Part shown: positions 1 through 64,000 of the stretch, in pieces
Numbering within the stretch: position 1 is the first letter of the stretch
Layout of the letters: each line of letters opens with the position of its first letter
Assembly (NCBI GenBank): GCA_965644295.1
Contig: CBFFRP010000241.1
Span: 1-64,000 of the forward strand
DNA: 64,000 bases
From: Paraphysomonas bandaiensis
Lineage: Eukaryota; Protista; Chrysophyceae
Direction: 5' to 3'
The notes under the pieces: model-generated
Seen by the model: the letters and a program-made list of their open reading frames with translations, nothing else
Told to the model about the DNA's origin: nothing
Databases searched by the model: none
Position numbers and translations under genes: made by a program

Positions 1-76
1 TTTAATTTTTTTATTTTTTAATTATTTAATTTTTTAATTATTTATTTTGAAAGAAATACAGGAGTTAACATATGGT

Positions 77-409
77 TTATGGCTTGTCCATGAACACCGT
101 TATATCAATAAATTCAAACTTCTCAAATTTCTCAGTATTCTTGACTGAGCTTTTATAATAGTCATCAAAATCCTGAACGTTCAGCTGGTAACTGGTATAC
201 CCTTTAAATGTAAAGTATCTGTGACCATTTAATGCTCTAACCATTATATTAGCATCTTCTGGTAAATTTTCCTCAACCATATTATATAAAAAGTGCATAT
301 CGGGTACATCTAATTCTTTACCTTTCTTTCTGTGTCTGAATCTAGTCGTAATTTCAACTGAGTTTTTAAAATCCTTCTCATCAATCTTATAAAATTTATA
401 TTTGTCCAT
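77..409 (-). CDS. Viral hypothetical protein (110 aa)
   Basis: ATG ORF preceded by the element's shared AT-rich upstream motif; viral codon usage. Confidence 0.7.
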   Translation of the reverse strand: MDKYKFYKIDEKDFKNSVEITTRFRHRKKGKELDVPDMHFLYNMVEENLPEDANIMVRALNGHRYFTFKGYTSYQLNVQDFDDYYKSSVKNTEKFEKFEFIDITVFMDKP

Positions 410-441
410 TAATATATACTATATATTAATTTTTTAAATAA

Positions 442-672
442 TTAAATTTTTATTTTTTTAATATCATAAATTTTTATTCTGTTAATTAGTTGGCTTAATG
501 ATGGATGTAAGTATTTACATGTTGTACGTGACTCACATAAAGCGTTAAGTTTCCTAGCTTCTGAATATTGTATATCATATTCCTGTGCTATTGCCTTATA
601 GGATGTAAAATTTTGTGATGAAATCAGATTATTATTATTATCATATACTTCTACTATAAATTTATCTCTCAT
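442..672 (-). CDS. Small viral protein, NUMOD1/IENR1-like helix-turn-helix DNA-binding candidate (76 aa)
   Basis: VEVYDNNNNLISSQNFTSYKAIAQEYDI resembles the NUMOD1 pattern VxVYDxxGNLIxxFxSxxxAAxxLxI; shared upstream motif. Confidence 0.5.
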   Translation of the reverse strand: MRDKFIVEVYDNNNNLISSQNFTSYKAIAQEYDIQYSEARKLNALCESRTTCKYLHPSLSQLINRIKIYDIKKIKI

Positions 673-721
673 TAATATATATTTATATATTAATTTTTTA
701 AATAAATTATTTTTTATTTTT

Positions 722-2233
722 TTAAATATTTATATTGAAAGTTTTCATTATGTTTTTCACTGTCTCGTGACTAGCTCGCGGCGTTTCATCTTCATCTGTA
801 TCTTCATCTTCATCTGTATCATCATCTGTATCTTCATCTGTTTTATCGCTTTTTTTATTGCTGAGCTTTTTAATAGCGCTTGTAACAGTATTTGTATTGC
901 AACGTTTTTTAATTGTATCTTTAATATTATATTCTACATCGGGGCCATCATCATATTCATCTAATTCATGAACCCAATGTAAAGATTCAGCTACTTTATT
1001 TAATTCGTCTAATGTAACATTATACGCATTACGTCTATCTTTATTCTTTTTGTGAATAAAATTTAATTCACTCATGACCTTATTAAAATCAATTGTATGT
1101 TTAACAGGTTTAATATTATTTTGAGTACAATACTGGATATAATGGTTAAATATTTCTTTAACAAGTATATTATTTATATCCAATCTCTTTAATATAAATT
1201 CATCCTTTAAAAACATTTCAACGCTTCCTAATCTCTTGGCGTATGCATCTAACTTGTTTTTTGTGATAGGAAAATTTTGACTATAAAATTTTTCTGTGTT
1301 GTATTCCATTAAATAACAGTAAAAAGCATGTCCTACCTCGTTATTAAAGCATAGATTACGTAGCCATCCAAAATATTTTAAGTCATTACGTTTTTTACAA
1401 CAAACATCACAAATAAAATACCTTCTTCCGCATTCCTCATTTAAACTATAATTTGCATTAATTAAATAATTATTAATATTTGCTGCCTGATATGTTGATT
1501 CATGCTTTTGATTTATTATATAAACGTCGCTCGTCGTATATCGTTTTAATTTTGTATTGATTGCGTCCCAGTCAGCCCTGCTTTGTTTTTCTAATTCTTC
1601 AAAATATACAAATAATTTACCTCCTAGATCTGAATTAAATTTGGATGTCAACACGTCTGCGCCAGCCTCTAAACACAGGTCACGACCAAGTACGTAAGTA
1701 TTCATAAATAGGGATATGGTTGATTTACCTATACCCTGAGGGCCTTTTAAAAATATAATGGATTCATTTTTATTACCCTTTGTCATGTTTGCAAACCACT
1801 TTAATAAATATTCATATTGCGCCTGATCATTGGATGCCAATATTTCTTTAATATATGATAAAAACGCCTGTACACCTTCCTTGCTCTCATCATCAAAGTC
1901 TTCATATGGTTTATAGTCATGTGCAAACTGAGCGGCTAAATTTAGTTTCTTTTTATCAGGGAATATACCTTTACCTAATTCATAAACTATTTTACGAAGG
2001 TTTTTAAATTCAGTGAAATAATATTTGGCTATCCGTTTATCCATTCTGTTAAAATACGTTTCTTTAACTTTTTTGTGTTCCATAATGCTAAATTTTTTAT
2101 GTCCTGTTCTAAGTGCATGTGCACCACTTGTAAGTGGGAAAAAATAATTTGTTACGTAAGCTTTGGACTGTTCATAAGTCAGGTTATCAAGGTGTTCTAA
2201 ATCAAACTCTTCAAAACTCTCTTTTGTACTCAT
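722..2233 (-). CDS. Superfamily 3 (D5-like) helicase/NTPase
   Basis: YLLKWFA..KGNKNESIIFLKGPQGIGKST (Walker A), LFVYFEE (Walker B), LINAN (motif C), GRRYF (arginine finger); acidic C-terminal tail; no recognisable primase domain. Confidence 0.88.
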   Translation of the reverse strand: MSTKESFEEFDLEHLDNLTYEQSKAYVTNYFFPLTSGAHALRTGHKKFSIMEHKKVKETYFNRMDKRIAKYYFTEFKNLRKIVYELGKGIFPDKKKLNLAAQFAHDYKPYEDFDDESKEGVQAFLSYIKEILASNDQAQYEYLLKWFANMTKGNKNESIIFLKGPQGIGKSTISLFMNTYVLGRDLCLEAGADVLTSKFNSDLGGKLFVYFEELEKQSRADWDAINTKLKRYTTSDVYIINQKHESTYQAANINNYLINANYSLNEECGRRYFICDVCCKKRNDLKYFGWLRNLCFNNEVGHAFYCYLMEYNTEKFYSQNFPITKNKLDAYAKRLGSVEMFLKDEFILKRLDINNILVKEIFNHYIQYCTQNNIKPVKHTIDFNKVMSELNFIHKKNKDRRNAYNVTLDELNKVAESLHWVHELDEYDDGPDVEYNIKDTIKKRCNTNTVTSAIKKLSNKKSDKTDEDTDDDTDEDEDTDEDETPRASHETVKNIMKTFNINI

Positions 2234-2316
2234 TAATATACAAATATATATTATTTTTTAAATAATAAATTTTTTAATTTTTTATTTTTTTAAAAATCTA
2301 AAGGTTTTTTATAAAT

Positions 2317-3666
2317 TTAATATTGCAATGTTGCAAAACCGTTTTCAATTAAAATGACTTGATCAAAATAAGCGTATGTGTCTATGCGTGCGGTTACAGT
2401 AGGGGCACTTGAGGAAAAACGAGGCATAAAAAATATATCGTCAGTGCTAGAATTATAACCCTGGTATACTGTTTCCATACCTGAGCTGCTGTAACTTTCT
2501 AGATCTAAACCTAAGTAAAAGTTAGAACTTGGCGCCACGCCGTCATAATCGGCTGCTGTCTCGGTGCTAGCATCTGACGCTTGCATATCATAAGTATTTA
2601 GATTGATGGAGGGCTCATGATTCAAATCGCTTATGCTACCAATTGCACGGATTAATTCGCCGAAAAATTCAGGGACACAACTAGGTGCTTTAGTTGGTAC
2701 AGTCTTACTACCCAATCGGACACTGTATGACTCTAAACCGAAATGATTTGATGACAGAGGGAAATATGTGACTGCTCCAGCGTGTTTATCACGCATACTG
2801 AAAAATAGAGATCTTAAAGAGTTATATTTAGCGGGTACGGGAATACTAAGTTCAACGTTATCGGCAATATTTCCAGTATGTGAATAATTTCTGTAATCTT
2901 GTACAACCCACCTTAAAGGTCCATTTGATGCCAAATTAATTTTATTCATTGCGTCATCTGATAACTCCATAAAATTACAAACATATTCAACGTCATTAAT
3001 AGCTATTGAATCTATGGCTTTATCGCAACAAATGCCCTCTAATGGATTATTAACCAGAACTATTTCTAGACGTAAAGGCGCGCCGGTCATTGCGAACAGT
3101 GGAATATATTTATCACTGTAGCTTAAAAAATTCATTATTGGTATTGTATAATATCTTTTAGTTGTGCTACCTCCGTCAGGAATTGTTGAAAAATCATTAA
3201 GTCTTTCGCCGATGGTTAAAGATTCGTACGTATTTGCTGTACCATCAACAAGTCCATAACATTCCGTACCTGATAAAATCGAATGCTTATTAACAAAAGA
3301 GTCATTAGACTGTTGCAAAGCCATTAACTGACCAACTAGATTATTATAATTTTGGATATCTGAAAGTAATGTGGAGCCATGAAATACTCGCACTCTAGAA
3401 ATTAGGGAATGAATACCGGCCTTATCTAGTCTGGCAAATTGAGAAACGGCCGTAGTTGTCGCTGTGTTTACTATTAAGCTTAATTTTAAAAGTGAATCAG
3501 CACCCGACATTACGAGATTACGACCTGTAGGAATATTAATAATTATTGTTTCTCCTGCACCATATGGCCCCAAACCATTTTGTGGAGCTATATTATTCTG
3601 ATAATTACGCGCGTAACTTGAATTTATATTATTTGTATATAATACGTTTTTTGGTAATCCTGACAT
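2317..3666 (-). CDS. Major capsid protein, double jelly-roll, Polinton-like-virus type
   Basis: 449 aa, beta-rich; IAPQNG..Y..GETIIINIP, IHSLISRVRVFHGSTLLSDIQNYN, YIPLFAM..APLRLEIVL, INDVEYVCNFMEL, NFYLGLDLE are typical of PLV MCPs; lies next to a penton-like gene. Confidence 0.82.
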   Translation of the reverse strand: MSGLPKNVLYTNNINSSYARNYQNNIAPQNGLGPYGAGETIIINIPTGRNLVMSGADSLLKLSLIVNTATTTAVSQFARLDKAGIHSLISRVRVFHGSTLLSDIQNYNNLVGQLMALQQSNDSFVNKHSILSGTECYGLVDGTANTYESLTIGERLNDFSTIPDGGSTTKRYYTIPIMNFLSYSDKYIPLFAMTGAPLRLEIVLVNNPLEGICCDKAIDSIAINDVEYVCNFMELSDDAMNKINLASNGPLRWVVQDYRNYSHTGNIADNVELSIPVPAKYNSLRSLFFSMRDKHAGAVTYFPLSSNHFGLESYSVRLGSKTVPTKAPSCVPEFFGELIRAIGSISDLNHEPSINLNTYDMQASDASTETAADYDGVAPSSNFYLGLDLESYSSSGMETVYQGYNSSTDDIFFMPRFSSSAPTVTARIDTYAYFDQVILIENGFATLQY

Positions 3667-3695
3667 ATATACTATAAATAGATAAATATTTTTTA
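3667..3695 (-). promoter_or_regulatory. Putative viral late promoter of MCP (AT-rich TCTA motif)
   Basis: Minus strand AAAAATATTTA-TCTA-TTTATAGTATAT-ATG; equivalent TCTA/TCTC/TCTG/TATA cores 9-16 nt upstream of most other viral ATGs. Confidence 0.55.
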
Positions 3696-3714
3696 TAGTA
3701 TAATAAAATATAAT

Positions 3715-4155
3715 TTATATAAATGTGCTATCATCTTGTGTTAACTTAGCTAAAGCCTTTCTTGTGTTGTGTTTTTCTAATTTATTACCTGCGTTATGTG
3801 CTTTTTTAAATGCTTTTTTACTGTGTTTATCGGCTTTATTATGGAGCTTATGTAGCTTATGTACGCCTTTATGTCCTTCGTGTAATCCTGCTTCCAATAG
3901 TCTGGATGCTGATCCAACAACGGGCATTGTATTTAATCCTGCTTCATTAATAGCGTGTATAGTTTTATCGCCGACGCCTAATATTTTATCTGCTACGTTA
4001 ATTGCCTTTGCTGATTTATCAAGTCCTTTATTTACTCCATGTTGGACCTTGTCTAATACGTCGTGTGTTTTTTGTCCTAGTTTATGTATGCGATGGTCTG
4101 CTTTGCGTCCTAGTTTGCGAAATTTACGATTTAACTTTTTGCCTAGTTTTGACAT
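3715..4155 (-). CDS. Basic Lys/His-rich virion core-like protein (146 aa)
   Basis: Between penton and MCP; repeated KLG/KLH motifs, strongly basic ends, hydrophobic Gly-containing middle; upstream motif nearly identical to that of MCP. Confidence 0.6.
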   Translation of the reverse strand: MSKLGKKLNRKFRKLGRKADHRIHKLGQKTHDVLDKVQHGVNKGLDKSAKAINVADKILGVGDKTIHAINEAGLNTMPVVGSASRLLEAGLHEGHKGVHKLHKLHNKADKHSKKAFKKAHNAGNKLEKHNTRKALAKLTQDDSTFI

Positions 4156-4185
4156 GTATATATACTATATTGAGAGAAATATTTT

Positions 4186-4923
4186 TTATTCAATAGTTAA
4201 TAATAAATTTAAAGACCAATGTAAACCGTTTAATTCCAATACATCTGCGTCTTGGTCTAATAATTGGACATGTAAAGTATTTATATTATGTATATCATGT
4301 ACTAAGCTCTTAATATTATTAATATTTTTATAATTAATAATACTTCCTGCGTTAACATCAACAGGGACAGAGGTAATAATAGAGGCTTTATTAGGTGTGG
4401 CACTATTTATATTATTTAAAACAAAATTAGACGATGCTATTAAAACGTTTCTTACTGTAAATAGATTTATACCAATTGTTGATAATAATATTAATGAATC
4501 TGAATAATAGGTTATATTATCTTCAAATCCTAATAATTCAAAACAGGTTGAAGTGTCTGAAAAAGAAAAATCATAAGTACTATGGGTAAATTGTAATTTA
4601 TTAGTTGATGAGTTATAATTTATTGTAAATCCTGGTTCTAAATTGGACTGTAAAAAACTTATTAATGTTCTAATGTTATAATTGGCTTTTGTAATTGTAA
4701 GTGAATATGGAATACTATTTAATGTATAATTCAGTGTGTTATTGGTTGAATTAACATTATAAAAAGAGTATGGAATAGAGGCGTCAATTACTGATATATA
4801 GGCTTTATGACGTCGTTTAACATCTATCTTTGGTAATATAAAAATACAATCAGTAGTTTTATTATTTAGGTATTGGTTTGCTGTCTTGCTGTTTAGAACA
4901 ATCTGTATTTTCTCCATTAACAT
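4186..4923 (-). CDS. Minor capsid protein (penton), single jelly-roll
   Basis: IQIVLNSK, YISVIDASIPYSFYNVNSTNNTL, ITKANYNIRTLISFLQ and C-terminal LHVQLLDQDADVLELNGLHWSLNLLL match the PLV/Polinton penton pattern; true start may be ATG at 4917. Confidence 0.82.
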   Translation of the reverse strand: MLMEKIQIVLNSKTANQYLNNKTTDCIFILPKIDVKRRHKAYISVIDASIPYSFYNVNSTNNTLNYTLNSIPYSLTITKANYNIRTLISFLQSNLEPGFTINYNSSTNKLQFTHSTYDFSFSDTSTCFELLGFEDNITYYSDSLILLSTIGINLFTVRNVLIASSNFVLNNINSATPNKASIITSVPVDVNAGSIINYKNINNIKSLVHDIHNINTLHVQLLDQDADVLELNGLHWSLNLLLTIE

Positions 4924-5092
4924 TATCAGATATTTTTATTTCTGCAAAATCATAAGTCAACATGTCTGTATCTATATTATTATTTCTGTTTAATTTTGGT
5001 GTGTCTAAGTTAATCACTCTGTCTAAGTCTATAATATTTTTCTTTGGAAATTCATAATTATCATAGTCTATTTCCCATTCTAGGCCGTCCAT
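4862..5092 (-). CDS. Viral hypothetical acidic protein (~76 aa)
   Basis: ATG at 5092 preceded by TATACTTATAT context; overlaps penton start by ~60 bp. Confidence 0.4.
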   Translation of the reverse strand: MDGLEWEIDYDNYEFPKKNIIDLDRVINLDTPKLNRNNNIDTDMLTYDFAEIKISDNVNGENTDCSKQQDSKPIPK

Positions 5093-5218
5093 ATATAAGT
5101 ATATCACATAATATATTTATATATTTTACATCTAAGGAGATAATTTCGCGAACAATTATCGCGTTTTTATCCCTTAATTTACCTTATCAGTTTATCAGTT
5201 GCATTTTTTTATAATATT

Positions 5219-5503
5219 TTATTTCCATCCTACAGAATCGCTGCGATATTCACCGTGTAGAAAATCATATTTTCTTAATAATTCAGTCCTTTTATCTTCG
5301 TCTTTATTTTCATATATGATTAATTGCCGTTCATTTAATAGCTCTACTTGTAGCTCTTTTTTTTGTTTCTGAAGTTCTGATAATGTAATTTTCATGTCTT
5401 CTATTTCTCTATCTAAATTTCTTATCTCTTCCTGAATTTTAGGCATATGTGTTTTTCTAATACAATACACTTCTCCTTTCAACTTTAATAAATACTCACT
5501 CAT
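5219..5503 (-). CDS. Viral coiled-coil protein (94 aa)
   Basis: Heptad-rich ORF with shared upstream motif; similar to the neighbouring 110-aa ORF. Confidence 0.7.
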   Translation of the reverse strand: MSEYLLKLKGEVYCIRKTHMPKIQEEIRNLDREIEDMKITLSELQKQKKELQVELLNERQLIIYENKDEDKRTELLRKYDFLHGEYRSDSVGWK

Positions 5504-5629
5504 TATAATATATAACTATATATTTTTTTTAAATTATTTTATATTTTTACATATGTAATAATTGAAATAAATTTAAATTGTTGTTAATGGTCAGTTTCAC
5601 TGCTGTCATCAGTCAATGTCTCATTGCTG

Positions 5630-5962
5630 TTAACAGTCCTCGTCGCTGTCTGTGTCATCATCAATATAAACATTGGTATCATTTTTTTTGAAAAAATCCC
5701 CGCACAGTCGTAGGCGCCTCTTACCGGAATGCAATTCTAATAGCTGCCTCTTAGTTAACAAAGACATTTTTTTATTATTTATTTTATTGTCAAGTTTTAA
5801 TAATTCTTCTTTTATGTTATTCTGTTTATCTATTAAAATGTTCATTTCCTTTGTGTCTTGTTCTATTTCGTCCTGTACGTTTGTTTTGTAATCGCGATTA
5901 ATACTAAAGAGTCTCTCTTCTATTTTCATAAAGAAAAATTTATTACTTTCGGCCTTTGACAT
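5630..5962 (-). CDS. Viral coiled-coil protein (110 aa), probable paralog of 5219..5503
   Basis: FFMKIEERLFSINRDYKTNVQDEI..SLLTKRQLL aligns with YLLKLKGEVYCIRKTHMPKIQEEI..ELLNERQLI. Confidence 0.65.
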   Translation of the reverse strand: MSKAESNKFFFMKIEERLFSINRDYKTNVQDEIEQDTKEMNILIDKQNNIKEELLKLDNKINNKKMSLLTKRQLLELHSGKRRLRLCGDFFKKNDTNVYIDDDTDSDEDC

Positions 5963-6001
5963 TATAATGTATCATTACAAAAAAATAATTCTATAATGTT
6001 T

Positions 6002-6433
6002 TTAATCCGTTAGTTTATCAATAGTATTTATTGAATATGCCCACTTATCCGTTTTCATTTTCTTTTTATCGCCGTCATTTTCAATAATATAAACAACTGA
6101 TTCCCAAAACTTATTTTTAAGATAAAATTCATCTAGAACATCATCGCCTTCGTTTTCTCTTAAACCTAAATTAATAACAGCTTTTTCACGCCAATCATAA
6201 CATTCAGGTATATTGTCTACTGGTCTAAAAGTAAGAAGATTGCTATTTATATCACTCTCATTAAACCGTCTGTTTAATATAGCATTGACTTCATCAGCTG
6301 GCCTTTTTAACTTATGTTTTAGACAGTCAGAAGGATTATTATGAATGAACTTTTTATGTTTGTAATAGTACTTACCGTTATACTTGGAATCAACATTTTC
6401 GCAACAACTAAAATATTTTATTTCTTTTGACAT
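6002..6433 (-). CDS. Viral hypothetical protein (143 aa), first gene from the right terminus
   Basis: ATG ORF with A9-TCTA-13 nt-ATG upstream. Confidence 0.7.
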   Translation of the reverse strand: MSKEIKYFSCCENVDSKYNGKYYYKHKKFIHNNPSDCLKHKLKRPADEVNAILNRRFNESDINSNLLTFRPVDNIPECYDWREKAVINLGLRENEGDDVLDEFYLKNKFWESVVYIIENDGDKKKMKTDKWAYSINTIDKLTD

Positions 6434-6575
6434 TATAATGTAACTATAGATTTTTTTTTAATTATTTTATATTTTTACATATGTAAAACAGGGAGTAAAA
6501 TACGGCATGTCTATATATAGTGTTAAACAGGTCTGTTGTTCCGTCTATCTGTTGTAATTGTTCGGTGTTTAAGTC

Positions 6576-6652
6576 AGGGTTGGTTGATTGTTTGGTTAAT
6601 AGGGTCGGTTGATCGCTGGGGTTAATAGGGTCGGTTGATCGCTGGGGTTAAT
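6576..6652. repeat. 26-bp tandem repeat in the viral terminal non-coding region
   Basis: AGGGTCGGTTGATCGCTGGGGTTAAT exact at 6601-6626 and 6627-6652, degenerate copy at 6576-6600. Confidence 0.9.
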
Positions 6653-6978
6653 ATGTATAGTATTATTTTATTTTGATTACATTTTTTTTGACATTTTTGT
6701 TGAAAATATTTATTTCTGATATTTATTTTTTAGAAAAAAGTTTTTTTTTAAGAAAAATGTTGTAAAAAATGTAGTGTATACTGTTGCAAAATTTGTGAAA
6801 ATAAGATTTTTTTTGCATTTTTTATTGTGAAAGGTGACACGACATTTTTTATGTAAAAAAGTGTATAAAAAAATGTAATGTACAATATTGGAAGCACTTG
6901 TACGTGATACACAGCGATACCATAGGGGTAAGGGTCAGTATAAATTAATAGTTTTCATGGTCACGGTTAACACGGCTA

Positions 6979-7006
6979 GGGTCGAAGACCCCCCCCCCCT
7001 CTCTCT
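6979..7006. other. Putative element terminus: GGGTC-GAA-GACCC hairpin, poly-C, (CT)4
   Basis: Read directly; Polinton/Maverick termini are 5'-AG...CT-3' with short terminal microsatellites. Confidence 0.6.
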
Positions 7007-7609
7007 GTGTATAATAGTGTAAATGACGTTATGTGTGTATCCGTTTATGGACTACTATAGAGAGGAACAGTAGTGTGTGGGCAAGAACCGTAGGAGTGCA
7101 TGTAACAATAATGTACTAGAATCGTGTTAAATAATGTACCTACACACGTAGGTGAACTCGAAGAAGAGAAAGGATATGATGAGGAAGACGAGTATGTACA
7201 AACCAAACAAGAAAGCACACATTCAACTGCCAACACGATATCGTTGCATCAAGCATTTATATATATATTGCACTCATTCAGAGGAACCGGGTGGTGTGTG
7301 TGTGCAACGATAATGGACTATTATCATTGAATAGCAATACTAATCATGATTATTCTTTATTCAATAGTATTTAAAGTAAAATATTTTTCATAGCAATATA
7401 TATAAGAGATCTAAATTTATTAATATAATATATAAAAGATGATTAATTGTTATTAAAGTATAGTATTTTTATATAATTAATTATAGTGAAAAGGATGGAT
7501 AAATAAAACGTTTTTACATTACGATACGGAGAGTCTTCTTGGCTCAGGATGAATGCCTGAGCAGCTTAAGCGTTCCGGTACCCTCCTCCCTCCTCCCTCC
7601 TCTCTGTGT

Positions 7610-7830
7610 GCACTCAAAAGAGTCGGACTTGCACCTTTTCTAGATATTGTTCTGCACACTTATAGCCGAATGCTTGTGTGGTACAAGGGACACTACAATA
7701 AGTGTCACTTGTGTAGATGTCTTTGGGCCTTGGCGAATAAACAGGCATCCGGGAATGGGCCCACCTTAAGGGCATATTGAAAGTCTTGTTATTTAGCAAT
7801 AGGCGTTAACAACTCGTGCCAATATAGTGG
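7610..7830. repeat. Fragment of dispersed long-TIR element family (other copies ~19710-19860, ~21880-21990, ~24915-25420, 49196-50253, ~60400-60535, ~61370-61460)
   Basis: Shared block atgcttgtgtggtacaagggacac..ataagtgtcacttgtgtaga(t/c)gtcttt, here inverted relative to 49570-49670. Confidence 0.8.
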
Positions 7831-8212
7831 CATCCGGGGTTTCAGGCTGCCTGTAATGGTGCCCTAGTTTCTTTAAATTGATTATATGAACTGGAGAGTT
7901 GGAAGGAGATGAGCCCCTAAATTACACCCCTTACCAATAAGTCGACAGTGCTTAGATGCTTAGTAGCACTAGAATGAAAAAGCAATCCTAACGCCGTGTG
8001 CACACAACAGTTCAATATGACCGCACAAGAGTTATCATTACCTCCTTACATGTACTATACACTGCATGTCGACCTGAATTTGCCATTCTACAGTCATACA
8101 ACACAACCGGCTAACTAATAAAACTTTGTTGAGCTACACTACACTAACACCTAAACAAAACGAGTAATAAACTCCATAACGCTTTCAGAGGCTATTACGA
8201 CAGGCTTCAACT

Positions 8213-9505
8213 CTAGTACAGAAGCGGGAAAAACTCCTGCGACTGTAGCATATCCAAAACTTTCTCCACGAAGACATATATGTCACTATCGTTCTCACTT
8301 TTCGGCGAATCAGCTGAAGATATATCTTCGTGTTTCCTCTTCTTCGTACTGGCGGAAGTGTCCGGTGCTGTGGCATCGTCGCCAGGACCCTTGGCTATCA
8401 CCAGGAGCAAGAATCTGAGGAGGTGTTTGGCACCGAAATGATCGTAGAAATGTTTATTCTTATCTGATGATAGTAGCCGAGATAGCACTCCAGATGTAAT
8501 GAGGGCCTCTCTTTCCTCCATGTATAGCACACGATCTAGAAAGAGTTTCTCAAAAGCAACTAGAAGAGTATTGACTAGTGCGTATATGAGATCAGATAAA
8601 AGGGCACTGAACCAATGCTTACCATGAGAAGTATGTCGCTGTCTGGATTTATTGGAGGGTCTAGTAGGAGCAATGCGCTTATGAGATAACAGCTGATGTA
8701 CTGTGACAGAGGGTTCCGAATAATCGTGCGGTGCTATTCGATCATCTTGTAGCGCGCCAAACAGAGAAGCAGACAGAGTATAGCTACCCGAAGGAGTGTT
8801 CGCCGGGAACGTAACTGGTGAGAGCCAAGGTCGGTGCATAAGTACGGGGGGCACAGGAGGAGGGGACACATGAGCAGATGCTTGTTCCGGTTCCGAGTTG
8901 GTGGAAGGAGCAGATGGGTCACTGGAGGATTCAGGTGCCTTTCCTGAGTACAAATCAAGAACATCAACAAATGAGCAATATCACCTACCAATAGGTGTGG
9001 TCGTAGAAGTAGCTACTGGTTCTAGTCGTCAACACATATTAACCACAAAAGAATGATAAAGGCAGCAGTTACCTCTAGTTGTAGTAACAGTTATCTTCAA
9101 CGGACGTATCTTTGGTACATCAGGAGAATAAAACTTCAAATATACTTTTCCAGCAACATGAAGTTGAATAGCTTCAAACCAGTATATATAAGAACCATCA
9201 GGTTTACATTTCATGCATTTCTTTTGCAATTGTTTGGTTGGATTCGTCCATTCAATCTCAAAATCCATCATATGCTTCGTTTTACATATATGTCCATTTT
9301 TATCTAGAAAAACAAGTGGATAATAAAGTGATTTTCTATTAAATGACATCCACATGGATGGATGGTCTGAATATGTCAGTTCTGTGGGGATATGGATGTA
9401 TTTGGGTTTGTTTGTGTACCAGGATGCGATGCAGTCAATACGACAAGGAGGTAAAGTGGAATAATGAAACTTTGATTCTTGACGTGAATCACGTGATTTT
9501 CCCAT
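8213..9505 (-). CDS. MRG-domain-like chromatin protein (spliced, ~3 exons)
   Basis: TLSASLFGALQDD, FEKLFLDRVLYMEERE, HFGAKHLLRFLLLV resemble MRG15/Eaf3 motifs (LLY..ER.QY, YGAEHLLRLFV); GT-AG intron 9022-9072 and another ~8945-8988. Confidence 0.6.
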
Positions 9506-9988
9506 GTTTCTTATTGATTGATTAAGTGTGTAATGTTGTGTATAGGGAGATTGAGGTGAGTGAGACAGCCAGGGCGTGTATCTGAGAGTGGTATGTATAT
9601 ATATGCACATGTACATGAGTGTCTATATTCAAATATCTCCATACAGATATTCTATCTTGATACCATGAAACCCATGATTTATAGACATAATGTCTAATAT
9701 CTAAGAACTATTTTCAAAATATCTGGAGTTTTGTTGTATGAAAACTGGAATATTACACACTGCAATGTGTACTTGGACCTACAGAACTTGGACGCATACG
9801 ACATTCTATCAGTGTTGTGCAATCTATCAGTTTTCGCAATATAATGTACTTTTTATACATAAAAAATCAACTTTTACACTTTTTATATTTAAAAAACAAG
9901 CATTTTCTGTAAAAAAGACCCAACTCTCTAGACATACACACTACAGCAGATATTTTTTGGTGGGATATTGCCATTGTATCGGCCATCA

Positions 9989-10115
9989 GCATCTTATTTT
10001 TCGGAAATAAATTGAAGCAAATATTCTCTATATTACCTACATACAACTACGGCTAAAATACAGATAATTATTGCCTCAATAATAGAGGCATCTTGGAACA
10101 AAAATATACAGCGGA
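9989..10115 (+). repeat. Dispersed ~130-bp repeat (copies at 30840, 40639 inverted, 40691, 53488)
   Basis: gcatcttatttt(t)tcggaaataaattgaagcaaa..tctatattac..tacaactacggc(t)ggaatacagataattattg..tcaata..gaggcatct..aacaaaaatatac. Confidence 0.9.
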
Positions 10116-10334
10116 TGCCCACACGGTAGTATGGTAGGTCAACAGCCGTATCTTGTAGCCTCCTAGTGCCAGATACACACACCTTAACGCAGTATGCTTA
10201 TATACACAGTTATTTCTATCCATTTAATAATTCTATTGCAAAATTACAAGTCAATTAGTGTTCATTGAGTATTAATAGTGTTATCTTCAGTACAAGAAGA
10301 GTAAAATATATCATATCCGCCAATATAAGTGCAT

Positions 10335-10796
10335 ATGGATATCAATGAAGGTGACACGAAGGAGCTAATCAGAGATGATCCATGCAAGCGTCCTTACTTC
10401 TTTACTCGAAATAACATGTATGAACATGAATGGCGTATATGGAAAACACGTATTCCAGTATGGAGGGCTGCAAATACCGCCTTAATAGTGTATTCCCTCT
10501 ACCTGGGGGCCGATTTTACTGAAAGCCTCTGCACTGAAGCCATGACATTCATATGTGCCGTCTCTCTGATTGGGACGATAATATACTGGTTATGGAGTAC
10601 ATGGTGGGATGAGAGCTATGCTGTGCCGCCAACATGGACGTACATTAAAAATCAAGGATTTAATGCATTTTGGGTCGCATTTTGGTTAATATACAACTCA
10701 ATGCTGATAGGATGGGCCATATTCATGGCTGTTACAGCATACGTTTTTACTTATGCTGATCTTCGTGAAGTATTTCAGTGGCAGTGCTGGGATTAA
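10335..10796 (+). CDS. Small multi-pass membrane protein, unknown function
   Basis: 153-aa ORF, three hydrophobic Trp-rich segments. Confidence 0.6.
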   Translation: MDINEGDTKELIRDDPCKRPYFFTRNNMYEHEWRIWKTRIPVWRAANTALIVYSLYLGADFTESLCTEAMTFICAVSLIGTIIYWLWSTWWDESYAVPPTWTYIKNQGFNAFWVAFWLIYNSMLIGWAIFMAVTAYVFTYADLREVFQWQCWD

Positions 10797-11479
10797 ATAT
10801 TGAGTGTTGCGTATTTCGTAATAGCCTGTTGTTACGTTGTTACACATATAATCATTCGTGCAATGTCTCTAAAGTGGCAATGAAATAGGAATTACGTAAT
10901 AGAGTGATCAACATGCCTCGCTGTTGTATATCGCTTATATAATAAGATTATGACCCGCAAGTGCGATAGTTATTGTAAATCTATATTTTAGAATTGTTAC
11001 GTGACTGTAGGAAACAGGTCTATAACGAGTAACGAGTAAGCTTCGAAAGAATTGGATTGGAGCCATCATAATAGAAATTTAATAACACTACTTGTAAGTA
11101 TGTAGTGCTAGTTCAAATATTTCATTGCAGATGATTATCCTAAAGTGCTCCGCTAGTGGAGAGTAATTCATCAGAATAACTCTCTAATAGTATTTCTCAA
11201 ATTTAGAAGTTGCTGTATACTTGACTTCACTCAAATAATACAGGTTCGATGAAATATTAGTCCAAGACGTTTAGAAATCCTACGCTTTCTCACCACGACG
11301 TAGTCGTTATGCACTGAGTTTAAATACAATACAGATGTCATACTGGATAGTTACACAGTCATAAATTTATATAAAGAGCTGACACCTATCATTCGTGAAA
11401 GCCAGTTGAAGTATGTAATATAAAAATACAATATAATAATTTAAGTTATATTAGACAGTGATATCTCTACAATGTACTA

Positions 11480-12572
11480 TTATTTAGTTGTTCCAACCAG
11501 CCCGGCCTCATACAAGGTTTTGATCTTTCTCGCTGTCACTGGATTGCTCATATGTTGACGGAACTTTACTGGATCGTTGCATTCCTTCAGAATCTGTTGA
11601 AGTTCGACATCCATTAATAACGCGCGCAACTCATCGTTCTGTACGATCTCCTTTACTCGCTCGCTGTCGTCAGGGCATCCCTCCGCTACAGATACAGCGG
11701 TATTACTTCCGGTGTTCTGCTGTTTCTGCCTGGCGAGGGCCTCAGCATGCAGCGGCCCCAACTCCTGTACCACCGGACCCTTGTTCTGTTGTTGTTGCTC
11801 TTGGCCCTGCTGCTGTCCTTGTGCCTCCCCCAATGCCGTGAAGTGAGTAGACATAACACGTCCAAACTCCTGCAAAAACGCACTAACATCCGGGTCTCCT
11901 TCAAATCTGCGCTTCGCCTCCTTCGGATCACTTTGTAATAATGTCAGTGCCGCCATGCACTTAGGGTTGCTCAATCCTCGAGCCAGTATAGGATTATCCT
12001 GTAGTTGGTTCATCAACTCTGGGGTTGCCCACTCTGTTGCAAAATGATAATTGCCGATGAGTTGATGCACACGTACCTCCTTGCTTTACCTTCTGTAGCA
12101 GAGGATTGGTATCTTCTTTCATGGCCTGCTGCACATCATCCATCACAAGAGACCCTGAACCACTATTTTCCGCAGAGGGTTTGATGGTCGGCATCTCCTC
12201 CTTACCAGACGATGGAGACGGCAATGGTGGTGCAGATGACGCCGATGAAACAGGTGTCTTCCCTTTCTTAGTCGATTTACTCGAACCAGAACCTAAGAAG
12301 CCCTTCTTAAACCCCCCAGCAAATCCAGTTTTTGCATCCTTTTCTCTTTCTACTCTCTTGCATTCATCATCTTTCTTCTTAGCTTCTAACTGAGCAGCCA
12401 TCATCATCTCCATCAGAGATGGACCATCATCACCACCGTCCTTTGCATGCTTCTCACTTGGCACACCAATCTCTTCAATAAGTTTATTCGTTGGTGTAGG
12501 AACATTCTTGGAATTTTCTTGAAGTAGTGTTTCTACTACTTTTGATTTTTCATTTTCAGTCCTGCAACACAA
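11480..12572 (-). CDS. STI1/DP-domain co-chaperone-like protein (spliced; first exon not resolved)
   Basis: LQDNPILARGLSNPKCMAAL and LLMDVELQQILKECNDP..HMSNPVTARKIKTLYEAGLV are STI1 (Hop DP) motifs; 43-bp GT-AG intron 12034-12076 joins the two ORFs. Confidence 0.7.
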
Positions 12573-12854
12573 TCAGCACACACACATACATACATACACA
12601 CACATAGACACACACATACATACACACATACACATACATACGCTCTGTGGCAGTTATTACATGATGATAATGCACAATGCTTAGAGGGATAATATCAAGA
12701 GGATCACTGGATGACTCAGTGGATAATCAGTCGAGTGGTTAGTGGATCAGCTGGAAATGCATAATGCTGAGTAAAAGCAACGCAGTGGCATAACTGAAGC
12801 AGCCAGGTGTGTATATACATACATATACAGCAGTACATACCACAACTGTATATA

Positions 12855-13245
12855 AATACTACTGTATATGTACATAAGTACAGTTACCGCTATATATATA
12901 CGTACCACTGTATATACACGTACCACTGTATATATACACGTACCACTGTATATATACACGTACCACTGTATATATACACGTACCACAATATATACACACG
13001 TACCACTGTATATACACGTACCACAATATATACACGTACCATTGTACATAAGTACACGTACCATTGTACATAAGTACACGTACCGCTATATATATACACG
13101 TACCACTATATATACACGTACCACTGTATATACACGTACCACTGTATATGTATACACGAACCACTATATATACACGTACCACTGTACATAAGTATATGTA
13201 CCATTGTATATAGACATACCACTGTATATATATACACGTACCATA
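12855..13245. repeat. Minisatellite, ~19-21 bp unit (TA)nCACGTACCACTG
   Basis: Roughly 19 tandem variants such as tatatatacacgtaccactg and tacataagtacacgtaccattg. Confidence 0.92.
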
Positions 13246-13570
13246 TAACTGTAATGTGTTGTTGTATAAGTAGTATACTGGTAAAGCAGAGAAGATGCAT
13301 AAATCCTTATATATGTGTTATAAATTATAAACAGAGTACAATGTAAGGAAGAAGCGTCTTCAAGAGCGCGACAATAAGAGAACCGTATATACGTATATAC
13401 AATAAGAGAATGGCTGCCAGGTCCAACTGCGTGTATTAAGAATGCAGCGAATAGCAACTATACTAATTGAACACATCTAGTTAGTTACAAACGTACGGCT
13501 TACACCTTACAATAATAAAATACAGAAAAACATATAACTGTGACTCTAAAGCTCTGATTGCACTCAGCAA

Positions 13571-14686
13571 CTATACTTCTGAGAGCTTTCTCCGGCCCCT
13601 CTCAAACTTACGAGATGGCACAGCACCCAATATAGCTTTTTCCCAACATTTTGTGTGGTTATAAATACAGAGAGCATTAAATACCTGGTCTATATTAAGT
13701 ACCACATTAGGGCAGCTTGGAATGACTTCTCGAACAGGTAACCGATAAGAAACAATCTACTCACAAAATATTAGTAACAGAACACAAAAGAATAGAATAC
13801 ATGGCTTACATTGTTGTCATTAGCCTTGCGAGCGGTCATATATTTCCGTATGCATTTGTCTACTATACCACCTATTACATACACCTAACTCCACAGATGA
13901 AATTATCCATGAATCGAAGACAGCAAATTTACGTGGTTCCAAAAAGATAAAAAACAAAGCACCAGGTTCTTTTCATCTACTACAACTCACAAAAGTATTG
14001 CCACTAAAATTTTACTAAAACATTTCCTACTCTATGCACAAGTGTATATACGGCGCATAACATACCTTAGTCGGATCTAATGTTTCCAACACCTCCTTTG
14101 CGTCAGGAGATAAATACACTAGTTCTTCACGGGCAAAATTGTCTAATACGCTGTCTTCGTGTCTATGCACATGCCAGTTATCTGCTCCTTGTTTCCGCAG
14201 TGAATCTTGCAAAAATCCCGTCACTGATGTGAGATGCAAAGCAACCGGATCAGGTGCACGCTTCAACGTCAAGTAAGTTAATCGCAATTGAGTCTCAACA
14301 CTCCGAATTTCAGATAAAAGAGTGATAGGAGTAATAAATTCTAAATCAATACACACTCTTTGTGATGCATTTAATGAATTCATTGCATTTCGTTGTTCAT
14401 GTAGCTTCTTCTCATACTGTAACTGTTTCATATGATGAAACTCCTCTTTTGTCATTGAATTTATTGGGGTTTTATGTATAAATTGTTGATTTTTATGTTG
14501 TTTCTTGGAGTTTTTATATAAATAATTAATTTTAAGTTGTTTTTGTATGGATTTGAGATGTCGACGAGAGAGAGCTCGGCTGATGGTTTCATTGGGAGAT
14601 AAGGGAGGGGTTGCTTTGGAGGAGAGATGGTGGTGGAGGTATGTGCGAATAGGATGATGGAAATGATGGGGTTTTATCATATTCAA
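13571..14686 (-). CDS. TRM10: tRNA m1G9/m1A9 methyltransferase Trm10-like (SPOUT), spliced
   Basis: RVCIDLEF, LVYLSPDAKEVLETLDPTK|VYVIGGIVDK, LPVREVI..VVLNIDQVF..WEKAILGAVPSRK across exons; intron 13885-14065. Confidence 0.88.
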
Positions 14687-14771
14687 CTATAGTGCAGCAT
14701 GTCATAGTCTGAGTGATAAGAACATAACACCTTAACCCACACCTGCAAACCACATACACTTACACAGAGCA

Positions 14772-14936
14772 GTACATACATACATACATACATACATACA
14801 TACATACATACATACATACATACATACATACATACATACATACATACATACATACATACATACATACATACATACATACCTACATACATACATACATACA
14901 TACATACATACATACATACATACATACATACATACA

Positions 14937-14967
<31 letters not shown>

Positions 14968-15081
14968 GTACATACATGCATACATACATACATACATACA
15001 TACATACATACATACATACATACATACATACATACATACATACATACATACATACATACATACATACATACATACATACAT
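14772..15081. repeat. (TACA)n microsatellite, ~310 bp
   Basis: Near-perfect tetranucleotide array between divergent TRM10 and sAC genes. Confidence 0.98.
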
Positions 15082-15310
15082 CTAGAATAGTCTCTGCATT
15101 TTCTTCCCTTTTAGATTTTTTTTCAGCGTATTTTCATGAGTGTTCAGTGGCCCCTGCAAACTATGAGGGTTGTATACGGGGATTTCCATACATTAGGCAT
15201 CCCCTTCCAGTCAACGTCCTCCATAACCCTCATAGTCATAATACCCAACTATATATACATAATAAACCCTTTAAAACACACCCTCCACACATCTCTTCAA
15301 TTCCTTCATC

Positions 15311-18300
15311 ATGCCCAATCGAATCACACCAGAAGAACACCTTCAATCCTTTCAATCAAAGCTTACAACACGCTTATCTACAGAGACAAGTGCATCCTTC
15401 ACATCCACCTTAACTAACACTGATATATTAACCTCATATGATAATTCTATTAAATCATTCTCTCCAAATATTCTTTTAAATGAATTAGCATCCTTAAATT
15501 CACTTCATGTGAAATCTAGTCACTTTAAAGGTGTATGTATGTTGGCTGATATATCAGGCTTTACTAAACTATCAAGTGAATTAGTTCAAGATAAAGTTAA
15601 TGGTTTAGATAATTTACGACGTGCAACTAGTGGATTTTTAAGTAAATTTATATATATTGTTTATTCATTTGGAGGAGATGGTATTCGTGTATTGTATTGA
15701 AAGTATTTTCTATTAACTGTGTGATACTTATAGTGATATCGTTTGCTGGAGATGCTTTAATATGCATATTCAAGAATGATGATGGACAGTCTGAGTGTAC
15801 CAGTAAACAACGTGCAATTGAATGCGGACTAATGCTGAAAGAACATTGTACCGAGCACCTATCTGCACATATAGCATTGAGCTACGGGGATTTATATTTT
15901 GCTTTTTTGGGGGGGTATGCGGATAATTGGGTTCATGTTATGAACGGAAATTGTATGGAAGATCTCTCATCTTGCATAGAAGAAGCGGCTTCGAAGGAGC
16001 TGGTCGTAAGTGCTGCACTCTATGAATGTATTCCGGAACTATACAAACAGCTTCTGCAATCTGCTAGACTGGACTCCGGCAACGTGCGACTAGATTGTGT
16101 TACCCAGTCCACGGAGAAACCCCTGAAGGAAACAGAGTGCACTGTTGATCGATTTAATATTCCATTCACCCCATCCACGCCGTTCACTCGGCACATGCTG
16201 TCCTTCTTACCACCCACAGTGCTAGCATCGATGCACGCCAATTCCTTCCGATCTGTGTCAGAGCTTAGACGTATTACTACCATGTTTGTTAAGCTGGATA
16301 GCTACTCCTTGCAGTATCACTCGGACCCGACTGCATTGCAGCCTTTTTTTCTAATGGCACAAAAGGCCATTTCCAGTACTGGTAAGGATCTTCACTACTA
16401 CATGCGTACCACTCTAATTGCGTTATACTAAGTTTCATTTGACTGTCGTGAGTATATTGTCAGTCCTAATATATACCTATATTGTGCAGGTGGGGTTCTT
16501 CGGCAGTTCTTAGTGGATGATAAAGGATGTGTCTTAATAATACTCTGGGGAGTTCCGTCGGCTTCATTTGCCAATAATCCAATGCGAGCTCTCTGTTGTG
16601 CGTCGTTACTATTCAATCAGGCCGCCGACATGGATCATGCTGTCTCTGTGGGAATAACCACCGGTATGGGGTACTGTGGCACAATTGGTTCGCTTCTTCG
16701 TCGCGACTATGTAGCGATTGGAGATACTGTGAATTTATCTGCCCGGCTGATGGGTCGTGCCCGCGGCCGTGTGCTTCTAGACGAGACTACCTACTGTGGA
16801 CTACCAAATTCTTTGAAGGCGCTATTGACCCGAGGTGAGGAAATGACATTGAAAGGAAAACCGGAACCCGTAACGCCTTACACCTTTCTAATCAATGAAA
16901 GTAATATTAACAAAACTACCCCTAGTGTTCCGCATATTCCTCTGTCATCGATACAAACCGTTACATTCCATGCGCAACATATCAGCGACACTGATAACAG
17001 AGAAGATACTCAGGGATCTGGACAAAACAAGGAGAGTTTTTTCTGTGATAAGTTGCAACATACACTTCATAGCCTTGTCTCAAAGTTGTCTGCCCAACAT
17101 GTCAATCTTATCAGATGCAGTAACGATATTGTACCCTACGACGACTCTACAAAGAGCGCATGTCCAGTAGGTGCTATGGTTGCTGCAAGTGCATTCCCAA
17201 TGATGCGACATGTAGTGGTAGAAGGTCCACATGGATCGGGAAAAACTGAAGTTGTCCGTTACTTAAAATCCGTGTCACTGAAACACAAGGTCAGATGTTT
17301 TGCGGTAACAGTCAGCGAGACAGACAGCTTTGCTGATTTTAGTGTTTTTCGAAAGCTATTTGGGGACATTGTGGGTGTGGACATCACAAACGGTATTGAA
17401 CAAGTCCAGAAAGTTGTGTTGCGGTTGCTAAAGTTGGCTTACCCGTGTTTGCCAGACGAGTGCATTGAACGAAAATATGATGACATCAAACACATTCTCG
17501 GAATCGAGTGGAGCAGTGGTAAGAGCGATCATAGGTCTAAACGTAGCAGCACGTCGTGTATATTTAAGGCCAACCAAAGTGATATCAGCGTCGTTGTGGG
17601 AGTAATGTATAGATTGTTGTGTTGCATACCTACTGTGATAGTTATCGACGACATGCATCACTGCGACTCACAGTCACGCAAAATAATTTCAGAGATGCTT
17701 ACTTTTTCCGCACCACTGCTTTTGATGTGGACACAGCGAGCACCATTACCTCCTCGTGATGTTTTTGGTGCTGACCCCAATGTTATCCATAATTTGATGA
17801 AGTCACCAGGTTGGGGTTTGCTAAAGAGGCTTAAGTCCTTGTTTGTGTCTACAGCCACTGTCGCACCATCCTCCCGAGAATCTGATGAATGTAGTCGCCA
17901 AGTAGGTAACGGTACATACTTGCGGCTGTCGCCGCTATCGCTCGAACAAGTGGAACATCTGCTGCAGTCTTTATTGTGTTTAGAGACTGTTCCGCGCAGA
18001 TTACTGCTGTTGGTGTCTAGTGTATCGTCGGGAAACCCCTATTGGATAAATTCTATCGCAGCTTTTGTGACTTCATTTGGCGTGAGCTCCTTCGTGGAAT
18101 CTATTGGAGTTATCGATAGCCACCGTAGTGAGGACCAGAGTGGACCAGAGACAACTGAGAGTGGCGCCATCGAAATTGACCCCGCCCAACCTCCCGCTTT
18201 GACTGGGTATGATCAGTACGGTATTTCACATCGAAACAGACTAGCTGGATCATGCTTGACTGCACCATCTTCATCCTCTACTACAGTAAAACTGCACTCT

Positions 18301-19137
18301 ATTTATCTCCGCGATTACATCGTGAGCTTGGTGGATGCCTTACCACTCATAGAACAAACAGTTCTCAAGTACGCTAGCATTCAGGGTGTCAGCTTCTGCT
18401 CGCTGTTGCTCTCAGATACTTTGCCAGTGCAGTACACCAAGACAGGGGTAGTTGGAGTAGCATTGGATAAGCTAGAGAATAGTGGGTTTATTATCAAGGG
18501 TTCGGTGGAAGGGGACCTGTATTCATTCCAGAACCATCGCATTCGGGAAATCATATACGACTTTACACCACCAAGGTACAGTTGTTTCTGCGGTTGACTT
18601 GATATACTGTACCGTGAACATTGAAATTTGTTATAGCACTAATTGTTACAATTTGCAGTGATAGGAGCAAGTTACACGTGAGGATTGCTGGGCTTATGGA
18701 GAAGCACTGCATAGACAAGGATTATAAAATGTATAGCGGGTAATTTGCTACGATGTGCTTCTGGCAAACAATTGATGCGCTGCAGGTTGGCCTACCACTA
18801 CACGCAGGGAATACCAGGGGACCCTTCTTGCCGTCGCCCGGCCCTGAAGTATACACTCCTTGCCGCCCGACAGCATTGCGATGATACCTCTCAAGCCCTA
18901 CCATTCCTTCATTTAGCGGAAAACTTGGCAGGTGATGACAATGTTGGCGTTGTACTTGAGGAAACTTTGATCGTACATAAAAAACATGTACGGAAAGAGG
19001 GTCACGACCACTCCGAACTTAAGAATCTGCAGGCAAGGCTTGAACGACGAGTCGGCAACAGTACAGTTCTGACAAACTCGACACAAGGAAGTGGAGCCGC
19101 AATGCCTCTTATTGGAACTGTGCGCGTGGGTTGCTGA
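15311..19137 (+). CDS. Soluble adenylyl cyclase (sAC/ADCY10-like): two class III cyclase domains + STAND/AAA NTPase, spliced
   Basis: CMLADISGFTKL, ISFAGDAL (C1); VDDKG, GITTG..YCGTIG..RRDYVAIGDTVNLSARLM (C2); VVEGPHGSGKT and VIVIDD (Walker A/B); SSGNPYWI; YSFQNHRIREIIY; LAYHY. Confidence 0.9.
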
Positions 19138-20999
19138 CACATTCCATTTTAAGATTTCTATATATATGTTAGCATTTCATCATGACGGCATTATGATCTT
19201 ATAGTTATTCGACTGACTAGCGCTAGCATCGGCACAGCCATTTTTTTAGTGCGCTACATAGGTCAACCGGCTTGACGTATACTGCTCTGTGATTCGTTTC
19301 TGATGTCGCACTGTACCAACTAAGCGGCCAAATTTTAGGTGTGCAAGGGTGTAAAAAGTTTACTGCTGGAGTACTGATTGGAAATATAAATAGATATAAA
19401 GTAAATCATTCAGCTATTGTGATGATGTAATATACATACCTGTGTCCATGATTGCATTTGTCCAGGTTAGAGACATGAAAATTCTGAACTTCTATAACTA
19501 GAAGTAAATCGAGATGTATCATTGAATATAGTTAATGTGGGTGAAATGGCTTGTCACTAAACTATAATTTGCTTCGTCAAGATAATAATTATTCTTATCC
19601 AATCATTACTAAAACCTAGAAGTAAGTTACGCTCGTGTATAGGTACTTACTGTTTCATCACATTATACATTGATAAGAACGTTGTTAATACAAATTCAGG
19701 AAATATTGTGTTCTGGGGGATTAGTACTGGATACTAACGTGAGCCGCATACAGTCAGTAGATAATGTATTGCCCAAGCATAGCTAAATGCTTATGTGGTA
19801 CAAGACACGCTAGTATAAGTGTCATTTGTGTAGACGTCTTTGAGCCTTGACGAATATAACCAGGACTTCGCAGCAACGCTTCAAGAATATTTCTGGAGAG
19901 TTCATATGCCACATCTAATGCTAAAGATGATTAGAAGCAGTAGTACCCAGCCCTATCAGGATAGTGTGTCATTTGTGAGCAATTAAAGGATACATTTCTA
20001 AGGTAGTTAAATTATGTCGACCACTTGATTAATACAGTAGTAGTTAACAGTATTAAATAACATGAACTATTGATATGACATGAATTATGTAGTGAAACTG
20101 AAATATATCGATTGTATTAGATCGTGCCTATTAAAGAGTGGTAGTCGAGAGAATGTAATTGTAGCGAAATATTGGGCGTCGAGTTTAAACGATGTTCAGT
20201 TAATTATTTTGTATTGAACAAAACCTAGTGAAATTTTTGATGATGGTCGGAAAAAGGCATAACTATGCACAATAAGTAACTATGAAGATATTAACAGTGT
20301 GAAAAGTATTATTTGTAATATATTTTACTAATTTCTTCCATTATACTTCAGTTTTACAGCGATAAAAGTCACCGACTACACATAATATATATTATATACA
20401 GCTCAAGCGTTTCAGTCATAAGCATCAAGCTACTCGTTGTACGACACCCCACAACGTCGATATTTTCCGATATCAAAACATTCTCAGATGAGAGCGCGCA
20501 TTGACCCACCTATTATGTTGTTGTAGGCTCTGCCGCTTTCTCCGATTGCTGTTTTTTAGTCCTTCTCATTGACGAAGCCACTATATATATAATATATATT
20601 ATATATAAAACAGTTGAAGTGTAAACTTCGCTTCCGTAGTTTCTCTATTGCATACGCACGACGTATCTTGAATGAATGGATATCACGTCACATGCATGCA
20701 TATTATACAGTAATGTCCTTGTGATCATGGTTTGTCTGAGTATGTCTGCTCACAGTGATGCTAATGGAGGGATGATGCTGGTAGACTAATTCAGAGGTGC
20801 TGAGCACGAATCTATCGTCATATTATTATATTTCATTGAGTATTAATAGCTATAGATAGCATGATGACATCGTATCACTCAACTCACATGTATGCATTAG
20901 CTGCAATATGAACACAACCAGACGACACATGCATGTATGTTATGTACTGACAACACTCTGATTGTTTATGCAGTATGTATTACTCAACTTTAATCTACG

Positions 21000-21290
21000 A
21001 TATCAGTGTCTATGAATAATGTCCACTTCTTACGTCTTAAATTCATTTTTCACAGTTATGAGGATCCACATGACTTTGGGGAGCACGAGATTCGTGGTGA
21101 GAGTACCAAGCGTGAAGTACATGGGCTGAGGGTTGGACTGGGACACCAATGTGGTTGGAGCTCTCTCGAATCGCGGTTTAGGCCTAGGGTATATGTAGCG
21201 TTGTTGGAGTCAGCATAGATATCATTGTCTATGAATAATGTCCACTTCTTCTGTCTCGAATTCATTTTTCGCAGTTATGAGGATCCGACA
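21000..21290. repeat. ~65-bp direct repeat, two copies ~220 bp apart
   Basis: gatatca(g/t)tgtctatgaataatgtccacttctt..aattcatttttc(a/g)cagttatgaggatcc at ~21000 and ~21219. Confidence 0.8.
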
Positions 21291-22364
21291 TAATCAAATG
21301 TAATATCAATAGGAAAAGGTCACCACAAGTGGTACACTTCACATTCAGAATGGAATGAGAGAGAAATCTGATGGCACATACTGTAATGTAGGCTCAGCGA
21401 TCTCGTTCCTCTATTTTCAATATTTCAAGACGTTTTGGCGGCTCACTTCGAAGAGATAGAACCATGTGTGGCACTTCTTCTGCCACCTGGAGAAATGCTT
21501 CGCATCGAATTCCGGCATTGAGTTTTGTCGCTTGTCGGTTGTCGAATCCGAGTCGGTTGAGTCATCCGCTACCAAATGCAGATTTAAGCTTAGTAATAGT
21601 AAGAAGAATGTTGTGGTTATTAGAGTGTAAAGTGATAAACACAGTATTGTAGAATAAGTGAATAATAATGCAGAACATAACTATCACACACAACGGAATA
21701 GGGAATAGTTAGAAGTATAACTGACAACGACGATCATTATGATGACGATCATCGATCATGTATCTTCAACAGGTACTCTCTCTACTTCAGTTCATGATAT
21801 ATTTCATTGAACTTTATAACTCGCATATACGCATATACTATCTTATATTAAGATGAATCCTAATACGGCGACGTATAAGCAACATACGTAGCAGCGATTT
21901 TAGACTAGTTAGTAAATGGTAGATGCTTATCTAGCTTGACTAGTTTGTCCATCTAGCTACTAATCTGGTTCCGACTCTTGAAGGCATACTAATTAAACAG
22001 ACAGTTACTACATCAAATAAAATATGAAATCAGATTATTAGTATTACTATGTCATATCAGTCATTTATCGCGACAAATCATAATTGCAGCTACCAAAGAA
22101 AAACTACTGTTATAAAAATAATCGGTAAAGTGTAGTCAAAAGAAGAATAACTGTAACTCAAGTACTGCTGCTTTAGCAACAGTTTCAAACATATACTTGC
22201 TGCCGACGTCAGCAGAAATTCAAATCAAGGGATAACGACATACGGTGATGCCAATAATACGAGCACAATGTTAAACAAATATACTTCTATCATCACGCCA
22301 TATCAAACGGTCGTGATGTGTTTTAAAGTTAGGCTGAACACCATGGATGAGTTCTTCAACCGGA

Positions 22365-23168
22365 TTAGACTTCGTAATCTTCAACATGAAGGTACTGAAA
22401 GTCGTCTCTGACCATAGTATCGACTGTGCACGAAGTGTTCCTCGTAGCAGGGGGAGTCGAATCTGGTGTGTCGCTATATTTCTCCTTGCTGTTATCCTTA
22501 GCAAGGTATTTACCTGGCTTGACAGGTGTTGTAACTGGGGAATAACTTTGGTCGTTCATTAGATTTTGCTGATCATCCTTACCCTGAGTAGCCTGGCTGT
22601 GTGAAGAACTTGACATTTCTTGCGACTGCAAATCATTACTCGGAAGTACTCGTGACGTATTACTCTTTGGCTTAAAATTATCCAACAGACCCCGACTGAG
22701 AGAAAAACTGTGTTGTTTTGCAGATCGATATGATGAACGCTGTCGTTGTTCGATAAATGAATTTCTCTTTGCACGACCAATTAATCGTTGTACACGAATA
22801 CTCCAAACTTTCTTATTATTAGTTGGAATATGAAGTGGTCTTTGTCGTCGAGCTCTTTCATATGCATCATATTCATCAATAATCTCTTCATTATCTGGTC
22901 TAAAGAGTCTTACATAACGTACTAACATATCAGCATAATAATATTCCATATAAAAATTTAAACGTGTGATTGACCAGTTTATAATGGAATGTACATCAGG
23001 TTTATCATTACGTGATTCAATGAATAAAATCTTTAAGAAATCATCTTCTAATTGTGTATGTATAGTGAATAATGGGGAGAGTAATTGAAGTAATTCATAT
23101 AATTGTTCACAGTTAATTTTACCATATATAGTTTGATTAAAACATGTGAATATAGGGATACATATCAT
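22365..23168 (-). CDS. Hypothetical protein
   Basis: 267-aa ORF with the host's typical AT-rich 5' part; no family recognised. Confidence 0.5.
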   Translation of the reverse strand: MICIPIFTCFNQTIYGKINCEQLYELLQLLSPLFTIHTQLEDDFLKILFIESRNDKPDVHSIINWSITRLNFYMEYYYADMLVRYVRLFRPDNEEIIDEYDAYERARRQRPLHIPTNNKKVWSIRVQRLIGRAKRNSFIEQRQRSSYRSAKQHSFSLSRGLLDNFKPKSNTSRVLPSNDLQSQEMSSSSHSQATQGKDDQQNLMNDQSYSPVTTPVKPGKYLAKDNSKEKYSDTPDSTPPATRNTSCTVDTMVRDDFQYLHVEDYEV

Positions 23169-23932
23169 AGTGAGATGTGATTGGAATTATATGATCATGT
23201 TTAGTTGATGATTGATTGAGTTATGGGTGTGTATGGAATTGTGGATTAGAGGAGGATCTTAAGAGCATCTTGTGAGAGTGGCAGGACCATACATACATAC
23301 ATACCCATACATACCCATAGAGTAGATGCCATACATACATACCCACACATACCCTAGATACATGCCATACATACCATACATACACACACAGCAGTTGAAT
23401 CTGTTCGTCATCCAAAAAAATTCAAAGATCTTGAACCATTCATTCTTTACTGTATTTTTGTTGTATAAAATGTATTCCAGATTTCAAATTTTATATTTTA
23501 CAAACTGAAAAATTAAATGTATGTATGTATATATGTAAAAAATAATAAACTGAAAAATTTTTCTTTACGCACTGCCTGTATTGTTTTTTTTTCATCTCTA
23601 GAATTTTAGAAGGTTGAACAGTGAGATTTCATGTACTGTAGCTCCATATGTATGTATGTATACACACTCTACCTGTACCTGTGTACCTGTATGTGTATAT
23701 GTATGTGTATGTGTGCATATATATCTCTATATGAAGACATATATATATATATATATGGGAAGAGATGTGTATATATCTCTATATATAACACTCCATAGAT
23801 ATATAAATGTTATCATGTTAAAATCATTACAAAACAATTGATAATCAATCATTTACAGAATTCTTTCATAATCTTCACTCAAATCACTTGAACTCCCTTG
23901 AAATCACTTGAAATCATCTTCATTTCATAGAT

Positions 23933-24229
23933 ATGGAAACTAACACTGAAATTACTGGAAATTTAGTTGATTTAAGTATACAAATTCGACATATTCCAAC
24001 AAGAATGAATCTTCATGATATTGTTGAATTATTTGAACCATTTGGTATAATTACTCATGCTTGTTTGATCACTCGTATGGTCGACAATCAATTAGTGTTT
24101 ACTGGTGAAGCTAATATTCATATCAAGGGCCCTAATGGGTTACAAAATCGTTTATTGGATGAATTTAAGGAAAGTATTTCGCAACCGTCTACACTAAAGG
24201 TGACATTAACTGAAGTGCGCTATATTTGA
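23933..24229 (+). CDS. Small RRM-like protein (98 aa)
   Basis: SIQIRHIPTRMNLHDIVELFEPFGIITHACLI..FTGEANIHI follows RNP2/RNP1 spacing. Confidence 0.65.
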   Translation: METNTEITGNLVDLSIQIRHIPTRMNLHDIVELFEPFGIITHACLITRMVDNQLVFTGEANIHIKGPNGLQNRLLDEFKESISQPSTLKVTLTEVRYI

Positions 24230-24628
24230 CAACATCCGCATTCAGTTATAAAAGTTATGTGGAGTCTATTGATGCGGGTGGACTACATATCAATGCTGAA
24301 TGACCACTGTTCAGTATGAAAATTTGATACTACTGATGTGATGCGCCGCATTATAAATATATATTTCTTTTATGACTACTACGTCAATGAATGATTTCTT
24401 TTTTACAGTGGATAATTTCGTTTATTGGTGGGGATTTCATAGATTGATTGTTTGTATGCGTATTCGTGCATTTGTTGTGAAATTAATATGCTGAAGTGTG
24501 GTGAGAATTTTTCCTCTTATCGAATTCCTAATTTGTTAATATGTTTTCCCTTGTTTTTCAATATTGTATGTCATGCTATCGTTATTACTTTCGTGAAATA
24601 GTCTTGGTTTTTAGCGGAGTGAGCATCC

Positions 24629-24857
24629 ATTGAAATTCGAGTAATATCTATAGTTTTACAAAGGAAGTAAAGTCGGTTACTGATGTATGTCTGCACAAGA
24701 TATATCGGGAATAGGATAGAGTGGCGACTATTATATGGCAGATTCTAACGAGAGCAGAGGTTACATGATTATGTTGTAAAGTGTTCCAGAATACAACCAA
24801 GCAAGTGTAGAACACAGAACACGGACAGTGCGACACAACACACTGAAAATATTCAAC
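24629..24857 (+). mobile_element. Degenerate LTR-like fragment related to 44592..44877
   Basis: tatagtt(tt)acaaaggaa.taaa.tc.gttactgatgt..acaagatata shared with the LTR; ends ..ttcaac. Confidence 0.45.
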
Positions 24858-26258
24858 TTCTTTAAGAGGGTTTGTAGTAATATACCCCTAGCAACCGCTG
24901 TTACTATAGTAGTGAATGTCTGATTATTAGCAATAGGCGTCTAAGAGCTGGAACTAATGCAGCAATACAATTTAACTAGTGCTTAACTCTGATGCCCTAC
25001 TATTTGAAATAATTAAGACAGAAAGTAATAATTGCTATTATAATTGACAATTAATTGATACGCAGCCCTGCTATTTGGCGCTACAAAAGCTGCATGTGCG
25101 TCACAAGCACAAAGGTACGGCCACTTTCACTCTCTGTCCTTAAAGTAAACAGCCCAGATGCTTGACTTCAGTAAGCAGCCCAATGCCCCCGATGCCCTTG
25201 AGGTGGGTCCATTCCTGAAGGCCTGTATATTTGGCAAGAGCCAAAGACGTCTACACAAGCGACATTAATTAGTGTCTCTTGTACCACACAAGCATTTAGC
25301 TACTAGTGGGCAGAACAATATCTGCTCACGTTAGTTTACCGAAGATATGTCTCCTGTAATTATAAACCCCCAGAACCCAGAACACCACGAAAAGGTGCGA
25401 GTTAGACTTTGTTGAGGGTGTTACTATAGAATCTACATTCTGTCGAATTTATGGAATTCTGAATATTTTATTTATATAAACAAAATTTGTTTTTGATTCA
25501 CATAATATTATTAATGTATCGTTATATACCACATGCTTGGATTATAACTTTTGGTGTGGTACGTTAAGTCAGAAAGAAGTTATAAAATCGTAAGGAAACT
25601 GATGCTAATATCCTAGCTTAAAGCAACTCCTCGAGGTTCGATTACATCCATGGCTTCTGAACATACTGACAAATAGATGAACTATTTACAGGCGTGTAAA
25701 CGTAAAACAAAAGCAAGACTTTGGACCATAAAACGGGATCAGAACTTCACACTGTGTGGATGTATTTCCCTTAACTCATTATATTATGCCTTCTGCTGAC
25801 TGTTGGAATTCATACATTTATACTGTAGTGCACAACTTCTTAAAATAGTAGTACAGTGCTGAAACAACCTCAAATTTTGAAATATTTTATTGCACGGTAG
25901 TAGTATCAAAGTTTGATATATATATTATGACAGGTGTTAACTTAACAACTGAAGGTAAACATATACTCAATGCTGAGAATTATTTATTATATTCAATAAC
26001 TCTTATCATTTATCAAATTCATGTTGTCTTTACTACGTAGGAAAGTCTGATTATTACATGAGAACGGTTGTGTACAGAAACTAGTTTATATCTATAAACT
26101 AGCTAATAACTAGATTTGCTATATACTACTAGTGGCGGGCAACCGTCTCGGGACTGCTTGTGCATCGCTGCGAGCACCATGGTGCAACCGTCCCTTGTAG
26201 TGAGGTTAGTCGGGGGGTCTACCTTTGGGCAATGTGTCTGGCGGGCCTGTGCCATGGA

Positions 26259-26768
26259 TTATGTGAGGGGTGGATGAGGCGAGATGTATATGAGAGTGTA
26301 AGTCGGCGGTGGAGATGGTGCTGGTTGTTGTGGTGGGGTTTCGGCCACAAGTAAGGAGGAGTTGTTTTCGGAGTGGTTGCGCTTGCCTCTGTCGGGTCTG
26401 GACTCTTGCAGAGAGTGTAGTTCTTGGGGTGGATGTCGCCTGGAGTAGTTGGAGTATTTTTGGTGTTGGGTGAGTATCCTGGGACTGGCGTTGCTGTGAA
26501 TGTGTCGTGACCGGTGTCGCCGGTGCCGTGTCTGCGTTGTGGTGTCTGAATCCCCTATTGCGAAGCATGCTGAGCCCTCCATCATATAGGGGGAGTAGGA
26601 TAGAGGATAGAGGATAGAGGCGATGGATTTTTCGAGGGCGTGGAACTGATGTTCGATCAGTGAGCTGGATATGTGGCGTCCGAATGCGTCGGCCAATTGT
26701 GTGGCAGTAATGTGGCCGGTCCAGTAGCGCTCAACCTGGGGGGTGGTTGGTGTTGTCTTTACTACCAC
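26259..26768 (-). CDS. Hypothetical protein (probably spliced)
   Basis: ATG ORF with plausible globular N-terminus (YWTGHITATQLADAFG..ALEKSIASIL); no family recognised. Confidence 0.35.
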   Translation of the reverse strand: MVVKTTPTTPQVERYWTGHITATQLADAFGRHISSSLIEHQFHALEKSIASILYPLSYSPYMMEGSACFAIGDSDTTTQTRHRRHRSRHIHSNASPRILTQHQKYSNYSRRHPPQELHSLQESRPDRGKRNHSENNSSLLVAETPPQQPAPSPPPTYTLIYISPHPPLT

Positions 26769-27293
26769 TCATTTCTCGAACGATCTTACTTCGTCATTAC
26801 AACTTGCATCGACACTATGTTCCGTTTCACTACTATATACTTATCGTCAATTATTCTCGTAGTACGATTAACCACAACTAACTGTATACTACTCGTAACG
26901 GTTATAATTTAAATACATTATAACTACAGCTTTCAATTGCTTCTCATATAGCAGAACTCAACAAGTAGCAATAAAACTAATAGCTGCTCCATACCGGCAT
27001 ATAAAACAGTTGAAACCACAAACCAGAAGACATAAAACTAATCTTAGTGGCCAGTGTACAAATGCTACAGTGCTGGACACAGCTCATATCTGTGTATCAC
27101 ATATTATAAATATTAGTTAAGCCCGACTTTACACTTATATCATGACAACCAAAGGTTATTGCCAAAATTGTCGCGGTCTAACACAAACGAAACTGAAGAT
27201 ACTGCGGAATAAGCACCACCGAAAAATATATATCGAAGCACAGAAACACATATGCAACGTCTCAAGAAACGATACTTACGATCGGTCTGCTTC

Positions 27294-29939
27294 TCAGAAG
27301 TCATCCCAGTTGTCGCCACCGTCAGAAGAGACAGCAAGCTTCTTCACAACTGGCTTAGCTTTCTTGTTACTGCTATCTTTTTTAACGGAAGCAGTTGATT
27401 TCTTGTTTCTATCACTAAAAGATGGAGGCGAAGACACTGAGGACTCTAACATATTGGGGATATTGTCCTCTCGAGAAGGATTATCTAAAATGTTGTCAAG
27501 ATCCATGTCATCATCATCACTCCAACCACCAGCCACTACTTCCTTCTCATTAGCAACAGCTAGCGAACTGCTGTTAATGTCGACAGCAGGGTCCATTTCC
27601 TTGAGAGATCCAGAGCTGTCTGCACCACTGACCTGTCCCTGACAAAACTGCTCCGGTGCTGACTGGACTTTACGAGACGGCGAGTCCGTCGTCACCTGCT
27701 GGATACTTTTAGAGAGACCATCCACAGCCCAAGTTGTCCAATCAGATGTCCCGAAATTGGACCCGCTGGAGGATGAGGGAGGAGTGGGTATGCTGCTTGT
27801 CGGTTTCCCTGGTGTGTTATCAGGGGCTGCTGAAGGTGCAGAAGCGCGTCTTTCAGTGTGATGCTTTTTTACAACCTTAGAACTAGCCTCAAGAACACTT
27901 AAGGCAAGCTCACGGACATCAGGTGACTTGTCCGCCAGAAGTAGACATATCTGTGGCATGAGCCTGGTCATGAGCGCGGGAGGATCACATAGCTGCAGCG
28001 ATGCATCTGTAGCCTTCAGACCAGCTATCCTAAAATTCACTCATATGTTATCAAATATAATCATCGACGGCAGTTATTCTTTGAAACGTAACACTGCCTC
28101 CTCCTTATACAGCTATGTAGTTAAAGTACCTGCAATGCGAGAATGGGTCCTTCATGGCCTTTGTATACGCTTGGGCTAAAACGCGATTCCTGAAAGGGGA
28201 GAAACAAAGCTCATCAGCACGCATTCGCAGTCAATTGCAACGACACACAAAAATTGCACACAGTGAGGGTAACATATTACCTGACAGATTCCTTCAGCTT
28301 CGGCATGATGCGACTAATAAAAATGGTGGCATTCGTACGAATGGAGTTTTCGGGATCGTTCTGCAGGCCTGATATACAGCGCACGAGCTTATCCTGTAGC
28401 TGCTGTTCGTCAAGTTTATCTACGATATGGACCAGGCTCTTAAGAGTTTCCTCCCTGAGTCTGTAAAAATATAACGTTACATTAACTCCTGCAAGCACTG
28501 AACTCTTACTTGGCATTGGAATCCGCAAATCCGCCCATGAGCGGGTCAAATATTCTCTTGTTTACTGACTCTCGAGGTAACAGGTGTACTAGCGATTTGA
28601 GAGACCTTAACAAAGCTGTCCTTATAGTTCTGTCACTAAGCATCCACAGCTGCTGCAAGGGAACCAGACAAGTATTCAAGAATGGGGCCTCCTCAACCTT
28701 GTTCGCCCCAGCGCATCCTGCCAGCAGATCCAAGGACGACTGCACAGTCTGTAACACAAAGTATATTAAATACAAATATGCCAGTGAACAAACAGTTATA
28801 TATCTTACCTGTCTGCAAGTCTCTCTGGCGTCCCTGTTCTGGAACTCCCCTGCGGCATGACTCAGAGATTGGCCTAAGCTGGGCAAAATCTTGAAAGTAC
28901 ATGCTGCTCTAGAAATGACATCTATTTTATTTCTGAGTTCCTTAAAGAGCTCCACACATTCACCAGGGGGTTTCAGTTGGAGCTCTGTAATGGCAGTCAT
29001 CATATTGAGCTGCTCTGAGTGGAAGCAACCAATCCTGAGAAGGGTTGGACAAGCAGGGCGTCTCTTTGGCTCTGCCGACAACATACGTTTCAGCGGTCCA
29101 GTAAGTGCCTGGGGCCTTTCCAGTAGCGGTAGGGCAGAGAATACATATTCTATGAGTCGCCCTATAGAGTATATATCGATAGTGGGGCCGGCACTAAAAC
29201 TCGAGCCAGTGGATGACGACGGGGCGGAGACTTCTTTGGAGTAAACATTTACCCAGCTGCCATCCATTCTCTCCGGACAGCGGTATTCATTTTCCAACAT
29301 ACTTTCATGCAGCTTAAAGTGCTCCCGTTCTTCGCTAACGTCACAAGCCACATCCAGGAACCCCAATTTCCAGTCGCCGTTCTTCGTTACAAAGCACGAT
29401 TGTGGAGATACCATGCCATGTGTAATTCGACAGCTCGCATGCAAAAAATTGCATCCCTCTATAACACACTTCAATCCCCAAAGTACTTCGAGCAGTAAGG
29501 ATTCTTTCTCAGCTTCAGATATAGAAGTGCCTGAATGTTGTCGAACCCAAGCATCCACAGGCATACCATACTCCGTTACCACAGCAATAGAATCCTCTAG
29601 TTCAGTGCTTTCAATATAAGATAATACATATGGATGTCTGATAATATATATATTACACTCGTTATTATACACTATATACATACTTGATTGTTTTCAGTCG
29701 TTGAATGCCTCTTTGTGCAAGTGTTTTATAAGAAACATTTGCAGGAGTTTTTGTGTATTTAAATATAGATACTTGATCTTTTTTTATAGTATCATCATCC
29801 TTATTCATAGTTATGATATGAAGGGTATGAATTATAGTGGAGTTACCTTCTTGCGTCCATGAAATAGTTGCCAGTAGGGGAGTGACGTGAGTTGGATCTC
29901 ATCATTCATATCATACGGTATGCTTGATGAAACACCCAT
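27294..29939 (-). CDS. SCY1-like pseudokinase with HEAT repeats (SCYL1/Cex1 family), spliced
   Basis: Start MGVSSS (myristoylation-like); RHPYVLSYIES, FLHASCRITHGMVSPQSCFVTKNGDWKLG, GFADSNA|LREETLKS, LQNDPENSIRTNATI, RIAGLKA, DKSPDVRE, C-terminal GGWSDD and NWDDF. Confidence 0.88.
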
Positions 29940-30274
29940 TGGTATGATGGGAGGATGTGTGTAGTGATTTGTGGGATGTAGTTATGGTTGATTAGAATGA
30001 TGGGAGTGCATTATATGTGCTGGAAGTTAGATATGAGTATATATGTATGTATATGTATGTATGTATATGTATGTATGTATATGTATATGTATGTATGTAA
30101 CTCAACACACCACTACACTGCACTGTACTATACTACAGTAGAGGTATACATACTCTATACTCGTACATACATAATGTATGTACATATATATATATATATA
30201 TATACAGTACTGCTATACCATATACATACAGGAGCACTTTCTGCCACAACTCCAACCTACCATACACACAGTAC

Positions 30275-30975
30275 TGTAGTTTTTGGTCCATAAAAACCAT
30301 AAAAAACGCTTTTTATATTTTGATCACGCAAAAACTCCAGTTTTTTAGTTGTTCTGTCTGAAATATTCCCACTATCATACTAGTAAATTGATATACAGCA
30401 GTATGCAGTAGTTAACGTATCGTATCGTCCCATGTTTATGTGCTACTCTGGTGGACATCAGGGGGTGCAATTTGTTCATTGAAAAAATCATCATTTTTAC
30501 ATTAAAAAGTCACTTTTTTCACTTTTCACTGAAAAAACGATGACTTTTCAATGAAATAAACGACAAATCGACATCCACAGTAATCATCAGTGGGGTGTTG
30601 TGCATATCGATTTTATCAATTTGTTCATTGAAAAGTCATCATTTTTCCATTAAAAAGTCACTTTTTTTCAATTTTCAATGAAAAAACGATGACATTGATG
30701 GACATCCACCACCACCCCAGCAGTATCATGAGATCAACCCTGGCACCACTGTATCACTCTATGAGTATGATCATAGCCATATCATACGTACACATCCTCT
30801 ATACGATACTGTAGTATACATACATCCATCCCTCCGTATGCATCTTATTTTTCGGAAATAAATTGAAGCAAAAATCTTCTATATTACTGATATACAACTA
30901 CGGTTGGAATAGAGATAATTATTGTCTCAATATTAGAGGCATCTCTGAACAAAAATATACACAGGATGTCGATAC
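30275..30975. repeat. Composite intergenic repeat block shared with 40500-41090
   Basis: Three modules: 30277-30350 (inverted at 41020-41088), ttcattgaaaa..aagtcactttttt..aaaaaacgatga twice (also ~40900-40985) and the 130-bp repeat at 30840. Confidence 0.8.
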
Positions 30976-31189
30976 GTCTACGAGATCTATCATAGTAAAC
31001 CTCCCTCACCAGTGTGTTTATATATACAACCATCACTCTCTCTACTACCATGATATAGTTATAAATCTCTTATTATTCACTCATACCAAACTTATTGGAA
31101 TATTCTCTATATCCATATCTATCTAGAGAAGCATTTCATGCAGTGATTCTATTCATTTAAAGTATTTATATATCTGTTTTACTATCATC

Positions 31190-34100
31190 ATGGCTGACGA
31201 CGCTAGAGACAATAATCCAGCCAGTCGTGCTGAACTTATTGCTAAAATGGAACTATATTTAAGTCATAGGAATGCATTATTATCCATGTGGCAAACACAA
31301 GGCTTTCAAGGGACTGCATTTGATCAAACTAACAGTGTGGAGAGTATATCTGATATGGATATCGTTCGCAGAGGATATCCGCAGATATATGATCCAAATT
31401 TTAGGCAACGTGGTCTTAATGGTGATGTAGTATCTAATCTTCGGCAACTCTATGAGTGTGCTTCCACAGTAAAGTCGACATTTGATAATGCATTGACGCG
31501 TATTGCCAAAGACGCGGGACTGAATACAACAAGCTGGGATGGTTTGTCTGAGCAGCCCCCGGGGACAGGTCTCATCTTATGTGCCCTCAAAATGGCCGAT
31601 CGTGCTACGGATAAAATTCGTGAAAAGTATTTGAAAATTGAACCAGGACCCCCGGAGTCTTGGCTGTATGATGTCGTGCGGGCGTGCTTTGTCTGTGAAT
31701 CCGAAGAGCAGATATGCGCGATATGTGATAGCATTCAGAATTTTCATAGTTTTGAAGTTGTTCGTATTAAGAATTACTTTACATCTCCTCATACTTCTGG
31801 GTACCGAGATGTTCAACTTACTGTCCGCATGATGGTGAAGAACAAACAGGGTCATCTCATGTATTTTATATGTGAAGTAACGGTCACTCATCGCAATATG
31901 CAGCAGTATGAAGTAAGCAAGAAGACTAGGGAAGTAAGGGAATATTTTCGAAGTCTTTTTTCTGGACCCCAGAGCAAACAAGAGATTATAGTTGGAATCA
32001 TGGAAAAGTGCGTAAAAGAGGTGTCTACAGCTCTCGCAAATTGTAAAAGTGATGATGACCCGGAGAGAGTTGTGGGCCAAGTAATTACAGATTTTGCTGA
32101 AGAAGAATGGTCGCAGGAGGTAGGAGAAGATGACGATGAGGTTTTAGAGGGATGGGTTGATATGCTCAAATTCCTATCCGACTATGAATCTGCGGAGAAG
32201 ATTCACAGAAAACTATTGAAACTTCTAGTGCTGAAGCACGGAGAGGTCGGTGAATTATTCCATTGTTATCATATCGCATTGTATTGACATGAATTTGGGA
32301 TTAGGATGATGTGGAGGTGGCAGAAGCTCTGGATACTCTTGCAGTGCTTCTTAGACGCCAGGCCAAATATCCACAAAGTATTGCTCTCTATGAGAAGAGT
32401 ATATACGTCCGCACAAGGTTAGTCACACACGAATGCCATGCAGCTTCTGCACTTTGATAGAGTATTTGTTTATTTATTTATGTGTATATAGATTGTATGG
32501 AGAAAAGCATCCGTTCGTGGCAAGTACACTTCATGCGATGGCAGGGGTCATGTTTGAACAACGCAAGTTCGCTATGGCGCTCCCTCTTCACGAACAGGTC
32601 AGTCACAAAGTGTATGAAGTTCGTATATAGAGCCATATCAATTTTGTATACTACGATTACTATGTTGAGAGAATTGCACTGGTGTTTTTGCTTACTCAAC
32701 TCCTGACAGGTGTTGCTAATACGACGTCAAGTGCATGGGAATAGTCACCCAGATGTGGCCTCATCACTGAATAATCTGGCGAGTATAATGGAAGCTCAGG
32801 GCAAGGTGGAAGAAGCAAAGGTGAATAGCTTTATTTGTATGCTTACGTATATGATACTCTGTCTCCAGGATTTTTACACCCAAGCAATTGATGTCTGGAG
32901 GGATGTGTACGGTGATCTTCACCCCTACGTAGCTACATGCATCAACAGTTTGGCGGTACTTTTAGATGCATCAATGCAGCATGCCGAAGCGAAACCATAC
33001 TTTGAACAGTCTTTGGCTATTCGCGTGTCGATATATGGGGAGTTTCATTCCACAGTTGCAGCGTCACTAAACAATTTGGCATTGTGTCTAAAAAAGCTTG
33101 GTGAGACCATGGTCACTTCTATGCACATGTACTTCCTTTTTCTGTATTAATTTCGGCTTGGCTCTATACACAGCAACAGATATAGATATGTAATTGTATT
33201 GCTATGTAGGTGAATATGATGAAGCTGAACCACTTTATGAGAGATCTTTGGCTATCCGAAAACAGCAGTTTGGTGAACGCCATCCGGCAGTCGCCACAAC
33301 TTTGAACAATCTGGGTTTGCTCCTGAAGAAGCAGAAGAAATATGAACAAGCTAGACCATGTTATATACAGGCATTAAGCATCCGTCGGGAGGTGTATGGA
33401 AACAACCATGCCGATGTTGCAGCTTCGTTGAATAATCTCGCCTTACTGTTTGATGCCATGGGACAAAGGAATGAGGCACTCAAATTTCATGAAGAAGCTC
33501 TTGAGATACGATGTAGAGTGTTTGGTGGAGACCACAAACTTGTCGCTGAAACATATAATAACTTAGGTATGCAACGCAGATATATTGTACGCCCGTTGTA
33601 CTTACTGTGTTTATTGCTGGCAGGTCTACTGCTGAAGAAAATGGGAAATACATCACGAGCAAGGAGCATGTTTGAAATGGCTCTTCGCATCCGTCTCCTA
33701 TATGGTGAGGACCACCCTGATGTTCGTGCAACACAAGCGTGTATTGCTTCCTTGGCTGAGGCTGAAGAGACCATCACTAATTCATTGTCTCCTCAAACCG
33801 AACGAGCCGGCTCAACAGATATGGCCGTACATCTGCGAGTATATGGTCGTGAGCAAACAACTCTTGCTCACAGTCTCCGGGATATTGCGCAAAAACTTGG
33901 TGAGAATGGGTTCATCGAACAATCTCGACCCATGTTGGAGCAGTCTCTAGCACTGCTTAAAATTGCATTGAATGAAAACGATGAAGAGATCGCTATAGCT
34001 TCTACTTATTTAGCTGAAGCGTATAGATGTGTAGGTAAAATCTCCCTAGCGTTGAAGCTGTACCAAGATGCAACAAAGATCCTTCGTGTGGTGTATGGTA

Positions 34101-37100
34101 AATGTCATACAGCGGTGATAAAGAGTTTGGTGGAGGAATCTGCCCTTCTTGCGAAACAAGGCAATTTTGATGCCGCTAAAGGTATATTACATGAGTGTCT
34201 CGCTCTAACTCAACAACTCCATGGCGAGGAGCATGAGGAGGTGGCGGCCGTACTTAGTGCACTGGCCTGCGTGTGTAAAAGTGACGGTGACTATTCTCAC
34301 GCTAAGCATATTCATGAAAAAGCACTCAGCATGCGCATTAAGCTGTCTGGGGAGAACCACCCATTAGTAGCTCTGTCTTTAAGCGAAATTGGGGCCCTTA
34401 TGCAAGGCATGGGGAACTACGAAGATGCGATAGCGTTGCACCAGCAGGCACTGAGTATGCGCGTCGAAGCGTACGGAGGAAATATGCACCGTGATGTGGC
34501 TCTTTCACATCGGGACTTGGGGCTCGTATATAAGGAAGCAGGCATGTTTGAGGATGCGAAAGATGAGTTTGAGACGGCTGCAAGAATATTTACTCAAGTA
34601 GGAGGGGACCGAGATCCAGTGCTTGCTGCAACGTTGAACGATCTTGCAACTGTTGTTGTTGTGCCTGGTGGGGTTGGGGACTTGGATGCAGCTATTCCTA
34701 AGTTCGAGAAGGCATTAGATATTCGCATTAAGAGGTTGGTGCATACATGTATATTTTTTATTTGCTTCGGATGAGCGTGTGTTATGTATTGTTTGAACCA
34801 TATAAAACAATATGTACGACAGTCTAAGAAATATGCAGGTATGGTAGAATCCATGCTGACACAGCGCAATCTATGCACGACCTCGCTTGTGTTCTTCGGT
34901 CGTACCCCTATGATAGAGTGCATGAGCGCTCTCTTGCTATATTGTTCCTGGAAGACGCATTGGCTGTACGAAACGAGCTGTACAGCGAGGAGAATGACCA
35001 TCCCGATGTTGTTCGCACACTCTCTGAACTCTGTACTGCCCTGGTTGAAGAGGAATTATGGGAAGAAGTTTTATCTCCTGCCCACCAGCTACTTGAAGTC
35101 CGTAAAAGGGAGTATCCAGATGAAGATAATGACGAACTCATTGATGCTTACAGCATGCTGTCTCTTGTGTGCATGCGAAATTCTGACCTGAAAGAATCGA
35201 AAGATCATGCGACAAAAGCTCTTGATATATGCAAACGAATGTATGGAGAAAATAATGAACGTACAGCTACTTCGTATACTCTTCTCGCAGAGGTAAGAGA
35301 GGCTGAAGGAAAGTACAACAAGGCTCGTGCGCTACATGAGCTGGCTCTTAAGGTGCGGAACTCATTATATGGAGGGATTCACAACCTTGTTGCGGAATCG
35401 TTGGAGAGTATTGGACATATCCGTGTCCGTTCTGAGAAACACGAGAAGGCCCGCGAGATGTTTACTCAAGCACTTAATATTCGTCGCAAATTGACTAACG
35501 ACAATCCTGACATCTTCATAGCATACACTCTGAGTGATATCTTCTTAACACTGGTAGCACAGGATAGGTGTGAAGAGGCCAAGCCTATTGCTATTGAGGC
35601 ACTTCGACTTAGACAAACAGTATGTGCTAACAACGAACTGCTAATTGCAGAGAGTATGGTTCAGCTCTCTGCTATTCACACACAGCTGCTGGAGCACAAT
35701 GAGGCGAGACCACTCCTTGATGAAGGTTGGCATAGTGTTCGTCTGGCCACTGTCTAGTGACTGTTGTATGTACGCAGCTTTAAAAATTCGACTTCAGATT
35801 TTGGGACCAGTATCTCCGCAGGCGGCAGAGATGTATCATCTCTTGGGACGAAACCTGCAGGAACTTGGCCTCATAGAGGAGGCTAGAGGTCTGTACATTG
35901 TATGTTTTGTTTTTTTCTGACAGGATTTTGTAGATGCTTTGCTAAAGGCCTTAAATATACATATGAAGATAAGTAATGAGGATGATTCGGAAGAAAGTGC
36001 TGATACTTATCTGGAATTAGCCATGCTTTTTCATAGTGTGTCTGACTACGATGAGGCAATATTCTACTTCGAACAAGCTTTGGAAATGCGAATTCGTATG
36101 GAGGGGTTAGAGAGCGAAAGCGTGGCTAGTTGCTTGTTGAAAATGGCATTTACGTACCGTAAGATGGGGGAGCTGGAAGACTCCAGAAGGAGATATGAAC
36201 AAGCTATTGCAATTTTGACTAATATGCATGGTTCTGCTCATCTCGATGTTGCTACAGCTTTGGCTAGTTTGTCGTCACTGGCGTTTTATGAAATGAATTA
36301 CGAGGAGGCACTATTACTGAGTAAGCAAGTGCTCTTGATTAGGAAGAAGTTGCTGGGGCACTATCACATTGAATACATAAACACTCTGGCAAATCAGGCC
36401 ACCATTCTGGAGAAATTAGGGCGTGTGAAGGACGCCCTCGACAATATGAACAAGGTCTATCGTTGGAGAAAAGTAAATCTTGATCACAGTGATATCGGCT
36501 ACATTCAATGTCTTGTGAGCATGGCCAACTTGAAGCGCAAGGTGGGAAGCTTAGAGGACGCACAATCATTCAACTCGCTGGCGATAGACGCTTTGACTAC
36601 TTTGAAGGGTCCCACGGATCTCGATGTGATGGATAGACATGCCTTCAGTGCAGATGTATTAAAGGTGTTAGGCCAGTACAATGAAGCTGAGCGGATTCTG
36701 AGAAAAGTTGTATATCAGTTTACAGCCACTAGTGGCACGAATGACCCCGAAACAGCTCAACATATGTATTCCCTAGCCACTCTCCTCAAGAAGATTGGCA
36801 AGTATGAAGAGGCGAGTAGGTTGTACAAGCTGGCTTTTCAAGCGCAAACAGAAGCATTCGGCCGTGATTCGCCTGTTGTTGCTTCTACTTTAAATAACAT
36901 GGGTGTAATGTACGTTGATCAAGACCGGTTTGATGATGCCGAACAGCTATTTGTGGAAGCTTTGCAAATCCGTCGCTCAGCTTTTGGGGAGAATCATCCT
37001 GATGTGGCTGCTTCATTGAATAACTTAGCAGCATTATATGATGTTCGTGGCAACTACGGGAAAGCGAAGACGATGTATGAAGACTCTTTGAAGATACGCT

Positions 37101-38455
37101 GTATTGTGTTTGGAAAGAATCACCCTGCCGTTGCTCAAAGTCTCAATAACCTGGCGAATCTTTATTGCTGTATTGGCCAGTTCCAGGATGCAGAAGTTAT
37201 GTATGCTGAAGTTCTCCGGATTATCATTGATACATTTGGAGAATCTCATCCTGATGTAGCTGCTACTAATAATAACCTTGCAGGTATGAGTACAAGCATG
37301 CTGTGTTTGATGAATACTTGTGTTGGTTCGTTTGTCTTATTTGCTTTGCCAGGGTGTTTTGAGAACAAGGAAGATTACGATAAGGCGCTACCATTGTATG
37401 AGAAGAGTCTCGCCATTAGACAGGCTGTATTTGGCCCCTCTCATCCGACTGTGGCCCAGTCATTGAACAATTTAGCTGGAATAAAATTCCGTAAGGGAGA
37501 TTATCAGGGGGCTCTATCTCTGTACGAAAGGAGTATGGAAATCAAAATCAATTTGTACGGATCTGAGAACGCCGATGTGGCAGAGAGTCTGAATAATATT
37601 GCTGTACTTCATATGGCTGCTGGAAAGTTGACCAGTGCAGTTCATTCCCAGGAACAAGCTGTACAGCTGCTGGAAAAGCTCTTGGGGCCCCATCATCCGA
37701 ACACCATCAATGTCAAGGGCAATTTAGGAATTAGTTACAAACGTATGGGTGTACAAGGTCTGGGTGATAAACTTGTTAACGAGGCACTTACTTATCTTTC
37801 CACCAACAAATACCCGCTGGCTCACCCTTGGGTGAAAAAATTTACAGCAGAAGTTGCAGGTTTTTCGCCTACTGCATCTCCCAACGTATCCCGAGATGAT
37901 TATAGCGAGTCCTCCAGTGTACTTTCCACAGACACAGGGAGTCGCTTCAACAACTCGGGGAAGTATGTTAACCCAGATAAAACGAAACGACCGACGCTTA
38001 AAATTGCCGTGTCAACGCTACATAAGATGGAATCGGATATGACCTATGAAGGGGCTCGTACACCGGACAACGTTTCCGTCGATTCGGAAGATGTGGACCT
38101 TGACGACGTGGCCGTTGATTTGCCGGATGATAGTCTTCGCGTTGGAGACAGAGATATAGAGAGTGGAAGTGTAGGGTCCGGTGGGCAACGGCGGGGTCGG
38201 TCGTATAGAGACCCGATTGGAGGATCCTTATCAGCCCAGCGACGGTTGGAGGCTCTTGCCGCCACGTCCTCTTCTCGTCAAGTGAATGTGAATATTGTCG
38301 ACAAAACTAGGAGAAAGTCTTTAGCAAATAGCGAGTCTCCTAAGGCGGGTATCCGACCTAGGCGGCAACGACCGAAATTATCCGACTCTGGTGGGGAAAG
38401 TGATTATTCAGGAAGTGGGGGCGGTTTTACTTCAGGGGGATCTGGGAAAGCGTAA
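31190..38455 (+). CDS. Very large TPR protein (kinesin-light-chain/TPR_12-type repeats) with N-terminal RelA/SpoT-like nucleotidyltransferase domain; multi-exon
   Basis: Many 42-aa repeats (HPDVAASLNNLA..Y..A..LYE.SL.IR); exon 1 LK..R..DK, LYDVVRA, EVVRIKNYF..P..SGYRDVQL, FICEV; ORFs linked by short GT-AG introns. Confidence 0.85.
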
Positions 38456-38781
38456 TGTTCTGTGATGTATTGACGAAAGTAGTTGTAAAATATGTATTGC
38501 TCTCTTTTTCATATGATACTATGTAATGAGATGATTTAGTTATGATTTCAAGTAATGAATATGATGTGTTTGGTACTGTTTTTTATTCAAATTATTTCCC
38601 CATTCTTCAACTTTTGACACAATGACACTTAGAATTAAGTACCTGAACTTCAACACAGCACAGTCTCTGTGGCTAAACCAAGAAATAGGAGTGCGAAAAA
38701 CAAATATATAGGAAATTCAAGGTTATAAAAACATTATGGACCTTGGTACAGGATGCCTTGGTTGTTCTCTGGAGGCTTCTG
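38391..38781 (+). repeat. Segment duplicated at 45172-45562 (TPR gene 3' end and 3' flank)
   Basis: Near-identical sequence from ggtggggaaagtgattattcagg to ctggaggcttctg. Confidence 0.95.
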
Positions 38782-39865
38782 GGGTGGTACATGTGATTGG
38801 GGTATAATTAGTGGGATAAGAGTTTTCATATGTGTCAATATTCAATATGTGTATATGTGTGTAAATGCCAAACTATAGCTAAATATACAATGTATATATA
38901 GTTTACAATGTATCTGCTATGTTTTTCATCATCTGAAGGCCATCTAACAGCCTTCTTCTAATGGTCTTCTCATTGTTGCAATCTTTAATGTGTATATATA
39001 TCACGCCTTTTATCTCTTCCACAGATAGAGCTGTACTATTGGGGTAAACCGTATGCAATATATTACCTTTTTACACCTACCCTTTTCTTAATAGAATGCT
39101 CTACTTTTAGGATAAAACAAGTAAAAATATTAAAAAAGGAGAGAAAAAATAAATTACCCTACCCTTTTATCTGAGGGTGTGAGAATAGTGAGTGGTGATG
39201 ATGAGTGAGAATTTTTATCGTTTTTCTGGACTTGTCTGGTAGGAATTATATACTCGAAGTGTACAAGTGTTTATACCAGGCTCATTGGCGAATCAAAAGT
39301 AACATGGAATACGTGGAATACATAATTGTATATGTCTACTATTTGGATATTAGTTTTTAAAAGTTTTTGGATGCTAAATCACACCAAAGTGGCGGTATAC
39401 TTTTATTGTATGGGTATTTAGGTAGAAAATCAATACATATTGCATAATCGATACTAACTATGCGAAACGGCGGTACTAACTATAAGCTTGTCAAATAAGT
39501 AGCTCAACAACACTCGTGTCTATTCTACGTATGTTGTAATGACAAGATTGAAATAGTTGCTCAATATCTTCATAGAGTAGTTCACTTGATGTAGTAGGTA
39601 ACCATAACAGTCCCTACACTAGGAGATTTATCTATACGACTTATATGCGATGTACCAAAACTATCTTGTCATTCTGAACTGCTATGGAACTATGGTAAAT
39701 AAATTTCTAACTTAAAAATTTCTTAATTTCGAAATTCTTATTAATTAAAAGCATTGTTCCTGCAACTTGAAAAATTGATTGTAATTGTACTGTGAGTATA
39801 ATGACCATAAGTAAAAGTTTACCTCCTATAATGTCGAACTTTGATAGATGAAACTATGTCCTTAG

Positions 39866-40342
39866 TTAGTCCAACAATTCACTCATATCTTCACCCAAAT
39901 GCACACTGCTTGCATCTGACTGCGTACTAAAAGGTGAAGCCTGTCGGTGTGTTCGTATAGGTCTTGTGGAATCCATAGGCGCACTACTAGAACCAAACAA
40001 ATACAGGTTGTTCACCTCATATAGGGAGATGTACAATTTTCGTCTCTGGTCTTCGTAGTACGCAGTAATCTCGGGATCAGCAACATGAATAATCTTATCA
40101 AGTAAATCAATTTGATGTTCCAATACTTTTCTTCTTTCCAAGTGAAGATGCTCATCGTTCTGAGTAACGACAACAGTGTGTTGATGTTTCATTACTACAA
40201 CTTTGTTACTATACTTCAAGTTTCTAGTTGAACTTCTTATAATTCTATCTTCATTCCCAATAAGATCGAGATGTTTCCTTTTGTTTCTACCAGTCAGTCT
40301 TTGTTGCAATCCTCTTGCAGATCTTTTAGATTTAGTTCCCAT
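39866..40342 (-). CDS. Hypothetical protein (158 aa)
   Basis: ATG ORF, basic N-terminus, ~300 bp downstream of a co-oriented copy of the 130-bp repeat. Confidence 0.4.
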   Translation of the reverse strand: MGTKSKRSARGLQQRLTGRNKRKHLDLIGNEDRIIRSSTRNLKYSNKVVVMKHQHTVVVTQNDEHLHLERRKVLEHQIDLLDKIIHVADPEITAYYEDQRRKLYISLYEVNNLYLFGSSSAPMDSTRPIRTHRQASPFSTQSDASSVHLGEDMSELLD

Positions 40343-41891
40343 AAAGGAATCAAAAAGGAAAACTTTCTTGTGGATTTATTGACTTAATGGGAGGGTGGAA
40401 AGACTTTCGATGTAAATGATTGTCACCAATACGGAAATGTTTCTGAGGTTGATTTGAGTGTATTGAATTGAGCTCGTCATCTGATGCCTCCATAATGGCT
40501 TTAAATAGAGAATTCCTGTATATTTTTTGTTCAAAAATGTCTCTAATATTGAGATAATAATTATGTGTATTCCAGCTGTAGTTGTACTTCAGTTATATAG
40601 AGGATATTTGCTTCAATTTATATCCGAAAAATAAGATGCGGACTGCGGATACGATGACAACTTCTCTTCTTGTTGTTGTTTGGGCAGTCAGCATCTTATT
40701 TTTTCGGGAATAAATTGAATCAAATATTCTCTATATTACTGAACTACAACTACGGCTGGAATACAGATGATTGTTGTATCAATATAGGAGACATCTTAGA
40801 ACAAAAATATACAAAGGATACCGATATACATGTACATGTATGCATGAGCAGCAGTTTGTGCATATCGATTTTATGGATTTGTTCTTGTTCATTGTTTATT
40901 TCATTGAAAAGTCATCGTTTTTTCATTTAAAAGTCACTTTTTTTCACTTTTCACTGAAAAAACGATGATTTTTCAATAAAATAAACTGTACATCAATAAA
41001 TTTCCGAAAAAACGACTAAAAACTTGGAGTTTTTGAGTGATCATAATTTTAATAGCGTTTTTTATGTTTTTTATGGACCAAAACTACAGGATTTTGTGTA
41101 TGGAATAATGCCACAGGGGTTTAGGAGTAAAACCTTACATATTATAGAAACCCTACATTTCAGGATTCTAAAATCCTCGAATGTCCTAAAACTCCATTTT
41201 TGGGGTATTTAAGAGTTTATTGCTCACACTGAAACCCTTTTAGGGTTAAATAACACATACAGCTGCAACACACGAACCCATGGTGCGAAACGAGGAGAAA
41301 CAACTGCCGATCTCGTCAAGTTAGCACGACTTCTACAGCTGTTATACAATAGCAACAAGAGAAGTACGCACAGTAACTTCTGCTTAGATTCATTCCTGTC
41401 GATTAAGCTACAGTTGGGTAGCATATGTCTACTTTATATAGCTTCAGCTCTTTAAATAGTTTATGCATATGTTTATGCATATAGGATAGTTTGTACGAGG
41501 GGTCCGGGGGGGTCTCCTAAAAAAACATAAAATCTGCATAAATTCATGAGTTTATGCAGCCTATTTTATGCAGATTTATGTGTTTGTGCAATTTAGGTAG
41601 TCACCCAGTATATAGGATATTTTTAACAGGGATTTTAAGGCCTAAATAACCCATATTTAAGATCTTTTAAACATGGATTTTTAGGCCTAAATAACCCATA
41701 TTTGGGATTTATTGATGGTCCGCTATGCTCCCATTTCCAGGAAACTTTCTCACCATGGTCTCTGTGTATTCCACGAGTAGTCAGTGTGGTCTCATGCATG
41801 GCATCACATACATACGTAAGATTTCATATCAAACTCATTCTTGTCATCATAATCTACATACTCACATAACACTGAAGTGATACGAACTATA

Positions 41892-43466
41892 ATGGAAACT
41901 GAATCAACTGAATTAATTGATGCACGTACTGCATTACATGAAGCTATTCTACAAGCTAAAGTAGCAGAAGAAGTTTCACGTTTAAAACAAATTGAAAAAT
42001 GGAAGAAAGGAATGAAAACAAAACATCTTCCAACAACTCAATTAGAGAATGCATTAAAAGAAGCAAGTCAAAATACAAATACAAACATTATTGAAGATGT
42101 AACAATTTCAGTATTTATTGATTTATTTTTAGAAGATATTCAAGAAACGAGAGAAAATGTCATAAAAAAACAAAAAATTGTTGATAATTTAATTGAAAAA
42201 GCATCAGAAGAGAAATTGCTAAATATTCAGAAAGTTATTCCTGATTATGTTCCTTTATTACAGACTGCAACTCCTTCAGAACAATTTCAACAATGTGTTC
42301 AATTATTGGAGTCTCTTGTGATAAGTCAGCGGAAAACTGAAGAGCGTGTGGAGTCACTTATGATAAGTCAGCGGAAAACTGAAGAGCGTGTGGAGTCACT
42401 TATGATAAGTCAGCGGAAAACTGAAGAGCGTGTAGCAGAGCTTTGGGCAACACAGTTTTCATTAAGTCGTGCAAGAGATGCGGGGTTCACTTGTTCGCAG
42501 GCTAGGTCTGCGGGATATACTTGTTCGCAGGCTAAGTCTGCGGGATATACTTGTTCGCAGGCTATGTCTGCTGGATTTACTTCGGTGGAATTGTCAAATG
42601 TCATGAGGCTTCGCTGTATCCATACTCTGTCGGGTCATACTGGTCATGTCAGCTGTGTGAGTGTGCTTCCAGATGGTCGTATTGTGAGTGGTTCTGGTGA
42701 CGGTACTCTTCGCATTTGGGATGCATCCAGTGGACAGTGCATCCTTACTCTGTCGGGTCATACTAGTCCTGTCAACTGTGTGAGTGTGCTTCCAGATGGT
42801 CGTATTGTGAGTGGTTCTGGTGACGGTACTCTTCGCATTTGGGATGCATCCAGTGGACAGTGTATCAATACTCTGTCGGGTCATACTAATTATGTCAGCT
42901 GTGTGAGTGTGCTTCCAGATGGTCGTATTGTGAGTGGTTCTAATGACTATACTCTTCGCATTTGGGATGCATCCAGTGGACGGTGTATCAATACTCTGTC
43001 GGGTCATACTAATGTTGTCAACTGTGTGAGTGTGCTTCCAGATGGTCGTATTGTGAGTGGTTCTAGTGACAGTACTCTTCGCATTTGGGATGCATCCAGT
43101 GGACGGTGTATCAATACTCTGTCGGTTTATACTAGTCCTGTCAAGTGTGTGAGTGTGCTTCCAGATGGTCGTATTGTGAGTGGTTATGCTGACAATACTC
43201 TTTGCATTTGGGATGCATCCAGTAGACAGTGTATCAATACTCTGTCGGGTCATACTAGTCCTGTCAAGTGTGTGAGTGTGCTTCCAGATGGTCGTATTGT
43301 GAGTGGTTCTAATGACTGTACTCTTCGCATTTGGGATGCATCCAGTGGACGGTGTATCTATGCTCTGTATATTTATGTCGCGTGTGTGAGTGTGCTTCCA
43401 GATGGTCGTATTGTGAGTGGTTCTAATGACTATACTCTTCGCATTGTGGAGGAAGAGTGGATTTAG
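41892..43466 (+). CDS. Coiled-coil + short-repeat + 7x WD40 protein with highly conserved internal repeats
   Basis: Intronless ORF; 3x ESLMISQRKTEERV, 4x A(R/K/M)xAG(Y/F)TCSQ-like, seven 123-bp/41-aa GH..WD units. Confidence 0.9.
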   Translation: METESTELIDARTALHEAILQAKVAEEVSRLKQIEKWKKGMKTKHLPTTQLENALKEASQNTNTNIIEDVTISVFIDLFLEDIQETRENVIKKQKIVDNLIEKASEEKLLNIQKVIPDYVPLLQTATPSEQFQQCVQLLESLVISQRKTEERVESLMISQRKTEERVESLMISQRKTEERVAELWATQFSLSRARDAGFTCSQARSAGYTCSQAKSAGYTCSQAMSAGFTSVELSNVMRLRCIHTLSGHTGHVSCVSVLPDGRIVSGSGDGTLRIWDASSGQCILTLSGHTSPVNCVSVLPDGRIVSGSGDGTLRIWDASSGQCINTLSGHTNYVSCVSVLPDGRIVSGSNDYTLRIWDASSGRCINTLSGHTNVVNCVSVLPDGRIVSGSSDSTLRIWDASSGRCINTLSVYTSPVKCVSVLPDGRIVSGYADNTLCIWDASSRQCINTLSGHTSPVKCVSVLPDGRIVSGSNDCTLRIWDASSGRCIYALYIYVACVSVLPDGRIVSGSNDYTLRIVEEEWI

Positions 43467-44031
43467 CATTTTGATTGTATTCAGTCGATTGTGGTCATTC
43501 GGAATTGTTTCCGTACTACACTTTCCTTTGACCCGGTTAATCAACTATCAGTCAGTTATTCCTGATATTTTTATTATTTATATTTTTGCTTTTACGCACT
43601 GTCGCATTATTTAACATTGAAAAGCCAGCACGTCGTGCATTGGAAACATGGATCGGACAACTCTACGATCCTGAATCTCTGTTGTCATGTGCAATCAAAT
43701 CAATCAAAGAATGAGAGTGCACGTGAGTACGAGTTGTTGTAGGCATAGATCACAAGCAATTGATTGATTGATAGATTGATTTACTGTTCGCCACGCATTA
43801 AATTAGGTTAGTAATGTGGTGGTATTTTCTACTCACGATACGAGGTATACGGTTAAAACTATGTTACAGGTAGTCTTATCAGTGCCTAGTTTCTTCCGCT
43901 CATGTACGCATTTATGATCCTCTCCATTACAGCATCTGGAAGCTGATATACTTCTTCCCATCTCAGATCCCAGGTATCGTGCCTATTGAGTTATACCAGA
44001 CTATTCGTCAAGCCTCGTATCAAAAAAGAAT

Positions 44032-44430
44032 ATGAGATATCGAGAATTGGCGATAAACCTCCAAATGCATCCAATCGATGACTACAAAACATTAATCCGC
44101 AGACTGTTAGAAGCTCGACTGTTGGAATGCTCTTATCGAACAACGAGGACACAAAAACCGACAGTATTCAGCTTGCAGCTTCAAAACCCCTGTTTTTCCC
44201 GGAACAAAGTAAATTTCAAGCGCGAAAAGGGGACATCTTTCAGAAACCGCTCCAACAAACCGAAACATGATAAGAGAGCTGATAAAGACATTAAGTGTTT
44301 CCAATGCGAAGGAAAGGGTTACATTGCATCGGAATGCAAATTCTCATGGAAAAAGATTCAGCGGAAAACGACAATTCAGGAAGGCCAAATATCAGACATC
44401 ACCACCTCATATACAGATTACCGACAATGA
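44032..44430 (+). pseudogene. Retrotransposon gag-like remnant with degenerate zinc knuckle
   Basis: CFQCEGKGYIASEC (H>Y of CX2CX4HX4C); duplicated at ~48555-49153. Confidence 0.6.
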
Positions 44431-44591
44431 TGAAGGTCAGTTCGAACAACAGTATACCGAATTTGAAAACAGAGGAGTCTCATGTAGTTAAAAGTATGAA
44501 AAAAAATCACATCATTCATGTCGTTTCACTCCTTCCAGTCAATATTATTAAAAACTAGTTTCAATATTCGCAGTGTTGCCTTATTGGAAAA

Positions 44592-45171
44592 TGTTGAGTT
44601 CTGCAATATGATGTGATATATATTGTGCAATTGAAGTGAGTTAACAATGTGCAATAGGTAAAGTCAACTCACAGGTGTAACGGGTGATTATAGTTACAAA
44701 GGAATTAAATTCAGTTACTGATGTGTGACTATACAAGATATAGAGCTGACTGATGAACATATGATAAACAGATGTTGCTATAAGAACAGATGTTTCAACA
44801 TATGTTACACGAATATATAGTGAAGTGTTCAGAATAATAATCATAATTTCTTACTTGAAAGTGCATTGTGTTCAACAGCAAGGTTACGGTTTTACGCGTA
44901 GATCAAAGTTAACTTCAGTGAAATGTCCATTGTTAACATGGTAGCGAGTGGTAGCACTGAAGAGACGAAGGAGGACAACAAGGTGCTGAAGTTCGACAAG
45001 TATCAGGCGGAGGCGTCTGCTCAAAAAAAAAGGATTCATCTGATAAACAAAAATCGGAACCATCTGGGGTTAGAGCCGAAACCTGCTGGAGGAGGCAGAG
45101 CACGAGAATTATGGCATGAGCGAAATGACACGTGTGTTGCAACGATTTGGGAGGCTTGTGAACATGACGCT
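44592..45171 (+). mobile_element. 3'-truncated Copia-like LTR retrotransposon: 286-bp LTR, PBS-like site, gag start
   Basis: TGTTGA(44592)...TCAACA(44877), then GCAAGGTTACGG and an ORF from 44923; absent at the paralogous site (ttattggaaaa|agtc at 49153). Confidence 0.65.
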
Positions 45172-45559
45172 GGTGGGGAAAGTGATTATTCAGGAAGTGG
45201 GGGCGGTTTTACTTCAGGGGGATCTGGGAAAGCGTAATGTTCTGTGATGTATTAACGAAAGTAGTTGTAAAATATGTATTGCTCTCTTTTTCATATGATA
45301 CTATGTAATGAGATGATTTAGTTATGATTTCAAGTAATGAATATGATGTGTTTGGTACTGTTTTTTATTCAAATTATTTCCCCATTCTTCAACTTTTGAC
45401 ACATTGACACTTAGAATTAAGTACCTGAACTTCAACACAGCACAGTCTCTGTGGCTAAACCAAGAAATAGGAGTGCGAAAAACACATATATAGGAAATTC
45501 AAGGTTATAAAAACATTATGGACCTTGGTACAGGATGCCTTGGTTGTTCTCTGGAGGCT

Positions 45560-46560
45560 TCTGAAGAGCGTGTGGAGTCACTTATGATAAGTCAGCGGAA
45601 AACTGAAGAGCGTGTGGAGTCACTTATGATAAGTCAGCGGAAAACTGAAGAGCGTGTAGCAGAGCTTTGGGCAACACAGTTTTCATTAAGTCGTGCGAAA
45701 GATGCGGGGTTCACTTGTTCGCAGGCTAGGTCTGCGGGATATACTTGTTCGCAGGCTAGGTCTGCGGGATATACTTGTTCGCAGGCTAGGTCTGCTGGAT
45801 TTACTTCGGAGGAATTGTCAAATGTATCCATACTCTGTCGGGTCATACTAATTATGTCACCTGTGTGAGTGTGCTTCCAGATGGTCGTATTGTGAGTGGT
45901 TCTTGGGACAACACTCTTCGCATTTGGGATGCATCCAGTGGACAGAGTATCCTTACTGTGCGGGGTCATACTAGTTATGTCAACTGTGTGAGTGTGCTTC
46001 CAGATGGTCGTATTGTGAGTGGTTCTAATGACAGTACTCTTCGCACTTGGGATGCATCCAGTGGACAGTGTATCAATGCTCTGTCGGGTCATACTAGTTA
46101 TGTCAACTGTGTGAGTGTGCTTCCAGATGGTCGTATTGTGAGTGGTTCTAATGACTATACTCTTCGCATTTGGGATGCATCCAGTGGACGGTGTATCAAT
46201 GCTCTGTCGGGTCATACTAATTATGTCAGCTGTGTGAGTGTGCTTCCAGATGGTCGTATTGTGAGTGGTTCTGCTGACTATACTCTTCGCATTTGGGATG
46301 CATCCAGTGGACAGAGTATCCTTACTCTGTCGGGTCATACTAATGTTGTCAACTGTGTGAGTGTGCTTCCAGATGGTCGTATTGTGAGTGGTTCTAATGA
46401 CTATACTCTTCGCACTTGGGATGCATCCAGTGGACAGTGTATCAATGCTCTGTCGGGTCATACTGGTTATGTCAGCTTTGTGAGTGTGCTTCCAGATGGT
46501 CGTATTGTGAGTGATTCTGGTGACAATACTCTTCGCATTGTGGAGGAAGAGTGGATTTAG
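45560..46560 (+). pseudogene. 5'-truncated, frameshifted paralog of the WD40 gene (6 repeats)
   Basis: Lacks the first ~150 codons; 16-bp deletion (catgaggcttcgctgt) before repeat 1; 3' flank matches 43467-43818. Confidence 0.85.
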
Positions 46561-48521
46561 CATTTCGATTGTATTCATTCGATTGAGGTCATTCGGAATT
46601 GTTTCCGTACTAGACTTTCCTTTGACCCGGTTAATCAACTATCAGTCAGTTATTCCTGATATTTTTATTACTTATATTTTTTGCTTTTACGCACTGTCGC
46701 ATTATTTAATATTGAAAAGCCAACACGTCATGCAATGGAAACATGGATAGGACAACTCTACGATCCTGAATCTCTGTTGTCATGTATGCGCAATCAAATC
46801 GATCAAAGAGTGAGAGTGTGCACGTGAGTACGAGTTGTTGTAGGCATAGATTACAAGCAATTGATTGATTGATAGATTGATTTACTGTTCGCCACGCATT
46901 AGATTAGGTTAGTAATGTATATACTAAGTGTGTTACTAAGTGTCGAATGTAAGTGTTACTATTATCGAATGTTAGTTAATGTAGAAAATGGAACAAACTA
47001 AGAAATTACTAAGGAACAGATGGTAAGAAATATTACTAAGTAGAAATAAACGATGCAGGAAGAAGTGTTAAATCAGCCGACGGAAATGTATTGGTTTCAG
47101 TGAGGTGGTCATGATTCCGTGAATTCTCCAGTTCGAGCTGCCACATGCTGCTGCTCGCTTAAAATATCCATTCTCTTGCAGCGAATATTAGTAACGATTT
47201 GAATCGTTTCATCCAGTGTATCTAGACAAGTAAGAGCATGCAATGTCTGATAGAAGGGATCAGGACTGCGGTCTTCCATGATCGAATACTCTGCAGGATC
47301 GTCAGGCAAGGGAGTGAAATCTTCCTCCAGCTCCAGAGCGCAAGTAAAATCCAGGATCGTCAGGCAAGGGATTTTTACTTACGCTCTCTGGATACGAGTG
47401 TATGTATGGGAGGTGTATGAGCTCTACTGTACTGGGATACCCTTCGTGCTGACAAGAACAAAAGCGTCGTTTTTTCATCGTCTTCTCCAAAAAGACATAC
47501 CGCAGAGCTTGCCAATAAAAAAGTGTCCCTCCAACACACACACTGTGAGGACAAGAATCTTTGTCGTGATGATAACTCTGACTTGATTGCAGTGAAATTG
47601 TGATTGTATAGTAATCACAAATCACAAATGCTATGCGGCTGACTAAAAAGTGTGACGTCGAACAGAACATTGAAGTATTGGCAGGCACTGGTATATGACA
47701 GCGTTTTGGAACTCCAAGAAGCAGATTAGGGATGGTTTGAGGGATCATGTTATCGTCCTCCAGCTGAAATCTTGATGTCGTGTTGCTCAGAATAAAAGAA
47801 ACCGCAACTTCAATTTAGAAGTAGCGAATGTCACGTACTTAGTTAGTAATTTGGAATTCCAATAAGCAATTTGAGAGAGCGAATACACTGTGAATTGTGC
47901 TCTTATTAACTGTGAGTTCGTATAGCAAGCTTCAAAACTAACTGTCTATGCGGGAGAGCTATTGTAAAGGTTTATGCCTCATTATCGACAAAATGAGCGT
48001 GACAAGTGGGTTCCCATGACCTGTAGAAATGCGGAGAGTGTATGTCTCGAGGTTATTGAAGATGACGCAAGCACTATATGCCTATTAGTATTGGAGGGGA
48101 GTAAAGCATTTGAAATGCGGAGTGAAAGTTCAGTCCGAGTACTTTGTTGATTCATGTGCTGATTTACAGCATGAAACCGTGTTTGAAATCGAAAAAGAAG
48201 ACCATGCAGGTGAGGTAGTGGATATGCTCGACTTACTGAGCAATGCTCTCAGTCGTGGTAAAAAGAGAAATGCATCAGAAATGGCTTTCAGCTCCAGAGA
48301 CTCCCAGCTAGTGTCAGGTAATAAGTAGTGGTACTAGAGACTAGAGTAGTAGAGTGTGTAGCTGGAGTACTATTGGGCTGTTGAGTAATAATCAGTTCAT
48401 TCATTGTATGTACAGTTATTGCTTTTCTTTTACATGCGCAAGCAATAATGAGAACTAGATGGTACTGTACTGAAGTATAAGATTAGGTGAAATTTGTATA
48501 TGCTCAAGATTTGTCGTTAAT

Positions 48522-48992
48522 TTGCAGCAAACGCATGCATGTGTATGTATTATTATACCTGACTATTCGTCAAGCCTCGTATCAAAAAAGAATATGAGAT
48601 ATCAAGAATTGGCGATAAACCTCCAAATGCATCCAATCGATGACTCCATAACATTAATCCGCAGACTGTTAGAAGCTCGTCTGTTGGAATGCTCTTATCG
48701 AACAACGAGGACACAAAAACCGACAGTATTCAGCTTGCAGCTTCAAAACCCCTGTTTTTCCCGGAACAAAGTAAATTTCAAGCGCGAAAAGGGGACATCT
48801 TTCAGAAACCGCTCCAACAAACCAAAACATGATAAGAGAGCTGATAAAGACATTAAGTGTTTCCAATGCGATGGAAAGGGTCATATTGCATCGGAATGCA
48901 AATTCTCATGGAAAAAGATTCAGCGGAAAACGACAATTCAGGAAGGCCAAATATCAGACATCACCACCTCATATACAGAATACCGACAATGA
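48522..48992 (+). pseudogene. Second gag-like remnant with intact CCHC knuckle
   Basis: CFQCDGKGHIASEC; near-identical to 43992-44591. Confidence 0.65.
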
Positions 48993-49195
48993 TGAAGATC
49001 AGTTCGAACAACAGTATACCGAAATTGAAAACAGAGGAGTCTCATGTAGTTAAAAGTATGAAAAAAATTCACATCATTCATGTCGTTTCACTCCTTCCAG
49101 TCAATATTATTAAAAACTAGTTTCAATATTCGCAGTGTTGCCTTATTGGAAAAAGTCTTCTAGTACACATCTAACGACGAATAGTGACGTAGCCC

Positions 49196-50253
49196 TGTCA
49201 TCTATACTAGGGCTAGGTAACAATATATTGCAATACTATTGATAGATAGCGTCTCACCAATAATATTGATGGAATTTTTAAACTGACCCAACAATAAAAT
49301 TGCTATATTATATTAGCAATAGGTGTTAAAAACCCGCACCAACTTAGTAGCTAGATGAATGCTAGACAAACTAGTTAGACCTCTACCTGAAACTAATCTG
49401 CTAATCAGTACACACTTTTTTTATCCTACTAATTAACGCTACGGAAGCTGCTTGTGCGTCGCCGCAATCACCAAGGTGCTACCACTTCCTTAAGGTGAAC
49501 ATCCCGGATGCTTGACTTCAGCAGGCAGCCCAATACACCGGTTACCCTTCAGGGTGCTCTTGAAGTGGGTCTATTCCCGGATGCCTGTTTATTCGTCAGG
49601 GCGCAAAGACGTCTACACAAGTGACACTTATTGGTGTCCCTTGTACCACACAAGCATTCGGCTATGAGCTATGAGTGGGCAGAAGAATATCTGCTGACTA
49701 TGTTTGCGGCTCACGTTAGTTTCCCAGTGAGAATCTCTCCGGTACTTATCCCCCAGAACACCACGAAAAGGCGCGAGTCCGACTTGTTGAGGGTCGCGGC
49801 CCCCAATCTACCCCCTCGCCCACGTCAGTCAGGCTAGGAACACTCGACTCACTAAAATTCAGAACCCTGTGCCTCTCCAAAGCCTTGCAGAATCCTACCC
49901 CAAGGGACGCCCCCCTGACCAACAAACCCATCTGCACTCTTAGGACTCACGTCCATAAAGGACGGAAATGGTTGCACCTTGGTGCTTGGGACGACGCACA
50001 AGTAGCTTTCGTAGCGTCACATATAGTAGGATATGAGAATTCGTACTAGTTACTCACAGACAGGTAGACGTCAATCCAGCTTGACAAGTTTTCATCTAGC
50101 TACGTATCTAGTGCCGATTCTCTCATGTTATACCAGGTCCTGTAAAGTAGCTCCCAATATATTGCAATCAATATTGAGTTAGACATATATACGAAGCCAT
50201 TCTTTACTGGAGGGTGCTATATATATTGTTCCCTAACCCAGATGTAGATAGCA
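49196..50253. mobile_element. Non-autonomous element with long (~290 bp) imperfect terminal inverted repeats
   Basis: gtagctagatgaa..tatcctacta..cgctacggaagctgcttgtgcgtcg..caccaaggtgctaccac (49347-49487) is mirrored at ~49965-50105; outer ggg(c/t)tagg(t/g)aacaatatat also mirrored; interior matches the dispersed family. Confidence 0.7.
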
Positions 50254-50467
50254 TTTTCATATCTCTTATAACTATATTACATAATATATAACTAAGATTG
50301 ATTTCCTTGGTTGCACGCCATTCAAAGATATCTACTTATTATTAGCTAATTTCTTTCACGTTCTAATGATTTCCCTCCTTCACAAGGTCTCTTCCTCCGG
50401 CCCGTAAATAAACAATATATAATATTATTATTCAGTACTTAAATACATGCGTAGACTCCATTTTTAG

Positions 50468-51152
50468 CAGGGCTGCGTAACAATTAATTGCATGGAACAT
50501 ACGTAGGGTTGCAATTAAATTGCAATTAGTTGGCAATTATTAACTATAGTATAAGAGCACATAATATTAGAATTAGAAGTTGCAAAACATTAAGGACGAT
50601 GGCCATTTATTACCCTTTTAATGGCTATTACAATTGTGGGAAGGTTAGCTTCTCATTATAACGTTTTCTTGACATTAAGAAAGGAACTGTTTTTTTGAAC
50701 GGTCGATTATGTGTCTTTTTTCCTCTTGATTTTGAGCTACAAAACTTAGTTCAGCTCGACCCATAGTGTATATGTAATGCTCAATACCCCTCTAGTGGAA
50801 GATATAAATCTATAGGTAGTGTGGCAATCATGTTCTTCCGACCCTGGATGCCTTACAGGGCACTGCAGGATTGAAGTTCACTACGAACTGGATGTACAGC
50901 GGTATGCACATGGATTATCAGGGCTTTTGGGCTTTTTACTGTTTTTTGCAGACGAAAATCTGGATAATTAGAGTTTTGACCATGTAAATATCATACTCCG
51001 TCAATTATATCATCATACGGTTGAAGATGCTATACTTGTTTGCAATGAGTAACGATAATTGGCACAATTAAATTGCAATAATTGCAATTATAATTGCGCG
51101 AGCTATAACTAATAATTACAATTTAATTGCAATTAATTGTTACGCAGCCCTG
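50468..51152. mobile_element. hAT-family MITE
   Basis: TIR CAGGGCTGCGTAACAATTAATTGCA at both ends; 8-bp TSD ATTTTTAG / ATTTTCAG; subterminal AATTGCAATT repeats; isolated right end also at ~25045-25070. Confidence 0.9.
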
Positions 51153-51646
51153 ATTTTCAGTACCAGTCAATATGTTCACATGATTAGCCACTACAGTGTA
51201 CACGTGTACACTGCCAAGCGAAGACTACCTACTGCTTAGCTAATCACAACTTTCCTCATACTCATTATTGGAGCATCATCACAACAATTGTTCAAAATTA
51301 ATTGAAATATGCATGCATCCGGCCACAAAAGTGTCGCTTAGTTTTCAGAAATGTACAGCATCATAGTGGAGTAGGTTGCATACTTTTACGCAACACTGAG
51401 GGAATAAGTTTAGCTGCACCAAAGAGGCGTTCACCAAAGTTTAAGGTTTTAAGTTTAAGTATGGATTAGTTTTGAGACTACCAACAACTTGTAACTACCA
51501 ACACGTGACTTTGGTCCAAGTAAAGACAGTCGCAAATCAAAACAGCAGCAACAATAGCCAATATTTTATATATTAGTACAGCTGCAGAGGCATACCATGA
51601 CAATGTCATCGCATACACGCACTGAAGAAGTCATACCTAAAAATAC

Positions 51647-53045
51647 CTAACTGCTATCGTCATCACTGCTATCACCTCCAAATGCTGCAGCGAAACCTCC
51701 TCCGCCTACGGCCTTTCCAGACGATTGCACCCTGTTGCTCGTCACGGTTTTCTTCTTGCCTATATTCGTAGTCCATGAGGATGTGCTGTTAGTAGAGGTT
51801 GCAATACGTCCTTGCGTGCCGGACTTTGAGGTTACGGCTGATTTTTTCTTGCCCGCAGATAACTTCTTACGAGAGGCCTCATATTTCGATTTGCCGAGAG
51901 CCTCCTCGTATTCACATCGCTTCGAAAATTCTTCATCCGACTCGAACCAACATCGACTGCGTTCCTTTAATTCTGCAACTCTCGACTCCATATCAGACTT
52001 CCCCTCCAGCGTCTTGAGATCTGCTAAAGTGAGAGCAACAGACCGGGATCGCTCTTCCAGTGCATACAACGGCTGCAGTTGAACCACCAGGCGCTGGATT
52101 TCATCGCCGTGACGCAGGCGATGTACAATAGGGGATACTCCCTGCACCGCCGTTCGTCTTGCGGAAATAGCTGCCATTTTCTCCTGTAGTTTTTCTACCT
52201 TTTTCGTCTTTCCCTCAGCGCGGGCAGATTCAACTTCTGCCGCAACAGTCTCTAAGTTGGCAGCGAAACTCTCCAGCAGCTGCTCACGCTCCGCAGCTGT
52301 AAGATTTCCCTTATCCACCATGGCTTTGATTTCTCCCTGCAGCCAAGTAATCTTCTCCTGATCGCATCCGCAGTTAGCGTCGTATATCGCCTGCTCAGAA
52401 GGTGATAGAAGCACACCGGTCATTAGCTTTTGCTCTAGAGCCTCAAATGTTGCTCTGGAATCTTGCAATATCTTGAGCAAACGCTTACGCTGGGACCAGG
52501 ACTCAGTCTTACTAGATACTATTTCACAGAACGTACTAAATTCACAAGCAGTGACAATGTACTCTTTGGAGTTTACATTGATAGTCTGTTCCGAAGGCTT
52601 CATCTCATCATTAGTTGATTTCATATTAGCACATGTGACATATGGAAATACTATAACAACTTTAAGATTTTGTCCTGTATCATGTTGTTGTTTAAATGTT
52701 CCTTGACATGAATAATCTAATGCAGCTGAACGATCATCTTTATATCCAATCTCCCTTAAAGCGGATGTCATCCACTTAATCAGATCATCCGAATAACGGG
52801 ATCTAACAAGCTTCCCTCCACCCACAACAAACGTGAATTTAATCTATATAAAAATCTGATTATTTTAATATATAAAACACTGTATATAAAACCATTTGAG
52901 TTGGTGTATTGAGTGGTTGACTGAATGCTTGATGAATGAGATCATGTGTACGTGATTCTGTATAGCCTGCAAGATCATACTGTTCACTTGATAGAGAGGA
53001 TCTGATATCACCAGCTAAACCATTGATTTGTTCAAATTCTGTCAT
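51647..53045 (-). CDS. Conserved-looking hypothetical coiled-coil protein, 2 exons
   Basis: Exon 1 from 53045 (MTEFEQINGLAGDIR..) spliced to IRFTFVVGGGKLVRSRY..QGTFKQQHDTGQNLKVVIVFP; long uninterrupted ORF. Confidence 0.7.
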
Positions 53046-53741
53046 TGTTAAATGAATTGATATGGAAGGTGGTTATATATGTATGTGTATAGATGGGAGT
53101 GTGTCTATATGGGAGTGTATGTGTATATATGTGTGTGTCTATCTATACATACATACACAGCAAGCAACACATACATACATACACACATACACATACATAG
53201 AGAGCACTAAAATACCATCGAGAAGAATCCATATCATATGAAACTATACATACAACCACATGGAATATTATACTGTCCATTGGACTATAAAATGGGGGAA
53301 ATATAGCCCAAATATCAGTTTTTATCCCCATATTATTAAAAAGCTAAGAAAACAAGCTTGTTGAGTTGTAAAAACCCGAAGAAGTATAGTTTGTAAACTG
53401 AAGACCTCCTATTTTTGCAAAATCTCAGATTATCTTGCATCAAAATATTGGAATATCTTTATGGTGTATGTACGTATCGGCAATCAGCATCTTATTTTTT
53501 CGGAAATATATTGAAGCATAAATCCTCTATATTACTATAATATAACTACGGCTGGAATACATATAATTGTTGTCTCAATATTCGAGGCATCTTTAAACAA
53601 AAATATACAAACGATGCCGATATGTATGTATATAGAGGGACATAGTCGTGAAGAAGAAGCAACGTGCCGATAGAGCAGCAGGCAGGATGGAAGTCACATA
53701 TAGCCATAAACATACATATAGAGCATACGTATCCTAAGGCT

Positions 53742-55151
53742 ATGAATGTGGAGGTGATCTCTGTTCTATCTGCTGTTGTTGCTATGGTAGCAACCATCAT
53801 TACGAGTAAGTCTCTGTCCAATACACCATACATACAGATACACATACATACACACATACACATACAGATACATACTTCAATGCAGTGTAGAGATATAGCA
53901 GTGTATGTATGTACGTGTGTATCTGATCGGTTGTTATCGTATGCAGCTCTGATGTTGTCACATAAGAAGAAAGAAAAGAAATACTTCCCCATAATGAAGG
54001 GACTGGCTACAGGCAACCCTAGATATAAGGTCACACAGAAGGACGCACTCAAAGTGGCTCTGAGAGCTCCCGGATGTGAGGGCCTCAGCAATATCCTGAA
54101 CAGAGTATACGCCAACTCGAGAATATCGACCCGTTACATGGCTGTGCCTGACTTCACCCCTGAGCAGAATACAGACAATGAAAAACTGTTTTACTCTGAC
54201 GATAACTTCAATGTAAGTATTCAAGACCGCATGGTGAAGTATAAGGAAGTTGCTGTGCCGTTAGTGGTAGACGTTTGCAAGAAAGCGATTGCTAAAGCTG
54301 GAGTGAAGGTGTCGGAGATTCATAAATTGATAGTTGTTTCCTCCACCGGATTCATTGGTCCATCACTTGACTGTGATATTATTAAGTGCTTAGGTCTCCC
54401 GCGAACAACCGACCGCTCCCTAATTGGATTTATGGGTTGTGCTGCTGCAATCAATGGCTGCCGTGTTGCAATGGATTACGTGAAGGCTCATCCTGATAAG
54501 TACGCGCTGTTAGTTTGCGTGGAAATATCATCCGTGAACACCCATTTCAAAGACTCTACAAACAATGCTATTATTCATGCCATCTTCGCAGATGGTGCTG
54601 CCGCAGCTGTTGTTTCTGCTGTAGAAAAAGAAGATCTCAGAAAAGGCCAGCTGGTAATATCTGACGATCATTCCTATTTAATGGACGGAACTGAGGATGG
54701 CGTTACCCTCTCAATCAATGACGATGGGATATCGTGCAAGCTGTCTAAGTCTCTCCCGCAGTATGTTGCGAAGAACATGGTTGGTAAACGTAGATATCTC
54801 TATCTGCAATAATAGTTTGTGAAGGGTGGGTATGTTGATGACTTCCTGGGAAAACATGGGCAAACCGGGGAGGATGTTGACTTTTGGGCTATACATCCTG
54901 GGGGACGGCGTATCATTGAGGAGGCTCAGGATAGTCTTGGAGTAACGGAAGATCAGACGGCTGATTCCTGGGCTGTACTCAATGAATACGGGAATATGCT
55001 TTCCCCTACGGTAATGTTTGTGTTGGAAAGGATATTTAAACGTCATGAGGAGATGCTTGCTCGAGGCGAGGAGGGGTACAAGATGGGCCTTGCTTTCGCC
55101 TTCTCACCGGGGGTTGGAGCGGAGGGTATCATGCTTCGCCAGATCCAGTGA
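53742..55151 (+). CDS. Type III polyketide synthase (chalcone-synthase fold) with N-terminal hydrophobic anchor
   Basis: GFMGCAAA (Cys), HAIFADGAAA, WAIHPGG (His), YGNMLS (Asn), AFSPGVGAE; introns 53806-53946 and 54780-54824. Confidence 0.93.
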
Positions 55152-56060
55152 CCACGATCTGGGATGCTACCGACCTCATGATATATATGTGCAATATGAC
55201 TCTACAACAAGATATGTCACTGCTGACTTATACGTTGATGAGTATTTGCTGCTTTTTACTATTGCTGCATATCTTTAAGTTTTTTTTCATTAGATAATAT
55301 GCTGCTGTATTGCCGTATTTTTTGTGATAGCGCTGCATATCAATGTTTGACATCTAAACTACAAAGGAAAACTTTCACTTAATGTTGAGAATTATAAAAT
55401 TATAATCAATACCTCCTATCATTCGTCAATATTATATTATCACTGCAACCACTCATTTCTCATAGGACCTTACATTGTCACTGTCTTTCACGACAACCTA
55501 TTATATAGACATCTGCTCCATTTCGAGCGCGTACTTAGGTAGAGCTGGGTGGGCACTTAAATAATACTTGATTAGGTCCCATATGTTATTTGCTAGCTAC
55601 CTACTGAACCCAACTAGCTACATCATTATCACAGGGTATTTAGGGCTGAATAAGCAGTGAGATCCCGGGTGGGGAAGCGCTGAACTAAGCAATGTGTACA
55701 TAGGTAGAGGTTAGAGGTGCGCGGTCGCAGCATTCAGTTGCACTCACTAGACGGTCAAATGCGGTGATTAGTTACGCTGTCAATATGAGGCAGACCGTTA
55801 TTTGCAGGACGTAGAGAGTATTCGTTGTACTCTGGAGGAAGAAGGCATCACTAGATTCAAGATTTCCTATAATAGGGATAGAGGACATCTACTTGTAATG
55901 CATTCCACTTCCAATTCCTGTGCAAATTCGACATTTCGGGAATATCAATCCACACTGAAGGAGTAGCTAACAGTTTCCAAGATATTGCTGGGCGCGCACT
56001 CCGCCCATGCAAGAAAATCCAGTATAAAAATCGACCTTTTTTCGTTATTTGTTATATATT

Positions 56061-56595
56061 GTAAGATACACAATAAAAACCCTAGTTTTCATAATATAAA
56101 CCCCCCTTTTATTGCAATAAATATCTCACTCAGCCTGCCTCTGCACTATCACACACTCACATTCAGTACGTGCACTGTACATATAGCAGTAAATATGTTT
56201 CGTAAGATACACTATAAAAACCCTAGTTTTCATAGTACAAACCCCCCTGTTATTGCCATAAATATCTCACTCTAAACTACACTCCAGTCTCACACACTCC
56301 CATTAAGTACGTGTACATACAGAGCAGTATATGTTTAGTAAGATACACTATAAAATCCCTAGTTTTCATACTATAAACCCCCCTTATCTCACTCTCTATT
56401 CCACTATACTAACTCCAGCCTGACTGCACAATCACACATTAAGTACGTGTACATAAAGTATATGTTTTGTAAGATACACTATAAAATCCCTAGGTTTCAT
56501 ACTATAAACCCCCCTTTTCTTGCCATAAATATCTCACTCTCTATTCCACTATACTAACTCCAGCCTGCCTCTGCACTCACACACTCCCATTAAGT
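56061..56595. repeat. Four tandem ~131-141-bp units upstream of the 5-phosphatase gene
   Basis: gtaagatacac(a/t)ataaaa(a/t)ccctag(t/g)tttcata..aaaccccc at 56061, 56202, 56338, 56469. Confidence 0.9.
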
Positions 56596-56636
56596 TCCTC
56601 CCACTCGTCTACTCATCTACCTACCCAAATCATAGA

Positions 56637-58759
56637 ATGTATCAATCAATTAATTCCCTACATGAATTTCATACACACTGTTCACAATCTATACGTCAAA
56701 TGGAAGATTCATTCATTACATTACGAGATCTGAATATCTTTATAGGCTCCTGGAATGTCAATGCAAAATACGAGGATATTGAGAATTTAAGACAATGGTT
56801 GAATGTGGATACATTTCTTGGTGATAGTCCACATATTTTAGTCATTGGATTACAAGAAATGATTGAATTAAATGCAACAAATACAATTGTTGGTAGTTCA
56901 GTTGCTGGTTTATCATCTGAACGTGCAAGTAAATGGCAAGAACATATTGCAACATGTCTACGTCAAGGATGTATGGATTCATCAAGTAAAGCAAGTTCAG
57001 ATTCATATAAACTTGTTGATTCACAATGTATGGTGGGGATATGGTGTTGTGTGTACGCTCGGAAGTCTGTTCTGCCCATGCTCCGCAACATCCAGACCAA
57101 GACGATTCCGAGAGGGGCAGGAGGCATGCTTGGAAATAAGGGTGCAGTGTGCATCCGTATGGATATTAATCATACGTCAGTCTGCTTTGTATGCGCACAT
57201 CTGACTGCACACCGAGAAGATACCAATAAGCGTAACGAGGATTACCGCAATATAATGAGTAAACGGGCGTTCGCTGACCCTTGTGCGTGGTACATGCAAG
57301 CTCTTGAAGGTGAAACAGCACTACCGGGTAGGCTAGCCAAAGTGTCTACAGATATTCAAAACAAACAGGAGTCACTCGTGGATAACTTCCCTGGTGTGCT
57401 TCCCACAGATCAGAAATCAGGAAATAGAGTGTTTACACGGTCAGCAGCCGAACATGATTTAGTTTTCTTCTTCGGAGACCTTAATTACCGCATCATGGAG
57501 GGTGTGCCGCTGGAAGAGGTTTTTGAACTACTCTCTCGTAGCGACGGACCAGCTATGAACGACAAAAACTCGTCCCTATTATGTATGGACCAACTTCTCA
57601 TTGAACGCCGTGAGGGTGAGGTGGAATATTCTTGTTGTTGGGATTGTAATGTGGTACTACAGGTAATGCGTTTGGCGGTTTTACAGAGGGACATATATCG
57701 TTCAAGCCTACTTATCGCTACATTGCTGGTGGTGACACTTATGACAGGCGTCCGGAGAGCAAGCTGAGGTGTCCAGCTTGGTGTGACAGAGTCCTCTGGA
57801 AACTTTCCCGCCCTCCTTACTATCCCAGTCCGGTGAAGGATGAGATAGAGGAAGACAAGGAGCCAGGACAGGGTGCCGACGGAATTCAATGGGCTAGGAG
57901 GCTCTCCTCCCTTGCTGCGGAGAAAGATGAGTTGGCAGGTGTATCTGAGAAGGTGGGATGCTTCAATTGAGAGGTACTTCGAAAACTTATGAGTGTACTG
58001 TCAGGTTCGATTGCATATCTACGATAGGTGTGAGAACTGTATCTCCGATCACAAACCAGTAAAGGCCGTTTTCACTGTTCATACTAAGCTGTAAGCTCGT
58101 TGCTATCTGTACATTTGTTAGTGCATCTAACCCATCTACTCTCTGTGTAGAGTTGATGGTGCAGCACGGGAAGGCGTTCTACTAGGTGCCGTCGATTCCT
58201 GGCGCTCATGTCCACCGGAAGACCAGGGGTCGCGTGCAGTGAATCTCAGACAACGTTACATATTGGAGCGCAATATATTATGGAATGAGTGCCGTGAAAT
58301 CTCGGTACGTCTATTTTCGTGTGGCTGTGTATTTAATGTGCAATTTGACACGGACAGATTCATTTATCAAACTCAGTGAAGACGGCTCCTATGAATTTTA
58401 AATTGCCAATAGAGTGTGTTCCTGTGTGGCTGGATGTACTGTCTGCACCTCTGGTGACGACACAAACGTTCTACTTGTTCGAGATTCCAGCATCGTCACA
58501 GTTTCACCTGGAGCTTCGAGTGAATTATGACCGGGCATTTGACTACATGTAGGTTGCTAGCGACGTGATGAATTTTTTGTTTCTAATGATTGTTAACAGC
58601 TGTGACAAATCTGGACGGGTTCCTCCTGATAATGTTGTAAGTAGCGTCATGGCGGATCCGTGCAGTTATGTGGAGCTGTGTGCTATATTTACTCTAGTGT
58701 TTAGGGATAACGATAGAGTCTTAGTCCCAATTACATGTTCATTTGCATGGGACGAATGA
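56637..58759 (+). CDS. Inositol polyphosphate 5-phosphatase (INPP5B/OCRL/synaptojanin-type catalytic domain), spliced
   Basis: IGSWNVN, IGLQEM, LGNKGAV, CFVCAHLTAH, FFGDLNYRI, PAWCDRVLW, SDHKPV; 3' end approximate. Confidence 0.9.
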
Positions 58760-59002
58760 AAAGTAGTAGTTATCTGTATATAGTGAGGGTCAACTACCGT
58801 ATATATTAAATGTCTGATACTTACTAAAATAGAAATTGTAGTACGTTAACGGGACAAGCATAAGTTTGAATATCTCCAACTCGGAATGTACTGAACACGC
58901 AGACGACGAAGACGTAAACAAGAATAGCTTAATCTTTAGAATCTACTGAATTAGTTGTAAAAATATCGTAGTTAATCAAGTTAAAATCTTATTTATATAT
59001 GT

Positions 59003-59120
59003 CAGGGCCTCGTAACCATTAATGGTAATGGCGTTTATGGTAATGCCAGTATATTTTCCTGGAAATTTTTTATTAATGGCATTAGAATTGCCGGGAACTG
59101 GGCACCAGTTAATGGCATTT
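59003..59120 (+). mobile_element. Isolated hAT-like element end
   Basis: CAGGGCCTCGTAACCATTAATGG plus TAATGGC subterminal repeats, matching the end at 60536. Confidence 0.65.
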
Positions 59121-59996
59121 ACTGATATAAGCTATAAAGAACAAAGTGTTTCTACTGTAAGATATTATAATACCTTCTTTATTGTCTGAAGAAAATCTAA
59201 ACAATGTTCATGCAACTCTACAGCTGTAAATTATCAGCGGCAAATAGCATTATCCCTAAACACTAGAGTAAAAAAAGCATATCCTACTCGACAATTGAAG
59301 TGTCTACTTCGTGATATATTTCCAATTAACACTTCATTGTTTAGTGTACTATATATATATATATGCTATTATCAAGGATAATAGCTTGTAATACAACAAA
59401 TATAACGGCAATAGCGACTGTCATATTGTGATCAACACACACAGTATTTTAATAATACCATACTTTATTTACTTCTCCGTCATATATATATGGAATGAAA
59501 CTATTAATGACTCTATTACATGGTGATGATATTCATCACACTTGATTCATCACGATTTATGCTCTCGTTAAATGATAGAATTCGCTTCCTTTAACGGTGA
59601 CAAGAGGCCAATTCAATGACCCCAATCATGTCCAAAAATCTATTGCACATTATATTATTTCAACTAGAAAAATTTATATCATTTGTGGTGCTTTTATATA
59701 TTATTCTTGCTTAGTATGTTTTCATCCGAGCGGGGAAGGTGCATGGTTTCCTACTAGTGTAAGTCACTCGGGAGAAGAGTGCAAGGTGGATGCATGTGCT
59801 GGACGAGTGAACACAACGGAGGGAAGATATTAGAGTCAGCTTGAATTTGTAACAGATTTTGGTAGACATCTGTTTCATGTGTCAGTGTGCAAAATTGCAC
59901 CAGTGAGACCGCTTCATGAAGGTGGGAGGACTCGGCGCTAGTGCTACTCTACTCTACTGCCTGCTGCTGTGATAGTTATTGTCACCGGGGCAACAT

Positions 59997-60331
59997 TGTC
60001 ACCACATGGTATTTCCAGCGGCTTATAGTACGGTAATACATCCATAACCCTTATGGATCTCATGCCTTCTAATGAGAAGCCAAATATTCTAGCTAGCAAG
60101 CGGACTAGAGGTTGCCACTGAGAAGCTGACGAAGAGTTGTTAGTAGACTATGGGTTTTAATGCCTTGTTCTTGTTATATAAGTAAATGTATGGTTTGTTG
60201 GCTGTGTCAGTGGCAACCTCTAGTCCGCTTGCTAGCTAGAATATTTGGCATCTCATTAGAAGGTATGAGATCCATAAGGGTTATGGATGTATTACCGTAC
60301 TATAAGCCGCTGGAAATACCATGCGGTGACA
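59997..60331. mobile_element. Foldback MITE with TGT..ACA termini, ~125-bp TIRs and 4-bp TSD (Ginger-like)
   Basis: 59997-60121 is the near-perfect reverse complement of 60207-60331; ACAT flanks both sides (59993-59996, 60332-60335). Confidence 0.8.
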
Positions 60332-60535
60332 ACATGAGACTATCTTATCCCAGAGGCAATATGTTTTCTTGAACAGTAGTGAATGTCTTATTATAAGTAG
60401 TAGGCGTGTAGCAAAACAATTTAACTAACTGGTGCTAAACTCTGATATATATCATACTATTTAGCGCTACGATAGCTGCTTGTGTGTAACCGCTTATGTT
60501 GCTCTATGAGCAATGAGCGAGCAGAACGTTGATAT

Positions 60536-61701
60536 CAGGGCCTGGTAACCATTAATGGCTCATTAATGGTAGTCCAGTTCCCCGCAATTATAATGGCATT
60601 AATGAAAAATGTCCTGGCAATTATAATGGCCATTAATACCTACTAACTTAAAGTAGATAGCACCACTCATATAATAGATAGTGTTGTGCTCCCTTAATTA
60701 CATTTTTTTAGTAAATAGCAGACTACAAATTTGAACTACTTCTCGCTCACTACTGGCACATCAGGATCTTCTTCCAGGGCTTCATGGAGGGTATAAACAT
60801 CCCACAACATGTAATTGGCTCGTAGGAATAGCAAAGATTCTAGACGATATGGATAGATTCATGTTTCTACGCTCAGGTGTCATAATCACCTTTGCACGAC
60901 TAAACAGCCTCTCAACATCATTAGATTGTGCTTCAATATGAAGCAAGCAGTGGTAGTTGGAGTCATAGGTACCAAGACGAGCTCTCTTAGTGACCTCGGC
61001 GCTCCTTGTTGATACACCTTACTTACATTTTTTTAGTAAATAGCAGACTACAAATTTGAACTACTTCTCGCTCACTACTGGCACATCAGGATCTTCTTCC
61101 AGGGCTTCATGGAGGGTATAAACATCCCACAACATGTAATTGGCTCGTAGGAATAGCAAAGATTCTAGACGATATGGATAGATTCATGTTTCTACGCTCA
61201 GGTGTCATAATCAACTTTGCACGACTAAACAGCCTCTCAACATCATTAGATTGTGCTTCAATATGAAGCAAGCAGTGATAGTTGGAGTCATAGGTACCAA
61301 GACGAGCTCTCTTAGTGACCTCGGCGCTCCTTGTTGATATACCTGACATCGGCTAACTTAAGGATTTTTGAGTCCTTAAGGTGAACAACCCCGATACTTG
61401 ACTTCAGCAGGAAGGCCAAATACCCCTGATGCTCTTGAGATGGGCCAAGTCCCGGATGCCAATTTAGACAGTTTAGATTAACTGAAATAATATATATAGG
61501 CTGTATAATAAGAACGTGCTCTTATCCAATGTGTGGAAAGAAGGATCATACCCAGAAGAATTGCTGGAGAAAGAAGAAAAATCAAAAAATTTCTAAACTA
61601 AGTGACAAGGAAAGAATCTAGAGTCGAGAATAGCGTCTCAACTTTATAATTGCCGGGAGTTCGACTACCATTAATGGGCCATTAACGGTAGCCATGCCCT
61701 G
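60536..61701 (-). mobile_element. Defective hAT transposon with tandemly duplicated transposase C-terminal fragment
   Basis: ~58-bp imperfect TIRs starting CAGGGC; LLHIEAQSNDVERLFSRAKLIMTPERRNM / PYRLESLLFLRAN..LW (hAT dimerisation region) in two 325-bp tandem copies; no TSD. Confidence 0.8.
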
Positions 61702-61974
61702 GAGTAAAGAGGACAGTGTGAGTACTGCATCCAATTAACCTAGAGACTAAAGAGACAAATAATAACAATGAAAGATACTGTAACTACGCGTTCGCACTAC
61801 TAAAATCTACTTTAATCCACTACCTAAATGGGATCAGACAAAAAAGTTAGGGGAATCATTTATTGCATTATTTCTTTTCCGCACGACACATGTCTGCTAT
61901 AACAATTTATTTTACCCAATAACAGTTATTAGCTACTGGCTCAACAGTTAAACCATGCATTATTTTGGGCCTCT

Positions 61975-63999
61975 TTAAATCTGCGGGGCATTTCCAAGCA
62001 TAGATTTCAGAGCCTCGTCTTCGGACCGAACAAGCTCCTGAAGCTCCTCAAGGGAGAGCGCCTTGCCCGCCTGTGTAGCACCGGCAGGTCTGGCTGACGC
62101 TGATGCGGAAGAGTCGTCTTCAATAGTAGAGACAGAAGCAGAAGTGGTAGAGGCAGAAGGTTCCTCAACATCTACAGGAGTACTGGTGAATTTGGGAGCT
62201 GCTGCAGGAGATCTTGTCGCACGAGTGAACACAACAAATCCAACGACAGCAACGGCGGCTACAAGAGCAGCGTATCCAGCGAAGGCAACATAGGAAACAT
62301 AATCAACCGACTCCTTAGAAGTTGATTCATAGTCTGTTGCAGAAGTGTCAGCGAAGTTAGTAACCATATCAGGCTTATCCATGGTAACCATATTGACTTC
62401 CTTGGATCCAGAAATTTTCAAACCTACAAAGGAGACCGATGTCACACTGTGAAGTCCAGAATTAGTTTCCTCGCTCTGAAGAGATCCCAAAACTGCGGTA
62501 ATCTTCTCCTGAAAGGTAGAGGTTATCTGAGCTTCGAATGCTTCCAATTGTTCAGCATCGGCGAAGTCAATACCAGTCGCCTTAGAACTAACACCCACAG
62601 AGAGAGTAACCCAAGTACCACTACCCTGGGTTACTGCCTTTGTAACCTTAACATTTTCAGCAGACACGAAAGAAATAGCATCAGCTATGGCCTGGGCAAA
62701 GTGGCCTTCCTCAACATTTCCGAAAGATGAAGATAACCCGATAATGTGCAAGTCTACTGAAAAGTATTCAACGATGTCAACAACATTAGCACAGTAGCCA
62801 TCAGCGTTCGTAGTCGAAAGGATCTCGCAGTTTCCATTCTCAACTCGGAAGATCATTTGGGAAGCAGCTGCGATAGAGTTGACAGCCTTGCAATAGGTGA
62901 AGGTGTGAGTATCAGAGTAAGGGGAGAGAGCGCCACCAACACGGAGAATATAATCACCATCAGGATAATCTTCCCAGCACTGCTTGCCAGTGAGCTCTCC
63001 TGGACACAGAGTACCAACTGATAGCAGTCGGTGTGCTTTGGAATCGGAGATATAGTAGCTGGTTCCCTTGTGCTGAGTGTCAAACCACACCTCGCCACTG
63101 GTCTCTAAGGTCAACCACTGCCATGTGAGATCAACATCAGTATCCAAAGTAGGTGCAGGAGAGATGGTCGGGGCCACGGTAGAGTCCTTGCCTTTAAGGG
63201 CACGAGTGGCAGTTGGTCTGCTCGGACAAGTTTTACAAGTGATGTTAGAGGGAAGAGTGTGCGCAACTTTGCGGTGAGTAAATTCGGCATTCTCAACGTC
63301 CCAATGAAAGTCAATCTCAGTGTCCCAGTTGCCAGTGTACCAGACACCAGTCTTCTCCTCATACACACGCCATACGATTTCCCAGAAAAACTTGGCCTTA
63401 ACAGCATCAGGAACAGAAAACTTGTAGAGACCACCATCACTCCTATCAGTAGGACAGTAGCGGAACTGAGTAGGATTATAATAATCGCATCGAACGCCAA
63501 AGTAGTCTTTTTCACCTCCAGGCACATCGACAGTAAGCTGCGCAGTATCCCAGCCGTCACCAAAGTGGTCCTCAATTGAAACAATTAGACAGTCCCACGA
63601 AGAGGCCTCGGTATAGAATTTATAGGCATCATCAGTGGATGTTAGTATGGTAGCACCATTGAGGTCAACACCATAAAGCTCGGTACCATCGACGGAAATC
63701 GTCTGCTGCAAAGACCACTTGCCGTAGACTTGTTCCCTCTCAAACACAAACAACTCAATATCAGCATTTCCAACAACCATTCTGTCACCCTCAAGAGACA
63801 AGTAGTTGCCGAAGTTATCATCTGCTGTCGGAGTCGGGGCCCAGAGAACTTGCTGAACAGACCACTGGACAGGAACAGGTTTGCCTTTAGGTTTCAAATT
63901 AAACCTAGCGGTATTGGGGTAAAATACAGACACGGATCCCGCTGCGGTAGCAGAGTTGTCATAATCAGCATCAGCTGCACCAATAACAATGGTCTCGTC
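61975..63999 (-). CDS. FG-GAP/integrin-alpha-like repeat type I membrane protein (5' part outside window)
   Basis: DETIVIGAAD..AGSVSVF and DNFGNYLSLEGDRMVVG repeats; Cys-containing extracellular modules (DHFGDGW); TM segment YVAFAGYAALVAAVAVVGFVVF; short cytoplasmic tail. Confidence 0.75.
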   Translation of the reverse strand, partial: DETIVIGAADADYDNSATAAGSVSVFYPNTARFNLKPKGKPVPVQWSVQQVLWAPTPTADDNFGNYLSLEGDRMVVGNADIELFVFEREQVYGKWSLQQTISVDGTELYGVDLNGATILTSTDDAYKFYTEASSWDCLIVSIEDHFGDGWDTAQLTVDVPGGEKDYFGVRCDYYNPTQFRYCPTDRSDGGLYKFSVPDAVKAKFFWEIVWRVYEEKTGVWYTGNWDTEIDFHWDVENAEFTHRKVAHTLPSNITCKTCPSRPTATRALKGKDSTVAPTISPAPTLDTDVDLTWQWLTLETSGEVWFDTQHKGTSYYISDSKAHRLLSVGTLCPGELTGKQCWEDYPDGDYILRVGGALSPYSDTHTFTYCKAVNSIAAASQMIFRVENGNCEILSTTNADGYCANVVDIVEYFSVDLHIIGLSSSFGNVEEGHFAQAIADAISFVSAENVKVTKAVTQGSGTWVTLSVGVSSKATGIDFADAEQLEAFEAQITSTFQEKITAVLGSLQSEETNSGLHSVTSVSFVGLKISGSKEVNMVTMDKPDMVTNFADTSATDYESTSKESVDYVSYVAFAGYAALVAAVAVVGFVVFTRATRSPAAAPKFTSTPVDVEEPSASTTSASVSTIEDDSSASASARPAGATQAGKALSLEELQELVRSEDEALKSMLGNAPQI

Positions 64000-64000
64000 G

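Follow-up and report, generated by a model that had tools for sequence, protein, structure and literature searches.

We believe that the first part of the DNA analysed here, from base 1 to about 6,900-7,500, likely represents one arm of an endogenous Polinton-like virus (PLV). It would be integrated in the nuclear genome of an ochrophyte alga, probably one close to the chrysophytes or synurids. The whole stretch, 64,000 nucleotides long, is called the window below. In the proposed organization of the arm, a morphogenetic block (small acidic protein, penton, basic core-like protein, major capsid protein) would build an icosahedral capsid, and a replication block would be formed by a stand-alone SF3 helicase followed by a 76-aa and a 110-aa protein. 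Three genes without detectable relatives precede the capsid block, at the element's visible end. As judged from the relatives, the unseen remainder past base 1 probably holds an rve-type integrase and perhaps an A32-type packaging ATPase.

Extent, composition and boundary of the visible arm

Between positions 77 and 6433 the window carries ten unbroken ORFs, all on the minus strand, at a coding density of 92%, and the longest stop-free runs reach 511 and 465 codons, whereas none in 200 shuffles exceeded 158. The GC content is 29.1% over positions 1-6900 and 40.5% over 7001-64000, where the lowest 6.9-kb stretch of the flank has 35.4%. None of the ten genes has a stop or frameshift, and seven can be aligned with relatives, mostly near full length. 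On the minus strand their order is small ORFs, penton, basic protein, major capsid protein (MCP), helicase and small ORFs (Table 1). The co-oriented, uninterrupted ORFs, the AT-richness relative to the host DNA and this gene order had all been described in the initial annotation, and they were confirmed. The same annotation had called the element intact, with a sharp end at ~7006, and both of these statements had to be given up. The element runs off the window at base 1, so that the ~7 kb are part of an element, and no packaging ATPase is found where it usually lies. At the other side, the GC content increases at about 6,900-7,000 and a likelihood change-point falls at 7,507-7,542, with AT-rich DNA again at 7,330-7,500; the element/host junction is therefore placed no finer than 6,900-7,520. 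A dispersed repeat of host type (pair I4) begins by 7696.

Table 1. Features of the visible arm, its upstream motifs and its boundary (window coordinates)
Feature	Position	Strand	Remarks
AT-rich spacer 3' of the last visible gene	1..76	-	Cut by the window edge
Helicase companion protein, 110 aa	77..409	-	25 homologous ORFs in helicase-bearing loci
Motif class A, identical 22-nt string	420-441, 684-705	-	~10 nt before the ATGs of the 110-aa (77..409) and 76-aa genes
Basic protein, 76 aa, pI 9.2	442..672	-	Syntenic homolog in L044/L045, 36% identity
Stand-alone SF3 (D5/NrS-1-type) helicase, 503 aa	722..2233	-	Pfam DUF5906, E 1.5e-14
MCP, 449 aa, double jelly-roll	2317..3666	-	AlphaFold2 pLDDT 88, pTM 0.87
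Motif class C, two 29-nt stretches	3666-3694, 4159-4187	-	Adjoin the start codons of the MCP and basic-protein genes
Basic Lys/His-rich protein, 146 aa, pI 10.4	3715..4155	-	Conserved position between penton and MCP genes
Predicted penton (minor capsid) protein, 245 aa	4186..4923	-	Pfam DUF5901, E 1.8e-7, above the curated cut-off
Small acidic protein, 76-81 aa	4862..5107	-	Overlaps the penton start; likely start ATG at 5092
ORF, 94 aa, coiled-coil-like character	5219..5503	-	Sub-threshold coiled-coil Pfam matches only
Motif class B, identical 27-nt string	5532-5558, 6460-6486	-	Before the 94-aa and 143-aa genes; repeat D17
ORF, 110 aa	5630..5962	-	No detectable relatives
ORF, 143 aa, first gene of the visible arm	6002..6433	-	No detectable relatives
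AT-rich non-coding end region (candidate terminal region)	6434..6900	.	26-bp unit x3 (6576-6653); several short inverted repeats (6671-6884)
Boundary zone for the element/host junction	6900..7520	.	C-run and TC-run 6989-7010, ~40% GC stretch, AT-rich 7330-7500
Nearest recognisable host gene, MRG-domain exon (neighbour, outside the element)	8213..8953	-	Pfam MRG, E 4.9e-6

The spacer at the cut edge is similar to the regions upstream of the helicase-module genes (repeat families D9/D16), and therefore a further co-oriented gene probably starts just beyond base 1. The non-coding region that precedes the first gene is a candidate terminal region; the other end of the element lies outside the window, and neither a terminal inverted repeat nor a target-site duplication is visible on this side. 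No integrase was detected by Pfam in the visible arm, and tRNA and Rfam scans of the whole window were empty.

Capsid block, helicase module and upstream motifs

The fold of the 449-aa protein, which had been proposed as a double jelly-roll, was checked by structure prediction and confirmed. A Foldseek search of the model against the PDB gave the MCPs of SGIV and PBCV-1 as best matches (E 5e-18), and against BFVD the top matches were NCLDV, PLV and virophage MCPs, the best single one being an unnamed viral protein. The fold search was needed, since a sequence profile of the MCP found chance matches only among PDB sequences. Pfam Capsid_N was found in 20 of 38 members of the MCP family. A single-sequence scan of IMG/VR with the MCP had zero matches, whereas an alignment-based scan succeeded; an exact look-up in public assemblies returned no record. 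In total, 417 database homologs were obtained, the closest with 90% and the next with 66% identity. The sequence relatives all lie on PLV-like contigs and the family is one of 12-20 kb viral contigs, which speaks against the earlier suggestion of an undescribed lineage.

The 245-aa protein is predicted by homology to be the penton, in agreement with its first assignment; its single-sequence fold model (pLDDT 31) was unusable. In addition to the DUF5901 match, its profile (A2) matches the PBCV-1 penton variant P1v1 (8h2i_bG, E 1.2e-4), which is a single jelly-roll penton (PMC9617893). Penton homologs are present in 40 of 43 loci, at up to 70% identity, and the pair of penton and MCP recurs in 36 IMG/VR viral contigs, mostly of 12-20 kb. 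Furthermore, the block of small acidic protein, penton, basic protein and MCP recurs in the loci L002 and L039-L043 at 41-70% identity. In these loci the 146-aa basic protein has equally placed counterparts with 41-48% identity, and the small acidic protein is 44-57% identical to a gene of equal position and overlap. We infer that the 146-aa protein is a virion core or DNA-condensing protein.

An environmental copy of the element, L001, is 92.7% identical to it, and the capsid genes have dN/dS values of 0.03-0.17 between the two; for the 146-aa basic protein, 98.6% identical in L001, the value is 0.03. Since the capsid genes are under purifying selection, the lineage still replicates as a virus or did so until recently, and the description of the insertion as recent or maintained fits these values.

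The 503-aa protein had been called an SF3 helicase, and this is supported by DUF5906 and by a profile match to PDB 6k9c/6k9e (E 8e-22). Its N-terminal domain is conserved and its C-terminal tail acidic, and no primase or polymerase domain was detected in it. PHROG 1156 matches its C-terminal part only, and no other element protein has a PHROG match. Its relatives number 5,034 (288 at E<1e-30), the best at 52% identity, and its Walker A residues G169, K170 and S171 do not vary. A narrower helicase alignment was used as query in the metagenome scan for helicase loci. The helicase block is syntenic with locus L044, and homologs of the 110-aa companion (37% identity in L044; also in L057) usually lie directly downstream of the helicase; the companion itself (77..409) has no Pfam or PHROG match. 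The 76-aa protein, for which Pfam gave sub-threshold hints only, such as NUMOD1, is possibly a small DNA-binding protein. An integrase adjoins the helicase in 27 of 90 helicase loci, and the single 11.7-kb contig L057 combines helicase, 110-aa homolog, integrase, MCP, penton and ATPase. In the window, an 83-bp spacer connects the capsid module with the replication module, and the two have different sets of relatives. These viruses commonly reassort their replication and capsid modules (bioRxiv 10.64898/2026.10.13.758929).

A short AT-rich region leads up to the ATG of every gene, and three motif classes could be distinguished among these regions. The class A string has 2 matches against 0.02 expected, and similar regions occur before the helicase (2235-2310) and in L044. 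The class B string has 2 matches against 0 expected; an apparent class B match to L048, L090 and L091 was rejected as generic AT-rich similarity. The two class C stretches agree at 25 of 29 positions, again with 2 matches against 0 expected, and the regions upstream of the MCP and basic-protein genes equal those of L001 over 70 nt, apart from one A/G change 66 nt before the MCP ATG. Conservation of the classes in relatives other than L001 and L044 is weak. The element has no copy of the mimivirus-type early promoter octamer, whose 4 matches in the window all fall in the host part (5.8 expected). The three classes match the three gene groups and may be promoters of separately regulated gene sets.

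Packaging ATPase, integration and class membership

In about 33 of 38 relatives, an A32-type ATPase lies 0.05-2 kb upstream of the penton. An FtsK/A32 ATPase, which the initial annotation had proposed to look for, was sought by tblastn with the ATPases of four relatives, and none was found in the 64-kb window. The usual position of the ATPase is occupied by the 94-, 110- (5630..5962) and 143-aa ORFs, for which a phmmer comparison with 4,802 ORFs from 132 related loci gave no homolog; scans of close relatives with the 143-aa and 110-aa genes were empty, and these two have no Pfam or PHROG match. An element that lost its ATPase, and perhaps more, would be a defective remnant unable to package its own DNA, and its unbroken genes would then reflect youth or domestication. 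The gap at a strongly conserved position, the genes that fill it and the small size of the visible part (7 kb) would all suit such a remnant. We nevertheless consider it unlikely, as all ten visible genes are unbroken, their upstream motifs are intact and the dN/dS values against L001 (0.03-0.17) are low. In addition, a few relatives (L022, L024, L033, L017, L032) have the ATPase at another position or showed none in the 9 kb upstream, and relocation into the unseen part is therefore plausible.

There is also a slim chance that this PLV lineage swapped its ATPase for the three genes without detectable relatives, which have a motif of their own. In that case each motif class would mark a gene set with its own timing, possibly transcribed by the machinery of a helper giant virus, and the element would be a helper-dependent, virophage-like resident. 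If this were true, it could be part of the defence of its ochrophyte host against giant viruses.

It is very unlikely that the endogenous arm preferred here is not integrated at all, but is the free PLV genome of a co-cultured or infecting virus mis-assembled onto a host contig at low-complexity DNA. The putative junction does contain a C10 run, a TC run and AT-rich low-complexity DNA, and the metagenome contig of the closest relative, L001, is short and of low coverage. However, relatives carry rve-chromodomain integrases, one of them (L132) is embedded in a 206-kb contig next to a Ty3/Gypsy element, and long reads document such integration in chrysophyte genomes (PMC10120064). The position beside protist nuclear genes, noted from the start, was borne out by the flank, where eukaryotic genes follow on the same sequence from 8.2 kb onward and encode an MRG-domain protein, STI1/HOP, NLR-like TPR/WD40 proteins and a type III PKS. 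The best named relatives of the flank genes are all from ochrophyte algae, a host placement carried by two genes.

PLVs, a group now called Aquintoviricetes, have genomes of about 14-40 kb, often with terminal inverted repeats. The assignment to a PLV-type element made in the initial annotation agrees with the double jelly-roll MCP of the PLV/NCLDV-like type (AlphaFold2, Foldseek, and Capsid_N in the family) and with the penton found near it by homology. Virophages (Maveriviricetes / Virophaviricetes) have a virophage-type MCP and a cysteine protease, and Mavericks/Polintons (Polintoviricetes) a protein-primed family B DNA polymerase (pPolB), an rve integrase and an adenain-like protease. A virophage, or a Maverick/Polinton in the strict sense, would have the same capsid architecture of double jelly-roll MCP and penton, and the MCPs of Sputnik and Qinghai Lake virophage are significant structural matches. 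Such an origin is highly improbable, because the Sputnik MCP ranks only 41st among the structural matches (E 1.8e-13 against 5e-18 for giant-virus/PLV-type MCPs), members of the MCP family match Capsid_N, and neither pPolB nor cysteine protease occurs in the window or in the precomputed domains of close relatives. Against a Maverick, pPolB, rve integrase and adenain-like protease are all absent from the visible arm, and the replication gene is an SF3 helicase. The evidence against a virophage concerns membership only, and the element may still have a virophage-like dependence on a giant virus.

Endogenous giant viral elements (Nucleocytoviricota) span tens to hundreds of kb and hold several core genes. 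A fragment of one is scarcely credible here, even though the best structural matches of the MCP are giant-virus capsid proteins, the penton (DUF5901) and D5-like helicase families occur there too and one relative of the helicase, L048, lies on a contig that was binned with a giant-virus MAG, since close and distant MCP relatives lie on 12-20 kb contigs with a compact PLV gene set, Pfam found no further hallmark or core gene in the visible arm, and the AT-rich block stops after ~7 kb on the visible side.

Significance and comparison with known systems

It has recently been recognised that integrated PLVs account for a sizeable part of protist genomes, and they may be a heritable defence against giant viruses. 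The present locus adds one cleanly assembled, unbroken PLV example in an ochrophyte with a defined host flank, and its three candidate promoter classes can be checked against expression data. Its value is that of an annotated reference copy and of a concrete case of a displaced ATPase, and the picture of 2023 is unchanged by it. Chrysophyte and synurid genomes commonly contain AT-rich PLV insertions of 20-30 kb (Bellas et al. 2023, PMC10120064), and because such insertions are already well documented in these algae, we regard the locus as a fresh, clean example and no new kind.

The insertions of Synura sp. LO234KE, Hydrurus foetidus and Pedospumella (PMC10120064), compared by description, are likewise AT-rich blocks in ochrophyte genomes of higher GC. 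As in the window, the chrysophyte and synurid insertions combine a double jelly-roll MCP, a minor capsid protein and a helicase-type replication gene; alike are also the relatives with rve integrases, the neighbourhood of Ty3/Gypsy and the abundance of related sequences in lake metagenomes (PMC10120064). The window differs in that it shows one arm, with the ATPase off its usual penton-side place and three end genes without detectable relatives.

Close counterparts of the capsid block are the metagenomic PLV contigs L002, L039/L040 (GCA_014466275.1), L041-L043 and L132, in which its order, orientation and overlap are as in the window, at 41-70% identity. These contigs have the A32 ATPase directly upstream and, after the MCP, genes of 390-545 aa, one with a Collar domain, whereas the window has three genes without relatives upstream and the SF3 helicase module downstream. 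L057 (JGI Ga0247831_1007803, 11.7 kb) and the other helicase contigs have the helicase family in common with the window (36-52% identity), together with the 110-aa companion, and L057 additionally encodes an rve integrase and an MCP, penton and ATPase of the families of the window or its relatives. In the helicase contigs, the helicase usually lies 0.2-1 kb from the contig end with the integrase convergent behind it, whereas in the window it comes straight after the MCP. Finally, the capsid proteins of PBCV-1 and SGIV (PDB 6ncl, 8h2i, 8hif) have the MCP fold (Foldseek E 5e-18 to 1e-17) and the penton family (P1v1) in common with the element, but with 10-12% sequence identity, and they belong to 300-kb viruses as against the 12-20 kb genomes of the family represented in the window.

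Layout and upstream regions of the element

The element at the left end of the window had been read in the initial annotation as ten co-oriented, undisrupted ORFs, and the ORF list bore this out: all ten fall within 77-6433 on the minus strand, and their coding share of this interval is 92%. The longest stop-free runs reach 511 and 465 codons, against a maximum of 158 across 200 shuffles. GC content stands at 29.1% for 1-6900, against 40.5% for the remainder of the window, where no 6.9-kb stretch goes lower than 35.4%. A 54-aa GTG ORF at 6748-6912 was not counted as a gene, being hydrophobic, of low complexity and without relatives. The element extends past base 1 of the window. At least one further co-oriented gene probably lies just outside this left edge, because the last 76 visible bases resemble the upstream regions of the helicase-module genes.

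Features of the element and of the host flank (ORFs of the element from the ORF list)
Feature	Position	Strand	Remark
143-aa ORF	6002-6433	-	
110-aa ORF	5630-5962	-	
94-aa ORF	5219-5503	-	
Small acidic protein	4862-5107	-	81 aa by mechanical call; more likely 76 aa, starting at the ATG at 5092
Penton, 245 aa	4186-4923	-	
Basic protein, 146 aa	3715-4155	-	
Major capsid protein (MCP), 449 aa	2317-3666	-	
Helicase, 503 aa	722-2233	-	
76-aa ORF	442-672	-	
110-aa ORF, helicase companion	77-409	-	
Upstream class A	420-441, 684-705; 2235-2310		Identical 22-mer (first two), similar region (third); 110-aa, 76-aa and helicase genes; 0.02 expected
Upstream class B	5532-5558, 6460-6486		Identical 27-mer; 94-aa and 143-aa genes; 0 expected
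Upstream class C	3666-3694, 4159-4187		29-nt stretches, 25/29 positions agree; MCP and basic-protein genes
Microsatellite and tandem array	14671-15100, 12845-13250		Long (ACAT)n microsatellite and array of roughly 20-nt units, between host genes
NLR/STAND-like gene cluster	16513-18597, 33194-38455, 41877-46638		
WD40 arrays	42492-43529, 45700-46614		123-nt units, 91-94% mutual identity
Duplicated block pairs	38384-38683/45166-45465, 42337-42601/45561-45825, 43991-44290/48553-48852		265-300 nt, 98-99% identical
Dispersed host repeat	9968-10134, 30826-30985, 40524-40660, 40678-40837, 53474-53633		130-160 nt, both orientations, 69-86% identity
Type III polyketide synthase ORF	53664-54812		
Tandem array	56053-56556		Four units of about 136-141 nt, 64-83% identity
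Inositol 5-phosphatase ORF	56637-57767		
Inverted repeat	59996-60121/60207-60332		126-nt arms, 98% complementary, 85 nt between

A short AT-rich region lies ahead of each gene and leads into a TATA-like string immediately before the ATG. The stretches shared among these regions define classes A, B and C, which we regard as candidate promoter classes for three gene sets. In L001, a near-identical environmental copy, the class C regions are the same as in the window except for one A/G mismatch 66 nt ahead of the MCP start codon. Class-A-like regions stand ahead of all four genes of L044, the locus with the closest helicase, and only the general style of the upstream regions is kept in more distant relatives. 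The element lacks the mimivirus-type early octamer, therefore the classes were not tied to any particular helper virus.

Virion proteins and their conservation

The 449-aa MCP has 417 database relatives. Alone, it gave no Pfam match, and Pfam Capsid_N was matched in 20 of 38 members of its family. An AlphaFold2 model, built from an alignment with 37 relatives, reached a pLDDT of 88 and a pTM of 0.87. With this model Foldseek retrieved the major capsid proteins of Singapore grouper iridovirus and PBCV-1 (E 5e-18 to 2e-17), followed at lower rank by the capsids of Sputnik, PRD1-like phage and faustovirus, and a viral structure library agreed with this picture. Since model, structural matches and family matches agree, the double jelly-roll fold predicted for this protein in the initial annotation was upheld. 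The 245-aa protein is predicted to be the penton: it matches Pfam DUF5901 above the curated cut-off, and a profile from 28 homologs matches the PBCV-1 penton variant P1v1 (E 1.2e-4), a single jelly-roll penton according to its describers (PMC9617893). The 146-aa protein is rich in Lys and His (pI 10.4) and the same slot is kept in close relatives, and the overlap of the 81-aa acidic protein with the penton start exactly matches that of its homologs.

None of the ten visible genes carries a stop or a frameshift, and seven align with relatives, most of them near full length. L001 (ENA ERZ17293498, 2,272 nt) is 92.7% identical in DNA to window 2290-4554, across penton, basic protein and MCP. The dN/dS values are 0.16, 0.03 and 0.17, respectively, so the two copies have diverged under purifying selection on the virion proteins. 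The undisrupted genes, together with this selection, support the view that the lineage, as distinct from the completeness of this particular copy, is or recently was infectious. Of the 43 amino-acid differences in the MCP, 26 fall in residues 51-75 and 126-175 (75 of 449 residues), where DNA identity drops to 77-86%, whereas penton and basic protein hardly differ between the two copies. We infer that these clustered differences probably map to loops exposed on the first jelly-roll, and the patch suggests diversifying change or recombination in such loops.

Boundary, probable integration and host flank

The sharp end at about 7006 in the initial annotation did not hold. GC rises at 6,900-7,000, around a C10/TC run, yet strongly AT-rich DNA returns at 7,330-7,500, and the likelihood change-point falls at 7,507-7,542. 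The interval 6,434-6,900, with a 26-bp unit in three copies and several short inverted repeats, is plausible as a terminal region of the element. Integration in the host genome is supported, though without proof for this copy: element and host genes are contiguous, relatives carry integrases, and one relative, L132, is placed within a 206-kb long-read contig next to a Ty3/Gypsy element. Published findings in chrysophytes agree with it, as each genome holds 33-104 Polinton-like virus (PLV) capsid genes, with AT-rich insertions of 20-30 kb flanked by terminal repeats (PMC10120064). The Ty3/Gypsy-type polyprotein adjoining the related insertion (L132:319-6603, ENA ERZ25071330) is full-length, with 2,094 aa, and this neighbourhood agrees with the association reported in the literature.

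Past about 7.5 kb the flank carries an MRG-domain exon and STI1/HOP exons; it also codes for a cyclase-AAA_16 protein, long TPR_10/12 and WD40 arrays, a kinase, a RelA/SpoT-like protein, a type III polyketide synthase and an inositol 5-phosphatase. Every named relative of the polyketide synthase belongs to the ochrophytes (Phaeothamnion, Ochromonas, Tribonema, Ochromonadaceae CCMP2298, brown algae, Vaucheria and pelagophytes), and the best named matches of the phosphatase are Ochromonas and Aureoumbra. These matches place the host among the ochrophyte protists, probably near the chrysophytes, and not with animals, crop plants or humans. A protein on a short JGI contig (P0209) is 91% identical to the polyketide synthase, therefore close host relatives are present in public environmental data. 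The cyclase plus AAA_16 protein, the long TPR_10/TPR_12 arrays and two WD40 arrays make up an NLR/STAND-like gene cluster. Repeat arrays as uniform as these WD40 arrays are known from fungal NLRs, which makes them notable in an ochrophyte. Three nearly identical block pairs show that segments were recently duplicated in the region of the WD40 genes. The dispersed host repeat may be a MITE-like element, and one tandem array lies directly upstream of the phosphatase ORF.

Two modules and their relatives

In the nearest capsid relatives (L002, L039 and L040 of NCBI assembly GCA_014466275.1, L041-L043, and L132) a common block runs from A32 packaging ATPase through small protein, penton and basic protein to MCP. 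The window has the last four genes of this block, at 41-70% identity, without the ATPase; tblastn with four ATPases as queries found none in the whole 64 kb. In about 33 of 43 loci from L001-L045 (capsid genes are lacking in the helicase-only L044 and L045), the ATPase is located 0.05-2 kb upstream of the penton; in a handful it is elsewhere or undetected. Its usual place is taken in the window by three end-proximal genes. A search of 4,802 ORFs in 132 related loci detected no homolog of any of them, nor did IMG/VR at close range for the 143-aa and 110-aa genes. The earlier reading of the element as intact gains no support, as the window shows only part of it and the displacement of the ATPase weakens that reading.

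After the MCP the capsid relatives carry proteins of 390-545 aa, whereas the window has the helicase there, behind an 83-bp spacer. The 503-aa protein matches Pfam DUF5906 (E 1.5e-14) and gives weak signals for VapE and Pox_D5. Its profile matches PDB 6k9c/6k9e (E 8e-22), the similarity to a phage primase-helicase family is confined to the C-terminal helicase part, and the Walker A residues are invariant across the family. No primase or polymerase domain was found in it, and on this ground the protein, whose N-terminal domain is conserved, is predicted to be a stand-alone SF3 helicase. The family is very large, with 5,034 cluster representatives at E<1e-3, of which 288 remain at E<1e-30. In L044, with the closest member (52% identity), homologs of the 76-aa and 110-aa genes then follow in window order. 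An rve-type integrase, often with a chromodomain, adjoins the helicase in 27 of 90 helicase loci. In helicase-bearing contigs this gene is often near the contig end, whereas in the window it is internal; in L046, L047, L049, L050, L057, L069 and L109 it starts 0.2-1 kb from the end and reads inward, and may usually be the first gene at the genome terminus in such contigs.

The element unites a capsid module and a replication module with different sets of closest relatives. The single 11.7-kb contig L057 (JGI Ga0247831_1007803) carries a helicase of the window's family, the 110-aa companion and an integrase, and its MCP, penton and ATPase also belong to families of the window's element. On the features tested, the element failed to fit a virophage, Maverick/Polinton or giant virus in the strict sense, and families as large as those of MCP and helicase contradict the suggestion of an undescribed lineage. 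The element belongs with the PLV-type endogenous viral elements reported in 2023 from chrysophyte and synurid genomes, and its joining of two modules is a case of the module reassortment previously described for these viruses (bioRxiv 10.64898/2026.10.13.758929).

Follow-up and report, generated by a model that had tools for sequence, protein, structure and literature searches.

Introduction

The HNWD proteins of Podospora anserina, with HET-D and HET-E among them, are allorecognition NLRs of the NACHT-WD40 type (Paoletti 2007, PMC1805685; Chevanne 2010, PMC2873952). In their WD40 units, codons 7, 9, 25 and 27 are under selection and are paired around the purified codons 8 and 26 (PMC1805685). 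Fungal repeats of high internal conservation also occur outside NLRs (PMC4986451). A catalogue of Highly-Repetitive WD40 proteins (Hu 2017, PMC5587647) assigned 50% of 305 entries to bacteria and 36% to fungi, listed protists as a further source, and found diverse residues at the hotspot sites; examples are Nostoc punctiforme 2YMU and Thermomonospora PkwA (5YZV). The catalogue is descriptive, and includes neither dN/dS values nor an analysed protist example.

Here, we analyzed a WD40 array in a 64,000-nucleotide stretch of DNA, referred to as the window. The initial annotation had likened the array to HNWD and proposed a possibly undescribed innate immune or allorecognition receptor family in a protist. 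The likeness to HNWD in the mode of evolution was borne out by our data, and so was the host, a eukaryotic marine protist according to spliced polyA RNA and genome content. The phenomenon itself, however, is already described, as repetitive WD40s with diverse hotspots have been published, protists included (Hu 2017). Our literature searches found neither an analysed protist case of a Highly-Repetitive WD40 protein nor a description of the architecture reported below.

Results

Organization of the gene

The WD40 units make up the C-terminal half of a 524-aa protein (Table 1). The enclosing open frame spans 41877-43466, and the start codon is the ATG at 41892 (METESTELI...). The same start is found in P0002, an allele of the gene from another strain (349 aa, JGI record; contig L040), and the starts of the more distant relatives P0121 and P0192 align with it. 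Contig L040, which is transcript-like, follows the window colinearly, beginning at 41816. With the start at 41892, the gene therefore encodes 524 aa and its coding part is intron-less. An upstream NTPase exon was considered and rejected, because a stop in frame precedes 41877 and homologues share the start.

Pfam scanning of the 524-aa protein returned only the Decapeptide and WD40 families (PF00400, E = 9e-71), with no NACHT or NB-ARC NTPase domain. The N-terminal 145 aa matched no Pfam family, HET and the known death and effector domains included. In line with the initial annotation, NACHT is absent, and three 14-aa repeats in one long predicted helix and the Pfam Decapeptide repeats are present instead. 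The AlphaFold prediction gave a pLDDT of up to 89 for helix 130-196, which contains the 14-aa repeats and is probably a coiled coil. The decapeptide region was predicted as short helices at low confidence, and the single-sequence fold of the N-terminal region was poor (pLDDT 53).

The decapeptide repeats scored 48.9 bits against PF25296 in copy 1 and 54.9 bits in the neighbouring copy 2, where the curated cut-off is 45 bits, and a genome scan likewise recovered PF25296 at the repeats of copy 1. The other PF25296 matches are DotG/IcmE-like proteins, which also carry TrbI and pentapeptide domains. The gene shares with the decapeptide region of Legionellales DotG/IcmE the ten-residue repeat AG[FY][ST]xxEAxS, above the Pfam cut-off, but it has only 4-5 repeats, no TrbI domain and a eukaryotic context.

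Table 1. Features of the locus (positions in the window) and secondary structure of the 41-codon WD40 unit (codons of the unit)
Feature	Position	Strand	Basis
Complete CDS of a protein with N-domain, probable coiled coil, decapeptide repeats and WD40 units	41892..43466	+	524 aa, intron-less, 1575-bp frame
Orphan N-terminal helical domain, about 145 aa, motifs ED..IS.F[VI]D.FL.D, IP.Y, QC..L.E	41892..42326	+	Alignment of relatives; all-helical prediction, low confidence
Three 42-bp (14-aa) repeats, ESLMISQRKTEERV, within long predicted helix, probable coiled coil	42307..42433	+	TRF period 42, 3.0 copies, 97% matches
Decapeptide repeats AG[FY]TCSQA.S, Pfam PF25296	42432..42599	+	TRF period 30 at 42489-42582, three repeats
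Seven 123-bp WD40 units, predicted closed 7-bladed propeller	42615..43466	+	TRF, codon alignment, AlphaFold2, Foldseek
63-nt GT..AG intron in 3' UTR	43805..43867	+	Contig joint 43804>43868, run X7
High-copy dispersed repeat between the paralogues, transposable-element fragment	44590..45172	.	Contig depth and breaks
Truncated paralogue, probable pseudogene or silent copy	45518..46560	+	TRF, ORFs, alignment to copy 1
Strand D	codons 1-5		DSSP string
D-A loop	codons 6-11		DSSP string
Strand A	codons 12-17		DSSP string
A-B loop	codons 18-22		DSSP string
Strand B	codons 23-27		DSSP string
B-C turn	codons 28-30		DSSP string
Strand C	codons 31-35		DSSP string
C-D loop	codons 36-41		DSSP string

Near-identical WD40 units vary at six codons

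TRF detected the array at 42615-43445 with a period of 123 bp, 6.8 copies and 91% matches, inside the open frame, consistent with the seven near-identical units described initially. This array (array 1) comprises six full 41-codon units and a unit 7 that is short by three codons. Unit 7 (43353-43466) carries a 9-bp deletion and ends with the tail VEEEWI*. Unit 5 (43107-43229) has a degenerate scaffold, where five additional substitutions affect conserved residues (GH>VY, S>Y, R>C, G>R).

We aligned these units by codon with the six units of the second copy described below (array 2), 13 units in all. Six codons of the unit, 3, 10, 11, 13, 28 and 30, were hot. The translation agrees with the variable residues given by the initial annotation, GHT-[GH/SP/NY/NV]-V-[S/N/K/A] and GS-[G/N/S/A]-D-[G/Y/S/N/C], and adds codon 3 (H/L/N/Y) to its five hypervariable codons. 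Codons 41 (Q/R), 1 (C/S) and 4 (T/A) are dimorphic. The codon alignment also agrees that array 1 contains one purely synonymous difference, TGT/TGC, located in unit 2.

The mean amino acid identity among units is 0.83, and each of the 12 full units has its own five-residue combination at the hot codons. Across units, the scaffold often differs at 0 of 84 nt, with 4-12 of the 18 hot nucleotides different. For example, units 1, 3, 4 and 6 of array 1 and unit 1 of array 2 have an identical 84-nt scaffold, yet 6-12 of their 18 hot nucleotides differ. Units 2 and 5 of array 2 are duplicates of each other, because three private scaffold markers are common to both; five of their hot nucleotides are different. 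The half-unit combinations NY-S and NV-N are present in both arrays (7 and 6 units).

Excess of non-synonymous change at the hot codons

For the 13 units of both arrays, a small sample in which recombination makes tree-based dN/dS unreliable, the minimum count was 40 non-synonymous changes over 93.2 sites and 2 synonymous changes over 29.8 sites, which corresponds to an omega-like ratio of 6.4 (P = 9e-4, binomial test). The Nei-Gojobori pairwise pN/pS for the whole unit was 7.8, above 1 as expected from an HNWD-like pattern. The changes were clustered, since 6 of the 41 codons hold 25 of the 42 minimum changes (P = 3e-5). At the six hot codons pN reached 0.44, about 29-fold the overall pS of 0.015, and the comparison of hot-codon non-synonymous changes with all synonymous changes gave P = 2e-10. 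Scaffold substitutions were likewise mostly non-synonymous, and the damage to units 5 and 7 at conserved residues fits some relaxation of constraint.

The main rival to diversifying selection is drift of a young repeat under relaxed constraint, in which a single blade was recently duplicated into seven, folding constraints maintain the scaffold, the loops are free to change, and no conflict or recognition role need be assumed. Highly repetitive WD40s have been read as young duplications (PMC5587647), and PMC5120217 places young repeats in general under positive or strongly relaxed selection. The non-synonymous bias of the scaffold changes, the degeneration of units 5 and 7, and the presence of one locus alone in the genome point in the same direction. 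However, neutral loops should match the synonymous rate, from which the hot codons depart about 29-fold, all 12 full units carry distinct combinations, and the gene is intact and expressed as polyA RNA. We consider drift unlikely, though by no means negligible.

The hot codons map to the predicted top face of a seven-bladed propeller

We modeled the propeller with AlphaFold2 on an alignment of 49 propellers. The model is closed and confident (pLDDT 94.5, pTM 0.91), and its 28 strands form seven four-stranded blades, with a pLDDT >90 through units 5-7. Foldseek returned TM values of 0.91-0.94 for PkwA (5yzv), a designed 7-blade protein and WDR5, with 0.93 for both 5yzv and WDR5. The best PDB sequence match was 2YMU (E = 2.8e-129) and the best fold match was 5YZV.

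In the DSSP string, the D-A loop ends with codons 10 and 11, strand A has codon 13 in second position, and the B-C turn has its conserved Asp between codons 28 and 30. Codon 3 lies within the outer strand D, and codons 41 and 1 lie at the bottom. The top face of WD40 propellers is formed by the D-A and B-C loops. In the hotspot scheme of Wu et al. (PMC3419727), codons 11, 13 and 28 correspond to R1-2, R1 and D-1. By strand topology and these published hotspot rules, the hot codons would thus sit in top-face loops, at the R1-2, R1, D-1 and D+1 hotspots, which agrees with the initial assignment of the variable sites to the binding face.

These properties resemble those of the Highly-Repetitive WD40s of Hu 2017, in that the internal identity is 0.83 against a threshold of 0.7, the diversity falls at predicted hotspots, and the DHSW-tetrad residues are retained in most blades. 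The combination of an orphan domain, a predicted coiled coil and decapeptide repeats is absent from the described architectures of that class.

A truncated second copy lies 3 kb downstream

The second WD40 array, at 45823-46560, has its own hot-codon repertoire. The copy to which it belongs lacks the N-domain; it begins inside the 14-aa repeats, of which 2.3 are present, and keeps the decapeptide repeats. Directly upstream of the array, a 16-bp deletion causes a frameshift, and no ATG opens the WD frame of this copy. The two copies are separated by gag-like (retroelement) ORFs and by the high-copy repeat, for which the summed contig depth reached up to 2e5 in run X9, and at whose edges (44590-92 and 45172) many contigs break in all DNA runs.

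The flanks of copy 2 are 96-98% identical to those of copy 1, and the scaffolds of the two arrays have diverged by 3.4%, about as much as the flanks (2-4%). The likeness of the arrays is therefore accounted for by a recent duplication, with no need for ongoing exchange. Judging by these sequences, exchange that still continues between the two copies is possible and is not required.

We asked if the hot codons could be the target of dedicated mutagenesis by a DGR-like retroelement, for which the adjacent copy would serve as template or donor cassette. The hot codons are mostly NNT, with AAT and AAC as the commonest states, a second silent array is present 3 kb away, and gag-like retroelement ORFs are nearby. 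Nevertheless, the variable columns 31, 39, 84 and 90 have no A in any unit, which misfits adenine-specific mutagenesis; Pfam scans revealed no reverse transcriptase among nine neighbouring ORFs; and we found no template copy that differs from the array at A positions only. DGRs are not known from eukaryotes, and we regard this explanation as scarcely credible.

The gene is expressed and its last unit differs in a related organism

The stretch is represented in four polyA marine metatranscriptomes, among other runs. Two contigs of run X7, one of 272 nt (42404-42675) and one of 433 nt (43402-43804), matched with 0 mismatches. The 433-nt polyA-RNA contig is spliced with GT..AG ends in the 3' UTR (Table 1), and therefore represents a eukaryotic mRNA.

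In a related organism (organism C), a contig spanning 43383-43845 shows 11 differences across its 463 nt. Five of the 11 lie in the last unit, as AAT>TGG at codon 28 and TAT>AAA at codon 30. The comparison is reliable because the last unit is anchored by unique flank. TGG at codon 28 is common to unit 1 of copy 2 and the last unit of organism C, a hint at the sequence level that a pool of variants may be shared.

In low-coverage DNA runs the array interior is unassembled, and short-read contigs collapse or miss the array. The frame of P0002 is open and holds three WD40 units. A true difference in repeat number was set aside for P0002/L040: the identical scaffold exceeds typical k-mers in length, and the contig therefore looks like a product of short-read collapse. 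Near-identical 123-bp repeats are prone to such collapse, as the three units of P0002/L040 illustrate, and this raises the concern that the repeats of the window are themselves mis-ordered or chimeric and the repertoire unreal. Against this, the variants are in frame and codon-specific, independent RNA contigs confirm the array edges with 0 mismatches, and run X7 contigs (at least 90% identity) cover every array bin. Moreover, chimeric joins would reshuffle hot-codon combinations but cannot create variants. An assembly artefact is thus highly improbable as the source of the repertoire.

The same data bear on gene decay, by which a formerly functional WD40 gene would be losing constraint, with the variation reflecting early pseudogenisation. 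In favour of decay, GH and three further conserved residues are gone from unit 5, three codons are deleted from unit 7, and the adjacent copy has already suffered a frameshift and truncation. However, the 1575-bp frame is open, as is the P0002 allele of another strain; the modeled propeller keeps its confidence across the damaged units (pLDDT >90 in units 5-7); and polyA RNA with a spliced UTR matches exactly. Decay would also scatter changes with a dN/dS near 1, whereas the observed changes cluster in six codons. We judge decay to be very unlikely.

The N-domain belongs to a small family and the array to a single locus

An exhaustive HMMER scan of 1.84 billion cluster representatives recovered only P0002, P0192 and P0193 as relatives of the N-domain, and a word search added P0121. 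Each of these four relatives has the N-domain, a helical linker and decapeptide repeats. The N-domain identity is 30-39% in the three distant relatives (P0121, P0192, P0193), none of which has WD40 repeats; for P0121 the absence is certain, as its stop codon is well inside the contig. We conclude that the WD40 array was added to a small orphan family in a lineage-specific manner. For the N-domain, the ESM Atlas yielded nothing informative.

We searched the 62.5-Mb genome at the DNA and protein levels and found the N-domain and the 123-bp unit at one locus, with two arrays. TRF found no 123-bp arrays at 27 other WD40 loci of the genome, and the next WD40 genes show identities of at most 41% and ordinary diverged blades. 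A large paralogous family was rejected on these grounds, and the receptor family proposed at first is reduced to one gene and one broken neighbour. An exact 35-mer scan of JGI metagenome contigs, a set from which near-identical records may be missing, gave no matches to further units. The genome survey also showed no LHC genes; it detected at least seven loci with a match to the silicon-transporter family, as well as giant ORFs that have cadherin domains and no introns.

The propeller is closest to bacterial sensor arrays

The closest WD arrays, with 50-61% identity, are the C-terminal sensor arrays of bacterial NTPases, compared with at most 41% for other WD40s of the same genome. Among them, P0028, whose gene neighbourhood is bacterial, combines NB-ARC and APAF1_C with 41-aa units of the type 'GHDDWVRAVSVLPDGRIVSGSDDRTLKVWDAETGECSRTLK' (88% internal identity); P0069 is a KAP NTPase; and L131, L137 and L142 are P-loop NACHT-like proteins with WD40 sensor arrays. 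These STAND/KAP arrays share with our array the 41-aa unit type, the VSVLPDGRIVSGS core and the same variable positions, but differ in having a P-loop NTPase switch and bacterial gene contexts. Recent transfer of the array from bacteria was considered and is unsupported (best P0028 61%, prokaryotic (GTDB) 58%, JGI metagenomic 55%). We make no claim of gene transfer, because the identity is too low and the units are too consensus-like.

Comparison with Podospora HNWD

The locus shares several features with HNWD. In both, hypervariable codon pairs of the form [x]V[x] and [x]D[x] surround a conserved residue on the interaction face; the hot pairs at the conserved Val and Asp match Podospora codons 7/9 and 25/27. 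The WD40 units are highly conserved in DNA, with an amino acid identity of about 85% in HNWD and 0.83 here; dN/dS exceeds 1 and nearly every unit is unique in its combination; and a pseudogene copy retains intact repeats.

The differences are equally clear. The pair spacing is one residue tighter than in Podospora, with a 41-aa unit against 42 aa, and two extra positions, codons 3 and 10, are variable. The host is a marine protist and not a fungus, the gene has neither HET nor NACHT, and one gene with one broken copy stands against a 10-gene family with 69 units, in which loci exchange repeats and isolates are polymorphic in repeat number. Lacking an NTPase, a HET domain and a gene family, the gene falls outside the HNWD or NLR class; in behaviour, it resembles the sensor domain of these proteins.

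Discussion

Taken together, we favour, with somewhat better than even confidence, a recognition propeller in which diversifying selection acts on the ligand-binding face and recent amplification, conversion or both keep the scaffold uniform. The protein would be a soluble binding protein, probably oligomeric. Its blades, of 41 residues and seven per propeller, appear to be very young or homogenised. We infer that the 123-bp units undergo unequal crossing-over and gene conversion, both inside their own array and with the broken neighbour, and such exchange would homogenise the scaffold and reshuffle the blades. Diversifying selection would then retain new ligand-face residues, as in Podospora HNWD and in the WD40 sensors of bacterial STAND NTPases. 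The most likely role would be to recognise a partner that varies, for example a virus, a parasite, prey or conspecific non-self, with output possibly passing through the orphan N-domain. The absence of an NTPase switch rules the protein out as an NLR.

A bolder version of the recognition propeller is a receptor without an NTPase, whose WD40 face, tethered by the coiled coil, would sense viruses, parasites or non-self, with the silent array acting as a donor cassette and the N-domain as a new effector or signalling module. We hold this combination to be improbable. The donor-cassette idea is analogous to pseudogene-templated diversification.

The pairing of repeat homogenisation with hotspot diversification is best documented in fungal NLRs and bacterial STAND proteins. 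Here, a free-living marine protist appears to apply the same strategy to a protein that lacks an NTPase switch. The value of the locus lies in a clean new example and test system and not in a new principle, because the general phenomenon is already published. Its NTPase-less architecture is unusual, and its N-domain is an orphan. The locus offers a compact, expressed, single-locus case in which propeller recognition can be tested outside fungi, and its narrowly distributed N-terminal domain family, with four known sequences, may be an unrecognised output module.

The upstream TPR gene and the origin of WD40 copy 2

The gene preceding WD40 copy 1 is predicted to encode a RelA_SpoT-like domain followed by TPR arrays (see the table). 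The RelA_SpoT-like match is weak (E = 4e-5, under the Pfam cut-off), and no NTPase-sized ORF was found between this part and the TPR part. In fungal NLRs, RelA_SpoT is among the known N-terminal effectors (Dyrka 2014). The final ~21 residues of the TPR gene (GGESDYSGSGGGFTSGGSGKA*; 38390-38455) were found again 5' of WD40 copy 2 (44923-45237), indicating that the duplication took in the 3' end of the TPR gene. About 3.5 kb would have been lost after this duplication.

Both edges of the dispersed repeat lying between the two WD40 copies coincide with contig breaks in all DNA runs, and its summed contig depth reaches ~2e5 at maximum in sequencing run X9. It is probably an inserted transposable-element fragment. 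Additionally, positions 1644-2251 of L040, the contig with the other-strain allele of copy 1, match window positions 48548-49153 at 97.5%, implying that the gag-like element is repeated within the window.

Features in the window and Decapeptide-like repeats in the source genome (G000)
Feature	Location	Strand	Remarks
RelA_SpoT-like domain, then very long TPR_12/TPR_10 arrays	window 31190-38455	+	upstream neighbour of WD40 gene
Dispersed repeat, very high copy	window 44590-45172		between two WD40 copies; from contig depth and contig breaks
gag-like ORFs	window 44032-44430 and 48522-48992		CCHC zinc knuckle in one
Decapeptide-like repeats	C400:102610-102798		
Decapeptide-like repeats	C431:161942-162106		
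Decapeptide-like repeats	C217:94861-95013		within cysteine-rich membrane protein
Decapeptide-like repeats	C74:126377-128321		adjoining armadillo-like repeats

Related repeats and genome-wide traits

The bacterial NB-ARC + APAF1_C protein P0028 (L050 6001-8562) carries seven 41-aa WD40 units with 88% mutual identity, which have their VSVLPDGRIVSGS core in common with the protist gene, copy 1, and vary at the same positions as it does. Within G000, two coiled-coil + WD40 ORFs of 575-577 aa, L016 (C425) and L017 (C113), are ~95% identical and lie on separate contigs; the pair may represent haplotigs or have arisen by recent duplication, a distinction that bears on the copy numbers read from this assembly.

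No LHC (PF00504) match was found in the whole genome, which has silicon-transporter family matches at at least 7 loci and cadherin repeats at 4 loci in open frames of 3,000-4,600 aa. Taken together, these traits suggest a marine protist that is non-photosynthetic, handles silicon and has few introns. AGF[TS]xxEL Decapeptide-like (PF25296) repeats are also present in other genes, and Paraphysomonas bandaiensis appears to reuse this motif as a linker module.
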